Sequence record: MN850622.1 | Length of the DNA stretch: 64,000 nucleotides | Direction: 5' to 3' (one strand) | Source: Escherichia phage mobillu | Shown: piece after piece, positions 1-64,000 of the stretch | Position numbering within the stretch: position 1 is the first letter of the stretch | How the letters are laid out: each line of letters starts with the position of its first letter | Translations under genes and position numbers: made by a program | Notes under the pieces: generated by a model | Told to the model about the DNA's origin: nothing | The model's input: the letters and a program-made list of their open reading frames with translations, nothing else | The model's database searches: none

Positions 1-851
1 AATCAAAATCAAGTCTTGCTCGTCCACAAATTATTGATGCAATTTTAGATGCACTGAAATTCAGCACAGACACTTATTTTGTAAGTCCTGAAACTGTTCG
101 TCGTGATTTCACTAAAGAATTCTATACGAAAGTTATTGATCGTTGTGAAAGCATTCAACCATTGATTGATTCATTTGGTAAAATCACACATGTGAACTAC
201 ACTAAGATTGGACGTCTGAAGCCAATGCTGAAACAAGCTTTAGAACACCTTATTCGTTATCATAACCGTTCTCAGGGACAGTACTCTGTTATTCATGGTG
301 ACCCGAACTTCAGTAATACTATGATTACTGATAACGGCGAAGTCAAGTTTATCGACCCTCGTGGATATTTTGGCGAAACCAAGATTTACGGGCCAAAATT
401 GTATGATGAAGCTAAAGTGCTTTATGCTGTTTCAGGTTATGATGAATTCAATGCTAATCCGACCTGGGGACAGTTTACTATTGATGAAACAACTTGTAAT
501 GTGACTATTAACATCAATCCATTAGTTTACAAATATGGAAAGATGAGTTCGTTTAACGAGTATCATCATTTGGCTGTAGCAATTATCTGGATTGCATTAG
601 GTGGTTATTTCAAGAATAATCCACTTAAAGCGGTAGCCGCATATTATAAAGGTATGGAACTTCTGACTAAGCAATTACGTAACATGGGCCGTGTACTTCA
701 AGACGGCTCTATTAGTTATGACGTAGCAGAACCTGTAACGGCTACTCTGATTACAAAAAATCCTGGTAAATGGGTACTAACTGATAAAGAAACTGGTGTT
801 TCCTATCGTCCAATCGGTGGCGATATCACTCATCAATGGGAACGAATCTAA
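1..851 (+). CDS. protein-kinase-like (APH/choline-kinase fold) phosphotransferase, 5-prime truncated at window edge
   Basis: Reading frame open from nt 3 with no stop and no ATG before the window start; catalytic-loop-like VIHGDPNFSNTMI and FIDPRGYFG motifs; stop TAA 849-851. Confidence 0.55.
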   Translation, partial: SKSSLARPQIIDAILDALKFSTDTYFVSPETVRRDFTKEFYTKVIDRCESIQPLIDSFGKITHVNYTKIGRLKPMLKQALEHLIRYHNRSQGQYSVIHGDPNFSNTMITDNGEVKFIDPRGYFGETKIYGPKLYDEAKVLYAVSGYDEFNANPTWGQFTIDETTCNVTININPLVYKYGKMSSFNEYHHLAVAIIWIALGGYFKNNPLKAVAAYYKGMELLTKQLRNMGRVLQDGSISYDVAEPVTATLITKNPGKWVLTDKETGVSYRPIGGDITHQWERI

Positions 852-1237
852 TGCACCGTGTAGAAAACATGCTTAATCTTTGTTTTGATGTCGATGATTG
901 TATAACAGAGTGGAATAACAATCGTGATTACGTGAACTTCAAACCAGACGTCGAAATGGTGTCTGCCATTAATGCCCTGTATGATGCAGGGCATACCATA
1001 ACGCTTTACACTGCTCGCGGTATGAAGTCAGTAGGTCCTGGTCGTATAGCAATTGACATTCTCCCAAGTCTGATTCAGAACTTGGCAAACATTGGCTTGA
1101 AGTACCATAATTTGCTAACACATAAACCAGTATATGATTGGATTATCGACGACAAAGCTATGCGTCCTGACGAATTCAAAGCTCTTATGAATAAAGGCGA
1201 ATTCGAAACATTTAAATCATATAAACCAAATCTATAA
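851..1237 (+). CDS. small HAD-superfamily-like phosphatase (possible 5-prime(3-prime)-nucleotidase type)
   Basis: TAATG overlap with upstream stop; N-terminal FDVDDC (DxD) motif, TLYTARG, and C-terminal K...IIDDK resembling HAD motifs I-IV; alternative start 836. Confidence 0.5.
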   Translation: MHRVENMLNLCFDVDDCITEWNNNRDYVNFKPDVEMVSAINALYDAGHTITLYTARGMKSVGPGRIAIDILPSLIQNLANIGLKYHNLLTHKPVYDWIIDDKAMRPDEFKALMNKGEFETFKSYKPNL

Positions 1238-1294
1238 TAATTTAAGTAAGACCTGCAAAAACCATCGCATCAATTAACGTGAGATGCAAAAAAA

Positions 1295-2455
1295 ATGAAT
1301 ACTTTTAAAATCGGAACGAATTTTGATTTAGCTCTTCTTGATAAAATCGTAGAGCTCAATAAAACTTATCCTAATAGCTTGATAAACGAAGTATACGGCT
1401 CTACAAGAGAAATGGCTTTTGTAGCAGCCAGACCTGATTTTAGGCTTCCTGACGTTGACAAAAAGATGTTAGAAGATTACGTTAAACGTTGTAACGAATT
1501 AGGTATTTGCTTTAACTATACACTCAACACGATAAATCCTGGTTCAAAAAGAGAACTAGTTGAGTGGAAGAAGAAAGCTATTCAGGATTATGTTCAGTAT
1601 CTTTGGTCAATAGGCGTATGGCGTATTACTATCGCTAACCCTGTTGTTATGGAAATTGTTCGTGAAGTCAATAAAGACATTGAGATTGAAGTTTCAACAA
1701 TTCTACATGTCGATGCTGTAACTCAAATCAAATACTTGCATGACCAGTATAATATCAAAAAGGTCTGCTGTGGAATTCATAAGAACCGTTCAGTTTCTTT
1801 CCTGAAGCGTGCAGCAGAGTTTTGCAATAAGAACAATATAATATTTGAAGTTCTTGTAAATGAGTTCTGTTCTAATGCTGGTAAAGGGTATACAACACAT
1901 TGTAGCTATCGTGACTCTTGCTATATTTTCCATAGTACTGATGTTACAGCTGATGATGCTAAATCCTTAAACGGATATCCTATGCAGCACTGTATTAAAG
2001 CTCGTGATACAGACCCATTTAACTGGTTGAGAACTCGTTTTGTTCGTCCTCAAGATTTGAAACTTTATAATGATATTGGTATCACTCAATTCAAAGTTTC
2101 AGGACGTACAGGTAGCACAGACTACATTTTGAAAGTTCTTGAAGCATACGCTTCTGAAAAGTTTGAAGGTAATTTGTTAGAACTGTGGAAGCCTTTAGAG
2201 ACTATTTTCACTCTTGAAAATGAGACCGAGTTTTCACATACGGTAAATATTGAAACCTCTTTGTTAGATGGCTTTTTAGAAAAAAGGTGGTTCAGACATC
2301 CAGATTTCGATTGTGCTAATGAAATCTGCGGGACGACGTGTACATATTGTGAAAGATATTATAAACGTCAGTTATCTAAAAATGGGTTATCAGAAAATTC
2401 TATATCTATTATTGATATAACTAACTCTGATGACGCTTTGAGGTACCCAGAATGA
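1295..2455 (+). CDS. peptidase U32-family protein (RlhA/TrhP/UbiU-like putative Fe-S prephenate-dependent hydroxylase)
   Basis: 386 aa; N-terminal layout and FKVSGRTGSTDY segment resemble U32 KIEGR region; multiple Cys incl. C-terminal CxxxxCxxxCxxC; assignment from memory of family motifs. Confidence 0.5.
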   Translation: MNTFKIGTNFDLALLDKIVELNKTYPNSLINEVYGSTREMAFVAARPDFRLPDVDKKMLEDYVKRCNELGICFNYTLNTINPGSKRELVEWKKKAIQDYVQYLWSIGVWRITIANPVVMEIVREVNKDIEIEVSTILHVDAVTQIKYLHDQYNIKKVCCGIHKNRSVSFLKRAAEFCNKNNIIFEVLVNEFCSNAGKGYTTHCSYRDSCYIFHSTDVTADDAKSLNGYPMQHCIKARDTDPFNWLRTRFVRPQDLKLYNDIGITQFKVSGRTGSTDYILKVLEAYASEKFEGNLLELWKPLETIFTLENETEFSHTVNIETSLLDGFLEKRWFRHPDFDCANEICGTTCTYCERYYKRQLSKNGLSENSISIIDITNSDDALRYPE

Positions 2456-2691
2456 TTTCTAGAAAAACTTTTAACCACCAACTTAATGAAGAGATTTTGA
2501 CTATGAAAATTAACAGCAACGAACAAATTCTTAAAAAGGCCCTTATGGGCCTGTTTGAAACTAAAGCGGCTAAAGTGATTAAAGGACCTGTTCAATTGGA
2601 ATACTACGCTGATGCATTTCTTCATAGTGTTCTTGGAAGTATCGATGCTGAAGCTTTACGTTATATCAACATTGTCAAGAAATTCAAATAA
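2452..2691 (+). CDS. hypothetical protein
   Basis: ATGA start/stop overlap with upstream gene; 79 aa; no recognisable motif. Confidence 0.45.
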   Translation: MISRKTFNHQLNEEILTMKINSNEQILKKALMGLFETKAAKVIKGPVQLEYYADAFLHSVLGSIDAEALRYINIVKKFK

Positions 2692-2714
2692 GCTTTACGA
2701 ATTGAGTATATAAT
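2692..2714 (+). promoter_or_regulatory. putative middle promoter for gene 42 (MotA box GCTTTA + TATAAT)
   Basis: aGCTTTAcgaattgagtaTATAAT, box-to--10 gap 11 nt. Confidence 0.35.
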
Positions 2715-2733
2715 AAATTGTATTGAGGTAAAC

Positions 2734-3450
2734 ATGGGAAAACATAACACAATGAAATATATCAAAGCCGCAGATTTTCAAACCGCATTTAAAGCAGTCA
2801 ATCGTGAAATTTTAGAAAACCCGGAATTCGTAACTGATTCTCGTATTGGACGTTGTAATGAAATTGGGTCTATGACAGTAGTTGTTGACACTCCATCATC
2901 ATTCAAAATGACCGACCCACGTATTAACCGCATCTCTTATGAATACGCCGAAGATTTCTGGAAGTTTATGATTTCTGGTGGTACCAACGCAGAAGAAGCG
3001 TTTAAGGCATATCCTAATGTCGCTAAATTTATTTCTAAACCAAAATCAGATGTTTTGCCGGCGAACTTCAACACTTTCTACGGTCCTCGCATTGCGGCCC
3101 AATTACCAGCTCTTCTAAAAGAACTTAAAGAGAAGCCTAACTCCCGAAGAGTTGTGTTCCAAATTCTAGAAAGTTCTGATCAGGCTTTGCTTGATTCAGA
3201 CGAAACGCTTGAATATCCATGTACTGACTCAGTGACTTATTATATTCGTGATGGTAAGCTTTATACCCACTGTCATATGCGTTCTCAGAACTGTGCTGTT
3301 GTTATGCAGTTGGATTTTTATCTCCAAGGAAAATTACTTCATTATATCGCTAACGAATGTGGTGTAGAAGTTGGTGATTATACTCATACCATGGTAAGTG
3401 CCCATGTGTTTGAACGTGATTTTGATTATGTTAAAGGATTCCTTGACTAA
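2734..3450 (+). CDS. 42: dCMP hydroxymethylase (thymidylate-synthase superfamily), gene 42 homolog
   Basis: GAGGT RBS; SRR and YPCTD catalytic-Cys motif, MRSQN motif, Asp at position +31 from catalytic Cys (equivalent to T4 gp42 Asp179 / TS Asn177); syntenic with T4 gene 42 next to uvsX. Confidence 0.75.
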   Translation: MGKHNTMKYIKAADFQTAFKAVNREILENPEFVTDSRIGRCNEIGSMTVVVDTPSSFKMTDPRINRISYEYAEDFWKFMISGGTNAEEAFKAYPNVAKFISKPKSDVLPANFNTFYGPRIAAQLPALLKELKEKPNSRRVVFQILESSDQALLDSDETLEYPCTDSVTYYIRDGKLYTHCHMRSQNCAVVMQLDFYLQGKLLHYIANECGVEVGDYTHTMVSAHVFERDFDYVKGFLD

Positions 3451-4349
3451 TGGCTATTTTCCGCGTACCAATCTTGAGTATGCGGTCTTATGAAACTGGA
3501 CAGTATGCTATCCTTAAGGATGGCAACTTCCAACTTCATTTGCACCGTGCTAATCCAGGTGATGTGATTACATATCCACGTAATGCATCTGATATTAAAG
3601 AATGCGAACGTCTTTTCCCAGAATTTAAGTTTGTTCCATTATGGTATAAAGATAACGCGTATAACACTCGTAAATATTTCTGGTCTGAAAATGAATTTGT
3701 GGTTGATTCATTAATTGCTTATTATGATTGTGATTTTCTAATCACAGATATCACCGGATATGACGGTGCTTTTGATGTAGAATTCAATTTCAATATCACT
3801 GCAGACCCTAATAAACCACGTTTTTATATTGACGAATTCTTAAAAACCGACATGTTGTCGGTTAATCGTTCACTTCAAACTACTGTGTTGAACGAACGTC
3901 AAAAAGAAGTGCTGGTTAACGCAGGTGCAGATGGTAATAAGATTATCGTAACGCAGAAAGTTATACGTCCTTCCATCATGCAGCGTCTTGTAGGTGATTT
4001 GGCTCCTATTCATCTAGATGGTATTTTTCATCCATTTCGAATTAGCGACCCGTGCTATCGTTTTGAACAAGTGGTTGAATGTGCAATTCAATTAGGCCAA
4101 CCGCTTTATATAACCGATCCAAATAATAGCTTCGACAGAAATAAGTATCCTGAAGAAGCGCTGATTCGAATTTTTAAACCAACTAAAACTGAGTACTATC
4201 AAATTCTTAAAGGACGTCCGAAAATTCAATATTTCGAAAATCCTGAAGAAGTATTCCATCCAGGTCTTGGTGAGTTCATCTACTTTAATGCTTTAATTTC
4301 TTCGCCGTATAATATACCTAAATATGAAGATGTCGTAATCGAGGAATAA
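3450..4349 (+). CDS. hypothetical protein in beta-gt syntenic slot (possible transferase)
   Basis: TAATG coupling to gene 42; 299 aa; no recognisable similarity to T4 beta-glucosyltransferase by eye. Confidence 0.5.
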   Translation: MAIFRVPILSMRSYETGQYAILKDGNFQLHLHRANPGDVITYPRNASDIKECERLFPEFKFVPLWYKDNAYNTRKYFWSENEFVVDSLIAYYDCDFLITDITGYDGAFDVEFNFNITADPNKPRFYIDEFLKTDMLSVNRSLQTTVLNERQKEVLVNAGADGNKIIVTQKVIRPSIMQRLVGDLAPIHLDGIFHPFRISDPCYRFEQVVECAIQLGQPLYITDPNNSFDRNKYPEEALIRIFKPTKTEYYQILKGRPKIQYFENPEEVFHPGLGEFIYFNALISSPYNIPKYEDVVIEE

Positions 4350-4350
4350 A

Positions 4351-4899
4351 ATGGCTAAAATTATTTTAGTAGATGGCCCAGATAATGCTGGTAAAACAAC
4401 TTTCATTAATGACATAATGGAAATTAGTGAAAGATATGTAAAGATTGATTTCCCTAAACGAACAGTTGATGGGCGTTTCGATGTTAAGTCTCGAAATGAA
4501 GTTGGCTGCTTCGAAACGATGTTGAATTATTTAGACCCTACTAAGATTTATCTGTTAGACCGTGGATATATTAGTAACTGGGTTTATGGACGTATTCGAC
4601 AAGATGCGGACTCGGTTCTTGACGTTTATGAACAGGATTATGTTCGTCTTTGCCAAAACCATGATGTGTTCACAATTATTTTAACACGTAACGAAATGAC
4701 TGAAAGTTTTGAAGACGACCTTATTACTTTGTCTTCATTCGGTTTTAATACAGTCATTTCACATTTTGAAGAGTTTGCAATTCATAACAAAATCCAAACG
4801 TATCAATTACTTAATCATGATGGTGCTAACAAAGTTATAGGATTTAATGCAAGCGAACGTAATTATTTGATTACAGAAATTATCAAATGGGCTCGTTAA
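4351..4899 (+). CDS. P-loop nucleotide/nucleoside kinase-like protein (TMPK/dNK-like)
   Basis: Walker A VDGPDNAGKTT near N-terminus; LDRGYISNWVYG resembles DR(Y/H) motif of thymidylate/deoxynucleoside kinases. Confidence 0.6.
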   Translation: MAKIILVDGPDNAGKTTFINDIMEISERYVKIDFPKRTVDGRFDVKSRNEVGCFETMLNYLDPTKIYLLDRGYISNWVYGRIRQDADSVLDVYEQDYVRLCQNHDVFTIILTRNEMTESFEDDLITLSSFGFNTVISHFEEFAIHNKIQTYQLLNHDGANKVIGFNASERNYLITEIIKWAR

Positions 4900-4919
4900 G
4901 AGCCATTTAAAGTTTTAAA

Positions 4920-4944
4920 TGCTGTATAACCCTTAGTATATAAT
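4920..4944 (+). promoter_or_regulatory. putative middle promoter for uvsX (MotA-box-like TGCTGTA + TATAAT)
   Basis: aaaTGCTGTAtaacccttagtaTATAAT. Confidence 0.3.
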
Positions 4945-4997
4945 CATCTTATCTTTTAAACATGAGTAAAATATAATGATGCCTATGGAAAAATACA

Positions 4998-6170
4998 ATG
5001 TCTGATTTAAAATCTCGTTTGATTAAAGCTTCTACTTCTAAAATGACTGCAGACTTGACTAAGTCTAAGCTGTTTAATAATCGCGATGAAGTCCCTACTC
5101 GTATTCCAATGTTGAATATTGCACTAGGTGGTGCACTGAATGCCGGGTTGCAATCAGGCTTGACTATTTTTGCTGCTCCTTCTAAACACTTTAAAACGTT
5201 GTTTGGACTGACCATGGTTGCAGCATATATGAAGAAATATAAAGATGCAATCTGTTTGTTTTATGACTCAGAATTCGGTGCTTCGGAATCTTATTTTCGT
5301 TCAATGGGTGTTGATTTAGACCGTGTAGTTCATACTCCGATTCAATCGGTCGAACAACTTAAGGTTGATATGACTAATCAGCTTGACGCGATTGAACGCG
5401 GTGATAAAGTTATTATCTTTATTGACTCGATTGGTAATACTGCATCTAAGAAAGAAACCGAAGATGCATTGAACGAGAAAGTTGTAGGTGATATGTCTCG
5501 TGCTAAGGCACTTAAATCTCTGTTCCGCATTGTGACCCCGTATCTGACTATTAAAGATATTCCGTGTGTTGCAATTAACCATACAGCAATGGAAATCGGC
5601 GGATTGTATCCTAAAGAGATTATGGGCGGTGGTACAGGTATTCTTTATTCTGCCAACACGGTATTTTTTATCTCTAAACGTCAGGTTAAAGAAGGTACAG
5701 AATTGACCGGTTATGACTTCACGTTGAAAGCAGAAAAATCTCGCACAGTTAAAGAGAAATCTACTTTCCCGATCACGGTTAATTTTGATGGCGGTATTGA
5801 CCCATTCAGTGGCTTGTTAGAAATGGCAACTGAAATTGGTTTTGTAGTTAAGCCTAAAGCTGGTTGGTATGCTCGTGAATTCCTTGACGAAGAAACAGGT
5901 GAAATGATTCGTGAAGAAAAATCATGGCGTGCTAAAGCTACTGATTGTGTAGAATTCTGGGGACCTTTGTTTAAACACAAACCTTTCCGAGATGCAATTG
6001 AAACTAAATATAAACTAGGTGCTATCTCTTCTATTAAAGAAGTTGATGACGCTGTTAACGACCTTATTAATTGCAAAGCAACAACTAAAGTTCCGGTTAA
6101 AACTTCTGATGCTCCATCTGCAGCAGATATAGAAAACGACCTTGACGAAATGGAAGATTTCGATGAATAA
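4998..6170 (+). CDS. uvsX: UvsX RecA-like recombinase
   Basis: 390 aa; strong N-terminal and core similarity to T4 UvsX; synteny uvsX-40-41. Confidence 0.95.
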   Translation: MSDLKSRLIKASTSKMTADLTKSKLFNNRDEVPTRIPMLNIALGGALNAGLQSGLTIFAAPSKHFKTLFGLTMVAAYMKKYKDAICLFYDSEFGASESYFRSMGVDLDRVVHTPIQSVEQLKVDMTNQLDAIERGDKVIIFIDSIGNTASKKETEDALNEKVVGDMSRAKALKSLFRIVTPYLTIKDIPCVAINHTAMEIGGLYPKEIMGGGTGILYSANTVFFISKRQVKEGTELTGYDFTLKAEKSRTVKEKSTFPITVNFDGGIDPFSGLLEMATEIGFVVKPKAGWYAREFLDEETGEMIREEKSWRAKATDCVEFWGPLFKHKPFRDAIETKYKLGAISSIKEVDDAVNDLINCKATTKVPVKTSDAPSAADIENDLDEMEDFDE

Positions 6171-6504
6171 TCTCGATGATTTAAATCTAGAAATCGTTGA
6201 TGAATCCCCTTCTTCGGAAGGGGAAGACATTCGCAAAGAACGAGTGTTTAATGAATCTCTTAAAATTGTCCGTTCAGCAATGGAAAATGTCATTCAAGAG
6301 ATTCTGATTACACTTGAAGACGGTTCCCATCATATAGTCTATATTACAAAACTAGACTGGGTTGATGGTAAAATCGTAATGGACTTTGCAGTTCTTGACC
6401 AGGACAGAAAAGCAGAACTTGCACCGCACGTTGAAAAATGTGTTACAATGCAAGTACAACAAGCTTTTAATGAACGAACCAAGAAAAAATTTAAATTCTT
6501 TTAA
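6163..6504 (+). CDS. 40: gp40-like head vertex assembly chaperone
   Basis: 113 aa, ATG overlapping uvsX stop; position between uvsX and 41 as in T4. Confidence 0.5.
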   Translation: MNNLDDLNLEIVDESPSSEGEDIRKERVFNESLKIVRSAMENVIQEILITLEDGSHHIVYITKLDWVDGKIVMDFAVLDQDRKAELAPHVEKCVTMQVQQAFNERTKKKFKFF

Positions 6505-6513
6505 GGAGTTATC

Positions 6514-7956
6514 GTGGTAGAAATTATTTTGTCTCATCTAGTATATGACCAGGCTTATTTTTCTAAGGTCTGGCCTTATATGGATTCTGAGTATTTTGAG
6601 CGTGGACCGGCAAAAAATGTCTTTAAAATTATAAAGAGCCACGTTAACGAATATAATGCAATGCCATCTATCAATGCGTTAAAGGTGGCTTTAGATAACA
6701 GTTCTTTAACTGAAGCCGAATATAAAGGAACTTCAGACCTAATTGAAAAATTGGCTGATACTCCTGAAGACCATGAATGGTTGGTTAAAGAAACTGAGAA
6801 ATATGTCCAGCAAAAAGCGATGTATAATGCTACATCCAAAATCATTGAGATTCAGTCTAATGCTGAACTACCTCCAGAACAACGTAACAAGAAAATGCCT
6901 GACGTAGGAGCTATTCCTGATATTATGCGTCAAGCACTTTCAATTTCGTTTGATAGTTATGTTGGTCATGACTGGATGGAAGACTACGAAGCACGCTGGC
7001 TTTCTTATCTAAATAAAGCACGTAAGGTCCCGTTCAAATTAAACATTTTGAATAAAATCACTAAAGGTGGTGCTGAAACAGGTACACTAAACGTTTTAAT
7101 GGCCGGTGTTAACGTTGGTAAATCTTTAGGCCTTTGTTCACTTGCTGCAGATTATCTTCAAACAGGTCATAACGTTCTTTATATTTCTATGGAAATGGCT
7201 GAAGAAGTTTGTGCTAAGCGTATAGATGCAAACATGCTTGACGTATCACTCGATGATATCGATGATGGTAACGTATCTTATGCTGAATATAAAGCCAAGA
7301 TGGAAAAATGGCGTTCAAAAACAACATTAGGACGTTTAGTAGTTAAACAGTATCCCACTGGTGGAGCTAATGCTAATACATTTCGTGCATTGCTTAATGA
7401 GTTAAAACTTAAGAAGAACTTTGTGCCATCTGTAATCATGGTTGATTACTTAGGTATTTGTGGGTCTTGTCGTATCAGAGTTTACACTGAAAATAGCTAC
7501 ACATTAGTTAAAGCTATCGCAGAAGAACTTCGTGCATTAGCAGTAGAATCTGAAACAGTTCTATGGACTGCAGCTCAAGTAGGACGGGCAGCATGGGATG
7601 CTTCGGATATGAACATGAGCGATATTGCAGAATCAGCAGGTTTACCAGCAACGGCAGATTTCATGTTGGCCGTAATTGAAACCGAAGAACTTGCACAAGC
7701 TGAACAACAACTTATCAAACAAATCAAATCACGATACGGCGATAAGAATAAGTGGAATAAATTCCTGATGGGTGTACGTAAAGGCAACCAGAAATGGATT
7801 GAGATTGAGCAAGAAGGCATGAACACACCTAACACAGTAAATGAAAACGCAGGTGCTCAGATGCGTCAGGCAGAGGTGAATCGTACGGAACGCGTAGGTA
7901 AAGCCAAAGCAACACGTGCTGACCTAGATAGCTTAGCCAATGAGTTAAAATTTTAA
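6514..7956 (+). CDS. 41: gp41 replicative DnaB-like helicase
   Basis: 480 aa, GTG start after AAGGAG; N-terminus MVEIILSHL...YFSKVWPYMDSEYFE matches T4 gp41; Walker A GVNVGKS. Confidence 0.95.
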   Translation: MVEIILSHLVYDQAYFSKVWPYMDSEYFERGPAKNVFKIIKSHVNEYNAMPSINALKVALDNSSLTEAEYKGTSDLIEKLADTPEDHEWLVKETEKYVQQKAMYNATSKIIEIQSNAELPPEQRNKKMPDVGAIPDIMRQALSISFDSYVGHDWMEDYEARWLSYLNKARKVPFKLNILNKITKGGAETGTLNVLMAGVNVGKSLGLCSLAADYLQTGHNVLYISMEMAEEVCAKRIDANMLDVSLDDIDDGNVSYAEYKAKMEKWRSKTTLGRLVVKQYPTGGANANTFRALLNELKLKKNFVPSVIMVDYLGICGSCRIRVYTENSYTLVKAIAEELRALAVESETVLWTAAQVGRAAWDASDMNMSDIAESAGLPATADFMLAVIETEELAQAEQQLIKQIKSRYGDKNKWNKFLMGVRKGNQKWIEIEQEGMNTPNTVNENAGAQMRQAEVNRTERVGKAKATRADLDSLANELKF

Positions 7957-7962
7957 TAAAAA

Positions 7963-7983
7963 GGAGACTTCGGTCTCCTTTCG
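7963..7983 (+). terminator. UUCG-tetraloop hairpin terminator after gene 41
   Basis: ggagaCTTCGgtctcc followed by short T-run. Confidence 0.55.
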
Positions 7984-7985
7984 GG

Positions 7986-8015
7986 GTTTACATCTTCCTC
8001 TAGGCATGATATGAT
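7986..8015 (+). promoter_or_regulatory. T4-type early promoter
   Basis: GTTTAC -35, TATGAT -10, spacer 18; directly after gene 41 terminator hairpin. Confidence 0.5.
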
Positions 8016-8044
8016 GTACTTACACCAACCAAGAGGAAAACATT

Positions 8045-8419
8045 ATGAATATGTCTCAAGCAATTTTTACTGTAATCACCGAAAACACAACTGTTGAAGT
8101 AGTTTCTCCACTGGCAACCTACGTTATTCTTGCTCCTAAAACTATTGTATCTCGTATGGAAAACATGGGCAAACGTATCGTACAAATAGTTGGAGCCGGA
8201 AATCAAAAACTTGATTATCTACGAACCATCAAAGCTTATGAACATTTCCAACTCGAAAAAGGTTCTCCTATCCAGGTAGAACTCGTAAATGGTGATATCG
8301 TTCGAGCAATGTTCCATCATTTCTATGCATTGAATGACCCATCTAAAGCGGTTCGTTTAATTGCATACGACGCAAACCAAAACGAAATCAACGCAGATGT
8401 ATCTAAATTACGTTTTTAA
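8045..8419 (+). CDS. hypothetical protein
   Basis: 124 aa ORF downstream of early promoter; no motif recognised. Confidence 0.5.
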   Translation: MNMSQAIFTVITENTTVEVVSPLATYVILAPKTIVSRMENMGKRIVQIVGAGNQKLDYLRTIKAYEHFQLEKGSPIQVELVNGDIVRAMFHHFYALNDPSKAVRLIAYDANQNEINADVSKLRF

Positions 8420-8448
8420 GTTTACTTCTCCAGTAGTTGTGTTATTAT
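8420..8448 (+). promoter_or_regulatory. T4-type early promoter with 10-bp inverted repeat around -10
   Basis: GTTTAC ... TATTAT; ccagtagttg / caactactgg flank the -10. Confidence 0.6.
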
Positions 8449-8474
8449 AGATCTATCAACTACTGGAGAACAAA

Positions 8475-8792
8475 ATGAAAACCATCGATTGTAAAGCAGA
8501 ATTTAAGATTTTTTATCACGGTTCAAGTAGTTCAGCTAACATCGAAAACATGCTTTGTCCTCCTGAAGAAACAGGAGTTCTGTCTGAAACTGGACGTAAG
8601 AAAAACTTGGATCGTGTATTCTTTACTGAAGATATCGGTTTAGCAAAGATTTATGCAGGACGAGCAGCACGCTCTTATGGAGGTGAACCACGTCTCTATC
8701 GAGTAATTTCTCCGGTAGATGTAGTTCAAATGAATGATACTAAAGGCGCTACAGTTTATCACGCTGAATGGGCATTTTGCGAGGAAATATGA
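8475..8792 (+). CDS. Arr-like (rifampin ADP-ribosyltransferase fold) small protein
   Basis: 105 aa; FYHGSSSSANIENML and RVFFTEDIGLAKIYA resemble Arr H-G-[ST]...YF(T/S) core; own early promoter with 10-bp inverted repeat. Confidence 0.45.
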   Translation: MKTIDCKAEFKIFYHGSSSSANIENMLCPPEETGVLSETGRKKNLDRVFFTEDIGLAKIYAGRAARSYGGEPRLYRVISPVDVVQMNDTKGATVYHAEWAFCEEI

Positions 8793-8977
8793 GCAAATTA
8801 ACTAAAGTTACTTTTATCGGTTGGTTTAAAAGCGGTGAGATGTTCACTAAAGATATCATGTTATCAGGTGATCGCGAAGAAATCGAGTGGGTTACGGTAC
8901 AACTTGCTGAAGTGAACAAAGCATTAGTTAAAGCATTTGTTAATGACGAGAAAGTTTTCGAAGCAGATTTTCGATAA
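8789..8977 (+). CDS. hypothetical small protein, translationally coupled to Arr-like gene (size/position compatible with dmd)
   Basis: ATGA overlap with upstream stop, GAGGAA upstream; 62 aa; T4 dmd is a ~60 aa gene in the same 41-61 interval. Confidence 0.4.
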   Translation: MSKLTKVTFIGWFKSGEMFTKDIMLSGDREEIEWVTVQLAEVNKALVKAFVNDEKVFEADFR

Positions 8978-8989
8978 TTTTAAATAGCT

Positions 8990-9019
8990 GTTTACAAGCC
9001 CCACATACTGTGTTACTAT
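8990..9019 (+). promoter_or_regulatory. T4-type early promoter
   Basis: GTTTAC + 18 + TACTAT, then CTATCAAC leader. Confidence 0.55.
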
Positions 9020-9047
9020 CTTTCTATCAACTACAGAGGAAATTGAA

Positions 9048-9416
9048 ATGAAAAAATTAATCGCTTTAGCAATGGTATTTGGATTAACCGGATGTGGTGC
9101 CCATGGCTTTATCCCTAATAATGTTGGCCAACTGATTTATAATCCGAATGTTAAACAGTACGACCAACCTAAAGTTGAAGTGGAAGACCCGGTTACTGTA
9201 GGTAATCGAATGATTCAAGCTGATGCCCATGCTCAACGTTATCGTGACTCTGATACTGTAGCATTGTCAAAAGAACAGCGCGTTAAAGAACATTGCTTAC
9301 AGGCTACTGAAATCGCATTCATTCGCTATGTTGAAACAACCGGTAAAGAGCCTACCCAGAAACAAATCGCGAATAACTACGTCCAGTGTATTGAACGTTT
9401 AAACAAATTTAATTAA
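9048..9416 (+). CDS. putative lipoprotein
   Basis: Signal peptide MKKLIALAMVFGLTGC with lipobox LTGC; 122 aa. Confidence 0.6.
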   Translation: MKKLIALAMVFGLTGCGAHGFIPNNVGQLIYNPNVKQYDQPKVEVEDPVTVGNRMIQADAHAQRYRDSDTVALSKEQRVKEHCLQATEIAFIRYVETTGKEPTQKQIANNYVQCIERLNKFN

Positions 9417-9419
9417 TTG

Positions 9420-9449
9420 GTTTACACCAAAGTTAAAATAAGATACTAT
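9420..9449 (+). promoter_or_regulatory. T4-type early promoter
   Basis: GTTTAC + 18 + TACTAT. Confidence 0.55.
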
Positions 9450-9477
9450 AAACATAACAAATCAAGAGGAAATTAAC

Positions 9478-9726
9478 ATGGAATTATTCGTAGCTAGTTC
9501 AGTAGCAGTTTTAATCGCAGGTATTGGTTCAATCATCATTTACATGTTGCCTTGGGTAATCGCACTTATTCGTGGCACAAAAAGCACAACAGCAATCTTC
9601 TTTGTATCTTTACTCTTTAACTGGACGATGGTTGGTTGGATTGGAACTTTAATTTGGTCTATCATTGCCGAAAAGAAATCGGCTCAGCAGCCTCAACAAG
9701 TAATTATTATTCGCGAAAAAGAATAA
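9478..9726 (+). CDS. small membrane protein resembling superinfection immunity (Imm) family
   Basis: 82 aa, two hydrophobic segments, central RGTKS and W-rich second helix (NWTMVGWIGTLIW). Confidence 0.4.
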   Translation: MELFVASSVAVLIAGIGSIIIYMLPWVIALIRGTKSTTAIFFVSLLFNWTMVGWIGTLIWSIIAEKKSAQQPQQVIIIREKE

Positions 9727-9730
9727 ACTT

Positions 9731-9760
9731 GTTTACATTATAGATGGACTATAGTATAGT
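9731..9760 (+). promoter_or_regulatory. T4-type early promoter with inverted repeat around -10
   Basis: GTTTAC; ggact-atagtatagt-agtcc. Confidence 0.55.
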
Positions 9761-9789
9761 AGTCCTATCAAATCAACTAAGGAGTTAAA

Positions 9790-10083
9790 ATGAAAAAGTT
9801 ATCATTGGCAGCAATCTTACTTGCAGTATCATGTGCACCGGCTCCAGTTACGGCAGGTTATGATAAAGACCTCTGTGAGTGGTCAATGACTGCAAATCAA
9901 GAAGATGTTGAACAACAAATCTTCTCTGATATCATGAACATCACTAAACGAGACCGTCCTAATATGGTTAATAAAGTTGTTGAACAACTTAAGTCTGGCG
10001 GTATCATGCAGTACAACTATGTTTTGTATTGTGACCCTAATTTCGATAACAAAGATATCGTAACCGAAATCACAGGTGAATAA
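9790..10083 (+). CDS. sp: Spackle-like periplasmic protein (superinfection exclusion / lysozyme inhibitor)
   Basis: 97 aa with cleavable signal peptide; size and position (before 61.2-like, upstream of 61) as T4 sp. Confidence 0.5.
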   Translation: MKKLSLAAILLAVSCAPAPVTAGYDKDLCEWSMTANQEDVEQQIFSDIMNITKRDRPNMVNKVVEQLKSGGIMQYNYVLYCDPNFDNKDIVTEITGE

Positions 10084-10084
10084 T

Positions 10085-10735
10085 ATGATTTATTATATGC
10101 ACAAAAATGCGCCATTTAAATATGGTAAATTTCCTAATGCACAATGTTATAATATAACGCCGAATGAAAATAATAACGGATACCATCTCGGTGTAATTTT
10201 TGTAATTGTTAAAGATAACGAAATAGTTGCCTGGGCAGATTTTAAAGGTACAACATATGATGTTAATCCTGTGCCTTTCACATATTACAATATAATGGAT
10301 TTGGCATATGATTATAATTGGTTTAATCATGACACGTTGGCTCATATTGAAGGTGTAGGATTTGACATCTCTTATTCTAGCTATTCATTATGTCCTATGA
10401 GCCGAGCTCACGGTAAAGATGTATCATATCTTTCAATTCGGAAACGTGTAAACTTCAAACGTAGTACAGAGTATGTTGGTGGACTCTTTGTTAAAGATAA
10501 TAAAATAACCCGTATTAGTTATCCTCTAAGTGTAGGCCAAAAAGATGTTGATGTTGATTTGGACTTAACTGAAAATAACATTAATCGTATTGCTTCTGTA
10601 TATTTTGATATCGATGAAAAAATTGTAGTGTGTGGATACGAATTACCACCTGAAGAAAAGGCCGAAGCAATTGAAGTCGAATTAGAAATTTCTGTTGATG
10701 ACCAAATATTTAATGCATTTATGAATCGAGGTTAA
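10085..10735 (+). CDS. hypothetical protein (61.2-position)
   Basis: ATG 1 nt after upstream stop; 216 aa. Confidence 0.5.
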   Translation: MIYYMHKNAPFKYGKFPNAQCYNITPNENNNGYHLGVIFVIVKDNEIVAWADFKGTTYDVNPVPFTYYNIMDLAYDYNWFNHDTLAHIEGVGFDISYSSYSLCPMSRAHGKDVSYLSIRKRVNFKRSTEYVGGLFVKDNKITRISYPLSVGQKDVDVDLDLTENNINRIASVYFDIDEKIVVCGYELPPEEKAEAIEVELEISVDDQIFNAFMNRG

Positions 10736-10736
10736 A

Positions 10737-10934
10737 ATGACTACTGCAATTTGCACTGGTTCTAAAATTAGTGTTTTTACAAGTTTTGAAGATTATGAAG
10801 TTGTTTCAAAACACCAATGCCATATTAGCGTAAAAGCTAATGATGGTGTAATTTGGAATATTCCACAGTATGAAGGCACTACATATGAAGTCACAGATAT
10901 AAATGGTGACAAAGCAATCTTTGTAATTGATTAA
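10737..10934 (+). CDS. hypothetical small protein
   Basis: 65 aa ORF tightly packed between neighbours. Confidence 0.4.
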   Translation: MTTAICTGSKISVFTSFEDYEVVSKHQCHISVKANDGVIWNIPQYEGTTYEVTDINGDKAIFVID

Positions 10935-10953
10935 ATATACTCAGGAGGTACCT

Positions 10954-11421
10954 ATGGGTATTATTAACACTGCAATAGATTCTGTTTATGCATATAAGTT
11001 TATTCGACTAATGCAAAAACCTTTTACTGAATGGAAAGCATACGAAGCCAAAATCATCGATGAACGTGGAAGTGTTCTTAAACGCCCTTCCACTCCTGAA
11101 GAGAAAGCGGCTTATACACCTTTTCATGCTTCAGTTCGTTCAATGAAGCGAATGATGAGCACTGTTCCAGGTCTTAATGGAATGGCCTCAATGATGTCTG
11201 CCTGGAGTGCTGTAGCTTCACGCTATAACATTACGGAAGAACAACAGAAAGAAATATTTAAAGAACTCCCTTTATTTGAGGATATGGTTGCTGGTGATTC
11301 AGGCGACAGTCCTCAAGCTATTGCATCAGGAACAACTACAGGTGCAGTCGTAAATAAAGGTCCAGAACAAATTCCTTCCAAGAAAAGAAAGCGAATTAAA
11401 GTAAATATTAATAAGTTGTGA
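10954..11421 (+). CDS. hypothetical protein
   Basis: AGGAGG RBS 6 nt upstream of ATG 10954; 155 aa; Ser/Met-rich middle, basic C-terminus. Confidence 0.5.
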   Translation: MGIINTAIDSVYAYKFIRLMQKPFTEWKAYEAKIIDERGSVLKRPSTPEEKAAYTPFHASVRSMKRMMSTVPGLNGMASMMSAWSAVASRYNITEEQQKEIFKELPLFEDMVAGDSGDSPQAIASGTTTGAVVNKGPEQIPSKKRKRIKVNINKL

Positions 11422-11460
11422 TATGATGGCCTTATTAATTTAAGGCCTCTGGAGAATACT

Positions 11461-12483
11461 ATGGCTGAATGGATAGATAATGAATTTGCTTATCGTGCGT
11501 TTTCTCACCTACCTCGTTTTAGACAAATCAATAATTCAAGCACATTTAAATTAACATTTCGATGTCCAGTTTGTGGCGACTCTCAGACAGATGCAATGAA
11601 AGCTCGCGGTTGGTATTATGGCGGTACTCCTGGTAATGTACATTGCTATAACTGTCAATACCACAATACAATTTCCGGATACTTAAAGGAGTATGATGAA
11701 GAGCTTTATCGCGAATATCTAATGGAAGTTCGTAAAGAAAAAGCTAGAATGGAACCAAAGATTGAAAAGGTTCCTGAAGCTAAGCCAGAGCCAGAGAAAA
11801 AGACTATAAATTCTTTGCCGTCTTGTTCTCGTCTGGACAAGTTGCCTGAAGAGCATCCTATTGTGAAATATGTTAAGTCTCGGTGTATTCCTAAAGAATC
11901 ATGGAACAGATTATGGTTCACATTAGAATGGCCCAAATTGGTCAACAAGATTCAACCTGGTACGTATAAGAAAGAGATTCCCGAACCACGTTTAGTGATT
12001 CCTATTTTTAATAAAGATGGTAAGGCCGAGTCATTCCAAGGACGTGCACTTCGTAAAGATGCTCCTCAGAAATATATCACTATTAAAGCGTTTGAGTCTG
12101 CAACAAAAATTTATGGTGTTGAACGTGTTAAGGAAGGGGACGTCTGGGTAATGGAAGGCCCTATTGATAGTTTATTCATACCCAATGCAATCGCTATTAC
12201 AGGCGGCTCAATAGATTTAGATGTGGTACCATTTAAAGAACGTCGGGTATGGGTAATGGATAATGAACCTAGGCATCCGGATACTATAGCTCGCATGAAG
12301 CGATTAGTTGATGCAGGCGAACGTGTCATGTTCTGGGATCGAGCTCCATGGAGATCAAAGGATGTGAATGATATGGTAATGAAAGAAAATGCAACACCAC
12401 AAGAAATTTTAGAATATATGAAACAGAATATTTCAAGTGGGTTGCATGCTAAAATGAGATTATCTCGTTATTCGAAGATTTAA
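11461..12483 (+). CDS. 61: gp61 DNA primase
   Basis: 340 aa; N-terminal zinc-binding CPVCGDS...CYNC, toprim-like core; synteny. Confidence 0.9.
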   Translation: MAEWIDNEFAYRAFSHLPRFRQINNSSTFKLTFRCPVCGDSQTDAMKARGWYYGGTPGNVHCYNCQYHNTISGYLKEYDEELYREYLMEVRKEKARMEPKIEKVPEAKPEPEKKTINSLPSCSRLDKLPEEHPIVKYVKSRCIPKESWNRLWFTLEWPKLVNKIQPGTYKKEIPEPRLVIPIFNKDGKAESFQGRALRKDAPQKYITIKAFESATKIYGVERVKEGDVWVMEGPIDSLFIPNAIAITGGSIDLDVVPFKERRVWVMDNEPRHPDTIARMKRLVDAGERVMFWDRAPWRSKDVNDMVMKENATPQEILEYMKQNISSGLHAKMRLSRYSKI

Positions 12484-12677
12484 ACAAGCCCTATAATAGC
12501 AAAGGCCAAATCAACTACAGTATCCAATGGAACAGAAGGAACCATAACACCATGGGCAACTAACAATGGTGCAATCCCGAAGTTCCATGAAATAATGCCA
12601 CCTACAACTATTGCAGCGATAGCAGTTTTCTTTTTATTGCCTTTAATAGCGTTGATTAACGATGGAAGTTTAAACAT
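12480..12677 (-). CDS. small hydrophobic membrane protein encoded antisense to the early-gene direction
   Basis: 65 aa, two predicted TM segments; strong AAGGAG RBS 4 nt upstream of ATG on - strand; overlaps gene 61 stop by 4 nt. Confidence 0.45.
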   Translation of the reverse strand: MFKLPSLINAIKGNKKKTAIAAIVVGGIISWNFGIAPLLVAHGVMVPSVPLDTVVDLAFAIIGLV

Positions 12678-12765
12678 GATATCTCCTTAGTTACCTATTA
12701 TTTATTACGCTTTATAAAATTAATGTTAGAATTAACTCTCTTATACTGAATTGAAAGGAAAAATA

Positions 12766-13287
12766 ATGGCACACTTTAACGAATGTTCACAACTTATTTC
12801 TGGTGTTGATAAAGCAGAAGAAGCTTATTTTAATGCTCTGATTCACGAAGATAAAGACCCACTGCAGGTAATGCTTGATATGCAGAAATCTTTACAGGTT
12901 CGTCTGGCAAATGACAAGCCTGAACATAACAAACATCCTGATGAATTGGCCACTGCTGGCGATGTTGTTGATTGGCTGCGTAATCAGAAAGATTATATTG
13001 ATGATGAATTTCGTGAACTGCTGACTTCACTTGGTGGTATGTCCAACGGTGAAAAAGCTGCCAGCTCTGTGTGGAAGCCATGGAAAGCACAACATGCTGA
13101 ATATCGTAATCGTCGTATTGATGAACTGTCTCCTGAAGACCAGCTCGAAATTAAATTCGAAATGATTGATATTCTGCACTTCGTTCTGAACATGTTCCAA
13201 GGTCTGGGTCTTTCTGCCGAAGAAATCTTTAAACTGTATTATCTGAAGAATGCTGAAAACTTTGCTCGTCAAGACCGAGGTTATTAA
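12766..13287 (+). CDS. 56: gp56 dCTPase/dUTPase (MazG-like dCTP pyrophosphatase)
   Basis: 173 aa; MAHFNEC...DKDPLQVMLDMQ...EFRELLTSLG...ILHFVLNMF near-identical pattern to T4 gp56. Confidence 0.9.
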   Translation: MAHFNECSQLISGVDKAEEAYFNALIHEDKDPLQVMLDMQKSLQVRLANDKPEHNKHPDELATAGDVVDWLRNQKDYIDDEFRELLTSLGGMSNGEKAASSVWKPWKAQHAEYRNRRIDELSPEDQLEIKFEMIDILHFVLNMFQGLGLSAEEIFKLYYLKNAENFARQDRGY

Positions 13288-13460
13288 TGGCTCGTTTAAA
13301 TAAACGTCAGCTTAAGAAAGCTCATAAGAAACGTATTGACCAACTATTTAAAAATGATAACAGTGAGCTTATTTGTAAGCTCCTGTCTAATCAGCTTCAG
13401 CATGTTAGTCAATTATCAGACCATCTACATATGGTTGATTGGGTTGCAAATGAAACTTGA
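13287..13460 (+). CDS. hypothetical small basic protein
   Basis: 57 aa ORF (below ORF-track cut-off) starting in TAATG overlap with gene 56 stop; MARLNKRQLKKAHKKR. Confidence 0.35.
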   Translation: MARLNKRQLKKAHKKRIDQLFKNDNSELICKLLSNQLQHVSQLSDHLHMVDWVANET

Positions 13461-13674
13461 TTTTTATGCATGGCAAAAAGCCGGGAGACCGGCTAATAAA
13501 GCATTCGGCTCTGATGGATATAATACTAGACTCCACTGGAAATTTAATACTCCAGATGATTATTCTCCGGTAATAATTAACGGTGATGTTGTTATATTAG
13601 CTAAATTCGGATATTTTATTGTACCGAAGAAATTCATTATAAATACACCTGTAACTAAACAACAAAGGAGTTAA
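13450..13674 (+). CDS. hypothetical protein
   Basis: 74 aa from internal ATG of track ORF 13336..13674; alternative longer start 13336 conflicts with the 57-aa ORF. Confidence 0.35.
   Translation: MKLDFYAWQKAGRPANKAFGSDGYNTRLHWKFNTPDDYSPVIINGDVVILAKFGYFIVPKKFIINTPVTKQQRS
13638..13645 (+). promoter_or_regulatory. late promoter (TATAAATA) for soc
   Basis: Exact TATAAATA about 30 nt upstream of soc ATG. Confidence 0.6.
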
Positions 13675-13676
13675 TT

Positions 13677-13913
13677 ATGGGTGGTTATGTAAACATCAAA
13701 ACCTTTACGCATCCTGCTGGTGAAGGTAAAGAAGTTAAAGGTATGGAAGTTTCTGTGCCGTTTGAGATTTATTCAAACGAACATCGGATTGCAGATTCTC
13801 ATTACCAAATCTTTCCATCAGAAAAGGCAGCTTATTCTACTGTAGTTTCTGATGCAGCTGACTGGAAAACTAAGAACGCTGCAATGTTTACCCCTACACC
13901 AGTAAGTGGTTAA
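13677..13913 (+). CDS. soc: Soc small outer capsid protein
   Basis: 78 aa; GYVNIKTF...HYQIFPSEKAAYSTV matches T4 Soc; preceded by TATAAATA late promoter and AAGGAG. Confidence 0.85.
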   Translation: MGGYVNIKTFTHPAGEGKEVKGMEVSVPFEIYSNEHRIADSHYQIFPSEKAAYSTVVSDAADWKTKNAAMFTPTPVSG

Positions 13914-13922
13914 ATAATTTAA

Positions 13923-13947
13923 GGAATCCTTCGGGATTCCTTTTTTT
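13923..13947 (+). terminator. intrinsic terminator after soc
   Basis: ggaatcCTTCGGgattcc + TTTTTTT. Confidence 0.7.
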
Positions 13948-13956
13948 GTTTCTACA

Positions 13957-13986
13957 GTTTACAACAACTAAAAACTGTGTTAAGAT
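13957..13986 (+). promoter_or_regulatory. T4-type early promoter
   Basis: GTTTAC + 18 + TAAGAT; follows soc terminator. Confidence 0.5.
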
Positions 13987-14014
13987 ATTTTTACTTACTC
14001 AAGAGGAGAACAAT

Positions 14015-14242
14015 ATGTTAAATCGTTGGATTAAACCTAATAACACATTAGGTGCTTTGATTGCTCAAGAAGTTTCGTTGAAATACGGTCTTGGATATTA
14101 CGATGATGTAGTCGTACACTCATTCATGATGGATGGTGAAGACGTCAAATTTAATGTCGAAATCCGTTGGGATGATGGTGGTGTTCGTTTTGTTCGAGGA
14201 ACAATTAATGCTTACGATACTGAAGAAGTTGTTTGCTGTTAA
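14015..14242 (+). CDS. hypothetical protein
   Basis: 75 aa from ATG with AAGAGGAG RBS downstream of early promoter; track start 13946 lies in promoter. Confidence 0.5.
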   Translation: MLNRWIKPNNTLGALIAQEVSLKYGLGYYDDVVVHSFMMDGEDVKFNVEIRWDDGGVRFVRGTINAYDTEEVVCC

Positions 14243-14255
14243 GCCAGGCGAAGGT

Positions 14256-14456
14256 ATGATGCCTATTCCTGATACACACGAAAAAAGTTGGGAATATATC
14301 GGTGACGGCATGATGGAAGAAGTTGTTCGTCCAAAAACAAAACATGTTAATGCTTCAAGCTCTTCAAGTTATAATCATTCATACGTATCGTCTTGGCCTG
14401 GTGATTCTGGGTCAAGTTATTCTGATTGTGGTTCAAGCTCAGGGAGCTGCGAATGA
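14256..14456 (+). CDS. hypothetical Ser-rich small protein
   Basis: 66 aa from internal ATG; upstream part of track ORF 14133 overlaps previous gene. Confidence 0.35.
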   Translation: MMPIPDTHEKSWEYIGDGMMEEVVRPKTKHVNASSSSSYNHSYVSSWPGDSGSSYSDCGSSSGSCE

Positions 14457-14632
14457 ACAAGATAGTTAAATGGTTTAAAAGCTGGGACGATGGTGTCGGT
14501 CCGGAAGATTGGCTGGATGTTCTTGAAGAGAATATGGCTAAAGAATTCCAGAAACATGAAGAAAAGCTCGTCGAAGATGAAGGCGAACGTATTGTAAAAC
14601 TTTATATGGGTGAACCATCGAGGAAATTATAA
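14453..14632 (+). CDS. hypothetical small protein
   Basis: 59 aa, ATGA overlap. Confidence 0.35.
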   Translation: MNKIVKWFKSWDDGVGPEDWLDVLEENMAKEFQKHEEKLVEDEGERIVKLYMGEPSRKL

Positions 14633-15096
14633 TGGATGCTATGCTATTTAAAATGTATTTGCTTGAAGCCAAGTCATTTAAACATATACCAGTGGAAGAT
14701 AAGACTCCACTAGAAATAGCTATTCTCATTAACAAAAGTCTAAATAATCCGCAATATATCGTAGAAGAATTCTGCAAATTGCAGATTCCTAAAGGTTACA
14801 AAATTCGTGTAGAGCGAGTTGGAGCTATTACTCGTTCTAAAAATTCTCCGTTTAGTCTTGAAGAAGGCATAAAGGACTTAGGTTATGAATCTACGGAAAA
14901 TGCCGTTTATGCGAATCCTGAAAAGCGTTTAGACTTGTTTGAAAAGCGAGACCACAAGTATTTTGCCAAAAAATACTTTATTACATCATTAGCAGATTTA
15001 ATCCATTTGCAACGAGCTATTTGGAAATTTTTTAAGACAAAAGGTGTAGCGCTAGAAACATTCTCCGAGCAGCCTAGTTTTTATTTAGGTGAATAA
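14632..15096 (+). CDS. hypothetical protein (mrh-position)
   Basis: 154 aa; lies between soc and mod genes where T4 has mrh; no motif recognised. Confidence 0.45.
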   Translation: MDAMLFKMYLLEAKSFKHIPVEDKTPLEIAILINKSLNNPQYIVEEFCKLQIPKGYKIRVERVGAITRSKNSPFSLEEGIKDLGYESTENAVYANPEKRLDLFEKRDHKYFAKKYFITSLADLIHLQRAIWKFFKTKGVALETFSEQPSFYLGE

Positions 15097-15277
15097 TATG
15101 GACCTTATGAGTATGTTTGACGAGCCTGAAGTTGAGGCTCCTAAAGTGCATCGTAGTGAACTTGTTGATGAACTAGATAGTATTATACAGCGTCATGGCT
15201 TTAGTTTACCATTAGATGTCCTGAAAGACCTCGCCTCTTATTATGATGACCCTCCACCATGGAGTCCATGGAAATGA
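15089..15277 (+). CDS. hypothetical small acidic protein
   Basis: 62 aa ORF. Confidence 0.35.
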   Translation: MNNMDLMSMFDEPEVEAPKVHRSELVDELDSIIQRHGFSLPLDVLKDLASYYDDPPPWSPWK

Positions 15278-15437
15278 AAGAGAAATTGAAAGAGAAATTC
15301 TTACTAGAAATCAAGGAAAAAGACTTTGAGACATGGTATCGAATGGTGAAAGGGTTGACATTGCTTTTTAAAGCATCCTTATTCATGTTAGAACAACCTG
15401 GCCCTGATGGACCTTTAGTAGGAAAGCTTAAAAAGTA

Positions 15438-15466
15438 GTTTACATTCCCTCCTCTCGTGTTATGAT
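15438..15466 (+). promoter_or_regulatory. T4-type early promoter
   Basis: GTTTAC + 17 + TATGAT. Confidence 0.55.
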
Positions 15467-15493
15467 AGGCTTATCTTTAAATGGAGGTCTATC

Positions 15494-16075
15494 ATGACAT
15501 GTCAATCTGAACTTCAAGAACGTGAATACCTAACAAATCTGATTGATAGCAAATTCACCCACCAAGAACAAAACATTCTCTGGGCTTGCACCGATTCTAA
15601 GGAAGACCCGGATTTCCACTATGAATTAGACCATCTTGTTCGTAAGCATATGACTTCTACAGTACCAGTAGAACTCTACCGTGGTGTAACTCCAGAAGAA
15701 GTAGAACGTCTTTCACTTCTTTCTGTTGGTTGCCATTGGTCTCCTGGACGAGTAACATCGTTCACAACTGATTTCAGTACAGCTCGTCAATTCTCCGGGA
15801 GATGGGAATATCAGACGTACACTATTCTTAGTCTCAGGAATGCTCCATTCATTTTTGATTACTACCAAAACATGATTAACATTGTACTCGCCGGAAAGAA
15901 CCCTAAGCATGTTATGGAAGAAACGCGTGTTGACGTCCTAGATATGATTGAATCTGAACAAGAGTACATGGTCTCAGGTATCTCTAGATTTGAGATTGTG
16001 GAAATTGAAGACTTAGAATATGACCCTTTATCTCGATTATACAAAATCATTCATTTGAAAATGTTGAATTTTTAG
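15494..16075 (+). CDS. ADP-ribosyltransferase, ModA/ModB family (ModB position)
   Basis: 193 aa; R-S-E triad: ELYRG, FSTAR, SEQEY; tandem with paralog; synteny next to srd. Confidence 0.7.
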   Translation: MTCQSELQEREYLTNLIDSKFTHQEQNILWACTDSKEDPDFHYELDHLVRKHMTSTVPVELYRGVTPEEVERLSLLSVGCHWSPGRVTSFTTDFSTARQFSGRWEYQTYTILSLRNAPFIFDYYQNMINIVLAGKNPKHVMEETRVDVLDMIESEQEYMVSGISRFEIVEIEDLEYDPLSRLYKIIHLKMLNF

Positions 16076-16104
16076 TGTACAAACTCTTCCAATGATGATA
16101 CTAT
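16075..16104 (+). promoter_or_regulatory. T4-type early promoter (variant -35 GTGTAC)
   Basis: GTGTAC + 18 + TACTAT, CTTTATCAAC leader. Confidence 0.45.
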
Positions 16105-16133
16105 TACCTTTATCAACCACAGGAGAAACCTAA

Positions 16134-16742
16134 ATGTTTATGCCGTATAACGAGTGTGAAATTGAAGAAATTGTTCGTCGTGCTCAAAACCCCGAATATC
16201 AAGATGTATTGCAGTACGAAATTGATAGTCAATTCAGCGACATTGAACAAAGTGTACTGTGGCAGTGTATGGAAAACAAGCCAGACTGTATTCAACAGGA
16301 GTTAAGTTCAATCGTTCGTAGAAATTGGACGTCTTCTGTTCCTGAGACAATGTATCGTGGAATCTCTAAGAAAACTATGGCCGCACTCGATGATAAAGGC
16401 ATTGGTAGTATTATTAAATTTGACAGAGTAATGAGCTTCAGCCCAGTGTTCGGTGTAGCACGTAACTTTGCTTCGTATAATTTTTACGGAACATTTAATA
16501 TGTTCTGCATCAAAGATGCACCATTTGCTTTCAACTTCCGTGAACATATGCTTAACATGATTCTGGCTGCGCCATCTTGTGAGTTCAATGGAGCTTTCCC
16601 TGAAGCGACAAGACGGTCTAATGCTAGACTTATATCCGACGAATGTGAATTTATGCTCCCTATAGGGACTACACTGCGTGTAGATTCTATTATTCAAGAT
16701 GGACGTTATACAATCTGGAATCTGTCTATTGTCAGTTACTGA
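16134..16742 (+). CDS. ADP-ribosyltransferase, ModA/ModB family (ModA position)
   Basis: 202 aa; MYRGIS, FSPVFGVAR, ECEF motifs; paralog of upstream gene. Confidence 0.7.
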   Translation: MFMPYNECEIEEIVRRAQNPEYQDVLQYEIDSQFSDIEQSVLWQCMENKPDCIQQELSSIVRRNWTSSVPETMYRGISKKTMAALDDKGIGSIIKFDRVMSFSPVFGVARNFASYNFYGTFNMFCIKDAPFAFNFREHMLNMILAAPSCEFNGAFPEATRRSNARLISDECEFMLPIGTTLRVDSIIQDGRYTIWNLSIVSY

Positions 16743-16816
16743 CTGAATTGGAATAACCGGATGGAACTCAGAACCATTATAACACATAAAAAATTAAAGC
16801 ATTTTACGAAAAAAGA

Positions 16817-16845
16817 GTGTACACTACCTGAGGGCATGATATTAT
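16817..16845 (+). promoter_or_regulatory. T4-type early promoter (variant -35 GTGTAC)
   Basis: GTGTAC + 17 + TATTAT upstream of srd. Confidence 0.45.
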
Positions 16846-16894
16846 AAGCTTATCAGCTAAATGACTTAACGTCCGTAAGACAGAGGAAAATATT

Positions 16895-17641
16895 ATGTTA
16901 TCAAATAATAAAATTAACAAAATCAATCGTCGTCTTGACCACACCAGAGCTTCTGCGAAGAGACGCTCTAAGGATTTTAACTTAGACTTTAATTACCTTA
17001 AAAACATTCTTGATCAAAAGGTCTGCGCTTACTCAGGTGAATCTTTCAATAACTCTGTTGAAGGTGAGAAATTATCCTTAGAACGTTTTAATAACGATAT
17101 CGGCTACATTAAAGGTAATGTTATCCCGGTTAAGAAAAAATATAACACGGCTCGTTCTGATTTAACATTAGAAGAACTTATTGAGAAACGTGACGCTGTT
17201 GCAAGACGTATCGCTAATCCTTCTGCCCGTAAAGTAGAGAAACTTAATCTCGACGAGAAGAAATGGGCCCAAATTAAAAAGGTTTATGATACTATTTTAA
17301 AAATCCGAGCAAAACGTGAAAATCGTGTTAAGCATATGGCGAACATGATGAAAAATCAACCTTTATCTAACGAATCTAAACTTAGAATTGTTGCTTTGAA
17401 AGCACGCATTAATGGCTCACATCAAGCAGAAGGCCATGAACTTACTAAACTCAACGTTCTTCTTAAAGGCTCTGACTGGAAAACTAAAACTAAATTAACT
17501 GACGCTGAATCGCTTTTCGATACATATGATAAAGTTATCCAAGGTCTGCAACGCTTTGAAAAGATTGGTTTCATTGGTAAATTAAAATTGAAACGTGGCT
17601 TACCACTTAGCGCATCATTATTCCAACTGATTAAAGGTTAA
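16895..17641 (+). CDS. srd: Srd-like protein (sigma-70/32 decoy-like)
   Basis: 248 aa basic protein located between mod genes and dda as T4 srd. Confidence 0.5.
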   Translation: MLSNNKINKINRRLDHTRASAKRRSKDFNLDFNYLKNILDQKVCAYSGESFNNSVEGEKLSLERFNNDIGYIKGNVIPVKKKYNTARSDLTLEELIEKRDAVARRIANPSARKVEKLNLDEKKWAQIKKVYDTILKIRAKRENRVKHMANMMKNQPLSNESKLRIVALKARINGSHQAEGHELTKLNVLLKGSDWKTKTKLTDAESLFDTYDKVIQGLQRFEKIGFIGKLKLKRGLPLSASLFQLIKG

Positions 17642-17643
17642 TT

Positions 17644-17955
17644 ATGGTTTATGTATATGCAATAGTTTATCGAGATATGGAAGGATTTACCGTCCCGGTT
17701 CCACTTGATGAGCATCGTCCTGCAGTATTTTTTAGAAAGGATATTGCAGATAAAGTTTTCGATACTTTGAAAACACAGTATAAAACAGATTTAAAAATGG
17801 GAGTTCTAAGAATGGTCGAAACTCCGCGTAAGTTCTGGTTTAATAAGCTTGAAATGAAACACGTTAAACTAGATGCGGAGACGCAAAGATTGTATCAACG
17901 AATCCTGGACACAGGCCGTATTGTTAGTATTCCAATTGCAGGGACTTTACGATGA
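17644..17955 (+). CDS. hypothetical protein (dda.1 position)
   Basis: 103 aa, overlaps dda start. Confidence 0.5.
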   Translation: MVYVYAIVYRDMEGFTVPVPLDEHRPAVFFRKDIADKVFDTLKTQYKTDLKMGVLRMVETPRKFWFNKLEMKHVKLDAETQRLYQRILDTGRIVSIPIAGTLR

Positions 17956-19265
17956 CATTTGATGATTTGACTGAAGGCCAGAAAAACGCCTTCAACGTTG
18001 TTATGGAAGCTATTAAAGAAAAGAAACATCACGTAACTATTAATGGGCCTGCTGGTACAGGTAAAACAACCCTTACTAGATTTATTGTTGAAGCTCTTAT
18101 TTCTTCAGGAGAATCAGGTATTATTTTAGCAGCCCCTACACATGCTGCTAAAAAGGTTCTAAGCAAACTTGCGGGTCAAGAAGCATCGACTATTCATAGC
18201 ATTCTTAAAATCAACCCAACTACATACGAAGAAAACGTATTGTTTGAACAGAAAAAGGTTCCCGACTTAGCCTTGTGCCGTGTACTGTTATTTGATGAAG
18301 CGTCAATGTGTGACCGTTCTCTGTTTAAAATAATGTTAGCTAGTATCCCTAAATGGTGTACAGTAATTGGAATTGGTGACCGATGCCAGATTCGTCCAGT
18401 AGACCCAGGTGAATCAACTGCGTATCTAAGTCCTTTCTTCACTCACAAAGACTTTGTGCAATGCAACCTTACAGAAGTTAAACGTAGCAATGCACCAATT
18501 ATTGATGTTGCGACTGATATTCGTAATGGCAAATGGATTTACGATAAAGTAGTTGATGGACACGGTGTTCATGGATATACAGACCTTAAATCGTATATGA
18601 TGAACTATTTTAACGTTGTTAAAACTCCTGAAGACCTTTTCGAAAATCGAATGATGGCATTCACAAATAAGTCGGTGGACAAGTTAAATTCAATTATTCG
18701 CCGAAAACTTCTTGAAACAGAAAAACCATTTATTAAAGACGAAGTCATTGTTCTACAAGAGCCATTTACTAAGACATATAAGCTAGATGGTAAAAATATG
18801 ACCGAAATGCTTTTCAATAACGGGCAATTCGTTCGTATTCGAGATGCTGTAGAAACGTCTACATTCGTTAAAGCACGTGGTGTTTCAGGCGAATATATGA
18901 TACGATACTGGAATCTTACAGTAGAAACATATGGGGATGATGAAGAATACATCCGCGAAGATATAAAGGTTATTTCTTCTGAAGAAGAGCTTTATAAATT
19001 CAATTTGTTTTTGGCTAAGACCGCAGAAACATACAAATTTTGGAATAAAGGTGGTAAAGCCCCATGGAGCGAATTCTGGGATGCTAAACGCATGTTCACT
19101 AAGGTGAAGGCACTACCTGTATCAACCTTCCATAAGGCCCAGGGTATATCTGTTGACACGGCCTTTGTTTATACACCGTGTATCCATTATGCCGATTCAG
19201 AATTAGCCAAACAATTACTATATGTCGGCACGACTCGTGGTCGTTTTGACGTCCATTTTATTTGA
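17952..19265 (+). CDS. dda: Dda SF1B DNA helicase
   Basis: 437 aa; MTFDDLTEGQKNAFN...INGPAGTGKTT near-identical to T4 Dda. Confidence 0.95.
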   Translation: MTFDDLTEGQKNAFNVVMEAIKEKKHHVTINGPAGTGKTTLTRFIVEALISSGESGIILAAPTHAAKKVLSKLAGQEASTIHSILKINPTTYEENVLFEQKKVPDLALCRVLLFDEASMCDRSLFKIMLASIPKWCTVIGIGDRCQIRPVDPGESTAYLSPFFTHKDFVQCNLTEVKRSNAPIIDVATDIRNGKWIYDKVVDGHGVHGYTDLKSYMMNYFNVVKTPEDLFENRMMAFTNKSVDKLNSIIRRKLLETEKPFIKDEVIVLQEPFTKTYKLDGKNMTEMLFNNGQFVRIRDAVETSTFVKARGVSGEYMIRYWNLTVETYGDDEEYIREDIKVISSEEELYKFNLFLAKTAETYKFWNKGGKAPWSEFWDAKRMFTKVKALPVSTFHKAQGISVDTAFVYTPCIHYADSELAKQLLYVGTTRGRFDVHFI

Positions 19266-19274
19266 GAGAAAATT

Positions 19275-19952
19275 ATGAGCACTGATGTTATTATAGATTT
19301 TGAAACATTCGGCAATACATCAAAAGCGGCTGTTATTGACCTTGCGGTTATTGCATATAATTCCGACCCTGAAGTTGTTGAATCATTTGAAGAACTTGTT
19401 CAACGAGGTAAGCGAATTAAATTTAATTTAGCTTCTCAGAAAGGGAAGCGAGTTTTCGCTAAATCCACTATGAAATGGTGGAAAGAGCAATCGGCTGAAG
19501 CACGTAAAAACTTGGCCCCGTCTGAAGACGATGTCACTACGCTTGAAGGCATTAAAATCTTTTTAGATTATTGTCGAGCTAATAAAGTTGACCAATGGAA
19601 ATCACAGATGTGGTGCCGTGGTATGAGCTTTGACTTCCCGATCTTGGTCGATTTGATTCGTGACCTCTATCGTGATGAAGGTGTTCTTGAACCAGATATT
19701 GATACTGATAAATTAGAACCGGTTAAATTCTGGGCTCAACGTGATATTCGTACGGCAATCGAAGCTTACTCGTTGACACGAGGATTAAGTATGTGTCCAT
19801 TACCGATGGGTACGCTAAAAGGATTCGTTGCCCATGATAGTATTCATGATTGTGCTAAAGATATTTTGATGTTAAAATATGCTCAGCGTTATGCGCTTGG
19901 CCTTGAAGATGTCCCTGAGAATCCTGACCCATTAAGTGTAAAACAGCGATAA
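19275..19952 (+). CDS. dexA: DexA exonuclease A
   Basis: 225 aa; IIDFETFG, WCRGMSFDFPILVDLIRD, HDSIHDCAKDI match T4 DexA. Confidence 0.9.
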   Translation: MSTDVIIDFETFGNTSKAAVIDLAVIAYNSDPEVVESFEELVQRGKRIKFNLASQKGKRVFAKSTMKWWKEQSAEARKNLAPSEDDVTTLEGIKIFLDYCRANKVDQWKSQMWCRGMSFDFPILVDLIRDLYRDEGVLEPDIDTDKLEPVKFWAQRDIRTAIEAYSLTRGLSMCPLPMGTLKGFVAHDSIHDCAKDILMLKYAQRYALGLEDVPENPDPLSVKQR

Positions 19953-19957
19953 AACCG

Positions 19958-19987
19958 GTTTACAACCAAGGATGGTTGGAGTATAAT
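19958..19987 (+). promoter_or_regulatory. T4-type early promoter
   Basis: GTTTAC + 18 + TATAAT; ccaagg...ccttgg-like repeat in spacer. Confidence 0.6.
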
Positions 19988-20018
19988 CTTTCTATCTTAA
20001 CCAAACAGGAAAAACATT

Positions 20019-20513
20019 ATGAATATCAATACTACGGCTACTTACATCCTGAAAGACGAAAAACAAATCAACTGGTACGGTGCTTCAGTGCGAGCTTATG
20101 AAAAGTTTTGTGAAATTTTAGGTGCCACTCAAGGTAATAGTTTCACTATTGTTAACTTCATCAAACAAGCTGAAGGCCCTTGGTTATTCTTAGAAATTAA
20201 AAATTCATACGGTACAATTTCTACTGCCGCCCTTCCAAGCACCGACTTTGAACTGTTGATTGAAGAAGTAGAACCTGTTAAAGACATCTGTATTGATATG
20301 GATATCGCTTGTATGTACGGTACTCTGATTAAGCCTATTGAGCCTACTGATTTGTTGTGTAAATATGTTTCAATTCGACGACCGTTCGCTGGTCCAGTAA
20401 ATGGCTGGGTGTCTGACCAGTGGATTGAAGAAGGTGTTGAACTTCTGAACGTTGTTCATGCAGGTGATTTTAGTGTAGTTCCACGTAGTGCTGTGGTTAA
20501 TATCCTTAATTAA
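20019..20513 (+). CDS. hypothetical protein, paralog family member 1
   Basis: 164 aa; C-terminal GWVSDQWIEEGVELLNVVHAGDFSVVP shared with two downstream paralogs. Confidence 0.55.
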   Translation: MNINTTATYILKDEKQINWYGASVRAYEKFCEILGATQGNSFTIVNFIKQAEGPWLFLEIKNSYGTISTAALPSTDFELLIEEVEPVKDICIDMDIACMYGTLIKPIEPTDLLCKYVSIRRPFAGPVNGWVSDQWIEEGVELLNVVHAGDFSVVPRSAVVNILN

Positions 20514-20515
20514 TG

Positions 20516-20545
20516 TTGTACATCCAAGGATGGATGGAGTATAGT
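20516..20545 (+). promoter_or_regulatory. T4-type early promoter (variant -35 TTGTAC)
   Basis: TTGTAC + 18 + TATAGT; near-duplicate of 19958 cassette. Confidence 0.45.
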
Positions 20546-20575
20546 GAATTCAATTTAAACAAAGAGAGAGAAATT

Positions 20576-21031
20576 ATGATTGCTATTGGTGAAATTAAGC
20601 GTGTATCGTCTGCATCTCGTTCTAAAGCTGCAGGTCGTCTAGTTGAAGTGGTAGGACTTCGTACTAATGGTACTGGTCGTGTTAAAGAAGTTAAAGTTCG
20701 AATCATTCCTAGTTCTGGAAAAACTGAAACTCAGTACGCTTACGTAAGTCCTAAATTTTTGGAAACTCATGTGAGCGCTCATTTTGCTTCTACTGAACCT
20801 AATGCACAGTTCAAATGGGCCCTTTGCAAAGGTGTTGAATTCCAGACTGATAAAGAATTTGACTTCATCGATGAATATGGTTATCCAAGCAAAACTGATA
20901 CTATGTGTGGCTTCATTAGTGACCAATGGGTTGAAGATGGTGAAAAGTTATACAATATCGTATTCTTAGGTGACTTCCGAGTTGTTAAAGAATCTGAAAT
21001 CACTCGCTATGTGTCTCCTCGTAAAGCTTAA
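20576..21031 (+). CDS. hypothetical protein, paralog family member 2
   Basis: 151 aa from internal ATG (track start lies in promoter); SRSKAAGRLVEV and GFISDQWVEDGEKLYNIVFLGDF motifs. Confidence 0.55.
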   Translation: MIAIGEIKRVSSASRSKAAGRLVEVVGLRTNGTGRVKEVKVRIIPSSGKTETQYAYVSPKFLETHVSAHFASTEPNAQFKWALCKGVEFQTDKEFDFIDEYGYPSKTDTMCGFISDQWVEDGEKLYNIVFLGDFRVVKESEITRYVSPRKA

Positions 21032-21040
21032 GGAATTATT

Positions 21041-21460
21041 ATGAATATTGTAAATCTCTCTACAGGTGATTACGTATATGTATCCGTTGCTTCTCGCTCT
21101 AAAGTTGCCGGGAAGTTGGTTGAAGTTCTTTCTGTGAGTGATCCGGTTTTTGGACGTAACGAAGTTAAAGTTCGTGACGCTGATGGTAACATTGGTTATG
21201 TCTCAAGCCAATTCATTGAACCAGAAGAAAAAGCGTTCAAATGGGGACTATGCAGATCAGTTTCTGTTGAAAAAGACCATGAATTCACTATTGCTGCGGC
21301 AACTGATGGAACACCGTGGAAAACTAAGCAAATCGCCGGATTTATTAGCGACCGTTGGGTAGAAGATGGTGTTAAGCTTTATAACATCGTTTTCGCTGGA
21401 CAGTTCATGGTAGTTCCTGAATTCCAAATTAAAAAATATAGCCCAGCTGCTTTTGCATAA
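21041..21460 (+). CDS. hypothetical protein, paralog family member 3
   Basis: 139 aa; SRSKVAGKLVEV and GFISDRWVEDGVKLYNIVFAGQF motifs. Confidence 0.55.
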   Translation: MNIVNLSTGDYVYVSVASRSKVAGKLVEVLSVSDPVFGRNEVKVRDADGNIGYVSSQFIEPEEKAFKWGLCRSVSVEKDHEFTIAAATDGTPWKTKQIAGFISDRWVEDGVKLYNIVFAGQFMVVPEFQIKKYSPAAFA

Positions 21461-21464
21461 AGTT

Positions 21465-21493
21465 GTTTACTTCTCCTCTGGTTTTGATATTAT
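21465..21493 (+). promoter_or_regulatory. T4-type early promoter with 9-bp inverted repeat around -10
   Basis: GTTTAC + 17 + TATTAT; cctctggtt / aaccagagg. Confidence 0.6.
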
Positions 21494-21519
21494 AACCATA
21501 TCAACCAGAGGAGAATAAT

Positions 21520-22044
21520 ATGTTAGTTTACCGCGTAGAACGTAGTTTTTGTACTCAACGTGAATCATTACCAGGAATTGCTATCGAAGACGGTAAAGCC
21601 GTCAGAATTTGGGAAACCTCTTGGAATAAAGAACCTCGCTCGCCGTACGGTTGGTCGGGCACCGACAACTCTGAAGAAACATGGGAGTTCCTTGATAAAC
21701 ACGGAATACTCTCAGGTAACTTCTACCATCACGGCGACAACTATAATGTCCCTAATCGTCCTACAGTAAATGAAGACAAACTCCTTGAACAAAATATCTT
21801 AAGATACCATAGAATTGAGTACACATTTGAATTGAGTGAAGATTGGGCTCAAGGGTTCTATTTTGGATTTGAAAGTGTTGACGCGGTTTATGCATGGTTT
21901 GATGACCAGGTGGATGTTGAACTCTTGAAAGCTAAAGGATACTACATCGCGGTCTATGAAGCACCTGATTTCATCCTCGGAAGTTGTCAATTAATGTTCA
22001 GACGTTCATTGGCAGAACAAGTTGATTTTATTTTGCTAAAATGA
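21520..22044 (+). CDS. hypothetical protein
   Basis: 174 aa ORF after early promoter with GAGGAG RBS. Confidence 0.55.
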   Translation: MLVYRVERSFCTQRESLPGIAIEDGKAVRIWETSWNKEPRSPYGWSGTDNSEETWEFLDKHGILSGNFYHHGDNYNVPNRPTVNEDKLLEQNILRYHRIEYTFELSEDWAQGFYFGFESVDAVYAWFDDQVDVELLKAKGYYIAVYEAPDFILGSCQLMFRRSLAEQVDFILLK

Positions 22045-22073
22045 TGTACAACAACTATGGTCTATGATACTAT
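22044..22073 (+). promoter_or_regulatory. T4-type early promoter (variant -35 ATGTAC)
   Basis: ATGTAC + 18 + TACTAT; ggtctat / atagacc inverted repeat. Confidence 0.45.
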
Positions 22074-22101
22074 AGACCTATCAAAACAAGAGGAGAATAT
22101 T

Positions 22102-22329
22102 ATGAAACGTCAAATCATTAAAAACGTAACTACTGATTCAAACATCGATGAGTTTGAAGATGTTCTGTTTAATCCTGATTTAGTTGTTGTACAGAAAAAC
22201 TGGACTGAATTTTTATGCTACACTGAAGTGGTTTACGTTTACGAAAAACTCGGCGATGAAATGCCTATCTATGGTATCTTCCGTGAAATCACTGAAAATG
22301 GTACAACTTATTGGAAGGAAACTTACTAA
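22102..22329 (+). CDS. hypothetical protein
   Basis: 75 aa from ATG with AAGAGGAG RBS; track start 22057 lies inside promoter hairpin. Confidence 0.5.
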
Positions 22330-22742
22330 TGGCTAATAAATTCCGCGTTAACTCATGGTACCAATTTAAAGATAAACGTGCCCAAGAAGAGTTTATTAAA
22401 GACCACACTGATAATGGGATTTATGCACGACGTCTTGGCATGGAACCATTTAAAGTATTAGATGTTGACCATCTTGGTCGTCCTACTAAAATTGTGACAT
22501 CTACTGGCACGGTTGGATACGCAACAGGCGGTGATATCCTTGATGAAAACTTTATCTGGCTCTCCACGAATGAAGCAGAATTCTTTGACGAAGTTGGAAA
22601 TCCATATCAAGCGTCCGAAGAGCAAGATTCTGGTGAACTTGATGAATTGTCTGAATTTCCGGTGATGACGATTACTATCGAAAATAACGACCAGGCATGG
22701 TCTTTGTATCAAATGTTGAAAGCTCACTTTAAGGAACAATAA
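22329..22742 (+). CDS. hypothetical acidic protein
   Basis: TAATG overlap; 137 aa. Confidence 0.5.
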
Positions 22743-22921
22743 TGCCGTTATACGACTATAAATGTCAATCTGAAGATTGTGGTCATGAATATGAAAAAAT
22801 TAAAAGAATTTCTGAACGAGAAAACGATGTTTGCCTTGAATGTCATCGTCTGTCTACTCGTCGGGTTTCTGCTCCTAAACATGTGAACGGTGGTTTTTAC
22901 GACTTACTTAAGAAGGGTTAA
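22742..22921 (+). CDS. FmdB-family zinc-ribbon protein
   Basis: 59 aa ORF missed by track; [18 protein letters not shown]...CLECH two CxxC pairs typical of FmdB zinc ribbon; TAATG overlap. Confidence 0.6.
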   Translation: MPLYDYKCQSEDCGHEYEKIKRISERENDVCLECHRLSTRRVSAPKHVNGGFYDLLKKG

Positions 22922-22923
22922 TT

Positions 22924-23346
22924 ATGGCTTTTAAAGGTTTTGAAGTTGGTAAGAAATATCGTATTATCAAAGGACAGGAAGATAATTTCTTGAGAATTCT
23001 TAATACGACTGGTAAACGTCTTAACACTACTCTGCATACAGTTTTATTATCAAGAGATTTTATTGTAGAAGAGATGATTGGTTATGGTGTTTCAATGATT
23101 GCCGCTGAAACCGATGGACCTGGACGTACAATCATTAGTATGCAAGGTGATATTCTAATTTACGGTGCAGAATTTAAATTCTTTGAAGAAGTTCCTGAAT
23201 CAGATACAGCCGTAGATTTCAAAAAAGGCTCTATAGAATTTGTTGATGGTTCGGTGATCGTATCAGGTGATGTGGTCATTACAGTTAAAAGTGAACAAGG
23301 GCGTTTGGCTGCAATTGATGCACTTCAGAAAATTAAATTTAAATAA
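22924..23346 (+). CDS. hypothetical protein
   Basis: 140 aa; followed by UUCG hairpin terminator. Confidence 0.5.
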   Translation: MAFKGFEVGKKYRIIKGQEDNFLRILNTTGKRLNTTLHTVLLSRDFIVEEMIGYGVSMIAAETDGPGRTIISMQGDILIYGAEFKFFEEVPESDTAVDFKKGSIEFVDGSVIVSGDVVITVKSEQGRLAAIDALQKIKFK

Positions 23347-23365
23347 GGGCTTCGGCCCTTTTTGC
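23347..23365 (+). terminator. intrinsic terminator
   Basis: gggcTTCGgccc + TTTTT. Confidence 0.65.
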
Positions 23366-23409
23366 TTTAGATTTCGGATGATAGAATACCTTCATAACGA
23401 GGAGACAAC

Positions 23410-25227
23410 ATGATTAAAAATGAAATTAAGGTATTGTCAGATGTAGAACATATTAAGAAACGTAGTGGTATGTATATTGGTTCTTCGGCTAAAGAAGCCC
23501 ACGAGCGTTTTTTGTTTGGTAAATATCAACAAGTTGAATATGTTCCTGGTCTGGTTAAATTAATCGATGAGATTATTGACAACTCGGTTGATGAAGCTAT
23601 TCGTACATCATTTAAGTTTGCAAATAAAATTGATGTGCAAATTAAAAATAATCAAGTTTCGGTGGAAGATAACGGACGTGGTATTCCTCAAGGTTTAGTT
23701 ACCGACCAAACAGGTGAACAAATTCCTGGACCTGTAGCAGCCTGGACTATTCCAAAGGCCGGTGGTAACTTTGGTGATGACTCTGAACGCAAGACTGGTG
23801 GTATGAACGGCGTCGGGAGTAGTTTAACTAATATCTTCTCTACGTTGTTTACAGGCATCACGTCAGATGGCGAAAACGAAATCACTGTTAACTGTTCAAA
23901 CGGAATGGAAAACAAATCATGGTCTTCTAAGAAATCTAAAGGTAAAGGCACTAAAGTAATCTTCACTCCTGATTTCTCTTCATTTGAAGAGCATAATTTA
24001 TCTCAAATTTATTTAGATATTACTTTAGACCGACTTCAAACATTGGCAGTCGTTTATCCTGATATCAAGTTCACATTTAATGGTAAAAAGGTTGATGGTA
24101 ATTTTAAACGATTTGCTAAACAATTTGGCGAAGATAACATCATTCAAGAAAATGATAAAGTCTCTATAGCATTCACAACATCACCAGATGGCTTCCGTCA
24201 TTTAACTTATGTGAATAACATCCATACTAAAAATGGTGGTCATCATGTTGAATGTGTAATGGATGATATCTGTGAACATCTTTTGCCTGGTATTAAAAAG
24301 AAATATAAGGGTATTGAAGTCACTAAAGCTCGTGTTAAAGAATGTCTCACAATGTTGATGTTTATTAGAGACATGAGCAACATGCGTTTTGATTCTCAGA
24401 CTAAAGAACGTTTAACGTCAACGTATGGTGATATTCGTAATCATATCCAATTAGATGCTAAGAAAATTGCTCAGGCACTTCTTAAAAACGAAGCCTTGAT
24501 TATGCCTATTGTTGAAGCAGCATTAGCTCGTAAATTGGCAGCAGAAAAGGCTGCAGAAACTAAAGCAGCTAAAAAGGCAACTAAAGCTAAGGTTCATAAG
24601 CATATTAAAGCTAACCAATGTGGTAAAGATGCAGATACGACATTGTTTTTAACAGAAGGTGATTCGGCAATTGGTTATCTCATTGATGTTCGTGACCGTG
24701 AACTACACGGCGGATTCCCATTACGTGGTAAGGTGATGAATAGCTGGGGTATGTCATATGCTGATATGATGAAGAACAAAGAGCTCTTTGATATCTGTGC
24801 TATCACGGGTCTTATTCTTGGTGAAAAGGCAGAGAATACGAACTATCGTAATATTGCAATTATGACCGATGCCGATCATGACGGTCTTGGAAGTATTTAT
24901 CCGGCTTTGCTTGCTTTCTTTAGTAATTGGCCTGAATTGTTTGAACAAGGACGTATTCGCTTTGTTAAAACGCCTGTAATTATTGCACAAATTGGCAAAA
25001 CTCAAAAATGGTTTTATACTGTAGCTGAGTATGAAGAAGTTAAAGATACACTGCCTAAGCATAGTATTAGATACATCAAGGGATTAGGCTCCCTTGAAAA
25101 GTCAGAATATCGTGAAATGATTCAGAACCCTGTGTACGACGTAGTTAAACTTCCTGAAAATTGGAAAGAACTCTTTGAAATGTTGATGGGTGATGATTCA
25201 GAACTTCGTAAAGAATGGATGTCCTAA
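23410..25227 (+). CDS. 39: DNA topoisomerase II large subunit (fused gp39+gp60, GyrB-like ATPase/Toprim)
   Basis: 605 aa; GHKL ATPase motifs (DNSVDEA, GG.NG), Toprim region; length equals uninterrupted 39-60 fusion. Confidence 0.9.
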   Translation: MIKNEIKVLSDVEHIKKRSGMYIGSSAKEAHERFLFGKYQQVEYVPGLVKLIDEIIDNSVDEAIRTSFKFANKIDVQIKNNQVSVEDNGRGIPQGLVTDQTGEQIPGPVAAWTIPKAGGNFGDDSERKTGGMNGVGSSLTNIFSTLFTGITSDGENEITVNCSNGMENKSWSSKKSKGKGTKVIFTPDFSSFEEHNLSQIYLDITLDRLQTLAVVYPDIKFTFNGKKVDGNFKRFAKQFGEDNIIQENDKVSIAFTTSPDGFRHLTYVNNIHTKNGGHHVECVMDDICEHLLPGIKKKYKGIEVTKARVKECLTMLMFIRDMSNMRFDSQTKERLTSTYGDIRNHIQLDAKKIAQALLKNEALIMPIVEAALARKLAAEKAAETKAAKKATKAKVHKHIKANQCGKDADTTLFLTEGDSAIGYLIDVRDRELHGGFPLRGKVMNSWGMSYADMMKNKELFDICAITGLILGEKAENTNYRNIAIMTDADHDGLGSIYPALLAFFSNWPELFEQGRIRFVKTPVIIAQIGKTQKWFYTVAEYEEVKDTLPKHSIRYIKGLGSLEKSEYREMIQNPVYDVVKLPENWKELFEMLMGDDSELRKEWMS

Positions 25228-25255
25228 GCTCCTTCGGGAGCTTCATTTTAATTTT
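25227..25255 (+). terminator. hairpin (possible terminator) after gene 39
   Basis: agctccTTCGggagct, weak T-run. Confidence 0.45.
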
Positions 25256-25269
25256 AATAAGGCTTAATT

Positions 25270-26370
25270 ATGAAAGTTATGTTTATCCCATCTCGCGCAG
25301 TCCCATTTAACCCAGAACGTGTACAAGGTGGTCTTGAAGCAGTACATTTAAATGTGTTGAAATATCTTGTGTCCATCGGTGCTGATATTGATTATATCGG
25401 CTTTGATAATGACACGTTTGGTGACTGGAAGGTTAATCATCATCCTGTTGGTCATCTGACTAAATTCAGTCTAGGTATGAGTTATACTATGGCTCGTAAG
25501 ATTGTTGAACTAGCCGGCATTAATGAGTACGATTTCGTTGTTACAATGGAACCGACCAAACTAACCGTTCAGGCAATTAAAGACGCAGGTCTCTCTAAAG
25601 TTCATAAGAATTTTATGGCAACACCATTTGAACCAGTATCTCGTGGCATTGTTCAAATTTGGGACCAGACTATTCAAATTCATAAGAACGGTGGTAAGAG
25701 TTATGCTCCTACTAAAGCCTTCCGTGAATTTGAACGCAAATATTGTTATATGACTTCAGGTCTGACTGACAAAATTGATTATGATTATTGGCGAGCAAAT
25801 CCGTTGTTTGAAGCCGAAGATTATCCGGTTATTTGTTTGAATGATAAACCTGAAGTTCTTCCGGCGACTGATCTGATTATTAGTGCACAACGTTATGACA
25901 CTAAAATGCGTCGTACTGATGTTGCTCTTGAAGCGATTAAAGCACTAGGCGAAAATGGTGCAGGATACTGTCCTAGTAAATGGGCACCACCAGCTAAATA
26001 TCCTGTTATTATTGATGCTCCACACAGTGAAATCATGGAACGTCTTAAAATGGCTAAAGCACTTATTAATACGTGTCCTGACACAGGTACGGTAGAGAAT
26101 AGTTCTATTGAAGCCATCTCTAAAGGTGTCCCTGTAATCCAGTTAGTTTTTAAGGATTATCCTCATGCGACATTCGAATACGACCCGGATACTGTGCGTG
26201 TAGAAATTGATTCCTCTACTCCTAAGAAAGAAGTAGTTGCGCTTTACACAAAAGCTGTATTAGAATTCACTGACACATACGAAGCTCGAGTTAAACGTGC
26301 TGAAGCAGTATGGAAGAAATATAATCGAGATGCAGTTGTTGCGATGTGGGATAAAATCTTCACAGCGTAA
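25270..26370 (+). CDS. GT-B fold glycosyltransferase-like protein (candidate DNA hmC glycosyltransferase)
   Basis: 366 aa; N-terminal MKVMFIPSR...GGLE resembling GT4/T4 alpha-gt N-terminus; inserted between 39 and rIIA. Confidence 0.45.
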   Translation: MKVMFIPSRAVPFNPERVQGGLEAVHLNVLKYLVSIGADIDYIGFDNDTFGDWKVNHHPVGHLTKFSLGMSYTMARKIVELAGINEYDFVVTMEPTKLTVQAIKDAGLSKVHKNFMATPFEPVSRGIVQIWDQTIQIHKNGGKSYAPTKAFREFERKYCYMTSGLTDKIDYDYWRANPLFEAEDYPVICLNDKPEVLPATDLIISAQRYDTKMRRTDVALEAIKALGENGAGYCPSKWAPPAKYPVIIDAPHSEIMERLKMAKALINTCPDTGTVENSSIEAISKGVPVIQLVFKDYPHATFEYDPDTVRVEIDSSTPKKEVVALYTKAVLEFTDTYEARVKRAEAVWKKYNRDAVVAMWDKIFTA

Positions 26371-26386
26371 ATCCTGAATAGCCTGA

Positions 26387-26437
26387 GGCACTATTACACA
26401 TAAGATGATAGATTATATGGTCTTTAGTAATAGTGCC
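26387..26437. repeat. 11-bp inverted repeat with about 29-nt AT-rich loop
   Basis: ggcactattac ... gtaatagtgcc between glycosyltransferase-like gene and rIIA.1-position ORF. Confidence 0.5.
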
Positions 26438-26462
26438 CTAGGAATCTACTGAAGAGAATATT

Positions 26463-26663
26463 ATGAGAACATATAACGTGGACTTGGAACTTTTTGATAA
26501 AGCAGTGCTCCGGGAATTCCGGCTTATCCAAAGATTTTTTGATATCGAATCAGCAGAGTCCTTTAAAGAACGCTTTAAAGAAATTCGATATAAAATACAA
26601 ACCGATACAGCTACTAAAGAAGAACTTCTTGAAGTAGCAGAAATTTTTAAACGTAACTTGTGA
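26463..26663 (+). CDS. hypothetical protein (rIIA.1 position)
   Basis: 66 aa ORF immediately upstream of rIIA. Confidence 0.45.
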   Translation: MRTYNVDLELFDKAVLREFRLIQRFFDIESAESFKERFKEIRYKIQTDTATKEELLEVAEIFKRNL

Positions 26664-26675
26664 TGAGAGAAAAAT

Positions 26676-28889
26676 ATGATTATTGAAACGGCTAAAGAAA
26701 CGATTATTGGTTCTGGTGGTAAAAGCACAGCATTTACTATTCAAGGCAATAGCAAAGTTTATAAGATTTTGTCTAATGACCTTTATACAAACAAAGAATT
26801 GGCTTGTGTACGTGAATTAATCACAAACTGTATTGATGGGCAAATTCTTAATGGTTGCACTGATAAGTTTATTGTTCAGGCACCAGGTCGTTTAGACCCA
26901 CGTTTTGTAGTTCGAGACTTTGGTCCTGGTATGAGTGATTTCACCATTCGAGGTAATGACGAAGAGCCAGGAATTTATAACTCATATTTTGCTTCAACTA
27001 AAACATCGAGTAACGATTTCATTGGTGGATTCGGACTCGGCTCTAAAGCTCCATTAGCATATACCGATACGTTTAACCTTACGTCTTATCACAACGGCGA
27101 AGTTCGTGGTTACGTAATCTACCAAGATGACACGGGTCCACAAATTAAGCCGACCTTTGTAGATAAGATGGGTCCTGATGACCGTACTGGTGTAGAAGTA
27201 GTCGTACCGGTTAACCCGGAAGATTTTGAAAAGTTTGCATCCGAAATTGCGTATGTTATGCGTCCTCTAGGTGATATTGCAGAAGTTCGTGGTGTTAAAG
27301 ATATTAAATACTTCCCTGAATTTGACGATGTATATTTGGCCAAGGAAGCTCCATGGGGTGAACGCGGTAATATCATGGCTGTTTACGGTGGTATTGTATA
27401 TCCAATCGGAAGTGTTATTAAAGAACAAACATGGATGATGACGCGATGCACTACAGCTTATATTAAATTCCCTATGGGTGAACTAGATGTAGCTCCGTCT
27501 CGTGAAGCATTGTCATTTGATAAACGTACGGTAGCAAATATCCATAAACGCGTTGCAGAAATCGATGCTAAATTGTTCGCTGAAGATTCTAAGAAATGGA
27601 TTGATTGTAAATACCCACGTCATGTGTTCCGTGAAATTGATTCTCTTGGCTATACCGCTCGTAAATACATGGAAAAGGCTGGGTCTAATATTGAATCACT
27701 GAAATACTCTAAAGAACAACTAACTTATTCTGAGTTGTACAAACGTTTTAAAATGGGGCCTGAGTGGTGTAATCTTGGCGTCGTATATGATATCGTTGAA
27801 TCCCCTCGTCTTCGTCGTATTCGTGAAAGTGGTAGCTCAACGGCAACCATTTCAATTAACAGTCTGATTGGCATTAACATTAAAAACGTTGAAATTGTTA
27901 TTGACGACGTTAAGGGACGCGTTCCATTAATGCGAGCTCTTAATTCAATTGAAATGTCTAAAGACGAGGTTAAATTAACTGGTAAAGTTCCACGCGGTTT
28001 TGGTAAAAGCGTACTATTCGTTGACCCTACAGACGAAGATGCAATGAAACTTCTGGAACGCCTTAAAGTTATCTTTGTTGGCGACAACATTAACATGTAC
28101 AAGACTTCAGAGCTTTTACAAATCGTTAAGCCATGGATTGAAGTCAGGAAACGAACTAATGAGCCTCGTCCTAAATCGCCAAGTGCTCATCGATTCTTTA
28201 AGAATGAAAACGATGTTTGGGTATCAGAAGACCTCTTTATTCCGGCAAGTGAAGCAGATGAAATCCAAGGTTATGCTATAGTTCGTAATCGTTCTAATGC
28301 TGAATGTCTTGATGCAGATAAAGGTTGGTTGAACTATGACTCTAATTTCTTGACCCGTATTGCTGATTTGTCAGATATTAAAGAGTTCACTGTAGTCCGT
28401 CCACAGATTGCTAAGAAAGTTCGTAAACTTGGTGAAGTAGAATGCTTGTTCGAAAAATCAATTAATGACTATATTACGCTAATCGATAAAGTAGATTATG
28501 ATGAGTATGTATCACCAAGTCGTAGAGCACAGCCCTATCTAAACCATATTACTCGTAATGAAGAGCTTAACTTCCTTAGTAAGTATTTTAGCTCTAAGAA
28601 CAAAGAAATCAGTAAAGATTTTGCAAAACTCTCCACAGTAAATAATCGCTGGGGATGGAATCGATTCGCAGGTGCTACTAATACAGACCTGAATAAGAAG
28701 TTAGAATTGTGTGCTAAAATTTTCGATAAGCTTAAAGATAATGCTTACGATAATGATGATAAAATGGTTATTGAATTCGAAACCAATTATCATATTGTGA
28801 CAGAATACATGGGACGACGTGGTACTCTTTCAAAAGAACAGGTCGCTCAAATCGTTAAATTCATGAAGGCCGTGGAAGCGGCCAAATAA
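26676..28889 (+). CDS. rIIA: rIIA membrane-associated GHKL-ATPase-like protein
   Basis: 737 aa; N-terminus and GGFGLGSK, VRDFGPGM motifs match T4 rIIA. Confidence 0.9.
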   Translation: MIIETAKETIIGSGGKSTAFTIQGNSKVYKILSNDLYTNKELACVRELITNCIDGQILNGCTDKFIVQAPGRLDPRFVVRDFGPGMSDFTIRGNDEEPGIYNSYFASTKTSSNDFIGGFGLGSKAPLAYTDTFNLTSYHNGEVRGYVIYQDDTGPQIKPTFVDKMGPDDRTGVEVVVPVNPEDFEKFASEIAYVMRPLGDIAEVRGVKDIKYFPEFDDVYLAKEAPWGERGNIMAVYGGIVYPIGSVIKEQTWMMTRCTTAYIKFPMGELDVAPSREALSFDKRTVANIHKRVAEIDAKLFAEDSKKWIDCKYPRHVFREIDSLGYTARKYMEKAGSNIESLKYSKEQLTYSELYKRFKMGPEWCNLGVVYDIVESPRLRRIRESGSSTATISINSLIGINIKNVEIVIDDVKGRVPLMRALNSIEMSKDEVKLTGKVPRGFGKSVLFVDPTDEDAMKLLERLKVIFVGDNINMYKTSELLQIVKPWIEVRKRTNEPRPKSPSAHRFFKNENDVWVSEDLFIPASEADEIQGYAIVRNRSNAECLDADKGWLNYDSNFLTRIADLSDIKEFTVVRPQIAKKVRKLGEVECLFEKSINDYITLIDKVDYDEYVSPSRRAQPYLNHITRNEELNFLSKYFSSKNKEISKDFAKLSTVNNRWGWNRFAGATNTDLNKKLELCAKIFDKLKDNAYDNDDKMVIEFETNYHIVTEYMGRRGTLSKEQVAQIVKFMKAVEAAK

Positions 28890-28898
28890 GGAAACATT

Positions 28899-29846
28899 AT
28901 GTACAATATCAAATGCTTGTCCCAAGAAGAACAGTTAGAAGCTTACGGCCTGGTTGAATCAGGCAAATGGACTCGTAAAGAAATTGCCGATTACTTCGAC
29001 ATTTCAACAGATACTCTTCGTAAGATTGTTAAGAATTTTAAAGCAGAAGGCGTTGTCCCTGAAGCAAACGATGCCTCTTATGTAATCGAAGAAATTCCAG
29101 AAAATGATGAACCTATTATCGGCGGACATCGTCCAGAAATCGTATGGAACGCATCATCTAAATTTATTTCAATCATTGAAGGACGCGTAGCATACAATGC
29201 GACCCCATCAAGTCATGCAAATTTTGAAGAAATTAAAGCTAATCTGGTCGCAGGAAACCTTAGTAAAGCTGTCGAACTTATTAACATCAAGAAAGCTATT
29301 AGTAAGTTTGTTGACGGTAATGTTGTTATTGAAGGTGGTAGTTTATTTTATCAAGGTATAGAGATTCGTTCTGGCCTGGTTAATCGTATTATTGATTCTA
29401 TGGAAAAAGGCGAAGACTTTAAATTCTATCTACCGTTCCTTGAAAACCTGTTAGAAAACCCGAGCGAAAAAGCTGTACAACGTTTATTCGACTTCTTGGT
29501 TGCAAATGATATTGAAATCACTGAAGATGGTCATTTCTATGCGTGGAAAGTAGTTCGTAAGGACTATTTAGACTGCTATAGTGGTACATTTGATAACTCC
29601 CCAGGTAAAGTTGTTTCAATGCCTCGTACTCGAGTTAACGACGATGATACTCAAACCTGCTCCCGTGGTCTCCACGTTTGTGCTAAATCTTATATTCGCC
29701 ACTTTGGTTCAAGCTCAGATAAAGTTGTGAAAGTTAAAGTTCATCCACGTGATGTTGTATCCATCCCGGTTGACTATGGTGATGCTAAGATGCGTACATG
29801 TCGTTATGAAGTAATTTCAGACGTTACTGAATTGTTTGCAGAATAA
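28899..29846 (+). CDS. rIIB: rIIB protein
   Basis: 315 aa; MYNIKCL..., FDFLVANDIEITEDG, SMPRTRVNDDDTQTCSRGLHVC match T4 rIIB. Confidence 0.85.
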   Translation: MYNIKCLSQEEQLEAYGLVESGKWTRKEIADYFDISTDTLRKIVKNFKAEGVVPEANDASYVIEEIPENDEPIIGGHRPEIVWNASSKFISIIEGRVAYNATPSSHANFEEIKANLVAGNLSKAVELINIKKAISKFVDGNVVIEGGSLFYQGIEIRSGLVNRIIDSMEKGEDFKFYLPFLENLLENPSEKAVQRLFDFLVANDIEITEDGHFYAWKVVRKDYLDCYSGTFDNSPGKVVSMPRTRVNDDDTQTCSRGLHVCAKSYIRHFGSSSDKVVKVKVHPRDVVSIPVDYGDAKMRTCRYEVISDVTELFAE

Positions 29847-29851
29847 TAATT

Positions 29852-29874
29852 GGGGACTTCGGTCCCCTTTTTTC
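29852..29874 (+). terminator. intrinsic terminator after rIIB
   Basis: ggggaCTTCGgtcccc + TTTTTT. Confidence 0.7.
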
Positions 29875-29887
29875 TTTAGGGGTAATT

Positions 29888-30175
29888 ATGATTCATCCAT
29901 TTGACGTATCAGAATCCAAAATTGCTAATCTTCGTGGTCATCATAAGTGTAAATCAGTTTATTGCGCTAAATTGGTAAAACATCCTGGTGATGCACACTA
30001 CGGCTGGTTAGAATGCGACGAAGTTGTTATTGAAATCCCACCGGTAGATGCAGAATATCTTGAAGAAGGTGACCGCATTTATTTTGGCGAACTACACATC
30101 AGAGGTATCTATGGTAAAGACGAACTTGGGGCTGTTGAGGCTGAAGAGTCTTCCGACATTTATCCTGTCGAATGA
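29888..30175 (+). CDS. hypothetical protein
   Basis: 95 aa ORF after rIIB terminator, GGGGTAA RBS. Confidence 0.45.
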   Translation: MIHPFDVSESKIANLRGHHKCKSVYCAKLVKHPGDAHYGWLECDEVVIEIPPVDAEYLEEGDRIYFGELHIRGIYGKDELGAVEAEESSDIYPVE

Positions 30176-30191
30176 GTTTTTGACTAGTGAA

Positions 30192-30668
30192 ATGAAGGTG
30201 AAGATTGCTGACACTGCTCGGTACTCGTTGAAACAAGATCCTGACCAAAACAAAGAAGATGTAGTTCGACGTTGTAAGGTTGCAGTCTTTGCAGAGTATG
30301 TAGTAGCAAATTGGCTAGACGGATATGTTAATAAAGGTAATGAAGACGTAGAAGACCCGTACACGTATGCATGGGACGTGTTAGCCCATCCCAAATATTG
30401 TGGAATTCGTGTAGAAGTCAAGACACATCAGATGGATTCTAAATGGATTTCTGTTACCACAGGATACAGTGGTGATTATCCGGGTGGCAACGGAATCAAC
30501 ATAGGGCCCTTCTTGAACCATCGAGTCGCAGATTGCATTATTATATTAGATGTCAAAGAAACCTCACCTGACGTCTTCTCTTATTCTATAAAGTTCGTGG
30601 GAGACCATGAAGACCTAAAGAAAATCGTCCGCAAGAGCAACTACAACGGGTGGTATCTTCATCTTTAA
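30192..30668 (+). CDS. hypothetical protein (denB syntenic position; identity unverified)
   Basis: 158 aa from internal ATG of track ORF 30048; start uncertain (30111 alternative). Confidence 0.4.
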   Translation: MKVKIADTARYSLKQDPDQNKEDVVRRCKVAVFAEYVVANWLDGYVNKGNEDVEDPYTYAWDVLAHPKYCGIRVEVKTHQMDSKWISVTTGYSGDYPGGNGINIGPFLNHRVADCIIILDVKETSPDVFSYSIKFVGDHEDLKKIVRKSNYNGWYLHL

Positions 30669-30680
30669 TTTCATAAAAGT

Positions 30681-30710
30681 GTTTACAACTAAGTAGGACT
30701 ATGATATATT
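30681..30710 (+). promoter_or_regulatory. T4-type early promoter with inverted repeat
   Basis: GTTTAC + 18 + TATATT; taggact / agtccta. Confidence 0.55.
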
Positions 30711-30736
30711 AGTCCTATCTAAAAGAGGATAACATC

Positions 30737-31000
30737 ATGAAATTTAAATTTTTCTACGCAAAACATAAAGTAACAGGCGAATTTGTTTCAATGTACAACA
30801 CTGCAGATGACGAAGGGATGATTTATACCCATTTGGGTCTATCTCATTGGGACTCAGACGTGCCTTATATGTCATCTGAAGCCGAAATAACTCGTTTAGT
30901 TAACGGACATATGAACGACCATTTTAGTGTTATTCTTTCTAAAGACCTTAAAGAGGTTATCAACAAAGGATATATGGAACTTGCGGAAGTTGAGATATGA
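30737..31000 (+). CDS. hypothetical protein
   Basis: 87 aa after early promoter. Confidence 0.5.
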   Translation: MKFKFFYAKHKVTGEFVSMYNTADDEGMIYTHLGLSHWDSDVPYMSSEAEITRLVNGHMNDHFSVILSKDLKEVINKGYMELAEVEI

Positions 31001-31189
31001 GCTCTAAAATGTGGATCGGAATATGGTTGCTTAGTATCCCTATGATTTGTATAATATTTTCAATTGCATTGAGGTACTTATGAAAAATGCGCTTATTGTA
31101 TTAAGAACAATTTGTGATACGGGTTTTTACATTGCATGTTCGTTCACTGGAACATGGTTGGCTTTAACATATTTTAATGTAATTTAATT

Positions 31190-31219
31190 GTTTACATCAC
31201 GGTAGGATTATGGTATAGT
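31190..31219 (+). promoter_or_regulatory. T4-type early promoter with inverted repeat
   Basis: GTTTAC + 18 + TATAGT; gtaggat / agtcctac. Confidence 0.55.
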
Positions 31220-31247
31220 AGTCCTACTGAAACATGAGGAACACAAA

Positions 31248-31448
31248 ATGGCTAAGCTTTTTAAAGATGTTGAAATTGGTGAAAAATTTGTTCTGAATAA
31301 TGGTCAGCAGCTTATTCGTGTAGCTTCTATCGCCGGACAAACTCATAACTGTATCGCCCCAACGTGTTGGACTCGATTCTTTATTGAAGATGACACTGAA
31401 TGTTTAACTGTTGAAGAGCTTTTTGAACGTTCTGATATAGCCGAATAA
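31248..31448 (+). CDS. hypothetical protein
   Basis: 66 aa after early promoter. Confidence 0.45.
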   Translation: MAKLFKDVEIGEKFVLNNGQQLIRVASIAGQTHNCIAPTCWTRFFIEDDTECLTVEELFERSDIAE

Positions 31449-31450
31449 AA

Positions 31451-31480
31451 TTGTACAAACTCTTGAGAGCAGAGTATAAT
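31451..31480 (+). promoter_or_regulatory. T4-type early promoter (variant -35) upstream of ndd
   Basis: TTGTAC + 18 + TATAAT inside gagca/tgctc inverted repeat. Confidence 0.5.
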
Positions 31481-31524
31481 GCTCTCATGGATTACAAAAA
31501 CATTAATCAATTGAGGAAATTAGC

Positions 31525-31971
31525 ATGTCCAAATATTTAACTCGTAAAGACCTTCTGGCAGTTGGCGGTGAAGTTGTTGCAGTAGTTCGTAATGGCGAAT
31601 ACGGTTCTGAAGTTTCTAAAGAGTTTCGTTCTCGTGAAGGTTTTTACTTCTTTGTTAAAGGTTCATCTGATTGGCGACAAGTAGCAGCACGATTCTTTGT
31701 AGGACGTCAACGTTCTAAACAAGGGTTGGATGCAATTCTTTCTCACATTCGTCAAGGCCGTTCGCAACTAGCCCGTACCATGGGCACTAACAATATTGAA
31801 TATGACGTAATCTTTGTTGCAGCTAAGAACATGAAACCACTGACCACTGGTTATGGTAAAGGTCAATTGGCTCTGGCATTCACTCGCAACCATACATCAG
31901 AATATCAAACACTCACTGAAATGAACCGTCTTCTGGCAGATAATTTCAAATTCATTCTGCAGAGTTACTAA
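31525..31971 (+). CDS. ndd: Ndd nucleoid disruption protein
   Basis: 148 aa; [57 protein letters not shown] match T4 Ndd. Confidence 0.8.
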
Positions 31972-32023
31972 TTTATACAGGCCTATTAAGTTGGGCCTTT
32001 AATTTATTTTTGAGGTAATTAAA

Positions 32024-32170
32024 ATGGTAGCATGGATTATTGCATTGCTGTGTTGGTCGTTTTTATTCGTTAACACTTTAGTTACAGGCGAAACAACAGT
32101 ATTTCAACAGGCCGTATCACAAGGTACCTTAGCGGTCTTAGCTCTTATTAACGTGTTAAAAGGCGAGTAA
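32024..32170 (+). CDS. small hydrophobic peptide
   Basis: 48 aa ORF below track cut-off; GAGGT RBS; single TM-like segment. Confidence 0.35.
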   Translation: MVAWIIALLCWSFLFVNTLVTGETTVFQQAVSQGTLAVLALINVLKGE

Positions 32171-32310
32171 TGATTAAGAAAATCTTAGCAGGAGCCTTCG
32201 GGCTCTTGTTGTTGCTTACGGTTCTGTACTACGGTGCGATGTTTGGACTAATCCAAGTAGTGCTTTTCATTTCAGATGTTATAATGGTTATTCGTTCATT
32301 AATATGGTGA
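32170..32310 (+). CDS. small hydrophobic peptide
   Basis: 46 aa ORF, TAATG-coupled; Leu-rich TM segment. Confidence 0.35.
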   Translation: MIKKILAGAFGLLLLLTVLYYGAMFGLIQVVLFISDVIMVIRSLIW

Positions 32311-32314
32311 AAAT

Positions 32315-33640
32315 ATGCAATTGAATTCTCGTAATCTAAAAAGTATTATTGATAACGAAGCCTTAGCATATGCGATGTACACCGTTGAAAACCGTGCAAT
32401 CCCAAACATGATTGATGGATTTAAGCCGGTTCAACGTTTTGTGGTTCATCGCGCGTTAGATTTGGCTCGTGGTAATAAAGAAAAATTTCATAAACTTGCG
32501 TCAATTGCAGGCGGTGTTGCAGATTTAGGTTATCACCATGGTGAATCTTCTGCACAAGATGCAGGTGCATTGATGGCTAACACATGGAACAACAACTATC
32601 CATTGTTAGATGGCCAAGGCAACTTTGGTTCTCGAACAGTCCAAAAAGCTGCAGCATCTCGTTATATTTTTGCTCGTGTAAGTAAAAATTTCTATAACGT
32701 ATATAAAGATACTGAATATGCTCCAGCTCATGAAGATAAAGAACACATTCCACCAAAATTTTATCTTCCTATTATTCCGACAGTTCTTTTGAATGGCGTC
32801 TCTGGTATTGCAACCGGTTACGCAACAAATATTCTGCCTCATAGTTTTAAATCAGTCAAAAAGGCTGTATTACAAGCTCTTCAAGGTAAAAATGTCACTA
32901 AGCCAAAAGTTGAATTCCCGGAATTCCGTGGTGAAGTACATGAAGTTGATGGGCGTTATGAGATTCACGGAACATATAAGTTCACATCTCGCACTCAAAT
33001 GCAGATAACTGAAATCCCATATAAATTCGACCGTGAAACGTATGTGAGTAAGGTTCTTGACCCGTTGGAAGACAAAGGTCTAATCTCATGGGAAGATGAT
33101 TGTGGTGAACACGGCTTTGGGTTTAAGGTGAAGTTCCGTAAAGAGTACTCGCTTCCTGATGATGAAGAGCTACGTCATGAAAAAATCATGAAAGATTTTA
33201 GTCTCATCGAACGTCGTTCACAAAACATCACAGTGATTAATGAAAAGGGTAAATTAGCTGTCTATGATAACGTAGTGGACTTAATCAAAGATTTTGTTGA
33301 AGTCCGTAAGACTTACGTTCAGAAACGTATTGACAACAAAATCCTTGAATCTGAAAAAGCATTTAAACTTGCTTTTGCTAAGGCACACTTCATCAAAAAA
33401 GTTATCAACGGTGAAATTGTGATTCAGGGCAAGACTCGTAAAGCTTTGACTGAAGAGCTAGCACAAATCGAAATGTATAAAGAACATGTCGATAAACTGG
33501 TAGGTCTTAACATCTTCCATATCACTTCCGATGAAGCACGTAAACTAGCAGAAGAAGCTAAAGCTAAGAAAGAAGAAAATGGGTATTGGAAGTCTACTGA
33601 TGTTGTGACAGAGTACACTAAAGACTTGGAGGCACTTTGA
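32315..33640 (+). CDS. 52: DNA topoisomerase II medium subunit (GyrA-like)
   Basis: 441 aa; N-terminal ...AYAMYTVENRAIPNMIDGFKPVQRF matches T4 gp52. Confidence 0.9.
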   Translation: MQLNSRNLKSIIDNEALAYAMYTVENRAIPNMIDGFKPVQRFVVHRALDLARGNKEKFHKLASIAGGVADLGYHHGESSAQDAGALMANTWNNNYPLLDGQGNFGSRTVQKAAASRYIFARVSKNFYNVYKDTEYAPAHEDKEHIPPKFYLPIIPTVLLNGVSGIATGYATNILPHSFKSVKKAVLQALQGKNVTKPKVEFPEFRGEVHEVDGRYEIHGTYKFTSRTQMQITEIPYKFDRETYVSKVLDPLEDKGLISWEDDCGEHGFGFKVKFRKEYSLPDDEELRHEKIMKDFSLIERRSQNITVINEKGKLAVYDNVVDLIKDFVEVRKTYVQKRIDNKILESEKAFKLAFAKAHFIKKVINGEIVIQGKTRKALTEELAQIEMYKEHVDKLVGLNIFHITSDEARKLAEEAKAKKEENGYWKSTDVVTEYTKDLEAL

Positions 33641-33717
33641 GTGCCCTAGCCTTAGGATTTCTCGGTGCAATAGCTGCACTAGTGATTTGGCTGTATTGGT
33701 TGGACAAACATGATTAG

Positions 33718-33736
33718 GGAGCTTCGGCTCCTTTTT
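33718..33736 (+). terminator. intrinsic terminator after gene 52
   Basis: ggagcTTCGgctcc + TTTTT. Confidence 0.65.
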
Positions 33737-33757
33737 GTGCATTTTTCTCACAAAACA

Positions 33758-33786
33758 GTTTACACGTGCTTCAAACATGATATTAT
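33758..33786 (+). promoter_or_regulatory. T4-type early promoter upstream of motA
   Basis: GTTTAC + 17 + TATTAT, CTATCAA leader. Confidence 0.55.
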
Positions 33787-33825
33787 AAACCTATCAAAAC
33801 AAAACAGCCGAATTGGAGAAATAAA

Positions 33826-34458
33826 ATGTCTAAAGTTACTTACATCATCAAAGCTTCTGAAAACGCTCTGAATGAAAAAACTGCTGCAATAATGGTTTAT
33901 ATCATTAAGAACAACTTCACCACTGCTGCCAATGTCCGTGAAGCTCTGGAAGCAGAATACAATGCATCGGTTGTTAACTCTAACATTGGTGTATTGATTA
34001 AGAAAGGTTTGGTCGAAAAATCCGGTGATGGACTTGTAGCAACAGGCGAAGCAATGGATATTATCCAAAAAGCTGCAGACCTATTTGCTCAAGAAAATGC
34101 TCCAGAACTTCTTCAGAAACGTAACACCAGAAAAGCACGTGGAGTTACTCCTGAAATGCATGAATTAGCAAACTTTGTTTTTGAAAATATTAAAGATAAA
34201 GTTGAAGTTAAAGAAATTGGTGAAAACCGTAGTAACTTAGAAGTTCGATTTGCAAAACGAGTTCTAGGTATTCGTCAGATCGAAATTCGTCGAGATGGCG
34301 CTCTTAGAATCTTTGCATACAACATGTCAGAAACTGAATCAAAGCTGTTTACTTCTCTTGAAAATGATGTTAAGATTAAGATCGGTGGTAAATATACTTA
34401 CATTGACTTCCCTAATGTGTCCAAAGAAATCATTACCCTTGTAACTAACGTACTGTGA
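33826..34458 (+). CDS. motA: MotA middle-transcription activator
   Basis: 210 aa; MSKVTYIIKAS...VVNSNIGVLIKKGLVEKSGDGL...ENAPELL matches T4 MotA. Confidence 0.9.
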   Translation: MSKVTYIIKASENALNEKTAAIMVYIIKNNFTTAANVREALEAEYNASVVNSNIGVLIKKGLVEKSGDGLVATGEAMDIIQKAADLFAQENAPELLQKRNTRKARGVTPEMHELANFVFENIKDKVEVKEIGENRSNLEVRFAKRVLGIRQIEIRRDGALRIFAYNMSETESKLFTSLENDVKIKIGGKYTYIDFPNVSKEIITLVTNVL

Positions 34459-34468
34459 GGAATACATA

Positions 34469-34798
34469 ATGAATAAGCTGAATATTATTAACGAACTTCG
34501 TAAATGTGCAGAACCTACTCAGGAAGGATGGGATATTTGGTACCACGGGGCTTATTTAGGGACAATTGTAAAGATTAAAGCAGGCCAATATACGGTTATT
34601 CGTGAAAATAATGACGCGCCATTTGGCCTTCGTAAAAACTACATGGCAGCGATCAGTTCATTTGTTGATGCAGCTTACGAAATCTATAAAGAAGATTATA
34701 AAGAATATCAGCAGTCACAACCGGTTATTCGTTCAATTGGTGTTAACAAAGCTCAGCAGAAAACTTTGTGGCAACGTATTAAAGGATGGTTTAAATGA
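34469..34798 (+). CDS. hypothetical protein
   Basis: 109 aa. Confidence 0.5.
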
Positions 34799-35256
34799 AA
34801 ACTTTTAAAGAACGTTTAGCTCTGTTAGATAAAGCTTTGACGCGTGAGACTCCGGAAAGTCTGGCTGCTAAATTAGCTTCTTACGGTGGTGAATATACAG
34901 AACAAAATGTTTTAGATGAAGTTCCTGAAATCTGTTGGCAGACTCTGTATTGGGATGAAAACCAAAAGTATCAACGACGAATTGTCTGCGCAGCCAACCG
35001 TTTTAAATTAAAAGATGGACGAACTCTTATTATTCCAGGTGCTCGTCATTATTCTAAAGATATGGCAGAAGTTTTAGATGTAGTTAAACCTCAATTAGTT
35101 ACTCAACAAGTTTGTGATGATGACCAAGGGTTTATTGACCAGTATAGTAATTATTGGACACGTGAAGAAGCAATGATTATTGCAACTTACGCTGGACAAG
35201 TACGTATTGAACGTGGTGGTAATGAAAAAGAACTTTACTCTGAGGACCTTTACTAA
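34795..35256 (+). CDS. hypothetical protein
   Basis: 153 aa, ATGA overlap. Confidence 0.5.
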
Positions 35257-35537
35257 TGAATCTTAAACAACTCCAGATTGATGCTATTGAAGCCCACATT
35301 AATCATATCAAACGCCTGAATGCTATGATGGAAGAAAATTATGGTATGTATGCTAATCAGCCTGGTTGGGATGCTTTAGACCATCCTTATTTGGTTAATT
35401 TATGTAAAGGTGATACGTTAGCAATTATTCGTGATGGGTTAAAACCTTTCTTGCGCGACATGTATATTAAAATGAACGAAGAAATTATTAGCTCGTTGCA
35501 ATATCAATTAAGGAAATTAGATGATGAGAATAATTGA
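35256..35537 (+). CDS. hypothetical protein
   Basis: 93 aa. Confidence 0.45.
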   Translation: MNLKQLQIDAIEAHINHIKRLNAMMEENYGMYANQPGWDALDHPYLVNLCKGDTLAIIRDGLKPFLRDMYIKMNEEIISSLQYQLRKLDDENN

Positions 35538-35748
35538 TTCTAAAGCGGATTATTTTAATTCTGTTAATGATAAGAATAAAGCTTTAATTCGCCACTTTAT
35601 TACTGAGATGGGATATACTGACTCTAAAGATTTGAAAGAGCACATTATTGAATGTTCTGTGGCTAAAAAGTTTTCTTTCACAGACAAATGTTTAAATGAG
35701 GTTATAAATCATTATGAACAATCTTGTAGCAAAACACGATTTCAATAA
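35521..35748 (+). CDS. hypothetical protein
   Basis: 75 aa; start uncertain. Confidence 0.35.
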   Translation: MMRIIDSKADYFNSVNDKNKALIRHFITEMGYTDSKDLKEHIIECSVAKKFSFTDKCLNEVINHYEQSCSKTRFQ

Positions 35749-35822
35749 GGCTTCTGTCCATAAGGACAAGAAGAAATCAGAACTTCAATCTAAACGCAAA
35801 CAAAAACATAAGGGTAAAGACT

Positions 35823-36122
35823 ATGCTTACTAAAATCAAAGAAAATCCTGCCACTGAACTTGTTATTCGATGTGAAGAACTTGCAGAGCTTTATCAGGTT
35901 AACCGAGAAGTGTGTCGTAGTGTTATCGTAGATATGGCAGACGAAGTATGTTCTCGTATTCCTTTTAGTGTCGATTTCAATCACATGAAGCCTGGCGAAA
36001 TCACTATCGTCTTTGGTTCTGACTATACTGAAGAACGGGCTCTTAACGTCCTAGAATATGAAATGTCGTTTTTCGACATACAGGACTATATTGATAGTTA
36101 TAAGGAACGATATGAGTCATAA
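35823..36122 (+). CDS. hypothetical protein
   Basis: 99 aa. Confidence 0.45.
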   Translation: MLTKIKENPATELVIRCEELAELYQVNREVCRSVIVDMADEVCSRIPFSVDFNHMKPGEITIVFGSDYTEERALNVLEYEMSFFDIQDYIDSYKERYES

Positions 36123-36273
36123 TCTTCAGAACGTAGTAGAGGCCGAACGTGAGCGTGAGGCTTTAGTCTATAATGAACTATTAGTTCAATTCTTGGTCTT
36201 ACACTCGTATGAACAGGAAGACTATACCAATTACGTTAAAAGCGTAGAAAAAGCCGTTTACAATCAACACTGA
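36112..36273 (+). CDS. hypothetical small protein
   Basis: 53 aa from internal ATG of track ORF 36058. Confidence 0.3.
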   Translation: MSHNLQNVVEAEREREALVYNELLVQFLVLHSYEQEDYTNYVKSVEKAVYNQH

Positions 36274-36285
36274 TAATGGTACTAT
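36256..36285 (+). promoter_or_regulatory. T4-type early promoter upstream of asiA
   Basis: GTTTAC + 18 + TACTAT, CCATATCAAC leader; lies inside preceding small ORF. Confidence 0.5.
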
Positions 36286-36319
36286 ATCCATATCAACTAA
36301 GTGGAATGAATAAAACGTT

Positions 36320-36592
36320 ATGAATAAAGACATTGAAATCGTACGTGAAATTATTACTATTGCTTCTATTTTGATTAAATTCTCTAGGGAAGATATTGTT
36401 GAAGACCGAGCAAGTTTCATCGGATTCTTGAATGAGATTGGAATTAAAAAAGATGGTCGGCAGCTAAATCAGAATTCGTTCAGAAAACTAATTACAAATT
36501 TAACTGCCGAAGAAAAGAAAACACTGATTAGTGAATTCAATGAAGGTTTTGAAAATATTTATCGTCATTTAGCGATGTATTCTAACAACTAA
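36320..36592 (+). CDS. asiA: AsiA anti-sigma-70 factor
   Basis: 90 aa; MNKDIEIVREIITIASILIKFSREDIVE...LNEIG near-identical to T4 AsiA. Confidence 0.9.
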   Translation: MNKDIEIVREIITIASILIKFSREDIVEDRASFIGFLNEIGIKKDGRQLNQNSFRKLITNLTAEEKKTLISEFNEGFENIYRHLAMYSNN

Positions 36593-37252
36593 TTATTTAG
36601 CCCTTCCTAGTATTCGGACCGCTTGGTTGCATATAGCCGCTAAGCGATCTTCCTCAAGTATATTATTCCCCTTATACCAATACATCGTCACAGTTCCAGC
36701 ATAGATGTTATCCAAATTAAAGTATGGACAACTATACATATAAGAAAGTTCGGCAGTCTTAGATTTTGTAGGCAAAAATGCAAATTCTGATTTAGATGAG
36801 AAATGACGGCCACTTAAATGAATTATATATTCATTGGCCGTTTTATCCACCGGGAATCCGCCAAGGGACTTTTCAGAAATTGTGCTAGGTAGTTTGCCTT
36901 CATAAGCTATAAGGTCGACAAAATAATTTAAGTTTTTAGGTCTGAAAGAATACACAGCACTAAAATCTGCACCAGATGAGATATGAACTATTTGCAGTTG
37001 TTCTAGAGCCGCAGATTCAAAACGTAAAGCTCGTTCTTTTTGGATTATTTCAGTATAAGTATCATACTTAGCTCTTACATAATAATCCAGCAAAATACTT
37101 CCTTTGTACCATATTAGTGCCATTAGGAACAAAAGAATAATTACCGCTACTCGGGACATTAAAACCTTTCCAGTAGCGTTATCTTTGAAAATACGATCTA
37201 GCAACCCAAATAGAATATCACTAAGCGAAAATGACACTTTTGGTGTTGCCAT
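36593..37252 (-). CDS. t: holin T
   Basis: 219 aa; SFSLSDILFGLLDRIFKDNATGKV...MYSCPYFNLDNIYAG matches T4 holin; AAGGAGG RBS and late promoter upstream. Confidence 0.9.
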   Translation of the reverse strand: MATPKVSFSLSDILFGLLDRIFKDNATGKVLMSRVAVIILLFLMALIWYKGSILLDYYVRAKYDTYTEIIQKERALRFESAALEQLQIVHISSGADFSAVYSFRPKNLNYFVDLIAYEGKLPSTISEKSLGGFPVDKTANEYIIHLSGRHFSSKSEFAFLPTKSKTAELSYMYSCPYFNLDNIYAGTVTMYWYKGNNILEEDRLAAICNQAVRILGRAK

Positions 37253-37261
37253 AATACCTCC

Positions 37262-37813
37262 TTACTTAAAGATATTTATAATTCGTTTAACAAGTGATTT
37301 GCTTTCAAGGTCAGGGAATTTAGGGAATTCGCCGCCAAGATGTTCATGTTTTTCTAAAAGGGCAAAGAATTTTTTGAGCTCTTTAAATTTTCGTTTTTCT
37401 TCTCTATTAGCAACCTCTGCATCAATAAGAGAACTTAAAACACTGAATAATTTATAGAGTTCATGAATTTTCTTATCACGTTGAACTACCCGCTTATACG
37501 CTTCATCTTCCTTCCACCCGTCGTCAGTCCAAAGGTCAAATTCACCTGGTTCTTCTGTAGTGACATTTTGAAGAGCACCTGGAGTGTCAATAACAATTTT
37601 TTGCTTATCATAAGTCCATACTGTTTTTCCGCGATGGTCTTCAACATATACCCATTCTTGCTCGCGTTCATCAAATATAACAGCATAGCCTTCTTTAGGG
37701 TCTAAAGGTTTTTTTGGTGTCGAATGAGCCGGAAATCCTACGCCTTTTAATGGTTTATAATTTTCTTCTTTGTAAAATTCTTTAGTGTCAAAATAATAGT
37801 GATAGAGTTTCAT
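37262..37813 (-). CDS. 38: gp38 tail-fibre assembly chaperone (Tfa-like)
   Basis: 183 aa; MKLYHYYFDTKEFYKEENYKP, EDHRGKTVW Tfa signature; downstream of gene 37. Confidence 0.85.
   Translation of the reverse strand: MKLYHYYFDTKEFYKEENYKPLKGVGFPAHSTPKKPLDPKEGYAVIFDEREQEWVYVEDHRGKTVWTYDKQKIVIDTPGALQNVTTEEPGEFDLWTDDGWKEDEAYKRVVQRDKKIHELYKLFSVLSSLIDAEVANREEKRKFKELKKFFALLEKHEHLGGEFPKFPDLESKSLVKRIINIFK
37273..37280 (-). promoter_or_regulatory. late promoter (TATAAATA) for holin t
   Basis: Reverse-complement TATAAATA, then AAGGAGG and ATG of t. Confidence 0.6.
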
Positions 37814-37820
37814 ATTATAA

Positions 37821-37838
37821 AAAGGGACCGAAGTCCCT
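37821..37838 (-). terminator. UUCG hairpin between genes 37 and 38 (terminator and split-RBS element)
   Basis: On - strand: TAAGGAG-aagggaCTTCGgtccctt-tttataat-ATG(38). Confidence 0.55.
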
Positions 37839-37843
37839 TCTCC

Positions 37844-40800
37844 TTATGCTAAACGAACGATATAGTTAAAAGCAACGTTTTTAACTGTGTTTTCTGTATT
37901 TCCTGTGGCATTTACAGTTATTGTATGTCCATGGGAACCAATTGCAACAGTATGAGAATGAGCACCAATACCTACCGAATGGGTATGAGCACCAATACCC
38001 ACAGTATGAGCATGGTTACCAGTAGCGCTAGTAGTTCCTGACCAACTATGAGTGTGGGCACCGTCTGAAGAAGTTTTGGCTATATTCGACCCTGCAGTAG
38101 CACCGTTCACGGTTCCAGTGAATTTAGCGTTGGCGTTTGCACCTACACTATTATATCCGTCATAGAATATGTTATTGGGTATGCCGGCTTGTATCTGAGG
38201 ACCTGAACGCGCGTGTTGGTGCGCACCAGCGGAACTAGTATTACCACTCACTGTATGGTTATGGTTACCAGTGGTATTACTGGTCTTAGTACCATAATCA
38301 AAGCTTGAAGTCGTTTTGCTACCGTAATCAAAACTAGAAGTGGTCTTAGTACCCAAATCTGTGCTTGATGCACTTGCACTATGGCTATGTGACTTAACAC
38401 CGTCTGCTTCTGTACTCAATACAGCACGCCCAGATGGTTTACCCTTGATAGTTTGACCACGCATATCAGGCAGAGCGCCGGAAGGATACACCGCAGCTAA
38501 CTTAGGATACAAGTCAGCATCAAATGTTTGACCTTCCATTATGGCATAACCTTCAGGAGGTGTATCAGTAGGCCAAGGAATCGGAGCACCAATAGGATAA
38601 CTTGAGACAATATCCGTCTTAAGGTTATTTATTGTGGTATTCAAGTTAGCAAAATTACCAGTGCCGCCAGTGATGTTACCATCAGTACCGAATTGAGCAT
38701 TACCGACTTTAAGAGGTTTAGCTATATCAACCGTATCAGAGTTTAATGCAATACCATGGGAGTAGGTGTAACTGTGCATACGAACGATGTTACCGCCATC
38801 GCCAATACCTAAATACCATTTCGGAACATCTGCTTTACGTCCTTGAATGAAGTTAGAAGACTCTTGTGTTGGAGCATTTATTCTAATAGCATCTGATGCC
38901 ATATTTACTGTTATTCGTTGACCAGCCGTAGTTCCAGCCGCTTCTACTTTAAATCTACCGCCGCCGATATCTACATCATGATCCATGGAAACTTTACCAT
39001 TACTTAATGTAATATAGAATGGACGTAAATTAGAAATACCACCTGATTCACCAGCATTCTGCGGAGTTGGAATAATATAAAACTTATCTTCAGAACGACG
39101 GAAAATAGCACCATATTCAGCATCGTAAATACGGAAAGCATCAGCAGTCCCGCCAATTTTAACCTGTCCGGTAATTGAGGCACCACCTTGAACAAACAAT
39201 CCATTATTCATTGTAACGTTGCCAACTAGAGTGCTTAATCCGTTAACTCTAAGACTTCCGTCGGTTATTAAGCTTCCTCTAGCATTAACCTGTCCATTGA
39301 ACTGAGTTACAACAGGGCCTGTAGTTTCAGAACCGGTCGGAGCTACGCGTTGAGAATAGAAATAATAACCTTGGCCATCAGAAACCTCAAATACGGTTTC
39401 TCGAGCTTTATCACCAGTAGCATTAAATGAGTTACCCCATGCTTTCACGGTCACATAACTTTTGTTCTGACCTGCACGAGTACCGCCTTCCCACATTATT
39501 TGCTTAGTGCCATCAATACCTGAAGCTGCTTTAAAAACTAGAGAAGCATTAGTTCCATCACCATTAAAATATAATCCGTTATTAAGTTTTAACGTTTGAA
39601 CAGAAGCGATGGTACCATCAGCACGCAAATTTAGCGAATTTGAACCAGTTTTAATATCTAAAATGCCGGGCTCAACAAGAAGTCCATCGCCCATACTAAC
39701 GGACATACGACCTGTACCACGGAAATAGTGATACATCTTAGCATTGCTGCTATATCCGATATGAGTCTGTCCATCGCCGTTATTATTACCATCAACATCG
39801 GTACGCGCAGTAAACATTGCTTGGTTATTATTTGGGAAATCCCAAGTAGAACCTGAATCTCGGCTATAACCAACCATCAATTTCTTGGTGCTGTTAATAC
39901 CATTGTTCAAAATGGTAGCCGAAGAAATACCGTTGGCCATTAAATCGATAACGCCGTCGCGAACCCATTTAATACCTGTATCGTTATCACCAATGGCAAT
40001 ACCTTTACCAAACGAAACCAATGGATAACGTCCTTGGTCACCAACATCAGCAAGACCTATACCTATCGAATTAGCAACAGACATACGCCCATCTGTGGTA
40101 TAAGACCATTGATAAACTTCGGCATTACGTCCCGTCCAATACGAAATATTCTGTGGTTTACCTGAACGAGCATCAGCAACTTCATGGAAAATAGCAGAAG
40201 AAACATGTCCGCGGAATTTACGAAGGTAGTTTATACCATTAGTATCCAAATCCGTTTCGGTTGGAGTATACTGCCAAGTCGGTAATGAAACTAAATCATA
40301 TGCAGTATCAATATTAGTGTCCCAAGATTTAGTGCTCACATTGATGTTTTTGGTAATAACTTTAGGACCAATTAAAGAACCAGCTTTAGTTTCAATATTA
40401 CTTTGAGTAACTAAATATCCATTAGATACTAATAAACTTCCGGAATCAACTTGAAAATTACCGTTTCGATTAAAAGTCCAGTATTTTGAAGTCCCGGTTT
40501 CATCAATATAATGGAATTTAAAACTACCTTCGTTTACTAATGTACCAGCAGAAAAAGTTCCATCTTTATAGCGTTGTTTAATCAGTGGATGGTATTCTGA
40601 AACAGAAGTAGTTGAACTTAAATCTGTAAAGATAGGGGCTTTATTCGAATGTTGGTTAGCCCAAGCGCCATTTCCAGTGGTTTTAGGTAAAAATTCAATG
40701 TATTTTCCTGCATAAACAAACTGATTTCCATTGAGATTATACGTGCCGTTTTGTAAATAATCACCAGTTTGAGTTACATTACCGTTAATATCCCCGCCCT

Positions 40801-40960
40801 TAGCAAAGCCTAGGCTAATAATATTACCGAGGTCATCTTTGGTAAAAAGAGTTCGATCTTTTAAGTTTATCGCTAATTCGCCTTCGGCTAATTGTGCTGC
40901 AGTAGGATTAACTCCTGCTACTTTGCTTCTTTTAAATTGTATCTGTTTTAATGTAGCCAT
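37844..40960 (-). CDS. 37: gp37 long tail fibre distal subunit (receptor-binding)
   Basis: 1038 aa; N-terminus [13 protein letters not shown] and C-terminal His-box region ([24 protein letters not shown]...NYIVRLA) match T4 gp37. Confidence 0.95.
38294..38353 (-). repeat. tandem in-frame 30-nt repeat inside gene 37 (receptor-binding region)
   Basis: Encodes [10 protein letters not shown] / [10 protein letters not shown] twice, with synonymous nucleotide differences. Confidence 0.6.
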
Positions 40961-40968
40961 AAGTCCTC

Positions 40969-41634
40969 TTAATAATAGCCGAAATCTTGAACAGAATCTT
41001 TAATTACAATCTGGTCGAAACGAGGAACATGATTAGCCTCAGACGCCGGATTCTGTGAGAAAAAGTTTGGTGCTGTTAAAGTACCAGTCATGGTATCGCC
41101 TTTACGCAATACACGGGAATTTGCGTTATCCGTAACAATATTTATTCTTCCATCAACATAATCTTTTCTTGTGAGATCATTTGCTGCAACCGGAGCAGTC
41201 ATATCGCTTCTTACTTGACCAGCTGCCGACACAACGCCTTTTGTATTAATATCACCATTACGTGTATTGATTACTACAGTTCTACCAGCTGTTCCTTGTG
41301 ATGATTTAAAACCAATACCGTACCATGAAACAATATCAATATTTGCTGTAACAAAAGTAGCTGCATCACCGTTACCTGGATAAACACCACATGGGTTTGT
41401 ATTGTTTATAGCATATGGTATTTGCACACCACTGTTAAATGTTACCTTTGAAGCGTAAGTACCACCGTTTGCTTTAGAAACGAAATCGTTATCAGCAGCT
41501 TGTGGCTTATTATATTCCGAATAGAGTTTAAACGTTTTATACAGGACGTCATCACCTGCTGGCATTAAAGGGAAATTACCTTGATGCCATATAACGGCAC
41601 CACCAGTTGTACTACCAGCTTTTAAATCGGCCAT
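40969..41634 (-). CDS. 36: gp36 long tail fibre hinge protein
   Basis: 221 aa from ATG 41634 ([21 protein letters not shown], late promoter upstream); track TTG start 41670 lies in promoter. Confidence 0.85.
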
Positions 41635-41659
41635 AGTTGTCTCCTTATATGTATACCCA

Positions 41660-41667
41660 TATTTATA
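41660..41667 (-). promoter_or_regulatory. late promoter (TATAAATA) for gene 36
   Basis: Reverse-complement TATAAATA between gp35 terminator hairpin and AAGGAG-ATG of gene 36. Confidence 0.6.
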
Positions 41668-41692
41668 CAAAAATGGGAGACCGAAGTCTCCC
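41668..41692 (-). terminator. intrinsic terminator after gene 35
   Basis: On - strand: gggagaCTTCGgtctccc + ATTTTTG. Confidence 0.65.
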
Positions 41693-41697
41693 TAAAT

Positions 41698-42825
41698 TTA
41701 TTCTGATGCTTCTTTAAATTCTTGCCCAAATACCTTACCAGTATCAGTTGAAGATTGAGTAGGTAATGTCATTATGTCTGGAGCACTTAAAGATTCTGAA
41801 ACATAATTTACACGAATACCATTTATACCAAACTCAGCAGGTTTTGAAACGCTTCCATTACATGATACTTCAGTGAATATAACGTTTCTTAATCCACCTT
41901 GCCCGACTGGAGCTGTACGATAACAATAAATCGTGAACCCGTCAGCACCAGCAGGAATTTCTATGTAGTCTTCATATATCTTCCATTCACCTGCAACCCC
42001 ATCAAAGTTTATATCCTTAAATGAAATAGGTGAAGTAGAAGGAGATTTAAAGAAACGAATAGAAAGTCGTGTCGTCCCTTGTGCTAACAAATCAGCATCG
42101 GCCATTAGTTGGAATTTCATATAAAGGAAATCTCCAGGCTTCAATTTATACCCAGCGAGAGGTGTAATAATGGACGTTGTAGGCATCCTTTTAATTTCAT
42201 TATTAGTACCTCCAACAGCAGATAAAAATGTGTCTGTCGATTCGTACGTACGACTAGGGAAGCCGGTAGCACCAATATCATCGATCGTGTCGTACACAAC
42301 ATCAAGTGGTGTACTATAGTCGGTTGAAGTTTTCTTATTACTATACTTAATATGTTCTAGTGCTATAGCATTCTTACCAGAAATATAAAATGCCGAATAA
42401 GAAATGTCCACTATATTTAAAACTTGTTGAGCTAATGGAATAGCAGAACTTCCGGCTTTATTAAACCATGTAAGAACTTCTGGCGGAAAGTTTGTTTTAG
42501 CGTTAGTAACAAGAGCAAATATAAAATTTGAAGAATATGTGTCCATGAAAGTAACAAATGCACTTGACGTGGCGTCGTTTTCAGTAGAGAAATTATATGT
42601 CTTAGATTCAACTACTGCACCCGTTGTAGGATTTATTACACGAACGTTTAATCCAACGGAAAAAACCTGGGACCCAAGTGGATTATCCTGGAACTTAATA
42701 TAAGCAGGAGATGTTGATAGCGGGCAAGAGCCCGCTATGCTTAATTTAAATCGTACTGAATTGCTTTCCGATAAAAATGGCGTTTGGACGTATCCTTGTC
42801 CAAACTTAGCCATAAATTTTTCCAT
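41698..42825 (-). CDS. 35: gp35 long tail fibre hinge connector
   Basis: 375 aa; MEKFMA...LSESNSVR, C-terminal PAEFGINGIRVNY match T4 gp35. Confidence 0.85.
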   Translation of the reverse strand: MEKFMAKFGQGYVQTPFLSESNSVRFKLSIAGSCPLSTSPAYIKFQDNPLGSQVFSVGLNVRVINPTTGAVVESKTYNFSTENDATSSAFVTFMDTYSSNFIFALVTNAKTNFPPEVLTWFNKAGSSAIPLAQQVLNIVDISYSAFYISGKNAIALEHIKYSNKKTSTDYSTPLDVVYDTIDDIGATGFPSRTYESTDTFLSAVGGTNNEIKRMPTTSIITPLAGYKLKPGDFLYMKFQLMADADLLAQGTTRLSIRFFKSPSTSPISFKDINFDGVAGEWKIYEDYIEIPAGADGFTIYCYRTAPVGQGGLRNVIFTEVSCNGSVSKPAEFGINGIRVNYVSESLSAPDIMTLPTQSSTDTGKVFGQEFKEASE

Positions 42826-42833
42826 AATACCTC

Positions 42834-45800
42834 TTATTCAATCCACTCGAATTTAACAGATTTATTCACAGGGTCTGGAATAATGCGGACATTACCAATC
42901 CTTAAGAAATCCCTTATTGTCAAGTTTCCGATTGTTGCATTATCAGAAGGTAAAGCACCAATATCAGAAGGTTGAGGAGGGTTTCCACCATCAAATACCT
43001 GAACAAAACTTGACCAAGAATTTTTAGTTTTCTGCCATGTACGAGTCCAACGGGTTGTACGTGCTTCTGGAGTTGTTGGATAAGTAATCCAATCTTGGTA
43101 AAGTGAATCAAGTGTGTTACCAAACTGAGTCAGTGTACCAGGAGATTTAACTTCTTCGCCACGTTCTAAGTATGGAAGCCCAGTCACTTCATTAGTTTTT
43201 TCAACCATTTTAAAATAACCTGGGAACTGGTTATAAGTGGCTGAATCGTTAATATCAATTGACCAGAATCCTACATTATCAGATGTTGGCGCACGGGTAT
43301 ATAAATCGGATGTTTTAGTACCCTGAGAACGAATTCTCGAGTTAACAGTCAAACCGCCAGAATTTATAGTAGCACCTTTGGCAATGATTAAGCTTTCACC
43401 AATCGTAACTTGTCCGGATTGATTATTAATTGATAATGGACGTAATCCATTAAATCCACCGGCCTGATCACCAGATGCAGTAAGCATAAAATATGTGCTG
43501 CCGCCATCATTGCGAATAAAGAATCCGTAATCACCACTAATTGCTCTAAATGCATTTGCAGACTTGCTAATGAATTCGCCATTGGCTGTAACTGAACGAC
43601 CAAATGTTGCAACGCCATTCGCATTTAACGTGCCTGAAGCGTTAACATTTATTGGCATCACAGTACCATTAATGCTAAACGTTATATTCCCAGCTTTATT
43701 ACGTTGAGAATAAAAGTGATTAGATGTTTCATCACCAACTTCAAATACAGTAGAACGTGTTGTATCTGAACCACCACCACCAAATTCATTTCCCCAAACT
43801 CTGATAGTCATCGTCTGTGCTGGGTTAGTTCCAGTCTGAGGTCCTTTCTCAAAAATCAGACGAGTTGCCGTTCCAGTATTAGAAATAGTTAATGTACTAT
43901 TTGCCGAAACTGAACCACCAAACGTAGCAGTACTAGTTGATACAAGAGGGGCACTCAGATTCGTTTGTTGGGTTAAGGTTAGTGAACCATTAACCGTCTG
44001 TGCAATGTCCCTACGAATGAACTGAGATGAATCTAGGCCATCTAATAAATTTGCGTCAGCAGCTTTTGCTTTTAATGGCAAATAGTTAGCAAGTACACGG
44101 TTTAATTCATATGGAGAAATAGCATAACTATTTTTTTCATATGATTCTAAAGGTTGTGTTGAACCAACTGTATCATTACCAACGAATGTAATTGAACCAG
44201 ATGAAGTTTTAACAAAACCTCTTATTGCAGTAGTAGCAGCCCATGTTGGTTCATTCTGGACAATCCATTTTAAATTCTTAGGAGATACAGCAGTATTAGC
44301 AGAAGTTCCTGTTATAGTTTCAGCCTGAGTAGCAACCTTAATTACGCCTTCAGACGTTTCAGTGGACTTAGTCCCTAAAAGCTTTTTAGGAGTAATAAGA
44401 ACATCATCTAAAGTTCCTGCATTAGATTCTGCCTGAGTCGCTACGCGAAGTGTACCACGTTGTGTTTCATTTGCTTTAGAAATATCAAGAGTATAATGGT
44501 TCCACAAGGTTCCTTCTTCAATAAGTCCAGAATCAGAATTAACACTGGTACGGTCAGAAGAATCAAAATGAGTTTTAATTTTCAGTGGAGTCGAGATACG
44601 AGTATCATCAGTTCCAGTATCAAATTCGACTTGCGTAGCAAGTTCGGCTATGCCGGATAATCCTTCCGTAGCTTTCCTATCATTTAACGTCTTAGGCGTT
44701 ACTGCACGTGTATAATCAGTCCCAGCATTAGTTTCTGCTTGCGTAGCAATTTCAATTAAACCAATACGTCCATCAGTAGAAGTTTTCTTATGTAGTGTTT
44801 CAGGAGTTACTACAGCGTGAGAATAACCTGCTTGTGATTGACCAGCAATTACTTCACTATCAACAGCTAAAATTACTGCACCTTGTTGAGCATAAGTTGC
44901 TTTATATTGGTCAAGGGCTTTAGGAGAAATAGTTAAATTATTTATGGTTTTATTATAAACGTTAGTGCCTGCAGCACCACGAGTTTCAGCAGGAGTAGCA
45001 GAAGTAGTTGATACATATTTAACTATACCAGATAGTGTTTCAGAGCCCTGACGTGCCTGCAATTTCTTAGGTGTAATAATCGTTGTGTCATCAAGACCAG
45101 CATCGGTTTCGGTCTGAGTAGCAATTTCGGCAAGACCACGACGAGTTTCAGTTGCTGTACGCTCATTTAGTTTTTTAGGCGTAACAATAGTATCATCTAC
45201 AAATGTTGCTGTGGAATTCTGGTTAACTTGTGCTGTTGTGGCAATTTTAGCGATACCACGTCGAGCTTCAGTTGCTGTACGATTTGCCAATGTTTCCGGA
45301 GTAATAGCAACTTCTTTAGCTGGAGTATTCTCTAAATCAACATTTGCTTGCGCTTGAGTAGCAAGAGCAATAACACCTAAACGAGCTCGTGTAGCATCAG
45401 TTCCAGCATCAACACGTTCTACAGTAGGGACGTTTTGTTGAACAACCCAATAACGTGTACCAGCAACGGTGTCTTCGATATACGCTAATTCTAATACAGG
45501 AACATATGAAGTAGTGCCATTGAATTCTAGTTCAGTAACAGAGACCCATTGAGCATCAGGTGGATATTCAGAACGTTTAGGGAACTGAAGCAATGCAACA
45601 GAAGAAGCAATTGTATCACCTTCGGCAGCTTTAATTTTTACTGTTTGGCCTTTACGCATGTAGTTCATTGAAATTTTAACAGTGTCACCACTCAAAATTC
45701 CGGAAGGCAGCGTAAGATTAATAGTTCCGGCTGTAGCGTTATTTGTGCCAAAAATAAGAACTTCTTCATTTGGACGAATATTTGAATCCGCACGGATAAT

Positions 45801-46712
45801 ACGAAGACGCGATTTCTGGTCGCCTTCCCATATACGCCATAAACTATTTGCAGCATCAAAAACAAAAAACGCGTCAGAGTCATTTCTGCCTTCGGCAATA
45901 TGAGTCCCGACTTCACCAATAGACGTTGTATCATCAAATGTTTTAACAATTGTATGATACAGTGGGTTTAATTTATCTAAATCAACTAGGTGGATTATAT
46001 CACCATTGTTAGCATTACGTGGAAGTGTAATGTTGATTGGTGCTGCACTAGTAAAACGACGAACGATAAAATCATTTGCTTGTGCTTGATATGGTGTCGC
46101 AGGTGTAACAGTGATTGATTCTTTACCATAATCGGTAATATACATCTGCCACAAACGATTACTAAACACAAACAATAGTTGTGAACGCGGACGCGTCATT
46201 AAAACCGTACGAACTTGTTCACCTCTAAAGTTTAAAATGCTCTGCACAGACGCGTTAATCTGTACTTTAACTGTCCCGGTTCTTCCGCCAATATCAGCCA
46301 AAACAACAGTATCGCCATCAACCGGCGTATTCGGCAACGTGAAAACCATATCATTACCGGCACCAGTGTTAACCGAAATAGATTCACCTGAAGAAAGTTG
46401 ATAAGTCCCAGAAGCGACAGTTATCCATTGTGCATCAGTACGAACTGCACGCCATTGTAAAAGGTTAAATGCCCCGGAAGGAGACACGATATCATTTATT
46501 GCTTGATATAAACGGTTGTCATAAAGAACAACAAATCCTTTGTTATATCCACGCGTAGAATCATATACTTGAACGGTGTTTTCTTGTACCAGGAAGTCAA
46601 CGTTTACGCCATCAGTACCTACTGTACGGTCGGCTAATGCTACGTTAACAATCTTGTCGCCACCGGCGTCCAGACCGTCTTCGGCTCTGAACTTACGTTT
46701 GATGTCGGCCAT
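42834..46712 (-). CDS. 34: gp34 long tail fibre proximal subunit
   Basis: 1292 aa; MADIKRKFRAEDGLDAGGDKIVNVALADRTVGTDGVNVD and C-terminus match T4 gp34. Confidence 0.95.
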   Translation of the reverse strand: MADIKRKFRAEDGLDAGGDKIVNVALADRTVGTDGVNVDFLVQENTVQVYDSTRGYNKGFVVLYDNRLYQAINDIVSPSGAFNLLQWRAVRTDAQWITVASGTYQLSSGESISVNTGAGNDMVFTLPNTPVDGDTVVLADIGGRTGTVKVQINASVQSILNFRGEQVRTVLMTRPRSQLLFVFSNRLWQMYITDYGKESITVTPATPYQAQANDFIVRRFTSAAPINITLPRNANNGDIIHLVDLDKLNPLYHTIVKTFDDTTSIGEVGTHIAEGRNDSDAFFVFDAANSLWRIWEGDQKSRLRIIRADSNIRPNEEVLIFGTNNATAGTINLTLPSGILSGDTVKISMNYMRKGQTVKIKAAEGDTIASSVALLQFPKRSEYPPDAQWVSVTELEFNGTTSYVPVLELAYIEDTVAGTRYWVVQQNVPTVERVDAGTDATRARLGVIALATQAQANVDLENTPAKEVAITPETLANRTATEARRGIAKIATTAQVNQNSTATFVDDTIVTPKKLNERTATETRRGLAEIATQTETDAGLDDTTIITPKKLQARQGSETLSGIVKYVSTTSATPAETRGAAGTNVYNKTINNLTISPKALDQYKATYAQQGAVILAVDSEVIAGQSQAGYSHAVVTPETLHKKTSTDGRIGLIEIATQAETNAGTDYTRAVTPKTLNDRKATEGLSGIAELATQVEFDTGTDDTRISTPLKIKTHFDSSDRTSVNSDSGLIEEGTLWNHYTLDISKANETQRGTLRVATQAESNAGTLDDVLITPKKLLGTKSTETSEGVIKVATQAETITGTSANTAVSPKNLKWIVQNEPTWAATTAIRGFVKTSSGSITFVGNDTVGSTQPLESYEKNSYAISPYELNRVLANYLPLKAKAADANLLDGLDSSQFIRRDIAQTVNGSLTLTQQTNLSAPLVSTSTATFGGSVSANSTLTISNTGTATRLIFEKGPQTGTNPAQTMTIRVWGNEFGGGGSDTTRSTVFEVGDETSNHFYSQRNKAGNITFSINGTVMPINVNASGTLNANGVATFGRSVTANGEFISKSANAFRAISGDYGFFIRNDGGSTYFMLTASGDQAGGFNGLRPLSINNQSGQVTIGESLIIAKGATINSGGLTVNSRIRSQGTKTSDLYTRAPTSDNVGFWSIDINDSATYNQFPGYFKMVEKTNEVTGLPYLERGEEVKSPGTLTQFGNTLDSLYQDWITYPTTPEARTTRWTRTWQKTKNSWSSFVQVFDGGNPPQPSDIGALPSDNATIGNLTIRDFLRIGNVRIIPDPVNKSVKFEWIE

Positions 46713-46742
46713 TCGTTTTTCCTTTATTGTTTCAATAATACT

Positions 46743-46750
46743 TATTTATA
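46743..46750 (-). promoter_or_regulatory. late promoter (TATAAATA) for gene 34
   Basis: Reverse-complement TATAAATA about 30 nt upstream of gene 34 ATG. Confidence 0.6.
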
Positions 46751-46753
46751 CCA

Positions 46754-46783
46754 GTTTACGCTTTCAAATGAGTGTGTTACTAT
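46754..46783 (+). promoter_or_regulatory. T4-type early promoter upstream of rnh
   Basis: GTTTAC + 18 + TACTAT in divergent 34/rnh intergenic region. Confidence 0.5.
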
Positions 46784-46815
46784 AGACAAGTTGACTAACT
46801 GAACAAGAGGTTCAT

Positions 46816-47733
46816 ATGGATTTAGAAATGATGTTAGATGAAGATTACAAAGAAGGTATTGCACTTGCTGACTTTAGTAACATTGCATTGGCAGCCGCAT
46901 TAAACAACTTTGAAGACGGCGATAAAATTACCGTTCCGATGGTTCGCCATGTAATCTTGAATTCAATTCGTAAAAACGTAGTGATGTTCCGTAAGCAAGG
47001 CTATACAAAATTTGTATTGTGTATGGATAATGCTACTTCGGGTTATTGGCGTCGTGACTTTGCTTACTATTACAAGAAAAATCGTAAAACCGATCGTGAA
47101 GCTTCAAAGTGGGATTGGGAAGGATATTTTACTGCACTCCATCAAGTTGTCGATGAGATTAAGAAATACATGCCATACGTTGTAATGGATATTGACAAGT
47201 ATGAAGCGGATGACCATATCGGTGTATTAACTAAATATTTGTCATTAGCTGGACATAAAGTATGTATTGTTGCATCGGATGGCGACTTTACACAATTACA
47301 CAAATATCCTAACGTTAAACAGTGGTCGCCACCACAGAAAAAATGGGTTAAAATTAAGAATGGTTCTGCTGAAATTGATTGCATGACTAAAATTCTTAAA
47401 GGTGACCGTAAGGATGGTGTTGCATCTGTTCGAGTTCGTGGCGACTTCTGGTTTACCAGAGTTGATGGTGAACGAACTCCAAGCATGAAAACATCAATTA
47501 TTGAAGCAATTGCTAACGACCGTTCTCAAGCCGAAGTATTATTAAGTGCAGAAGAATATAAACGGTATCAAGAAAATTTGGTTCTCATTGATTTTGATTA
47601 TATCCCTGATAATATTGCTTCAACCATTATAGAGTATTATAACTCATATAAACAACAACCTAAAGGCAAGATTTATTCATACTTTGTAAAATCTGGTCTT
47701 TCTAAATTAACAAGTGTAATTAATGAATTCTGA
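46816..47733 (+). CDS. rnh: RNase H (5-prime-3-prime exonuclease, FEN-like)
   Basis: 305 aa; length and N-terminal/central motifs as T4 RNase H; divergent from gene 34. Confidence 0.9.
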   Translation: MDLEMMLDEDYKEGIALADFSNIALAAALNNFEDGDKITVPMVRHVILNSIRKNVVMFRKQGYTKFVLCMDNATSGYWRRDFAYYYKKNRKTDREASKWDWEGYFTALHQVVDEIKKYMPYVVMDIDKYEADDHIGVLTKYLSLAGHKVCIVASDGDFTQLHKYPNVKQWSPPQKKWVKIKNGSAEIDCMTKILKGDRKDGVASVRVRGDFWFTRVDGERTPSMKTSIIEAIANDRSQAEVLLSAEEYKRYQENLVLIDFDYIPDNIASTIIEYYNSYKQQPKGKIYSYFVKSGLSKLTSVINEF

Positions 47734-47740
47734 GGTAAAC

Positions 47741-48010
47741 ATGGCTAAGAAAGAAGCAGTTGAATTTAATCAAGATGTGCATGGTGAAGAACTGGCTAAA
47801 CTAGTCAAGGAAGCTTCCGATAACAAACTTAAAATTTCTGGTTATAATGAACTGATTAAAGACATTCGTACTCGTGCTAAAGAAGAGCTTGGTGTCGATG
47901 GAAAAATGTTTAATCGTTTGTTAGCTCTTTATCATAAAGACGCTCGTGACCAATTTGAAGCTGAAAACGAAGAGGTAGTCGAGCTTTATGACACAGTTTT
48001 CACTAAGTGA
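47741..48010 (+). CDS. dsbA: DsbA-like dsDNA-binding late transcription enhancer
   Basis: 89 aa from ATG with GAGGT RBS; size and position rnh-dsbA-33 as T4. Confidence 0.6.
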   Translation: MAKKEAVEFNQDVHGEELAKLVKEASDNKLKISGYNELIKDIRTRAKEELGVDGKMFNRLLALYHKDARDQFEAENEEVVELYDTVFTK

Positions 48011-48326
48011 TATTAAACCGGTTGATGAGGCCGGTTTATCTGAACAAGAATTAGCAGTAAAACACGATAAAGATGATATCGCTAAATTGCTTGACCGACA
48101 AGAAAACGGATTCATTATCGAATCCATGGTTGAACAATTTGGTATGTCTTATTTAGAAGCAACAACTGCTTTCTTGGAAGAGAATTCTATTCCAGAAACA
48201 CAATTTGCTAAATTTATTCCTACAGGAATTGTTGAAAAAATTACAAGCGAAGCAATTGACGAAAACATGCTTCGCCCGTCAGTTGCTCGTGGTGAAAAAA
48301 CTAATACGTTAGATTTCTTATTATGA
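47988..48326 (+). CDS. 33: gp33 late transcription co-activator
   Basis: 112 aa; MTQFSL.DIKPVDE...LLDRQENGFIIE...TNTLDFLL as T4 gp33. Confidence 0.7.
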   Translation: MTQFSLSDIKPVDEAGLSEQELAVKHDKDDIAKLLDRQENGFIIESMVEQFGMSYLEATTAFLEENSIPETQFAKFIPTGIVEKITSEAIDENMLRPSVARGEKTNTLDFLL

Positions 48327-48976
48327 TTAAAATACGCATGCCTCCTGACGGAGAACGTTATATTAACGGTAAATCAGTATATAAACTATACTTGATGTGC
48401 AAAAACCACTTTGGTGGTCGGTATGATGTAATCAAATATAACTGGTGCATGCGTGTTTCGGATAATGCGTATCAAAAACGCCGAGATAAATATTTCTTTG
48501 AAAAACTAGCAGAGAAATATAAATTGAAGGAACTCACCTTGATATTCATAAGCAACTTAGTTGCTAACCAAGACGCATGGATTGGTGAGATATCGGACGC
48601 TGATGCATTAGTTTTCTATAGGGAATATATTGGACGTCTCAAACAAGCTAAAGAGACGTTTGCTGAAGACGTACGTAACATCTACTATTTCAGTAAGAAA
48701 GTTGAAGTTAGTGCGCTTCAAGAGATATTTGATTATAATAACAACGTTCAGTCGAGCTACATATTCAAATTGCTACAAAGCAATATAATTTCATTTGAGA
48801 CTTTCTTATTGTTAGACTCGTTTTTGAATATTATAGATAAGCACGACGAACTCACTGACAATTTAGTCTGGCAAAATTATTCTACCAAATTAAAGGCATA
48901 TCGAAAAATACTTCAAATCGATGTAAATGCTGCTAAGAAATTGTTCATAGAAACAATCAAATCATGTAAGTATTAA
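48323..48976 (+). CDS. 59: gp59 helicase loader
   Basis: 217 aa; position between 33 and 32; length equals T4 gp59. Confidence 0.75.
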   Translation: MIKIRMPPDGERYINGKSVYKLYLMCKNHFGGRYDVIKYNWCMRVSDNAYQKRRDKYFFEKLAEKYKLKELTLIFISNLVANQDAWIGEISDADALVFYREYIGRLKQAKETFAEDVRNIYYFSKKVEVSALQEIFDYNNNVQSSYIFKLLQSNIISFETFLLLDSFLNIIDKHDELTDNLVWQNYSTKLKAYRKILQIDVNAAKKLFIETIKSCKY

Positions 48977-49005
48977 GCTTTATTTCTTGTGTGTTAAAAT
49001 TACTT

Positions 49006-49013
49006 TATAAATA
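49006..49013 (+). promoter_or_regulatory. late promoter (TATAAATA) upstream of gene 32
   Basis: Exact TATAAATA about 80 nt upstream of gene 32 ATG. Confidence 0.45.
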
Positions 49014-49092
49014 AATCATACCAGCTACGAGGTATAAGTGTCGTAGCAACCAACTGTAAATAAATTAAATAATCTAAATAAAGGTAAATATA

Positions 49093-49995
49093 ATGTTTAA
49101 ACGTAAATCTACTGCTGACCTCGCTGCTCAAATGGCTAAACTGAACGGTAACAAAGGTTTCTCTTCAGAAGATAAAGGCGAATGGAAGCTGAAGCTAGAT
49201 GCATCAGGTAATGGTCAAGCGGTAATTCGTTTCTTGCCAGCAAAAACTGATGATGCACTACCATTTGCAATTCTTGTTAACCACGGTTTCAAGAAAAATG
49301 GTAAATGGTATATTGAAAATTGCTCTTCTACACATGGTGATTACGACTCTTGTCCTGTATGTCAGTACATTAGTAAAAATGACCTGTACAATACCAACAA
49401 AACTGAATATTCTCAACTGAAACGTAAAACTTCTTATTGGGCTAATATTCTGGTTGTTAAAGACCCTCAAGCTCCAGATAATGAAGGTAAAGTATTTAAA
49501 TATCGTTTCGGTAAAAAGATTTGGGACAAAATCAATGCAATGATTGCAGTTGATACCGAAATGGGTGAAACTCCGGTTGATGTTACTTGCCCGTTTGAAG
49601 GTGCCAACTTCGTTCTGAAAGCTAAGCAGGTTTCCGGTTTTAGCAACTATGACGAATCTAAATTCTTGGGTCAATCTGAAATTCCTCGTATTAATGACGA
49701 AGCATTCCAGAAAGAACTATATGACCAGATGGTAGACCTTACTACTTTGACGGCTAAAGACCAGTTCAAGTCCTTTGAAAAATTAAATGAATCTTTCGCT
49801 AAGGTTCTTGGTACTGCCGCTCTTGGTGGTGCAGCAGCCGCAGCAGCTTCTGTTGCAGATAAAGTTGCTTCTGACCTTGACGATTTTGATAAAGACATGG
49901 AAGCCTTTAGTTCTGCAAAAACTGAAGATGACTTCATGAGCTCTACCTCATCCTCTGATGATGGCGACCTAGATGACCTGTTAGCTGGTCTATAA
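49093..49995 (+). CDS. 32: gp32 single-stranded DNA-binding protein
   Basis: 300 aa; [36 protein letters not shown] and acidic C-terminus match T4 gp32; long 5-prime leader. Confidence 0.95.
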
Positions 49996-50001
49996 TAAAT
50001 T

Positions 50002-50023
50002 GGGAGACTTCGGTCTCCCTTTT
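50002..50023 (+). terminator. intrinsic terminator after gene 32
   Basis: gggagaCTTCGgtctccc + TTTT. Confidence 0.65.
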
Positions 50024-50050
50024 GAGTATCTGTAAATTGCCGAAAAAGTT

Positions 50051-50079
50051 GTTTACTTCTTCCCTGGATGTGTTAGTAT
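50051..50079 (+). promoter_or_regulatory. T4-type early promoter
   Basis: GTTTAC + 17 + TAGTAT, CTATCAAC leader; after gene 32 terminator. Confidence 0.5.
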
Positions 50080-50108
50080 AGACCTATCAACAACATGAGG
50101 AAATCAAA

Positions 50109-50495
50109 ATGGAAATCGGAAAATCTTATATCATCAACCCTTTATTTAAAGACGACTTTGCTAACGAGTGCCGTTGCAATACAATAATGCTAAATTTAAT
50201 AGAGAAGCACGGACCTAGTTTTGTTGTAGATGAAATGGAAAGTGATGATTGTGCTGGTGAATGTGTGGTACGTGTAACTATGGAAGATGGCACTGAATAC
50301 ATGGCGAGTGGCCCACTTGAGACGTATTTTGAGATTTACTCTGAAGAATTCAAATACTTTACTGAGGTAGATTTAGTAAAGCCTCAACCTACTAACGAAG
50401 GTATAACTTTAGGTGTAACAAAAATCCATTGTATCGTAGATGAAACCAACGTCGACGAAATCATCGAACTTTTGCAAAAAACTTTTAAAAAGTAG
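50109..50495 (+). CDS. hypothetical protein
   Basis: 128 aa after early promoter. Confidence 0.5.
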   Translation: MEIGKSYIINPLFKDDFANECRCNTIMLNLIEKHGPSFVVDEMESDDCAGECVVRVTMEDGTEYMASGPLETYFEIYSEEFKYFTEVDLVKPQPTNEGITLGVTKIHCIVDETNVDEIIELLQKTFKK

Positions 50496-50524
50496 TTTAT
50501 AATAAGATAGGGTTATGTTATAGT
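50495..50524 (+). promoter_or_regulatory. T4-type early promoter with inverted repeat
   Basis: GTTTAT + 18 + TATAGT; gataggg / ccctatc. Confidence 0.5.
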
Positions 50525-50557
50525 AGCCCTATCAAATCAAAAGTGAAGGAGAATAAA

Positions 50558-50806
50558 ATGAGATTGCAACGCCAGAGCATCAAAGATTCTGAAGTTAGAG
50601 GTAAATGGTACTTCAACATCGTTGGTAAAGACGCTGAACTCCTTGAACAAGCTGAAGAAGCTTTACGTGAAATGGGTTGGAATGAAGAATGTGATGGATG
50701 TCCACTCTACGAAGATGGTGAAAGCGCAGGATTCTGGATTCACCACTCTGATGTTGAATCGTTTAAAGCTGATTGGAAAGTTGTTAAGAAAAATCTGAGG
50801 AAATAA
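50558..50806 (+). CDS. hypothetical protein
   Basis: 82 aa from ATG with GAAGGAG RBS; track GTG start lies in promoter region. Confidence 0.5.
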   Translation: MRLQRQSIKDSEVRGKWYFNIVGKDAELLEQAEEALREMGWNEECDGCPLYEDGESAGFWIHHSDVESFKADWKVVKKNLRK

Positions 50807-50808
50807 AA

Positions 50809-51396
50809 ATGCTTAAATTAGTATTCGCATGCGCACCATCTAAAACAGTTGATGATAAATTGGAATATGCTTTTGGATTAGGTGATGGACTTCCATGGAA
50901 GCATATCAAACAAGATATGAGTAACTTTGTTGCTCGCACTAAAAACACTGTAATGGTTATGGGTGCTAAGACTTTTGCATCATTACCTCGTCTACTACCA
51001 GATCGTACTCATGTGGTTGTCACTGATATGGCCAGAAAACTGCCTAGGACTAAAACCAACGAACTTGCACGGTTCTATATCACCCAAGCAGAATTTATTG
51101 CCTTGGTAATGGGTAGTGAAATTAACCTGTTTAGCCCTTCAACAGACGTATCGTTTAAACTTTCTACTGAACATGTTGATGTATCTGTTATCGGCGGTCC
51201 TGCCTTATTAAAACAAGCACTGCCTTATGCCGATGAAATTGTGATGACTAAAATCATTAAGAAATGTCGTGTTAATTCAGACGTTCAACTTGATAAAGAT
51301 TTCATCCAAGATATTATGCTTCAACGTTCTATGGTAGAATCTCATTACTACAGAATCGATGAACTCACCGAAATTACTGAGAGCGTATATAAATGA
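50809..51396 (+). CDS. frd: dihydrofolate reductase
   Basis: 195 aa; LGDGLPW, VMGAKTF, VIGGPALL motifs as T4 DHFR. Confidence 0.85.
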   Translation: MLKLVFACAPSKTVDDKLEYAFGLGDGLPWKHIKQDMSNFVARTKNTVMVMGAKTFASLPRLLPDRTHVVVTDMARKLPRTKTNELARFYITQAEFIALVMGSEINLFSPSTDVSFKLSTEHVDVSVIGGPALLKQALPYADEIVMTKIIKKCRVNSDVQLDKDFIQDIMLQRSMVESHYYRIDELTEITESVYK

Positions 51397-52253
51397 AACA
51401 ATACCAATACCTGATTAATGATATCCTAGAAAATGGCTACGAAACAGACGACCGTACAGGCACAGGAACAATTGCCCTGTTCGGAACTAAATTACGTTGG
51501 GACCTGACTAAAGGATTCCCTGCAGTAACAACTAAGAAATTAGCATGGAAAGCTTGTATTGCCGAACTACTGTGGTTCATGTCTGGTTCTACCAACGTTA
51601 ATGATTTGCGTATTCGTACTCATGGTAGTCTTATTCAAGGTAAAACTATTTGGGACGACAACTATGAAAATCAGGCAAAAGACCTTGGATATCATAGCGG
51701 CGAACTTGGTCCTATTTACGGTAAGCAATGGCGTGATTTTGGCGGTGTAGACCAATTGGTCAAAACTATCGACCGCATTAAAGCTCTTCCTAATGATCGT
51801 CGTCAAATAGTTTCTGCATGGAACCCAGCCGAAATTGACCAAATGGCTCTTCCTCCTTGTCATATGTTCTATCAATTTAATGTGCGTAATGGGCATCTTG
51901 ATTTACAATGGTATCAACGCAGTGTAGATGTTTTCTTGGGCCTGCCGTTCAACATTGCCTCGTACGCTGCCTTGACGCATATTGTAGCGAAGATGTGTAA
52001 CCTTATCCCAGGTGATTTAGTGTTCTCAGGCGGCAACACGCATATCTACAGCAATCATGTAGAACAATGCAAAGAAGTTCTTCGTCGTGAACCTAAAGAG
52101 TTATGTTCTCTTGAAATTAATTGGCCTAGTAATTTTGAGAATTGGCCTACAAAAATCCAAATGGACTGGGTTACCGGAACGATGACACATTCTGATTTCG
52201 TTCTTAAAAATTACGAATCACATCCAGCTATAAAAGCTAAAATGGCGGTATAA
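51393..52253 (+). CDS. td: thymidylate synthase
   Basis: 286 aa; DRTGTGT, PPCHMFYQF, YQRSVDVFLGLPFNIASYA; uninterrupted (no intron). Confidence 0.9.
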   Translation: MKQYQYLINDILENGYETDDRTGTGTIALFGTKLRWDLTKGFPAVTTKKLAWKACIAELLWFMSGSTNVNDLRIRTHGSLIQGKTIWDDNYENQAKDLGYHSGELGPIYGKQWRDFGGVDQLVKTIDRIKALPNDRRQIVSAWNPAEIDQMALPPCHMFYQFNVRNGHLDLQWYQRSVDVFLGLPFNIASYAALTHIVAKMCNLIPGDLVFSGGNTHIYSNHVEQCKEVLRREPKELCSLEINWPSNFENWPTKIQMDWVTGTMTHSDFVLKNYESHPAIKAKMAV

Positions 52254-52254
52254 A

Positions 52255-52509
52255 ATGATTTTACGTTTTATTAATTCATATGGCACCACAATTTTTGAAA
52301 TGAAAAATCCAAGTGAACTGGATATCCCTTCACCAAATAGTGAAATCACAATTAAAGGTGAACGATTCATTTGTTATTCACATGAACGAATTTATGAATA
52401 TCGTGAATTTTGTGGTGGTTACGGTATGGAAAAAGAACCATTGGTTTATTTCGATATCACGGTCTTGACACCTAAAGAATACGAAGAAATTATTGCTGAG
52501 GATAATTAA
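52255..52509 (+). CDS. hypothetical protein
   Basis: 84 aa. Confidence 0.45.
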   Translation: MILRFINSYGTTIFEMKNPSELDIPSPNSEITIKGERFICYSHERIYEYREFCGGYGMEKEPLVYFDITVLTPKEYEEIIAEDN

Positions 52510-52533
52510 CGCTTCAGTTTAAAAGTGTATAAT
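52510..52533 (+). promoter_or_regulatory. putative middle promoter for nrdA
   Basis: cGCTTCA + 11 nt + TATAAT. Confidence 0.35.
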
Positions 52534-52596
52534 AAATTAACGGGATAAATACTATCCCGTTTGGAGTAATGTCTATCAACCTATACTGAGGAATAT

Positions 52597-54852
52597 ATGC
52601 AAGTAACTAAGAGCAGTGGTGTATCACAAAATTTTGATGCACAGAAAATTATTCAAGTCTTAACTTGGCAATGTGAAGGAACACAAATTGATCCATATGA
52701 ATTGTACGAAGAAATTAAGACCCATCTTGTCGACGGGATGAGCACCAAAGATATCCAGAAGATTTGTATTAAAGTTGCAGCTAACTCGATTTCTGTCGAA
52801 GAACCTGATTATCAGTATGTCGCCGCCAAAGGGCTAATGTTTGCACTTCGTAAAGATGTATATGGGCAGTTTGAACCGCCTGCTTTTATCGACCATATTT
52901 CTTATTGTGTTAATGAAGGCAAATATGACCCTGAGCTGTTGTCTCAATATTCAGCAGAAGAAATCATTTATCTCGATTCACAGATTAAACATGAACGAGA
53001 CTTTGACCTGACTTATGCTGGTGCTATGCAGCTTAAAGAAAAATATCTAGTTAAAGATAAAACAACTGGGAAGATTTATGAAACTCCCCAGTTTGCTATC
53101 ATGGCTATTGGCATGGCCTTACACCAAGACGAAACTCATGACCGTTTGAAACATATTATTCGTTTTTATGATGCCGTTTCTACTCATCAAGTTTCATTGC
53201 CAACCCCAATTATGGCAGGTGCTCGTACTCCAACTCGCCAGTTCTCTAGTTGTGTAGTTATTGAAGCCGGTGATTCGTTAAAATCTATTAACAAAACTTC
53301 AGCATCAATTATTGAATATATTTCTAAACGAGCTGGTATCGGTATCAACGTTGGTATGCTTCGTGCAGAAGGTTCTAAGATCGGTATGGGTGAAGTTCGA
53401 CATACGGGTGTTATTCCATTCTGGAAACATTTCCAAACTGCAGTAAAATCTTGTTCTCAAGGTGGTATTCGTGGTGGTGCTGCTACAGCGTATTATCCGA
53501 TGTGGCACTTAGAAGTAGAGAACCTATTAGTTCTGAAAAATAACAAAGGCGTGGATGAAAACCGTATTCGACATATGGACTACGGAATTCAGATTAATGA
53601 CCTCATGATGGAACGCCTTGGTAAAAATGATTATATTACTTTATTTAGCCCTCACGAAATGTCAGGCGAACTATATTACTCGTTCTTTGAAGATCAAGAT
53701 AAATTCCGTGAGCTTTATGAGAAAGCTGAAAAAGACCCAACAATTAGAAAGAAAAGAATCAAAGCACTAGAACTCTTTGAATTGTTCATGACTGAACGTT
53801 CTGGTACTGCTCGAATTTATCCACAGTTTGTTGATAACACGAATAACTACACTCCATTTATTCGTGAAAAAGCTCCAATTCGTCAAAGTAACTTATGTTG
53901 TGAAATCGCTATTCCAACTAATGATGTGAATGGTCCTGATGCTGAAATTGGTTTATGCACATTATCTGCTTTTGTATTAGATAAATTTGATTGGCAAGAC
54001 CAAGATAAAATTAATGAACTTGCTGAAGTACAAGTACGTGCACTTGATAACCTGCTAGACTATCAAGATTATCCGGTTCCAGAAGCTTTAAAAGCTAAAA
54101 AGCGTCGTAATCTTGGTGTTGGTGTTACGAACTATGCTGCATGGTTAGCTTCTAACTTTGCTTCATATGAAGACGCTAACGATTTGACTCATGAATTGTT
54201 TGAGAGATTGCAATATGGCCTTATCAAAGCATCAATCAAACTCGCCAAAGAAAAAGGATGTTGCGAGTATTATTCAGACACTAAATGGTCTAGAGGCGAA
54301 TTACCTATCGACTGGTACAATAAAAAGATTGACCAAATCGCAGCCCCGAACTACGTCTGTGACTGGGAAGAACTTCGAGCTAAACTCAAAGAACATGGAA
54401 TTCGTAACTCAACGTTGTCTGCACTCATGCCTTGTGAGTCAAGCAGTCAAGTATCAAACTCTACAAACGGGATTGAGCCACCACGTGGTCCAGTAAGTAT
54501 TAAAGAATCTAAAGAAGGCAACTTCCGACAGGTTGTTCCTAATATCGAACATAACATGAGTCTTTACGACTACGCGTGGAAACTTGCTAAGAAAGGTAAT
54601 AAACCTTATTTGACCCAAGTTGCTATCATGTTGAAATGGGTGTGCCAATCTGCTTCTGCTAATACTTACTATGACCCTGCAGTATTTGAGAAAGGTAAAG
54701 TGCCAATGTCAGTAATGCTTGACGATCTGCTTTACTTCTGGTACTTTGGCGGAAAAAACCTCTACTATCATAACACTCGTGATGGGTCTGGTACAGACGA
54801 CTATGAATTAGAAACACCTAAAGCAGAAGATTGTTCTGCTTGTAAGCTTTAA
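52597..54852 (+). CDS. nrdA: ribonucleotide reductase class Ia large subunit
   Basis: 751 aa; ATP-cone N-terminus, NLCCEI active-site region, C-terminal CSACKL-like tail. Confidence 0.9.
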   Translation: MQVTKSSGVSQNFDAQKIIQVLTWQCEGTQIDPYELYEEIKTHLVDGMSTKDIQKICIKVAANSISVEEPDYQYVAAKGLMFALRKDVYGQFEPPAFIDHISYCVNEGKYDPELLSQYSAEEIIYLDSQIKHERDFDLTYAGAMQLKEKYLVKDKTTGKIYETPQFAIMAIGMALHQDETHDRLKHIIRFYDAVSTHQVSLPTPIMAGARTPTRQFSSCVVIEAGDSLKSINKTSASIIEYISKRAGIGINVGMLRAEGSKIGMGEVRHTGVIPFWKHFQTAVKSCSQGGIRGGAATAYYPMWHLEVENLLVLKNNKGVDENRIRHMDYGIQINDLMMERLGKNDYITLFSPHEMSGELYYSFFEDQDKFRELYEKAEKDPTIRKKRIKALELFELFMTERSGTARIYPQFVDNTNNYTPFIREKAPIRQSNLCCEIAIPTNDVNGPDAEIGLCTLSAFVLDKFDWQDQDKINELAEVQVRALDNLLDYQDYPVPEALKAKKRRNLGVGVTNYAAWLASNFASYEDANDLTHELFERLQYGLIKASIKLAKEKGCCEYYSDTKWSRGELPIDWYNKKIDQIAAPNYVCDWEELRAKLKEHGIRNSTLSALMPCESSSQVSNSTNGIEPPRGPVSIKESKEGNFRQVVPNIEHNMSLYDYAWKLAKKGNKPYLTQVAIMLKWVCQSASANTYYDPAVFEKGKVPMSVMLDDLLYFWYFGGKNLYYHNTRDGSGTDDYELETPKAEDCSACKL

Positions 54853-54906
54853 GACTTTTTATTATAATTTACTCATGGATGAGTTAATAACTAAGTGAGA
54901 AATATA

Positions 54907-56082
54907 ATGAGTACAGTTTTTAACACACATCAAGTCGATGTTTTGAATGAACCGATGTTCTTTGGTTCTGGTCTTGGCCTCGCACGGTATGATATTCAGC
55001 GTCATAAAGTTTTTGAAGAACTTATTGAAAAGCAATTGTCGTTTTTCTGGCGCCCAGAAGAGGTAAACTTGATGTTGGATTCGGCCCAGTTTAATAAGCT
55101 TCCACAGTTCCAACAGGACATCTTTACCAACAACCTTAAGTATCAATCATTATTAGATTCTATCCAAGGTAGAGCACCATCTGCGGTACTTATGTCATTG
55201 CTTTCAGACCCTTCATTAGATACATGGGTTGCTACATGGACTTTCAGTGAAACTATTCACTCTCGTTCATATACTCATATTATGCGAAATCTTTATACAG
55301 ATCCATCGAAGGTGTTTGATGAGATTGTATTAGATGAAGCTATTATGAAGCGTGCCGAATCTATCGGACGATATTATGATGATGTTCTAGTCAAGACTCG
55401 TCATTGGGAAAATGCTAAGGAAGTTTATGAGTGTTCAATAGGCTCATGCCAGCAGAATGATATTGAGATGTACGAAGAAATAATGTTTAACGCCAAGCGT
55501 GATTTAATGAAGTCTCTTTATCTCTGTTTGCATGTTATCAACGCCTTAGAAGCTATTCGTTTTTACGTATCATTTGCATGTACTTTCAACTTCCATAAAA
55601 ATATGGAAATTATGGAAGGTAATGCAAAGATTATGAAGTTCATTGCTCGTGACGAACAACTCCATCTCAAGGGTACTCAGTACATTATCCGTCAACTTCA
55701 ATCTGGTACTGATGGCGATGAGTGGGTTCAAATTGCTAAAGAATGTGAACAAGAAGCAGTTGACATTTTTATGGAAGTAAATAGTCAAGAGAAGGAATGG
55801 GCTGCACACCTCTTTAAAGACGGTACATGTCCAGGTATCAATACGCAGAGTATGTGTGCTTTTGTTGATTACTTGACTGTGTCTCGTATGAAACAGTGCG
55901 GTTTGCCATGTCCAATTACTGATGCTCCGACCAAGCATCCGTATCCTTGGATTCGTGAATATCTGAACTCTGATTTAGTTCAAGCAGCTCCTCAGGAAGT
56001 TGAAATCAGTTCTTATCTTGTCGCACAAATTGATAACGATGTAGACCAAAATGTAATCAATTCATACAAAAAATATTTCTAA
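54907..56082 (+). CDS. nrdB: ribonucleotide reductase class Ia small subunit
   Basis: 391 aa from ATG 54907; di-iron ligand region (EXXH motifs), uninterrupted. Confidence 0.9.
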   Translation: MSTVFNTHQVDVLNEPMFFGSGLGLARYDIQRHKVFEELIEKQLSFFWRPEEVNLMLDSAQFNKLPQFQQDIFTNNLKYQSLLDSIQGRAPSAVLMSLLSDPSLDTWVATWTFSETIHSRSYTHIMRNLYTDPSKVFDEIVLDEAIMKRAESIGRYYDDVLVKTRHWENAKEVYECSIGSCQQNDIEMYEEIMFNAKRDLMKSLYLCLHVINALEAIRFYVSFACTFNFHKNMEIMEGNAKIMKFIARDEQLHLKGTQYIIRQLQSGTDGDEWVQIAKECEQEAVDIFMEVNSQEKEWAAHLFKDGTCPGINTQSMCAFVDYLTVSRMKQCGLPCPITDAPTKHPYPWIREYLNSDLVQAAPQEVEISSYLVAQIDNDVDQNVINSYKKYF

Positions 56083-56086
56083 GGAC

Positions 56087-56100
56087 GGGACTTCGGTCCC
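56087..56100 (+). terminator. UUCG hairpin after nrdB (weak terminator)
   Basis: gggaCTTCGgtccc, poor T-run. Confidence 0.4.
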
Positions 56101-56108
56101 ACTTTATT

Positions 56109-56519
56109 ATGAAAGATATCGCCGCCGAATATTCCTTTATTAAATATACAGAATTGGAGCTATTAGAAGATGCAACAATTAAAACAGTTGATGTCCCTAA
56201 TAAGAAAAATGTCATATACGCTATTGCTATAGATGACGAACTTGTGTATATTGGTAAAACCAAGAATTTAAAGAAACGCATTAACTATTATCGAACAGCC
56301 ATAAATCGAAAAGACCAGACTTCAGATTCAAGAAAATCACTTATGATTTTGGATGCCTTAATGCAAGGCAAAAAGGTTGAATTCTGGGCCCGCCAATGTT
56401 TTGACCTTTCAGTCACCAACGAACTTGGTTCAATGACCATCGCAACAATGGACCTTGAAGAACCGCTTTTTATCAAAAAGTTCAACCCGCCTTGGAATAT
56501 CCAACATAAGAAAAAGTAG
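56109..56519 (+). CDS. denA: DenA-like GIY-YIG endonuclease II
   Basis: 136 aa; VIYAIAIDDELVYIGKTKNLKKRINYYR GIY-YIG-like; position after nrdB as T4 denA. Confidence 0.65.
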   Translation: MKDIAAEYSFIKYTELELLEDATIKTVDVPNKKNVIYAIAIDDELVYIGKTKNLKKRINYYRTAINRKDQTSDSRKSLMILDALMQGKKVEFWARQCFDLSVTNELGSMTIATMDLEEPLFIKKFNPPWNIQHKKK

Positions 56520-56548
56520 TTTACATACCACAAGGATTGTGGTACAAT
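56519..56548 (+). promoter_or_regulatory. T4-type early promoter upstream of rnlA
   Basis: GTTTAC + 18 + TACAAT; ccacaa / ttgtgg repeat. Confidence 0.5.
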
Positions 56549-56566
56549 TTAAAAAAAACTAACTGA

Positions 56567-57700
<1,134 letters not shown>

Positions 57701-57702
57701 TG

Positions 57703-57732
57703 GTTTACAAACACCAAGGAAGGTGTTACTAT
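57703..57732 (+). promoter_or_regulatory. T4-type early promoter upstream of alc
   Basis: GTTTAC + 18 + TACTAT, TTATCAAC leader. Confidence 0.55.
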
Positions 57733-57762
57733 GGCTTTTATCAACAACACGAGGAGAAAATT

Positions 57763-58263
57763 ATGAATATGCAATTGATTACTAACGATATGGTCGTAAC
57801 CGCTTTTGGAGACACAACTGACGGAATCCGAGTCTTTAAGAAAGGACGTCCAGTTGGTTATCTTACTGACCTACGTGTTACACTGGCCAAAAATCTTAAA
57901 AAGAAAGTAAAACAAAAAGAGTATTCCACCCGATACGCTGAAGAGAAACGCGAAGCTATGCCAGAAGCAGTTAATGCCATGGTAGAATTTCTTCAAAACA
58001 ATTTGACTAAATATGACGCTAATGTGTTCATTAATATTAGTCAACCAAACGTACATATCGCAGGTATCAAATTCTATATTATTTGCGACCCTCTTACCGA
58101 CAAATTCAACCGTCTCGGAATCTCAAGCCCATATCATACAGCAGAAGAGTTGTGTGTATTGTTTGAATCATACAAAATCCAAACTGACGGGCCTAAAACA
58201 GTTCTTATCAATGGATTATCCCGAGACGAAATCATTGAGATTATTCAAACATGCTTAAAGTAA
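57763..58263 (+). CDS. alc: Alc-like protein (inhibitor of transcription from cytosine-containing DNA)
   Basis: 166 aa from ATG with GAGGAG RBS; position between rnlA and pseT and length as T4 alc; track start 57700 lies in promoter. Confidence 0.5.
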   Translation: MNMQLITNDMVVTAFGDTTDGIRVFKKGRPVGYLTDLRVTLAKNLKKKVKQKEYSTRYAEEKREAMPEAVNAMVEFLQNNLTKYDANVFINISQPNVHIAGIKFYIICDPLTDKFNRLGISSPYHTAEELCVLFESYKIQTDGPKTVLINGLSRDEIIEIIQTCLK

Positions 58264-58607
58264 ATGCATCATATATTGTAGTGGCAGCTTTTGCAGTTGT
58301 TGCTACTGTAACAATAGCATTTCTGAACCATAAAGTCGATTCGCTGAATACTGAATTGGCTTCTGTTAAAGAGACTGCTAAAAACAATGCTAAAGTATTA
58401 GACGACTTCAAGATTCAATATCAGTCAATCGAAGAAATGACTTATAAGAACCGTGTTTTAGTTGACCAACTTAAGGCTGAAAATGAAAAGCTCCGTAAGG
58501 ATTCGAAGAAGAAGAACGTGGTGGCAAGTAAGCCAGGATTGGTCGAAAAACAAATCAACAGGTCCTTCGATTCCTTTGCAGAAGACCTCAGGAAGCTCTC
58601 AGAATGA
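58251..58607 (+). CDS. i-spanin (Rz-like)
   Basis: 118 aa; N-terminal TM segment then coiled-coil-like charged region. Confidence 0.55.
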   Translation: MLKVNASYIVVAAFAVVATVTIAFLNHKVDSLNTELASVKETAKNNAKVLDDFKIQYQSIEEMTYKNRVLVDQLKAENEKLRKDSKKKNVVASKPGLVEKQINRSFDSFAEDLRKLSE

Positions 58608-58894
58608 TTAAATTAACTGTGGCTGTATTATCTATTGGTCTCCTAGTTGGATGTACTCAGGATGTGCCAGTAAGCCCTAAAGAAACTTTACATCCTTCAT
58701 GGCCTACGCCTATTTCCGAATACAACCAGAAATGGCAAGTAAAGGTTATTGATGGTAATCCGTGGGTTGGAATGCCATTTGAAGACTCTCAAGAATTTCG
58801 TATCTGGTTAAACGACGTAAAAAGATATATACATGACCAGAAGACTATGTTATGTTATTATCGTAGTGGTTTAAAAGAGGAAAAATGCCAATGA
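58604..58894 (+). CDS. o-spanin (Rz1-like lipoprotein)
   Basis: 96 aa; lipoprotein signal LLVGC, Pro-rich; ATGA-coupled to i-spanin. Confidence 0.55.
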   Translation: MIKLTVAVLSIGLLVGCTQDVPVSPKETLHPSWPTPISEYNQKWQVKVIDGNPWVGMPFEDSQEFRIWLNDVKRYIHDQKTMLCYYRSGLKEEKCQ

Positions 58895-59109
58895 CTAAAG
58901 AACAGCATGAATACATTAAAGGGCTTATCTATGAATCTGAAATGGCGGCTATGATTTATGGGCGCCAGATTCAACGATTAGAATCTTTGCCTCCGACTAA
59001 TGACCGATTGTTAGTTCAGTCTCGTGCTAATCTGAAAAATGAATATCAGAATAAGTGGGCAGTAGCGACTAAAGCTCTTCACGAGTATATTGAATCTTTA
59101 GTAAAATAG
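58885..59109 (+). CDS. hypothetical protein
   Basis: 74 aa. Confidence 0.45.
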   Translation: MPMTKEQHEYIKGLIYESEMAAMIYGRQIQRLESLPPTNDRLLVQSRANLKNEYQNKWAVATKALHEYIESLVK

Positions 59110-59138
59110 TTTACAAACTCTCAGGAGCAGAGTATAAT
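59109..59138 (+). promoter_or_regulatory. T4-type early promoter with inverted repeat
   Basis: GTTTAC + 18 + TATAAT; aggagca / tgctcct. Confidence 0.6.
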
Positions 59139-59166
59139 GCTCCTATGGATAATTGAGGAAATCTAA

Positions 59167-59465
59167 ATGAAAACATTACTAGAGAATTACATCAAACGGT
59201 CTGATGAGTATATTGATATCTGCCGTGGAATGACACTTGTAGATTATGACAAAGATGCAGCAAAGGCACTAGATGAAGCAGGTAAAGCTCTTCGTAAAGC
59301 TGCTAAAGAAAAAGGGTTGGATTTGCAACAACTCAAAAGTCATATGATTAAATTTATTTCTTCAAACGTTAGAAGTACGTCAATTAATAAAAACGTTGCT
59401 GAAATTAATAAAGACCGGCGCGAACTCAACATTCGTATTCTTGAAGCTTTCTTAGGAATCAAATA

Positions 59466-59466
<1 letters not shown>
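59167..59466 (+). CDS. hypothetical protein
   Basis: 99 aa after early promoter. Confidence 0.5.
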
Positions 59467-60553
<1,087 letters not shown>

Positions 60554-60745
60554 ATGAAACGATTATATGAAGTGATTGAGGCCATCGAACAGCATAAAGA
60601 ATATTTGTTTGTAGCCTGGCCTTTAGTAAATGGACAGTTCGGTATTGATGTGCTGGACTATGAGCATGAAGAACGTTTGGACGGTGGTATATTTGATAAC
60701 GTCGACCAGGCAATTGAATGGTTAAATGAAAACTATGTACGATAA
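60554..60745 (+). CDS. hypothetical protein
   Basis: 63 aa. Confidence 0.45.
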   Translation: MKRLYEVIEAIEQHKEYLFVAWPLVNGQFGIDVLDYEHEERLDGGIFDNVDQAIEWLNENYVR

Positions 60746-60950
60746 ACATCATGAAATCGAAGATGAAGCATACAAAATGCTTCGTAAACTAGTGGGACTT
60801 AATATGAGTCCTACATTAATCAACAAACTCGCAGGAATTCGTAATGATCTGAATACTCGTTACAAAGGTGAATATCATGTAGAGTTTGTTCCTGTAGGTG
60901 AACCAACCGAGCGATTTGTTGTTCGAGTTAAAGTAAATACTGTGCACTGA
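60726..60950 (+). CDS. hypothetical protein
   Basis: 74 aa; start uncertain. Confidence 0.4.
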   Translation: MKTMYDKHHEIEDEAYKMLRKLVGLNMSPTLINKLAGIRNDLNTRYKGEYHVEFVPVGEPTERFVVRVKVNTVH

Positions 60951-60957
60951 GGTAATT

Positions 60958-61233
60958 ATGTTCCCAACTTATTCTGAAATTGTAAAGGTAGTCTTCAGTC
61001 AGATTATTGCTAATAATATGTTTGAAGTGCTTGATAATGCAGCCGAACTCAGAGTTCATGCTCAACTAACTCATGTACTCAATGCTTTGCTCCCAGACCA
61101 AGTAGATTCTATTGCTATTACTCTTCTCCCTGGGTCTGCACACGTCATAGTGGTATTTGATCTTGACGGCGATTTAGTTATCCAATGTGATATCAATTTC
61201 GGTACACAAAAAATTGAATGCAAAGCAATTTAA
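60958..61233 (+). CDS. hypothetical protein
   Basis: 91 aa. Confidence 0.45.
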   Translation: MFPTYSEIVKVVFSQIIANNMFEVLDNAAELRVHAQLTHVLNALLPDQVDSIAITLLPGSAHVIVVFDLDGDLVIQCDINFGTQKIECKAI

Positions 61234-61235
61234 TG

Positions 61236-61265
61236 GTTTACAACATGGTGGAGTTGTGATACTAT
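61236..61265 (+). promoter_or_regulatory. T4-type early promoter heading the unit that contains DAHP synthase and cd
   Basis: GTTTAC + 18 + TACTAT. Confidence 0.55.
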
Positions 61266-61293
61266 AACTCTACCAACAAATGAGGAAATAGAA

Positions 61294-61530
61294 ATGCTAA
61301 GTGAAAACCCAATTACAGTACACGAATTTCAGATTAAAGTAAAAGAATTTGCTCAAGCACTCATCAATAAAGTGTCTGAACGTTTCCAAGATGCAACATT
61401 ACGAGTTATTCAAGAATCTCCACGTTCTTTTCTCATAATCGTTAATCCTAAAGATGGTGACCAAATTACTAATCTTAAATTATGCAGTGATGGTCTTGTT
61501 GAAGCAACTCGAGTATATGGATCACTATAA
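61294..61530 (+). CDS. hypothetical protein
   Basis: 78 aa after early promoter. Confidence 0.5.
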   Translation: MLSENPITVHEFQIKVKEFAQALINKVSERFQDATLRVIQESPRSFLIIVNPKDGDQITNLKLCSDGLVEATRVYGSL

Positions 61531-61650
61531 TGAGAGCTATCTCGTTACTATCGAGAATGCTCATAAATCTGAGCACTACCAACTTAGCCTGTCTAATCCG
61601 GTTAAAGGTATTGTTGAATCAGAATCTGTTTATATCTTCTAAGGATTGTT

Positions 61651-62643
61651 ATGTTACCTGTCGTCGGAAAACTTATTTCTCCAAAAGAACTGGCTGAGAT
61701 TATTCCTTTGTCGGAAGCTTACGCATCACAAGTGGCTTCTCATCGCGAACAAGTTAATTCGATTATGAACGGTGAAGACCCACGCAAACTTATTGTTGTA
61801 GGTCCTTGTTCAATTCATGACCCTATTGCTGCTGTTGAATACGGCAAACGTCTGGCTGAACTTCAAACTCGTCTTCCTAATGTTCTGTTAGTGATGCGCG
61901 TTTATTTTGAAAAGCCTCGAACTACCGTAGGTTGGAAAGGTCTTGTAAATGATCCATATCTTGACGGAAGTTTTGATATGAACCACGGTCTTATAGTTGC
62001 ACGAACATTGTGTCGTAAACTTCTACGTATGGGACTTCCATTAGCAACTGAAGTATTAGACCCATTCACGATTAAGTATCTTTCTGGTATTTTCTCATGG
62101 GTTGCTATTGGCGCCCGTACGACTGAAAGTCAGACACATCGTGAAATTGCTTCAGGTCTACCGATGTGCGTAGGCTTCAAGAACGCAACCAATGGTTCTA
62201 TTAAAGTAGCTACAGACGCGATGTATAGTGCCGCCAGGCCTCATCGGTATATGGGTATGGACGTCGATGGTACTGTAGGCATTGTTGAAGCTGAAGGTAA
62301 TCAGAATACGCATATCGTATTGCGTGGCGGGACCAACGGCCCGAACTATCATTCTTCTGATATTCAAGAAGCTTCTAACAAAGCAAGTGCAGTAGGTCTG
62401 AATCATTATGTAATGGTTGACTGTAGCCATGCAAACGCTGCTGGGCATTATAGCAATCAAATTGGTATTGGTAAAAATTTAGCAGCTAATGATTTGGTCA
62501 AAGGAATTATGATAGAATCATTCCTACATGAAGGAAATCAAAAAATTTCTAATAATATGTCCTATGGCGTTTCCGTTACCGATGCGTGCATCAGTTGGGA
62601 ACAAACTAAAGAGCTGTTAACTTATATTAATAAGGTTCAATAA
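61651..62643 (+). CDS. 3-deoxy-D-arabino-heptulosonate 7-phosphate (DAHP) synthase, class I (AroG-like)
   Basis: 330 aa; VGPCSIHDP, RVYFEKPRTTVGWKGLVNDP, GARTTESQTHRE, ESFLHEGNQ, TDACISWE closely track E. coli AroG; lacks about 20 N-terminal residues. Confidence 0.9.
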   Translation: MLPVVGKLISPKELAEIIPLSEAYASQVASHREQVNSIMNGEDPRKLIVVGPCSIHDPIAAVEYGKRLAELQTRLPNVLLVMRVYFEKPRTTVGWKGLVNDPYLDGSFDMNHGLIVARTLCRKLLRMGLPLATEVLDPFTIKYLSGIFSWVAIGARTTESQTHREIASGLPMCVGFKNATNGSIKVATDAMYSAARPHRYMGMDVDGTVGIVEAEGNQNTHIVLRGGTNGPNYHSSDIQEASNKASAVGLNHYVMVDCSHANAAGHYSNQIGIGKNLAANDLVKGIMIESFLHEGNQKISNNMSYGVSVTDACISWEQTKELLTYINKVQ

Positions 62644-63224
62644 TGAAAGCTAGCACATATCTTCAAATTGCTTATTTGATTTCTCAAGAATCAAAATGTT
62701 GTTCATGGAAAGTTGGTGCCGTCATTGAAAAAGATGGACGCATTATTTCTACAGGTTATAATGGCTCTCCTTCAGGTGGTACAAACTGTTGCGAACATGC
62801 ATCCGAAAACGGTTGGTTGAAGAATAAACCAAGCCCGGTCATCGTTGCTGGGCATAAAGAAGGCACTACAGCATTTGGACGGGTGGATAATTTTGTTTTG
62901 GCTAAAGAACATCGGGCCGCTCATAGTGCATGGTCTGCTAATAATGAAATCCATGCTGAACTGAATGCAATTTTATTTGCAGCTCGTAAAGGTAATTCTA
63001 TTGAAGGTGCTACGTTATATACGACGCTTTCTCCGTGTCCTGATTGCACTAAAGCTATTACACAGTCAGGTATTAAAAAGGTTGTATATGCAGAATTATA
63101 CGACCGATCTCCTGAAAATTGGGCAGACATTCTAAAACAAGCCGGTATTGAAGTAATTCAGTACTCTCGTAATAATCTTCGTTCTCTGAATTGGGAACAA
63201 ATCCGAAACTTTTGTGGTGAATAA
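62643..63224 (+). CDS. cd: dCMP deaminase
   Basis: 193 aa; HAELNAI and SPCPDCTKAI zinc-binding deaminase motifs; TAATG-coupled. Confidence 0.9.
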   Translation: MKASTYLQIAYLISQESKCCSWKVGAVIEKDGRIISTGYNGSPSGGTNCCEHASENGWLKNKPSPVIVAGHKEGTTAFGRVDNFVLAKEHRAAHSAWSANNEIHAELNAILFAARKGNSIEGATLYTTLSPCPDCTKAITQSGIKKVVYAELYDRSPENWADILKQAGIEVIQYSRNNLRSLNWEQIRNFCGE

Positions 63225-63225
63225 T

Positions 63226-63522
63226 ATGATTTTAACTGAACAAGAAACTATGGTTCTTCGTGAACGTATTAAAACTATTCTGTCTGTAGGCGTTCATTGT
63301 GTTGTATTTGAAAAGGCTAACGGTGAGGTACGCGCTATGTTTGCTTCTCGCGATGAACTTGAAGTCAAATATGAAAATAACAATCCGGCATCAGAAGTTC
63401 GTTCTGAACCTCGTGAATCAGTTCGAGCATTCGATACCAAGTTAGGTCAGTGGCGTTCTTTCCGCCTTGATAAAGTAATTTCGGTTGATGGTACTCCGGT
63501 AGAACGTTTGCTTCTTATGTAA
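63226..63522 (+). CDS. hypothetical protein
   Basis: 98 aa from ATG 63226. Confidence 0.45.
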   Translation: MILTEQETMVLRERIKTILSVGVHCVVFEKANGEVRAMFASRDELEVKYENNNPASEVRSEPRESVRAFDTKLGQWRSFRLDKVISVDGTPVERLLLM

Positions 63523-63524
63523 TA

Positions 63525-63549
63525 TGCTTTACGAATAGTATGGTATTAT
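63525..63549 (+). promoter_or_regulatory. putative middle promoter for gene 31
   Basis: aTGCTTTAcgaatagtatggTATTAT. Confidence 0.35.
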
Positions 63550-63579
63550 TAATCTATCGTCAAACAACAAGGAAATAAG

Positions 63580-63912
63580 ATGTCTGAAGTACAACTCCCA
63601 ATTCGTGCTGTTGGTGAATATGTCATTCTGGTTTCTGAACCCGCTCAAGCAGGTGATGAAGAAGTTACCGAATCAGGACTTGTGATTGGTAAACGTGTTC
63701 AAGGTGAAGTTCCTGAACTATGTGTAGTTCATTCTGTAGGTCCTGATGTTCCTGAAGGTTTTGTTGAAGTCGGTGATTTGACTCCACTACCAGTTGGACA
63801 AATTCGAAATGTTCCACATCCATTTGTGGCTTTGGGACTTAAACAACCTAAAGAAATTAAACAGAAATTCGTAACATGCCACTATAAAGCTATTCCGTGT
63901 CTTTATAAGTGA
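63580..63912 (+). CDS. 31: gp31 co-chaperonin (GroES-like)
   Basis: 110 aa; [34 protein letters not shown]...[14 protein letters not shown] matches T4 gp31. Confidence 0.9.
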
Positions 63913-64000
63913 TATAAATAACTATATGAAGAGAACACTCTTCTAAGCGGTAGCCTACAACTGAGAGACTTGTCGAAAGAAGGTGAAATTCAGAAGAACG

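Follow-up and report, generated by a model that had tools for sequence, protein, structure and literature searches.

The uvsX-proximal cluster of Escherichia phage mobillu as the probable core of an RB69-type cytosine arabinosylation pathway, with a U32-family protein as a candidate oxygen-independent hydroxylase

Our analysis of a 64,000-nucleotide stretch of Escherichia phage mobillu DNA (MN850622.1; here called the window) indicates, with a probability of about 0.9, that positions 1-4899 hold the core of the RB69-type (Mosigvirus) pathway, in which every virion cytosine is converted to 5-O-arabinofuranosyl-5-hydroxycytosine in mono- and di-arabinosyl forms. The window comes from an RB69-like Mosigvirus and is 98.6% identical to RB69; across positions 1-5000, nucleotide identity is 98.6% with RB69 and 99.0% with a second Mosigvirus, and gene order is shared. 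The assignment of the modified base in mobillu DNA draws on the sequence of these genes and on results obtained with RB69 and HY126. The RB69 gp45-gp55 pathway and the HY126 Afh pathway yield mono- and di-arabinosyl-5-hydroxycytosine and not a 5-hmC derivative (PMC13326640), and both the chemistry and the enzymology of this base have been published (PMC13326640, PMC13390438, PMC6024577). An earlier note on this DNA correctly recognized a non-T4 cytosine hypermodification module, but its suggestion that the system is novel does not hold, as a 2018 paper (PMC6024577) had already flagged the module and work in 2025-2026 dissected it (PMC13326640; also He et al., Nat Chem Biol 2026, and Mahler et al., Cell Host Microbe 2025, as cited in PMC13326640). 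Compared with T4, mobillu has a different module at this locus, and its DNA is expected to contain neither plain cytosine nor glucosyl-hmC.

All seven open reading frames of the region are present on the plus strand and are as tightly packed as had been proposed. A partial kinase-domain frame ends at 851, its TAA stop (849-851) overlapping a TAATG, and is followed by a HAD-family phosphatase frame (836-1237, 133 aa; homologous to RB69 gp51 and HY126 AfhF), which in RB69's record begins instead at an alternative start, position 851 here. The U32-family frame (1295-2455, 386 aa; RB69 gp50) and a 79-aa frame (2452-2691; RB69 gp49) share an ATGA overlap, the frame in the gene-42 slot (2734-3450, 238 aa; RB69 gp48 homolog) and a 299-aa frame (3450-4349; RB69 gp46:47, intact here) share a TAATG overlap, and a single base separates the latter from a TMPK-like P-loop kinase frame (4351-4899, 182 aa; RB69 gp45), downstream of which lies uvsX (4998-6170). 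The order at the matching T4 locus is 43-imm.1-imm-42-b-gt-segA-uvsX; the block 43-imm-42-beta-gt-uvsX given in the earlier note has the right order but omits segA.

The central enzyme is not the retained gp42-type dCMP hydroxymethylase that had been assumed. The product of 2734-3450 belongs to the thymidylate-synthase superfamily and is a flavin- and O2-dependent 5-hydroxy-dCMP synthase, as it matches the crystallized enzyme (PDB 9IQC/9IR2/9IQU, E=8e-161, about 98% identity) and shares only 25% identity with T4 gp42. It keeps the catalytic Cys and has Asn at ThyA position 169, where both T4 gp42 and ThyA have Asp, together with Asp at 177 and Glu at 143; this D169N/N177D/L143E combination is the published signature of 5hodCMP synthases. 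Both RB69 gp48 and the HY126 enzyme, each sharing about 98% identity with the window protein, have been shown to hydroxylate dCMP at C5 with flavin and O2, and for gp48 the formation of 5hodC from O2 is documented by activity and 18O2 labelling (PMC13326640).

These results bear directly on the reading in which a retained gp42 makes 5-hydroxymethylcytosine and the module processes it further, with kinases activating the hydroxymethyl group as in the kinase-dependent hypermodification of 5-hmdU. A thymidylate-synthase homolog in the gene-42 slot, two kinase-like proteins plus a phosphatase, and the initial report of RB69 DNA as arabinosyl-hmC all speak for it. The divergence from gp42 and the Asn169 signature speak against it, as does RB69 itself, where gp48 produces 5hodC from O2, NMR and MS place the arabinose in ether linkage directly at cytosine C5, and the older hmC assignment has been termed erroneous (PMC13390438). 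Moreover, the substrates of the kinase domain and the phosphatase are arabinose phosphates, and because the former acts on a sugar phosphate, the 5-hmdU analogy is inapplicable to it. The hydroxymethylcytosine reading is already refuted for RB69, and we give it almost no credence for mobillu.

In the arabinosylation pathway, nucleotide supply would begin with gp56 dCTPase (12766-13287, plus strand; 99.4% identical to RB69p028), which, following the T4 paradigm, would furnish dCMP and keep dCTP from the pool. The synthase would then hydroxylate dCMP at C5, and a phage dNMP kinase, a step demonstrated for RB69 gp159 (PMC13326640), together with host NDK would deliver 5hodCTP for incorporation by the polymerase. 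A dCMP deaminase (62643-63224, plus strand; Pfam dCMP_cyt_deam_1, 2e-26) adds a context of pyrimidine pool control, so that both nucleotide enzymes named in the earlier note are indeed in the window. For Bas46, a collinear relative, the annotation includes Alc and endonuclease II, corresponding to the alc-like and denA-like genes of that note.

The left part of the region accounts for the sugar donor, and the suggestion that these genes might make an unusual donor proved apt, since the kinase domain and phosphatase act toward UDP-arabinofuranose (PMC13326640; PDB 9IQW). Positions 1-851 encode the C-terminal 282 codons of a 561-aa bifunctional enzyme whose gene is cut by the window edge; nucleotide identity to RB69 and Bas46 is 98.6-98.7% across the whole stretch, and Bas46 has the complete gene. 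The fragment is the kinase domain of the RB69 gp52:53/HY126 AfhE homolog, an arabinose-5-P 1-kinase according to PMC13326640. Its description as a protein-kinase-like phosphotransferase agrees with its HGDPNFSN (HGDxxxxN) and IDPRG motifs and with a PHROG_4098 alignment over residues 283-559 of 559, the Pfam matches (APH, Fructosamin_kin, EcKL) being weak and sub-threshold. The HAD assignment likewise stands (PDB 9IQW, E=8e-88; 1XPJ, 5e-10; NCBIfam TIGR01689 capsule biosynthesis phosphatase at 4e-13, under the model's cut-off), and this protein converts Araf-1,5-bisphosphate to Araf-1-phosphate according to PMC13326640. Donor synthesis would accordingly run from ribulose-5-P to arabinose-5-P through an isomerase just past the window's left edge, to Araf-1,5-P2 through the kinase domain, to Araf-1-P through the phosphatase, and to UDP-Araf through the UDP-arabinofuranose pyrophosphorylase that forms the off-window N-terminal nucleotidyltransferase domain of the bifunctional enzyme. 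The steps of donor synthesis were demonstrated for HY126 AfhE/AfhF (PMC13326640).

No T4-type alpha- or beta-glucosyltransferase is recognizable in sequence, as had been observed, but two GT-B transferases are present, and one of them is the 299-aa protein previously listed as unknown, i.e., the very transferase thought to be missing. It is predicted to be the first (base-proximal, alpha) arabinosyltransferase, acting on the 5-OH. Addition of the second arabinose is likewise predicted for the product of 25270-26370 (plus strand, between gp39 topoisomerase and rIIA), a homolog of RB69 gp3/ORF003c that is 98.6% identical to RB69p003 and matches PDB 9IQZ/9IR0, "phage HY126 glycosyltransferase" (E=4e-247). 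Individual transferases showed no activity on 5hoC-DNA, and the stage of the first transfer was left unsettled by the authors (PMC13326640). In a study of Shewanella phages, TH1_063, the homolog of the 299-aa protein, formed UDP-xylose in vitro and transferred nothing to DNA or dCMP.

The adjacent P-loop kinase is TMPK-like, as had been proposed (PHROG_761 thymidylate kinase, 2e-45), with invariant P-loop residues (G9, D11, N12, G14, K15) and an invariant D70-R71; profile matches to PDB entries are weak (YorR, 3.5e-4; TMPK, 1e-3). It occurs in Konradin, PspYZU05, Thanatos-2 and Bp7, and in every glycosyl-5hoC phage examined its gene is conserved beside those for the synthase and first transferase. 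One may ask whether the 299-aa transferase adds the first arabinose to 5hodCMP and this kinase phosphorylates arabinosyl-5hodCMP for polymerase entry, so that only the second arabinose is added on DNA. The three genes form a tightly coupled trio in the window that is also kept together in arabinose phages infecting Acinetobacter, Pseudomonas and Shewanella, as well as in RL38J1, which uses a hexose (PMC13326640), and a general dNMP kinase already handles 5hodCMP, which would leave the extra kinase without a job; the inactivity of single transferases on 5hoC-DNA fits as well. We nevertheless regard transfer at the nucleotide stage as unlikely, given that TH1_063 of Thanatos failed to glycosylate dCMP or dCTP (the substrates tried, 5hodCMP not being among them), that T4 glucosylation is post-replicative, and that a polymerase may not accept so bulky a substrate as 5-O-arabinosyl-dCTP.

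The U32-family assignment is secure (Pfam PF01136, 42 bits versus a cut-off of 22.4), and the idea of a putative hydroxylase was a reasonable lead that our follow-up strengthened. The protein has ten conserved cysteines, of which C203 and C209 align with Fe-S cysteines of UbiU, UbiV, TrhP and RlhA. Among E. coli paralogs, profile comparison places it nearest to RlhA, which makes 5-hydroxycytidine in rRNA; UbiU and TrhP match only weakly. Enzymes of the U32 family work without O2 and depend on prephenate (PMC10990095; PMC5727448). With 36 synonymous changes versus 1 nonsynonymous change, the gene is under strong purifying selection. We tentatively propose, at a little short of even odds, that the U32 protein hydroxylates cytosine at C5 as an Fe-S enzyme that depends on prephenate and needs no O2. 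It would make 5-hydroxycytosine during anaerobic infection, where the flavin/O2 enzyme cannot work, and would represent an oxygen-free route to the modified base. We found no paper in the open literature proposing such a role; He et al. 2026 and Mahler et al. 2025, which lay beyond that search, may already assign or exclude one.

DAHP synthase catalyzes the first step of the shikimate pathway, toward chorismate and prephenate. The window encodes such an enzyme (61651-62643, plus strand; Pfam PF00793, 2e-75; NCBIfam aroFGH equivalog, 428.6 bits versus a cut-off of 173.2; PDB AroF 6AGM, 5e-105), its stop overlapping the dCMP deaminase start, and we infer that it would raise prephenate supply for the U32 reaction. 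Phage DAHP synthase occurs in 212 phage records, with genus counts nearly equal to those of U32. In other genera, a phage chorismate mutase next to U32 would raise this supply further. Across about twelve genera, 51-54 records have such a gene adjacent to U32 or to the synthase. In Entb_45 and LC53 it encodes a genuine CM_2 enzyme and overlaps the stop codon of U32, and in Thanatos-2 the U32-mutase pair was relocated as a unit, with U32 still inside the cluster. Also in favor of the proposal, cluster-bearing phages of Acinetobacter (57 records), Rhizobium/Agrobacterium and Pseudomonas lack U32, a contrast in host lifestyle that comprises few independent lineages.

It is also quite possible, although we would not place our first bet on it, that U32 does something in the cluster other than hydroxylate the base. 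It could reduce a sugar or a heterocycle, act as a peptidase, or assist the flavin enzyme as an accessory protein or redox partner, with chorismate mutase and DAHP synthase providing for aromatic amino acids in general. In PMC13326640 (Table 1), gp50 bears the label "sugar or heterocycle reductase" without discussion, and beyond 5D88 the fold search returns nothing more specific than a TIM barrel. Bp7 and other Dhakaviruses of E. coli carry the cluster, and modify their DNA, without U32 or DAHP synthase, which shows that U32 is dispensable in this host. No chorismate mutase was found in mobillu itself, and the distributions of DAHP synthase and U32 match imperfectly, as Yersinia phages have U32 and chorismate mutase with DAHP synthase apparently missing and four Acinetobacter records have DAHP synthase without U32. 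Against such a role, the published donor pathway requires no reduction step, chorismate mutase travels with U32, and all U32 proteins to which a function has been assigned are tied to hydroxylation that uses prephenate and no O2, one of them yielding 5-hydroxycytosine.

That U32, chorismate mutase and DAHP synthase instead hydroxylate RNA, as a phage analog of TrhP or RlhA acting on phage or host tRNA U34 or rRNA C2501 with an incidental position in the cluster, seems to us improbable. Characterized nucleic-acid U32 enzymes act only on RNA, and RlhA is the best profile match, but at 386 aa versus 653 aa the phage protein is missing RlhA's large C-terminal extension. Among the matches listed or inspected from 50,697 phage records, all U32 loci are in phages with the 5hoC synthase cluster, and no match was reported from those hmC-type T4-like phages that also carry tRNA genes. 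U32 stays within the cluster even after rearrangement, and relatives of about 55% identity in large phage-like contigs sit beside genes of deoxynucleotide metabolism (dCMP deaminase, TMPK, NT5C, dNK).

The 79-aa frame downstream of U32 belongs to PHROG_8601, annotated as of unknown function, has no match in Pfam or NCBIfam and is present in 162 phage records. In other genera a chorismate mutase holds this slot or a neighboring one, but the 79-aa product is no such enzyme. In Yersinia phiR1-RT and Serratia 92A1 the frame coexists with a separate chorismate mutase gene. Constraint on this frame looks relaxed, with 6 synonymous versus 7 nonsynonymous changes and a frameshift in HY126.

The block at positions 1-4899 is the core part of the published RB69-type pathway; the finding of the earlier note is real yet already known, and its first interpretation proves to be partly right. 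Translation of the window recovered all seven of its ORFs on the + strand with the boundaries assigned to them there, and the tight packing it had claimed is present: the U32 gene and the 79-aa ORF share an ATGA, the synthase and the 299-aa ORF share a TAATG, and one base separates the 299-aa ORF from the P-loop kinase. The uvsX gene (4998-6170) follows the block, and the base composition of the block is ordinary (GC 0.32-0.39). Since the T4 reference order at this locus is 43-imm.1-imm-42-b-gt-segA-uvsX, the description of the block as non-T4 holds for everything except the thymidylate-synthase-family gene.

In nucleotide comparisons, positions 1-5000 share 98.6% identity with RB69 and 99.0% with another Mosigvirus, and approximately 150 phage records span at least 80% of this stretch. 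Gene content and gene order match those of RB69 and HY126, with nucleotide identities of 98-99% for the individual genes, and near-identical HY126 versions of the synthase, the phosphatase, and the second transferase have been crystallised; differences are at the strain level only, with the 299-aa ORF intact in the window but split in the old RB69 record. The ORF truncated at the left end (kinase domain, 1-851) is a 561-aa gene in relatives, where a 47-aa ORF, an arabinose-5-P (A5P) isomerase-like gene, and the DNA polymerase lie upstream. The left 40% of the cluster, comprising the isomerase and the nucleotidyltransferase domain, is beyond the left edge of the window and was seen in near-identical relatives only, while the kinase domain and HAD phosphatase of the UDP-arabinofuranose supply set are present in the window. 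One BASEL record already annotates cluster genes as "UDP-arabinose biosynthesis." The RefSeq RB69 record (NC_004928) splits two genes, ORF047c/046c (8448-9348) and ORF053c/052c (4165-5851), because of old sequencing errors; the 299-aa ORF is unbroken in the window (3450-4349) and the 561-aa gene in Bas46, and ORF053c/052c was shown to be a single 561-aa gene by Thomas et al. in 2018 (PMC6024577). The same record uses the misleading product names "peptidase," "phosphoheptose isomerase," and "thymidylate kinase." Corrected annotation is a practical gain, as many GenBank records still say dCMP hydroxymethylase, peptidase, phosphoheptose isomerase, GlmU, or RNA polymerase binding protein.

Thomas et al. 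reported arabinose on RB69 DNA and singled out an eight-gene non-T4 module (PMC6024577). The RB69 modification is beta-D-Araf-(1-3)-alpha-D-Araf (Araf, arabinofuranose), ether-linked to 5-hydroxy-dC rather than to hmC (Lee et al., NAR 2026, PMC13326640), and an independent paper termed the earlier hmC assignment erroneous (PMC13390438). Mono- or di-arabinosyl-5-hydroxy-dC replacing dC was shown in the virion DNA of RB69 and of Mosigvirus NP (PMC13326640, PMC13390438). In RB69, the thymidylate-synthase homolog gp48, which has a loosely bound FMN-like flavin, makes 5-hydroxy-dCMP (5hodCMP) with oxygen from 18O2, and gp159 phosphorylates the product; gp55 corresponds to the isomerase, gp52:53 to a bifunctional A5P 1-kinase/UDP-Araf pyrophosphorylase (AfhE), and gp51 to the Araf-1,5-P2 phosphatase (AfhF), and gp46:47 and gp3 are predicted to be the arabinosyltransferases (PMC13326640). 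The base chemistry proposed in the earlier note, a 5-hmC derivative, was therefore wrong, since the modification sits on 5-hydroxy-dC without a hydroxymethyl group (PMC13326640), and its claim of novelty falls with the publication of the RB69/HY126 pathway. He et al. (Nat Chem Biol 2026) and Mahler et al. (Cell Host Microbe 2025) are reportedly further sources for the RB69/HY126 Afh pathway.

The role that had been given to the kinase domain by analogy with 5-hmdU phages does not stand either. In 5-hmdU hypermodification, a kinase phosphorylates the hydroxymethyl group of the base on DNA, and the gene clusters join a thymidylate-synthase homolog, kinases, and group-transfer enzymes. The cluster in the window has the same three kinds of genes, but its kinase domain, as in AfhE-type enzymes, is a sugar 1-kinase acting on A5P, and its base has no hydroxymethyl group, which together rule out kinase-dependent hypermodification of the 5-hmdU type. 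The module accounts for the resistance of RB69-like therapeutic coliphages to many restriction enzymes and CRISPR nucleases and also for the sensing of RB69-like phages by type IV systems, such as BrxU/GmrSD. What the present analysis adds is a corrected functional map of the window, structural support for the first transferase, and a testable hypothesis that involves the U32 protein, chorismate mutase (CM), and DAHP synthase (DAHPS).

The synthase (2734-3450) matches PDB entries 9IQC/9IR2/9IQU (E = 8e-161) and is 25% identical to T4 gp42 (E 3e-13), which was not among the 60 PDB matches listed of the 106 found with this query. It carries MRSQN where T4 gp42 has MRSND and ThyA has QRSCD, placing Asn at ThyA-169; further signature residues are Asp at ThyA-177 (N177D) and Glu at ThyA-143 (L143E), and the catalytic Cys is retained. 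Asn at ThyA Asp169 plus N177D is diagnostic of a 5hodCMP synthase (PMC13326640), and these residues, together with near-identity to the characterised enzymes, identify the protein as a 5hodCMP synthase of the RB69/HY126 type. Its low identity to gp42 and the Asn replacing Asp169 rule out a gp42-type dCMP hydroxymethylase, so gene 42 is not kept here as had been stated.

The HAD protein (836-1237) matches PDB 9IQW at 8e-88. Two GT-B transferases were located, one within the cluster and one between gp39 and rIIA (25270-26370); the latter, the second transferase, matches PDB 9IQZ at 4e-247. The first, the 299-aa protein, had no match in Pfam, NCBIfam, or PDB sequence searches, and its GT-B identity was found through its predicted structure only. 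The model is confident (pLDDT 95.2) and provides an independent structural confirmation of the predicted first transferase as a GT-B protein. TH1_063, a homolog of this protein in a Shewanella phage (3534-4436 of the Thanatos-2 locus L019), is reported to form UDP-xylose from UTP and xylose-1-P in vitro and to glycosylate neither DNA, dCMP, nor dCTP, with the natural acceptor, 5hodCMP or DNA containing 5-hydroxycytosine (5hoC), lying outside that assay (PMC12838424). This result conflicts with the prediction of a first arabinosyltransferase for 3450-4349 (PMC13326640). The TMPK-like kinase (4351-4899) falls in the phage "thymidylate kinase" PHROG and retains the P-loop and a DR pair. As its profile gave only weak PDB matches, centred on the P-loop, no substrate can be inferred from them; the RB69 counterpart, gp45, is given only as "nucleotide kinase," and gp49, the counterpart of the 79-aa ORF, goes unmentioned (PMC13326640).

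The pathway shares its logic with the hmC glucosylation of T4. Both occupy the slot between gene 43 and uvsX, both use a thymidylate-synthase homolog to alter dCMP before replication and a dCTPase (gp56, 12766-13287 in the window) to exclude dCTP, and in both, GT-B transferases decorate the new hydroxyl. Unlike in T4, this hydroxyl is directly on C5, without a methylene bridge, its formation uses flavin and O2 rather than folate, and the sugar is arabinofuranose from phage-made UDP-Araf instead of glucose from host UDP-glucose. The divergence extends to the proteins: the synthase is only distantly related to gp42, and the absence of a T4-type alpha- or beta-gt was correctly noted, no sequence homology to either being recognisable in the transferases.

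The U32 protein (1295-2455) is a bona fide member of its family (PF01136), with both the domain and the fold found. Its gene shows 36 synonymous versus 1 nonsynonymous codon change among Mosigviruses, a pattern like that of uvsX. In a set of 121 homologs, the most distant at 47% identity, ten cysteines, including a C-terminal CX4CX3CX2C motif, are 98-100% conserved. The two cysteines common to UbiU, UbiV, TrhP, and RlhA align with C203 and C209, and the conserved C192 and C233 are candidates for the other two 4Fe-4S ligands, in a loop that differs from known U32 enzymes. Among these four enzymes, a usable profile alignment was obtained with RlhA only (E 1.2e-5, 205 columns), and hhalign against UbiU and TrhP was not significant. 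The phage proteins share with these enzymes the U32 domain and show an aligned cysteine pair of candidate Fe-S ligands and a genomic link to prephenate supply, but they form a distinct subfamily of approximately 19% identity, with a shortened loop, extra conserved cysteines, and the C-terminal motif. RlhA is the 23S rRNA 5-hydroxycytidine synthase. Members of the U32 family are Fe-S proteins that have been implicated in hydroxylations needing no O2, in which prephenate donates the oxygen (PMC10990095, PMC5727448). The reaction that we propose for the phage protein, cytosine C5 hydroxylation, is that of RlhA, although the phage protein has no DUF3656 extension and its putative substrate is a deoxynucleotide or DNA.

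The simplest reading of these features, to which we assign a probability of roughly 40 to 45%, is that the U32 protein may be a prephenate-dependent, O2-independent cytosine-5 hydroxylase. It would make 5hodCMP, or 5-hydroxycytosine in DNA, without O2 and would back up the flavin- and O2-dependent synthase, which would be inactive during anaerobic infection. The pool of oxygen donor would be fed by a phage-encoded DAHPS and, in other genera, also by a CM translationally coupled to U32. It is conceivable, if a shade more doubtful, that the protein is the first DNA-directed prephenate-dependent U32 hydroxylase and allows phage DNA to stay completely modified when infection in the gut is anaerobic. 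In the published work on RB69, gp50 is labelled "sugar or heterocycle reductase" in a table entry only (PMC13326640), and our search of openly readable papers found none that connects this system with U32, prephenate, CM, or DAHPS.

The DAHPS gene (61651-62643, + strand) overlaps the start of the dCMP deaminase gene (62643-63224). Its product scores 428.6 bits against the aroFGH equivalog (cut-off, 173.2) and matches E. coli AroF at 5e-105, in an alignment that begins approximately 10 residues into AroF, indicating a shorter N terminus in the phage protein. DAHP synthase is the entry step towards chorismate and prephenate. A KDO8P synthase, which would use the A5P of the pathway, was considered for this DAHP_synth_1 protein and is ruled out by the aroFGH score and by AroF/AroG being its best PDB relatives. 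The gene has no T4 counterpart, and a published role for it was not found. It is present in 212 phage records, and its counts by genus are nearly those of U32 (U32/DAHPS: Escherichia, 136/124; Klebsiella, 26/25; Shigella, 14/12; Proteus, 7/7; Serratia, 7/6; Enterobacter, 4/4; Edwardsiella, 3/3).

U32 itself occurs in 221 phage records, whose hosts are all Enterobacterales or Shewanella, and the search gave no match in 57 Acinetobacter and approximately 25 Rhizobium/Agrobacterium records that carry the synthase. In Acinetobacter phage Konradin and Pseudomonas phage PspYZU05, inspection of the locus showed a cluster that is complete apart from U32. The Fisher probability of this host contrast is near 0.03, from a hand count in which approximately 10 lineages were taken as independent though they are not, and so small a number of independent lineages weighs against the hydroxylase reading. 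The same is true of Yersinia phages, which appear to have no DAHPS, of four Acinetobacter records with DAHPS and without U32, and of the E. coli Dhakaviruses, which have neither. An essential role of U32 for the pathway in E. coli is ruled out, since the Dhakavirus Bp7 keeps the cluster without it.

The cluster of Bp7 (3878-8589 of locus L007) is reduced, without U32, CM, or DAHPS, and its TMPK-like kinase gene has moved between those of the phosphatase and the synthase. A 166-aa ORF in the position of the isomerase has no SIS-domain match, and this lineage may therefore rely on host KdsD/GutQ for A5P. In Serratia phage LC53, a putative homing endonuclease gene (4352-4990 of locus L004) is inserted between the HAD phosphatase and U32 genes, in keeping with how variable the polymerase-uvsX interval of T4-like phages is known to be.

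A link to prephenate supply is also seen in relatives of the phage. In E. coli, prephenate comes via PheA and TyrA (PMC5727448). In Enterobacter phage Entb_45 (L005, 6158-6397) and in LC53 (L004, 6158-6502), a genuine CM gene (CM_2, 41-45 bits against a cut-off of 27) overlaps the stop codon of U32, and 51-54 records, drawn from about a dozen genera, have CM adjacent to either U32 or the synthase. In Thanatos-2 (CM at L019, 6134-6391), the U32-CM pair follows the TMPK-like kinase rather than preceding the synthase; the two genes are relocated yet together, so the pair moves as a unit. CM is absent from the phage of the window: two phage CMs used as tblastn queries had no match anywhere in the window, and DNA homology to CM-bearing relatives ends at the U32 stop codon. 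The 79-aa ORF in that position (2452-2691) is neither a CM nor a frameshifted CM remnant, candidates ruled out by these two results together with its having no Pfam or NCBIfam match; gp49 and a separate CM gene occur together in Yersinia phage phiR1-RT and Serratia phage 92A1. The ORF has changed much more quickly than the genes around it, with 6 synonymous and 7 nonsynonymous changes. In HY126, a frameshift leaves a CDS of 40 aa (L017, 5001-5123), and in several other Mosigvirus records, the ORF gives two-piece matches. The N terminus of the 114-aa CM protein of LC53 is weakly like that of gp49.

If the U32 protein is such a hydroxylase, a base-modification step would be duplicated for aerobic and anaerobic hosts, just as ribonucleotide reduction is. 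TrhO and TrhP (ho5U), UbiI/H/F and UbiU/V, and phage NrdAB and NrdDG offer parallels to the synthase and U32: the phages encode, next to each other, a flavin enzyme that needs O2 and a U32 protein, putatively with the same product. The hosts of these phages are facultative anaerobes, and the phages themselves possess ribonucleotide reductases of both the aerobic and the anaerobic kind. In contrast to those pairs, redundancy in these phages is inferred only, and some E. coli phages with the cluster have no U32 arm. The hypothesis would also give a concrete function to phage-encoded shikimate-pathway genes and a tractable soluble substrate to the still unreconstituted chemistry of prephenate-dependent hydroxylases, and because that substrate would be a small soluble nucleotide, it could possibly permit the first in-vitro assay of a U32 hydroxylase.

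A large metagenomic U32 clade, approximately 50-58% identical to the phage U32 proteins, is found in large phage-like contigs (L008, 8001-9083; L010, a 466-kb contig, 8001-9086; L011, 8001-9098 and 13227-14360). Some of these genes directly follow a dCMP deaminase gene and lie near thymidylate kinase, UDG, PolIII-alpha, and SSB genes. One contig has a U32 gene on either side of a set comprising NT5C, an NMN transporter, dNK, a radical-SAM gene, and a nucleoside deoxyribosyltransferase-like gene. Homologs of the 5hodCMP synthase were not visible within 8 kb of the U32 genes, and Pfam scans of the unknown neighbouring proteins gave nothing informative. U32 genes adjoining dCMP deaminase in very large phage-like contigs hint that anaerobic pyrimidine hydroxylation may be widespread in phages.

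Synthase, first transferase, and TMPK-like kinase are encoded as a coupled trio, which is conserved in RL38J1, a hexose user, and in arabinose-using phages from four host genera. Because the general dNMP kinase already phosphorylates 5hodCMP and no transferase was active alone on 5hoC-DNA (PMC13326640), it is possible to speculate that the first sugar goes on at the mononucleotide stage and that the extra kinase serves the glycosylated nucleotide, although we consider this order of events unlikely. Two longer intergenic gaps of the block, at 2692-2733 before the synthase gene and at 4900-4997 before uvsX, both hold TATATAAT-like strings (GTATATAATAAAT and GTATATAATCAT) that are candidate T4-type promoters. 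These strings suggest that the trio is a transcription unit separate from the sugar genes and U32.

Follow-up and report, generated by a model that had tools for sequence, protein, structure and literature searches.

The left end of the Escherichia phage mobillu DNA analysed here (sequence record MN850622.1; the whole stretch of 64,000 nucleotides is called the window) raises a simple question: what do a kinase-like phosphotransferase and a HAD-like phosphatase, encoded back to back at positions 1-1237, do for the phage? The initial annotation, made from the sequence alone, proposed that the pair could make or edit a phosphorylated donor or intermediate within a DNA-modification locus. We consider it very likely, at a probability of roughly 0.9, that the two genes form the core of sugar activation for arabinosyl-5-hydroxycytosine DNA hypermodification in RB69-like phages. 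The features of the pair are as follows.

1..851, + strand: 3′ part of a predicted bifunctional NTP-transferase/sugar kinase gene (RB69 gp52:53, AfhE-like), residues 280-561 of 561
294..317, + strand: kinase catalytic loop HGDPNFSN, Brenner motif HxDxxxxN, from the alignment of 16 homologues
348..365, + strand: metal-binding motif FIDPRG, equivalent of the DFG Asp, the Asp being fragment residue 118
708..848, + strand: C-terminal tail, about 47 residues past the kinase domain (alignment columns about 485-546; pLDDT 47-68)
849..853, + strand: TAATG stop/start overlap, kinase gene to HAD gene, read from the sequence
851..1237, + strand: HAD-superfamily phosphatase, 128 aa (RB69 gp51, AfhF-like), from identity to PDB 9iqw, the match to 1xpj and motifs I-IV
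884-901, + strand: HAD motif I, FDVDDC
1007-1021, + strand: HAD motif II, YTARG
1118-1129, + strand: HAD motif III, THKP
1142-1156, + strand: HAD motif IV, IIDDK

Positions 1-851 encode the C-lobe and C-terminal tail of the kinase, the final 282 codons of a 561-residue protein. As the initial annotation had noted, the start of the kinase is missing from the window: its N-lobe and the NTP-transferase domain would be encoded upstream, beyond the window edge. Frame 3 of the + strand contains a single stop, the terminal TAA at 849-851; the remaining + frames contain 20 and 35. The catalytic Asp of HGDPNFSN (fragment residues 98-105) is fragment residue 100, which is residue 379 of the full protein. 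In the alignment of 16 sequences, with identity down to 28%, H98, G99, D100, and N105 are invariant, as are I117, D118, P119, R120, and G121 of the FIDPRG motif (fragment residues 116-121). Both kinase catalytic motifs are intact in the fragment, which retains the catalytic and the metal-binding Asp in the alignment.

The C-lobe has three-dimensional similarity to the APH/choline-kinase-like (eukaryotic-like kinase) fold. A protein-database search with the kinase returned 19 homologues, none of them near-identical, which sufficed for the alignment and for a usable model. At the level of sequence families, the fragment remains under the Pfam gathering cut-offs, at 17.6-19.1 bits versus 20.3-22.4 (Fructosamin_kin, 18.1 versus 22.4; EcKL, 17.6 versus 22; Seadorna_VP7, 19.1 versus 20.3), and no NCBIfam family scores above threshold. 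A sequence search of the PDB gave no match to the kinase fragment, even at E up to 1; therefore, no AfhE-like structure is available by sequence. The kinase is a divergent branch of the APH/choline-kinase-like fold; PF01636 or PF03881 is found in its distant homologues.

In the closest relatives, whose sequence is the same throughout the 282 residues in common, the protein is a 561-residue NTP-transferase/kinase fusion. In the full protein of Shigella phage JK45 (561 aa), the segment VTKFALTEQGRALQKDEISWY precedes the part present in the window and aligns with the K and E positions of the homologues; it may hold the conserved Lys/Glu pair of an ATP-binding N-lobe. An N-terminal NTP_transferase domain is recognised in the full-length relative (Pfam PF00483, E=8e-10), which also matches NCBIfam models for sugar-1-phosphate nucleotidyltransferases, including MurU. 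The tail of about 47 residues is confined to the closest, fusion-type homologues (P0001-P0003, P0005, and P0006 in the 16-sequence alignment). As a lesser possibility, this tail could dock the HAD protein or the NTP-transferase domain and so channel the bisphosphate intermediate.

The second gene begins at the ATG at 851-853, which overlaps the last base of the kinase stop codon, so that the TAATG junction described at the outset is correct; another in-frame ATG, at position 836, is the start used in one relative's annotation. The 128-residue product is identical at 128 of 128 positions to chain A of PDB 9iqw, whose deposited name is 'Capsule biosynthesis protein'. It is also related to the HAD-like protein 1xpj (E=5e-10), with all four motifs aligned, and this kinship, together with the identity to the solved 9iqw, places it in the HAD fold. 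Both Asp residues of motif I, FDVDDC, the nucleophile and the acid/base, are present and align to DLDGT of 1xpj, while YTARG, THKP, and IIDDK, with the Ser/Thr of motif II, the Lys of motif III, and the acidic pair of motif IV, align to STARN, VGKP, and YIDDR. The fifth position of motif I is Cys here (DVDDC), not the usual Thr or Val; it is Thr in Acinetobacter phage Maestro. With the four HAD motifs and the kinase motifs HGDPNFSN and FIDPRG all in place, the reading of positions 1-1237 as a kinase-like phosphotransferase and a HAD-like phosphatase is borne out. In the domain searches, the HAD protein matched 1xpj, phrog_1238 (E=1e-42), and, as its sole NCBIfam match, TIGR01689 (EcbF-BcbF; E=4e-13), the last at 49.5 bits versus a cut-off of 162, with no match in Pfam; the kinase fragment stayed below the Pfam cut-offs. 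A single-sequence AlphaFold model of the HAD protein reached a pLDDT of 38 and was unusable.

VC0232 (the protein of PDB 1xpj) and the EcbF-BcbF proteins of TIGR01689 are likewise small capless HAD proteins of about 125 aa in which the four motifs align. To our knowledge, the substrates of these phosphatases are not defined. Judging from the adjacent PDB codes, 9iqw is probably AfhF of coliphage HY126, and the codes suggest that it belongs to one deposit series with 9iqc/9ir2/9iqu, the entries matched by the product of a neighbouring gene. We propose that the HAD protein is an arabinofuranose-1,5-bisphosphate 5-phosphatase.

The surroundings of the pair are informative as well. In a megablast search with bases 1-5000, 150 phage genomes covered at least 80% of the query, and the best DNA identities were to Escherichia phage PTE-Eco05 (99.0%), Shigella phage JK45 (98.8%), and RB69 (98.6%). 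Judged by its sequence, the window phage is an RB69-like Mosigvirus. The kinase fragment matches residues 280-561 of the PTE-Eco05 protein at every position; it has one difference from JK45 and one from RB69 ORF052c. Relative to RB69 gp52:53 (ORF53_52c) and gp51, 281 of 282 and 127 of 128 residues are identical, and the gene order is the same; in the RB69 record, a one-nucleotide sequencing error splits the first gene, but these are otherwise the same genes. Downstream of the HAD gene, the window contains the following genes.

1295..2455, + strand: U32-peptidase-family gene (RB69 gp50), Pfam PF01136, E=7e-11
2452-2691, + strand: 79-codon ORF (RB69 gp49), hypothetical in all relatives, its ATG overlapping the U32 stop (ATGA)
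2734..3450, + strand: thymidylate-synthase homologue, 5-hydroxy-dCMP synthase (RB69 gp48), Pfam PF00303; PDB 9iqc/9ir2/9iqu
3450..4349, + strand: putative DNA arabinosyltransferase 1 (RB69 gp46:47), a single 299-aa ORF, after PMC13326640 Table 1
4351..4899, + strand: thymidylate-kinase-like nucleotide kinase (RB69 gp45), from RefSeq, a weak TIGR00041 match and PMC13326640 Table 1

The thymidylate-synthase homologue is near-identical to PDB 9iqc/9ir2/9iqu (E=8e-161), and its RB69 counterpart, gp48, has been demonstrated experimentally to make 5-hydroxy-dCMP (PMC13326640). The 299-aa ORF at 3450..4349 had no Pfam match and no PDB sequence match; the gp46:47 counterpart is one ORF in the JK45 annotation too. 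Tight junctions recur within the cluster, with a TAATG at 3448-3452 and, at 4347-4353, a TAA, one base, and an ATG. Scans for promoters and terminators were uninformative, with no more hits than shuffled sequence would give.

In the relatives, the region downstream of the DNA polymerase gene 43 contains a gene for an arabinose-5-phosphate isomerase (SIS domain), a small ORF, the 561-codon gene, and the HAD gene, followed by the U32-family gene, a small ORF, the thymidylate-synthase homologue, the 299-codon gene, the thymidylate-kinase-like gene, and uvsX. The isomerase gene lies upstream of the fusion gene in RB69, JK45, and PTE-Eco05 alike. The order in the window, taken together with the upstream genes of these three phages, therefore gives an adjacent, co-oriented HAD gene in a cluster with genes for the isomerase, 5-hydroxy-dCMP synthase, and a glycosyltransferase, that is, a locus of the AfhE/AfhF type. 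Maestro is alike: an isomerase-sized gene, a 557-codon fusion, and the HAD gene precede a ThyA homologue, a glycosyltransferase, and a kinase. The fusion/HAD junction of Maestro is an ATGA overlap, equivalent to the TAATG here, and its fusion and HAD proteins have 56% amino acid identity to the kinase fragment and 61% to the HAD protein, respectively. Maestro is reported to carry arabinosyl-5-hydroxycytosine (PMC13326640). Altogether, the HAD gene is present in 374 phage records, from phages of Escherichia, Acinetobacter, Klebsiella, Shigella, and others.

Farther afield, HAD homologues with 34-38% identity are found in Synechococcus phages S-SSM7, Bellamy, and S-T4 and in one marine virus; the cyanophage copies are labelled 'phosphoheptose isomerase', and that of S-SSM7 adjoins a cysteine dioxygenase gene. 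Stand-alone homologues of the kinase, of about 300 aa and about 30% identity, are found on giant-virus-like metagenomic contigs that carry DUF5764 and RNA-polymerase-subunit genes (L007, 8001-10553; L009, 1667-8924; L010, 1416-8673). Their neighbours are epimerase-HAD fusions, CTP_transf_like/mannose-phosphate-isomerase genes, and a GT11 glycosyltransferase, and these loci may be other viral sugar-activation modules. This setting suggests that kinase, HAD protein, and nucleotidyltransferase together make up a recurrent sugar-activation module.

The records of the relatives contain errors. The RB69 GenBank record splits the fusion into ORF053c and ORF052c; in the alignment, one surplus base stands at ORF position 655. 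The split was shown to be mistaken by re-sequencing and expression (Thomas et al. 2018, PMC6024577), the gene giving a single protein of 561 residues. In RB69 NC_004928, two frameshift errors still split gp52:53 and gp46:47 (L001, 5165-6851 and 9448-10348). Across hundreds of related genomes, the HAD protein is called 'phosphoheptose isomerase', 'bifunctional protein GlmU' is the name given to the fusion, and the 5-hydroxy-dCMP synthase is labelled 'dCMP hydroxymethylase' or 'thymidylate synthase'. In these genomes, all four labels are misleading.

What, then, would the pair do? The DNA of RB69 contains mono- and di-arabinosyl-5-hydroxycytosine (Lee et al., NAR 2026, PMC13326640), a finding that corrects the arabinosyl-hydroxymethylcytosine first proposed in 2018. 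In the same paper, RB69 gp55 is equated with the isomerase of coliphage HY126, gp52:53 with its AfhE, and gp51 with its AfhF. As relayed there from He et al. (Nat Chem Biol 2026), AfhE is both a kinase for D-arabinose-5-phosphate and a pyrophosphorylase for UDP-D-arabinose, and AfhF is a phosphatase that depends on Mg2+ and turns arabinofuranose-1,5-bisphosphate into the 1-phosphate. Because the window proteins are near-identical to those of RB69, and because the HAD protein is identical to the probable AfhF structure, we take the pair to be the same enzymes. With HY126 AfhE/AfhF, as far as these are described at second hand, the window pair shares its architecture and its type of locus; no difference is detectable in a comparison that uses the reported architecture and 9iqw, the kinase being likened by description. 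The enzyme activities come from the literature on HY126; what we observed directly, namely the genes, their motifs, the kinase fold, the identity to characterised or solved proteins, and the conserved synteny, leads us to infer that the window copies share them. The proposal that the pair makes a phosphorylated sugar donor or intermediate in a DNA-modification locus is likewise supported by the near-identity to RB69 gp52:53/gp51 and by synteny.

We propose the following pathway. The phage arabinose-5-phosphate isomerase, whose gene would lie upstream of the window, would convert ribulose-5-phosphate to D-arabinofuranose-5-phosphate. The APH-like kinase domain (1-851) would then use ATP to phosphorylate the anomeric O1, giving arabinofuranose-1,5-bisphosphate, from which the Mg2+-dependent HAD enzyme (851-1237) would remove the 5-phosphate. 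The predicted N-terminal NTP-transferase domain, its coding part outside the window, would join arabinofuranose-1-phosphate and UTP into UDP-arabinofuranose, and phage glycosyltransferases would move the sugar onto 5-hydroxycytosine in DNA. A 5-phosphate that stays in place while the anomeric phosphate is added would lock the sugar as a furanose, a logic like that of GmhA/HldE/GmhB. Sugar chemistry and the heptose analogy make the kinase-then-phosphatase order sensible, since arabinose is held as a furanose by its 5-phosphate up to the point at which the anomeric phosphate fixes the ring.

The ADP/GDP-heptose pathway (GmhA, HldE/HddA, GmhB, HldE/HddC) follows the same succession of isomerase, anomeric kinase working on a sugar phosphate, HAD phosphatase that takes off the distal phosphate, and nucleotidyl transfer, and its SIS isomerase and HAD phosphatase are of classes related to those of the phage enzymes. 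The kinases differ: the phage enzyme has the APH/choline-kinase fold and a pentofuranose substrate, whereas those of the heptose pathway have the ribokinase or GHMP fold. The HAD protein gave no match to the NCBIfam GmhB model, and the phage enzymes are not classed as GmhB/GmhA on that basis. A second comparison is with AmgK/MurU (a MurNAc/GlcNAc anomeric kinase and a uridylyltransferase) and LicA/LicC (a choline kinase and a cytidylyltransferase). These have kinases that act on unphosphorylated substrates, need no phosphatase, and are usually separate proteins, in contrast to the fusion found in the relatives of the window phage.

The order of the two middle steps could be the opposite, with the HAD protein turning arabinose-5-phosphate into free arabinose, on which the kinase would then act at C1, much as in the salvage routes of AmgK/MurU or of fucokinase/GDP-fucose pyrophosphorylase. 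Free arabinose is mainly pyranose, so that an intermediate released in this way would relax mainly to the pyranose, yet the proposed product is an NDP-arabinofuranose. Phosphatase-first is the order given in Table 1 of PMC13326640 (Araf5P to Ara to Araf1P), whereas the text of that paper, following the HY126 biochemistry that it relays, has the kinase acting on Araf5P and the phosphatase acting afterwards on Araf1,5P2 to give Araf1P. The order in the table looks like a leftover from the preprint. Moreover, the HAD structural neighbours cited in PMC13326640 include heptose-1,7-bisphosphate 7-phosphatase, which also speaks against phosphatase-first. We consider the reversed order quite improbable and retain the kinase-first pathway.

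It might also be supposed that the database labels are right and that the pair serves a heptose or hexosamine pathway for a host-surface sugar, not a donor for DNA modification. The RefSeq and PHROG names ('phosphoheptose isomerase', 'bifunctional protein GlmU', 'capsule biosynthesis phosphatase') say as much, and the HAD protein does match TIGR01689 EcbF-BcbF. However, that match reaches 49.5 bits where the cut-off is 162, the GlmU models give 16-23 bits where 367-718 are required, and the HAD protein has no SIS or isomerase domain. The neighbours, furthermore, are genes for 5-hydroxy-dCMP synthase, a DNA glycosyltransferase, and arabinose-5-phosphate isomerase, in phages with arabinose on their DNA. 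With scores so far under the cut-offs, no SIS domain, and neighbours of this kind, we rejected this reading as highly improbable. That the kinase-like protein is a choline, aminoglycoside, or fructosamine kinase unrelated to DNA modification was rejected too, its chances being negligible given identities of 9-15% to such enzymes, the fusion to a sugar-1-phosphate nucleotidyltransferase in the relatives, and synteny with the arabinose pathway that is kept across genera.

The U32-family gene, which codes for a divergent member of the family, follows the HAD gene and precedes that for 5-hydroxy-dCMP synthase. It is found in 221 phage records, all at 80% amino acid identity or more, and the hosts listed are Enterobacterales, along with one Shewanella phage. 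The Maestro cluster lacks it, as do, by counts, nearly all of the 57 HAD-carrying Acinetobacter phages; the arabinose pathway of Acinetobacter phages does not depend on it. Among characterised U32 proteins, RlhA is needed for 5-hydroxycytidine in 23S rRNA, TrhP for 5-hydroxyuridine in tRNA, and UbiU/UbiV for the O2-independent hydroxylation of ubiquinone. It is conceivable, though we regard it as rather unlikely, that the U32 protein provides an anaerobic route to 5-hydroxycytosine that backs up the O2- and flavin-dependent ThyA homologue. If this were true, it would explain why phages of facultative anaerobes retain the U32 gene with at least 80% identity and why the gene is missing in Acinetobacter phages with the same gene cluster.

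By BLASTP, the U32 protein showed no significant similarity to RlhA, UbiU, or UbiV of E. coli (E 0.05-0.2). In a five-sequence MAFFT alignment, with 16-21% identity, the phage protein has gaps opposite the Cys motif of the family. It does have a C-terminal cysteine cluster, C-ANEI-C-GTT-C-TY-C (C-x4-C-x3-C-x2-C), at residues 340-352 (window 2312-2350, + strand), the last three Cys of which are spaced like the radical-SAM CxxxCxxC, and a second Cys-rich stretch, NEFCSNAGKGYTTHCSYRDSC, at residues 189-209. These stretches suggest putative Fe-S binding in an arrangement unlike that of the E. coli U32 proteins. The protein is listed only as a 'sugar or heterocycle reductase' by Lee et al. (PMC13326640), and in the literature consulted, the U32 gene alone among the genes of the cluster has not been given a convincing role.

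The pathway itself is already known, from a prediction in 2018 and from chemistry, biochemistry, and structures in 2025-2026, and no new biology is added to it here. For the window phage and the other RB69-like phages, the kinase-HAD pair would supply the activated sugar for arabinosyl-5-hydroxycytosine, the base that takes the place of every cytosine in the DNA of RB69-like phages and stops many restriction enzymes (PMC13326640, PMC13390438).

Follow-up and report, generated by a model that had tools for sequence, protein, structure and literature searches.

The product of the RB69ORF050c homologue in Escherichia phage mobillu (MN850622.1), gp50, belongs to a distinct U32 subfamily of predicted iron-sulfur proteins carried largely by phages. 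From its family and fold, its conserved residues and its genomic associations, we infer that gp50 is probably an oxygen-independent, prephenate-dependent pyrimidine C5-hydroxylase that would generate 5-hydroxy-dC(MP), in parallel to gp48, a second enzyme encoded nearby. The analysis covered a 64,000-nucleotide stretch of this Mosigvirus genome, referred to here as the window.

The arabinosyl-5-hydroxycytosine gene cluster

Positions 1-5000 of the window share 98.6-99% DNA identity and an identical gene order with RB69-type phages, and contain the RB69-type arabinosyl-5-hydroxycytosine cluster. This cluster lies between the DNA polymerase gene and uvsX and comprises gp55, gp52:53, gp51, gp50, gp49, gp48, gp46:47 and gp45, with gp55 and the N-terminal part of gp52:53 falling to the left of the window. 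The pertinent genes are as follows:

1..851, + strand: C-terminal (kinase) part of gp52:53, a bifunctional, AfhE-like arabinose-5-P kinase/UDP-arabinose pyrophosphorylase, cut by the left end of the window
836..1237, + strand: gp51, an AfhF-like HAD-type phosphatase (TIGR01689 and phrog_1238 matches)
1295..2455, + strand: gp50 (RB69ORF050c homologue), a 386-residue U32-family protein with an ATG start, putatively Fe-S-binding
2452..2691, + strand: gp49 ("protein X"), a 79-residue ORF (phrog_8601)
2734..3450, + strand: gp48, thymidylate synthase superfamily (PF00303 match), 99% identical to RB69 gp48
3450..4349, + strand: gp46:47 (Aat1), one intact ORF of 299 residues for a putative DNA arabinosyltransferase, the first to act on 5-hydroxycytosine (phrog_3891)
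4351..4899, + strand: gp45, a thymidylate-kinase-like nucleotide kinase (phrog_761; listed in PMC13326640 Table 1)
12751..13287, + strand: gp56-like dCTPase (NTP pyrophosphohydrolase; phrog_173), supplying dCMP and removing dCTP
25270..26370, + strand: candidate second arabinosyltransferase, a 366-residue ORF with the position and length of RB69 ORF003c (phrog_8302)

The gp52:53 fragment matches positions 335-559 of the 559 positions of phrog_4098 and yields weak kinase-family Pfam matches, while phage Bas46 carries the full-length coding sequence. The role of gp52:53 in arabinose activation and that of gp51 in converting arabinose-1,5-bisphosphate to arabinose-1-phosphate have been described, and gp46:47 has been named arabinosyltransferase 1 (PMC13326640 and Table 1 therein). 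The genes bordering the 366-residue ORF are those for rIIA and the large subunit of topoisomerase II. In RB69, ORF003c is the putative second arabinosyltransferase and likewise comprises 366 residues (PMC6024577). A promoter scan around the gp50 gene returned matches no more frequently than expected by chance.

The gp49 ORF overlaps the gp50 stop codon by 4 nt, such that translational coupling of the two is possible. Although gp49 occupies the slot held by a chorismate mutase gene in sister genera, it shows no homology to that enzyme. Indeed, the idea that gp49 is a diverged AroQ chorismate mutase was rejected, given that no CM_2 match was obtained at E<=10 and that comparison with the phage chorismate mutase profile using hhalign, starting from the single sequence and from profiles alike, gave a probability below 1%. 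Instead, gp49 is homologous (43.6% identity) to a small ORF that sits between the U32 and chorismate mutase genes of Yersinia phage TG1 and thus coexists with the mutase.

An earlier note on this DNA had placed the U32 gene directly upstream of a dCMP hydroxymethylase gene. In fact, the gp49 ORF intervenes, and the thymidylate synthase homologue beyond it is, at 99% identity, the counterpart of RB69 gp48, shown experimentally to be a 5-hydroxy-dCMP synthase. RB69 gp48 depends on flavin and O2, as established by activity measurements, 18O2 labelling and FMN binding (Lee et al. 2026, PMC13326640), and alone suffices for 5hodC formation in aerobic E. coli (PMC13326640). As such, a cytosine hydroxylase is already present in the locus, and the U32 protein would provide a second, parallel route. 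The proposal of a pyrimidine hydroxylase tied to DNA modification stands in part: its core is backed by the U32 family and fold, the catalytic residues and a context of chorismate mutase, DAHP synthase and glycosyltransferase genes, which points to an O2-independent enzyme using prephenate, but the hydroxymethylase label and the direct adjacency need correcting. Nor is a phage U32 gene in a DNA modification setting without precedent, as had been thought. The U32 match of this gene was tabulated in 2006 (PMC1524935), the gene was counted among putative modification genes in 2021 (PMC8056088), and Table 1 of a 2026 paper lists its product as "Sugar or heterocycle reductase" (PMC13326640). A hydroxylase role for gp50 was neither proposed nor tested in these three reports; He et al. 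2026 and Mahler et al. 2025 may differ in this respect.

Family membership and conserved residues of gp50

The 386-residue ORF, its assignment to the U32 family and the sequence landmarks described in the earlier note were all confirmed. With a score above the Pfam gathering cut-off taken as the measure of membership, residues 94-286 of gp50 matched PF01136 with 42.2 bits (cut-off 22.4; E 7.3e-11). In agreement with the predicted U32 TIM barrel, a fold search revealed gp50 to resemble the solved U32 protein Mk0906 (5d88); when the gp50 profile was instead searched against the sequences of solved structures, only a spurious match was returned. The KIEGR-like segment corresponds to FKVSGRTGSTDY at gp50 residues 266-277, which pairs in a profile alignment with FKIEGRYKDMSY of RlhA, the FKVSGR stretch of gp50 being aligned to FKIEGR. 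In this segment, which contributes K267, G270 and R271 to the set of key gp50 residues, both K267 and R271 are invariant across 122 aligned family sequences. Likewise, the CxxxxCxxxCxxC cluster near the C-terminus is present as C340-x4-C345-x3-C349-x2-C352, with all four cysteines being invariant among 43 gp50 homologues and the motif being kept in 113-115 of 122 diverse family representatives. The possibility that this cluster is homologous to that at the C-terminus of RlhA was considered and rejected, as no homology was detected.

The same profile alignment paired E190, C203 and C209 of gp50 with E161, C169 and C176 of RlhA. These three residues, together with C-terminal cysteines, are needed for RlhA function (PMC5727448), as are the counterparts E162, C170 and C177 for that of TrhP (PMC6599085). 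C192, C203 and C233 are invariant in 121 representatives sharing 27-53% identity, while position 209 holds Cys in 76 and His in 45 of the 122 sequences aligned. The spacing in gp50, C192-x10-C203-x5-C209-x23-C233, does not keep to the canonical U32 pattern, CX6CX15CX3-4C, by which a [4Fe-4S] cluster is bound. Despite this, it is plausible from the sequence that C192, C203, C209 and C233 serve as the four cluster ligands.

Among the four E. coli paralogues, RlhA is the top profile match of gp50 (E 1.5e-5, as compared to 3e-3, 1e-2 and 8e-2 for the others). Still, gp50 does not have the RlhA architecture of a U32 domain, DUF3656 and a C-terminal Cys region in some 650 residues, being 386 residues long and giving no DUF3656 match. 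A close relationship to TrhP was not supported, with hhalign returning an E value of 3e-3 and a probability of 10% and no Pfam domain beyond U32 being found in gp50, and the NCBIfam UbiU equivalog NF047963 was matched with only 18.5 bits, as compared to a cut-off of 440. Across genera, gp50 is the best conserved protein of the module, with a mean identity of 85%, relative to 80% for gp48, 64% for Aat1 and 60% for AfhE.

Shikimate pathway genes and the distribution of phage U32 proteins

Chorismate mutase generates prephenate. In at least six other Straboviridae genera, namely, Kanagawavirus, Winklervirus, Marfavirus, Mosugukvirus, Tegunavirus and Bragavirus, a CM_2 chorismate mutase scoring above the Pfam cut-off is encoded between the U32 gene and gp48. 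The profile of these phage enzymes matches solved chorismate mutases, and the AroQ active-site residues are invariant, such that the proteins are catalytically intact as judged by sequence. Chorismate mutase was present in 56 phage records and, among those listed, the locus containing U32 and the thymidylate synthase homologue is its site. The mosigviral window itself encodes no chorismate mutase elsewhere, as determined by tblastn with seven phage chorismate mutases as queries, and genomes of the Klebsiella phage Marfa type are likewise without one. For the phage considered here, the link to prephenate is accordingly indirect.

The comparison was extended to 25 unrelated groups of U32 loci from uncultivated phages outside the Straboviridae, considering 10 kb to either side of the U32 gene. 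In seven of the 25 groups, the gene adjoining U32 encodes DAHP synthase (L020 and L037), chorismate mutase (CM_2; L051 and L055) or a fusion of the two (L047, L049 and L058). A reading of the DAHP_synth_1 neighbor as KDO8P synthase was rejected, as the NCBIfam score was 237 bits for DAHP synthase versus 63 bits, with the CM_2 fusions also arguing against it. An Aat1-like DNA glycosyltransferase is encoded within 10 kb of U32 in 18 of the groups, often abutting it, and in L021 and L044 the gene for a TAGT-family DNA glycosyltransferase overlaps the U32 stop codon. Genes for API and AfhE-like proteins lie near U32 in about nine groups, thymidylate-kinase-like and dCMP-deaminase genes flank U32 in several phages, and in L021, L022, L039, L043, L044, L050 and L061, U32 neighbors a glycosyltransferase gene in a locus devoid of arabinose genes. 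No group (0/25) contained a gp48-type thymidylate synthase homologue within the 10 kb on either side.

Among phage records, 221 carried U32, all at least 80% identical and none from Acinetobacter. Aat1 was found in 348 records, including 57 from Acinetobacter. Approximately 70 records from phages of enteric hosts, such as JS98, contain Aat1 and no U32, pointing to U32 as being dispensable at least under some conditions. Acinetobacter phage DLP3 and the E. coli Dhakavirus JS98 both retain the arabinose-activation genes, gp48 and Aat1, and encode neither U32 nor chorismate mutase. The pathway is thus present and U32 absent in phages of Acinetobacter, a strict aerobe, although this contrast between aerobic and anaerobic settings comprises few independent lineages. 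NrdD, a weak proxy for anaerobic replication, appeared in 2913 phage records, with Acinetobacter missing from the ten most frequent names. RB69, too, has genes for the anaerobic ribonucleotide reductase (NrdD/NrdG).

Proposed role of gp50

RB69 DNA carries arabinosylated 5-hydroxycytosine, to which a pyrimidine C5-hydroxylase fits exactly. As such a hydroxylase, gp50 would take an oxygen atom from prephenate, as do UbiU/UbiV, for which prephenate is the demonstrated oxygen donor (PMC10990095), a mechanism also assumed for RlhA and TrhP. RlhA function requires prephenate and Fe-S biogenesis, and prephenate is also required for TrhP function (PMC6599085). The predicted product would be 5-hydroxy-deoxycytidylate, with dCMP as the most likely substrate and cytosine in DNA as a possible one, and the resulting 5-hydroxycytosine would be the acceptor to which Aat1 and the second transferase attach arabinose. 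In RB69-type phages of facultative anaerobes, gp50 may work alongside the flavin- and O2-dependent gp48, such that fully modified DNA could still be made without oxygen. Prephenate would be supplied by host PheA/TyrA in the case of the window phage and by the phage's own chorismate mutase in sister genera.

The gene could instead contribute to the UDP-arabinose donor, with gp50 serving as a reductase, epimerase or similar enzyme of the sugar pathway. Such a role is in line with the annotation of the protein in BASEL phage Bas46 ("putative enzyme involved in UDP-arabinose biosynthesis"), with the reductase label cited above, with the gene having the phosphatase gene on one side and the remaining cluster on the other, with the frequent co-occurrence of gp50 homologues with API and AfhE-like genes and with a TIM-barrel fold common to many sugar enzymes. 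Yet gp55, gp52:53 and gp51 account for every step from Ru5P via Ara5P, Ara1,5P2 and Ara1P to UDP-Araf (PMC13326640), and DLP3 produces tri-arabinosylated 5hoC with no U32 protein at all. Because DLP3 and JS98 keep the arabinose genes in the absence of U32 and other enzymes cover the UDP-arabinose route, gp50 is better placed outside the sugar pathway. As a sugar function would also leave unexplained why U32 is linked to chorismate mutase and DAHP synthase, and as U32 adjoins glycosyltransferase genes in the seven groups lacking arabinose genes, this assignment is considered quite unlikely. The name found in most database records, "collagenase-like protease", together with the historical name of PF01136, would make gp50 a true peptidase. 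This is hardly credible, since the U32 family has no known catalytic mechanism for such activity (PMC5727448), the invariant residues of gp50 are the Cys, Glu and Arg of a hydroxylase-type motif and the genomic context is one of nucleotide, sugar and shikimate metabolism, with no proteolysis.

Where hydroxylation is accepted, the substrate could still be a polymer. Characterized U32 enzymes of nucleic acids work on polynucleotides, with RlhA and TrhP acting on RNA, RlhA is the E. coli paralogue nearest to gp50 by profile, and the TAGT-family glycosyltransferases whose genes overlap U32 in two groups act on DNA. It could thus be argued that gp50 hydroxylates cytosine on DNA after replication rather than dCMP, filling in or topping up 5-hydroxycytosine on the polymer. 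However, the RB69 pathway is pre-replicative, involving dCTPase and dNMP kinases, thymidylate-kinase-like and dCMP-deaminase genes accompany U32 in several phages, and gp50, at 386 residues, is without the RNA- or ribosome-binding extensions of RlhA (DUF3656; 653 residues) or TrhP (453 residues), making this unlikely. The missing RNA-binding extensions also argue against gp50 hydroxylating host or phage RNA, for example at C2501 of 23S rRNA or U34 of tRNA, so as to tune translation apart from DNA modification. While no U32 proteins other than RlhA and TrhP have been linked to nucleic acid hydroxylation and the essential residues of both are kept in gp50, E. coli already possesses both enzymes, and the gene is embedded in operon-like DNA modification clusters of many unrelated phages, tightly linked to DNA glycosyltransferases. 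An RNA-directed role is accordingly deemed very unlikely.

For hydroxylation of dCMP by gp50, cellular systems offer several points of comparison. RlhA (YdcP), the E. coli 23S rRNA 5-hydroxycytidine-2501 synthase, has in common with gp50 the U32 domain, the essential Glu/Cys/Cys and additional C-terminal cysteines, and its chemistry, C5-hydroxylation of cytosine, is that proposed here. Unlike gp50, with its shorter length and different Cys spacing, RlhA contains DUF3656 and binds pre-50S particles, whereas gp50 is virus-encoded within a DNA glycosylation cluster and would act on a deoxynucleotide or DNA. The pairing of gp50 with gp48 would follow the same logic as TrhP/TrhO in forming tRNA ho5U and UbiU-UbiV/UbiI-H-F in ubiquinone synthesis, where E. 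coli employs an O2-independent, U32- and prephenate-based route together with an O2-dependent one. Those systems, however, belong to cells and have tRNA or a quinone as substrate; gp50 does not have the C-terminal domain of TrhP and, whereas UbiU/V is a heterodimer working with UbiT, no such partner was seen beside gp50, just the 79-residue gp49. In phages, the CmoA/CmoX carboxymethylcytosine system of Synechococcus phage S-B43 provides a precedent for borrowed, prephenate-consuming tRNA modification enzymes hypermodifying DNA cytosine (PMC12783734), but involves a SAM carboxylase and a transferase, yields a different product and includes neither U32 nor chorismate mutase. No CmoA or CmoX homologue was found among the cluster genes of the window. 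Finally, gp50 is encoded by one of the cluster genes of the arabinosyl-5-hydroxycytosine pathway described for RB69, DLP3, HY126 and Bas46 (Lee et al. 2026; He et al. 2026; Mahler et al. 2025). In those sections of the published account drawn upon here, gp48 is the only hydroxylase, gp50 is unassigned or guessed to be a "reductase" (PMC13326640), and RNA hydroxylation pathways are mentioned in the discussion without connection to gp50.

If gp50 acts as proposed, this would explain how phages without ordinary cytosine in their DNA can replicate in oxygen-free settings, the gut being one, given that the only known 5-hydroxy-dCMP synthase requires O2. The current annotations of gp50 as a "peptidase" or "reductase" would be corrected, and prephenate-dependent hydroxylation, so far associated with cellular RNA and quinones, would be extended to DNA precursors and to viruses. 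In vitro hydroxylation by any U32 protein had not been achieved by 2024 (PMC10990095); a first such reconstitution would be far more accessible with a soluble U32 enzyme whose substrate is dCMP. The linkage to chorismate mutase and DAHP synthase would, in addition, define a type of auxiliary metabolic gene new to phages, and U32, chorismate mutase or DAHP synthase and an Aat1-like glycosyltransferase together would serve as markers by which glycosylated hydroxypyrimidine DNA could be sought in uncultivated phages.

A broader proposal, advanced more tentatively and judged slightly less likely than not, is that viral DNA hypermodification relied ancestrally on gp50-type U32 proteins for pyrimidine C5-hydroxylation, and that in many uncultivated phages they are the sole such hydroxylases. 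They would use deoxynucleotide substrates and prephenate as oxygen donor, with phage chorismate mutase or DAHP synthase pulling host shikimate flux toward prephenate. Were this so, these proteins would constitute the first virus-encoded hydroxylation system relying on an organic oxygen donor and the first U32 enzymes whose substrate is a small, soluble nucleotide.

The U32-family protein gp50 and its locus

Over its first 5 kb, the window shows 98.6-99% identity to RB69-type Mosigvirus genomes, and the U32-family protein encoded there is all but identical to RB69ORF050c, i.e., gp50 (385/386 residues). The genes of this region, listed in order, are followed by uvsX:

1-851: gp52:53, C-terminal part, AfhE-like kinase/pyrophosphorylase
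836-1237: gp51, phosphatase, 5' of gp50
1295-2455, + strand: gp50, U32 protein, 386-aa ORF
2452-2691: gp49, 79-aa ORF, 4-nt overlap with the U32 stop codon
2734-3450: gp48
3450-4349: gp46:47, Aat1, a putative DNA arabinosyltransferase
4351-4899: gp45, kinase

The ORF at 2734-3450, taken in the earlier note for a dCMP hydroxymethylase directly downstream of the U32 gene, is 99% identical to RB69 gp48, the 5-hydroxy-dCMP synthase (PMC13326640), and is separated from gp50 by gp49. The latter is kept in Mosigvirus, Tegunavirus and Mosugukvirus-type phages (45-57% identity; invariant DAFxHS...G.I..E..R.IN motif), contains no Cys and has no family assignment. It is not a chorismate mutase (no match by Pfam at E<=10 or by hhalign), and a gp49-type small protein occurs together with that enzyme in Yersinia phage TG1; gp49 may serve the U32 enzyme as an accessory factor. 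Just 5' of gp48 (2693-2720), a GCTTTA box and, ~12 nt further, TATAAT were seen by eye, a pair that resembles a T4 MotA-dependent middle promoter and that, if real, would make transcription of gp48 separate from gp50-gp49 possible. Examination of gp46:47 revealed one intact frame in the window (299 aa), while gp52:53 is a single CDS in phage Bas46; both are split in two in the RB69 GenBank record, which fits published opinion that those splits arose from errors in sequencing.

Assignment of gp50 to the U32 family was borne out by its Pfam Peptidase_U32 (PF01136) match (42.2 bits vs. a gathering score of 22.4). The KIEGR-like segment and C-terminal CxxxxCxxxCxxC cluster previously noticed are found at residues 266-277 (FKVSGRTGSTDY) and as C340-x4-C345-x3-C349-x2-C352, respectively. 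An AlphaFold2 model built on an alignment of 43 homologues has a mean pLDDT of 90.8. When profiles were compared, gp50 was closest among the four U32 paralogues of E. coli to RlhA, the 23S rRNA cytidine C5-hydroxylase (E 1.5e-5), followed by TrhP (3e-3), UbiU (1e-2) and UbiV (8e-2). Residues E190, C203 and C209 of gp50 align with RlhA E161, C169 and C176, needed for ho5C formation (PMC5727448) and equivalent to the essential E162, C170 and C177 of TrhP (PMC6599085).

The gp50 subfamily numbers 114 representatives at E<=1e-30, rising to 719 at E<=1e-10, among sequences clustered at 50% identity. C192, C203 and C233 are invariant across 121 representatives, position 209 is Cys in 76 and His in 45 of 122 aligned sequences, and the C-terminal four-Cys motif is kept in 113-115 of the 122. 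The Cys spacing departs from that canonical for U32 proteins, and the conserved residues could accommodate a [4Fe-4S] cluster within the barrel plus another metal site near the C-terminal end. gp50 falls outside the RlhA, TrhP and UbiU subfamilies, as it lacks their extra domains and reaches only 18.5 bits where the UbiU equivalog requires 440; it represents a U32 subfamily of its own. No other protein of the module is as well conserved as gp50 between Straboviridae genera (mean identity 85%).

The published pathway and a proposed link to prephenate

RB69 DNA contains mono- and di-arabinosylated 5-hydroxycytosine (5hoC), not arabinosyl-hmC (Lee et al., NAR 2026, PMC13326640). In that work, 5-hydroxy-dCMP was identified as the product of gp48, with 18O2 labelling showing O2 to be the oxygen source, via a loosely bound flavin, and gp55, gp52:53 and gp51 were assigned to the arabinose donor pathway (PMC13326640). 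There, gp50 appears only in Table 1, as "Sugar or heterocycle reductase" and without discussion, and the two RNA pyrimidine-hydroxylation pathways that are named are not tied to it (PMC13326640). Since gp50 had also been tabulated as a weak U32 match in 2006 and with "homologs among peptidases" in 2021, the gene was already known. What stands of its description as an undescribed system is the function, as no earlier proposal of a hydroxylase role was found in the literature covered, a novelty conditional on He et al. 2026 and Mahler et al. 2025, which lie outside it.

In Kanagawavirus, Winklervirus, Marfavirus, Mosugukvirus, Tegunavirus and Bragavirus, the U32 gene is separated from the gp48 homologue by a gene for a type II chorismate mutase, the enzyme that generates prephenate (Pfam scores 36-45 bits vs. 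a cut-off of 27), frequently with 4-nt gene overlaps suggestive of translational coupling. The residues of the AroQ active site do not vary in this enzyme, and a profile built from it hits chorismate mutases of solved structure (1ybz, E 3e-17). The gene occurs in 56 phage records and, among the matches listed, always in the locus of the U32 gene and thymidylate-synthase homologue. Prephenate is the demonstrated oxygen donor of UbiU/UbiV (PMC10990095) and is required genetically by TrhP (PMC6599085) and by RlhA. No chorismate mutase was found in the 64-kb window of this Mosigvirus, such that prephenate would need to come from host PheA/TyrA. In a Klebsiella phage Marfa-type locus (L024, 10001-11918), the gp48 homologue comes straight after the U32 gene with no chorismate mutase, while Marfavirus F48 has one; more than one loss of the gene therefore seems to have occurred.

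Acinetobacter phage DLP3 makes tri-arabinosyl-5hoC (PMC13326640), and the E. coli Dhakavirus JS98 contains the same core genes. As neither encodes a U32 protein or chorismate mutase, yet gp48, Aat1 and the arabinose genes are retained in both, the U32-chorismate mutase pair is a separable unit, inserted after the phosphatase gene and before gp48. U32 genes were found in 221 phage records; identity to gp50 is 80% or more throughout, and the hosts, among the matches listed, are all Enterobacterales or Shewanella. Aat1 was found in 348 records, including 57 Acinetobacter phages; phages of a strict aerobe are thus without U32, a pattern drawn from few independent lineages. Some 70 records from enteric hosts also are without U32, which is therefore not universally required. 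RB69 encodes the anaerobic ribonucleotide reductase NrdD/NrdG.

U32 genes of uncultivated phages

A protein search returned many metagenome homologues of gp50 (~360 aa, 45-58% identity), and a scan of IMG/VR yielded 41 further U32 loci. Clustering of the U32 proteins at 90% identity gave 28 clusters, 25 of them non-Straboviridae, several of these on 127-466 kb contigs with DnaE-type polymerases. Within 10 kb of the U32 gene, an Aat1-like glycosyltransferase was found in 18 of the 25, frequently abutting or overlapping it, and API- and AfhE-like arabinose-activation genes in about nine. A shikimate-pathway gene adjoins U32 in seven of the 25, encoding DAHP synthase (L020 and L037; NCBIfam 237 bits vs. 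63 for KDO8P synthase), a DAHP synthase-chorismate mutase fusion (L047, L049 and L058) or chorismate mutase (L051 and the L053-L060 group). A gp48-type thymidylate-synthase homologue was detected in none of the 25 within this distance (HMM, E<=10). In these phages, the U32 protein takes the place of the RB69 hydroxylase. Other U32 loci contain genes for dCMP deaminase, thymidylate kinase, UDG, dUTPase, NT5C, deoxynucleoside kinase and nucleoside deoxyribosyltransferase, which points to a substrate at the deoxynucleotide level.

In two loci (L021, 8474-16179; L044, 9010-15057), overlapping genes encode a kinase, an Aat1-like glycosyltransferase, the U32 protein and, straight after it, a TAGT-family DNA glycosyltransferase; a second TAGT-like gene is present in both, and UDP-galactopyranose mutase is also encoded near U32 in L021. 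These genes suggest that hexofuranosylated hydroxypyrimidine DNA is made there without a thymidylate-synthase-type hydroxylase. Another locus (L007, 8001-14360) contains a pair of U32 paralogues (identity to gp50 49% and 22%), with 5'-deoxynucleotidase, NMN transporter, deoxynucleoside kinase, radical SAM/SPASM protein and nucleoside deoxyribosyltransferase genes between them; the contig also encodes a dockerin/GH43 protein, and the locus is possibly a nucleoside-modification island of cellular or prophage origin. Proteins of the radical SAM/SPASM type are again encoded close to gp50-type U32 genes in L022 (7972-9000) and L006 (1-1454), in the latter adjoining a weak GT-B-like (QTMAN_N) protein and thymidylate kinase. 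On one viral contig (L046, 8689-9951), an IS605 OrfB/TnpB gene (Cas12f-like TNB domain) has been inserted between the AfhE-like and U32 genes.

Proposed function of gp50

Among the functions considered for gp50, the likeliest is that of an O2-independent, prephenate-dependent route to the 5hoC of glycosylated phage DNA. The core of the pyrimidine-hydroxylase reading in the earlier note is supported, on evidence that is comparative throughout, with details corrected. We consider it reasonably probable that gp50 is a hydroxylase feeding this modification; dCMP is a tentative choice of substrate, with somewhat less than an even chance, and DNA cytosine an unlikely one. A role in the sugar pathway, in line with the neighbouring arabinose genes, conflicts with what is seen in DLP3 and JS98, and with U32-glycosyltransferase loci devoid of arabinose genes. 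Were gp50 an RNA hydroxylase, its gene context and missing RNA-binding domains would be left unexplained, while a peptidase finds no support beyond the family name.

According to the literature, dCTPase (12751-13287) supplies dCMP, gp48 converts this to 5-hydroxy-dCMP when O2 is present, kinases and polymerase bring 5hoC into DNA, and Aat1 and an ORF003c-like transferase (25270-26370) would add arabinose. We infer that without O2, or perhaps always, the Fe-S centre(s) of gp50 would oxidise the pyrimidine ring, with the C4 hydroxyl of prephenate being transferred to C5 and phenylpyruvate and CO2 released, as proposed for UbiU/V.

The 366-aa ORF at 25270-26370 (phrog_8302), flanked by the genes for the topoisomerase II large subunit and rIIA, corresponds in position and length to RB69 ORF003c, a putative second arabinosyltransferase. 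Elsewhere in the window, tandem paralogous ORFs (15494-16075 and 16134-16742) match RNA polymerase ADP-ribosylase families (ModA/ModB-like). A minus-strand block (36593-46712) with reversed GC skew and a local GC peak of 0.42 at 38-40 kb contains ORFs of 219, 1038, 233, 375 and 1292 aa, sizes that suggest the long tail-fibre genes 38-34.
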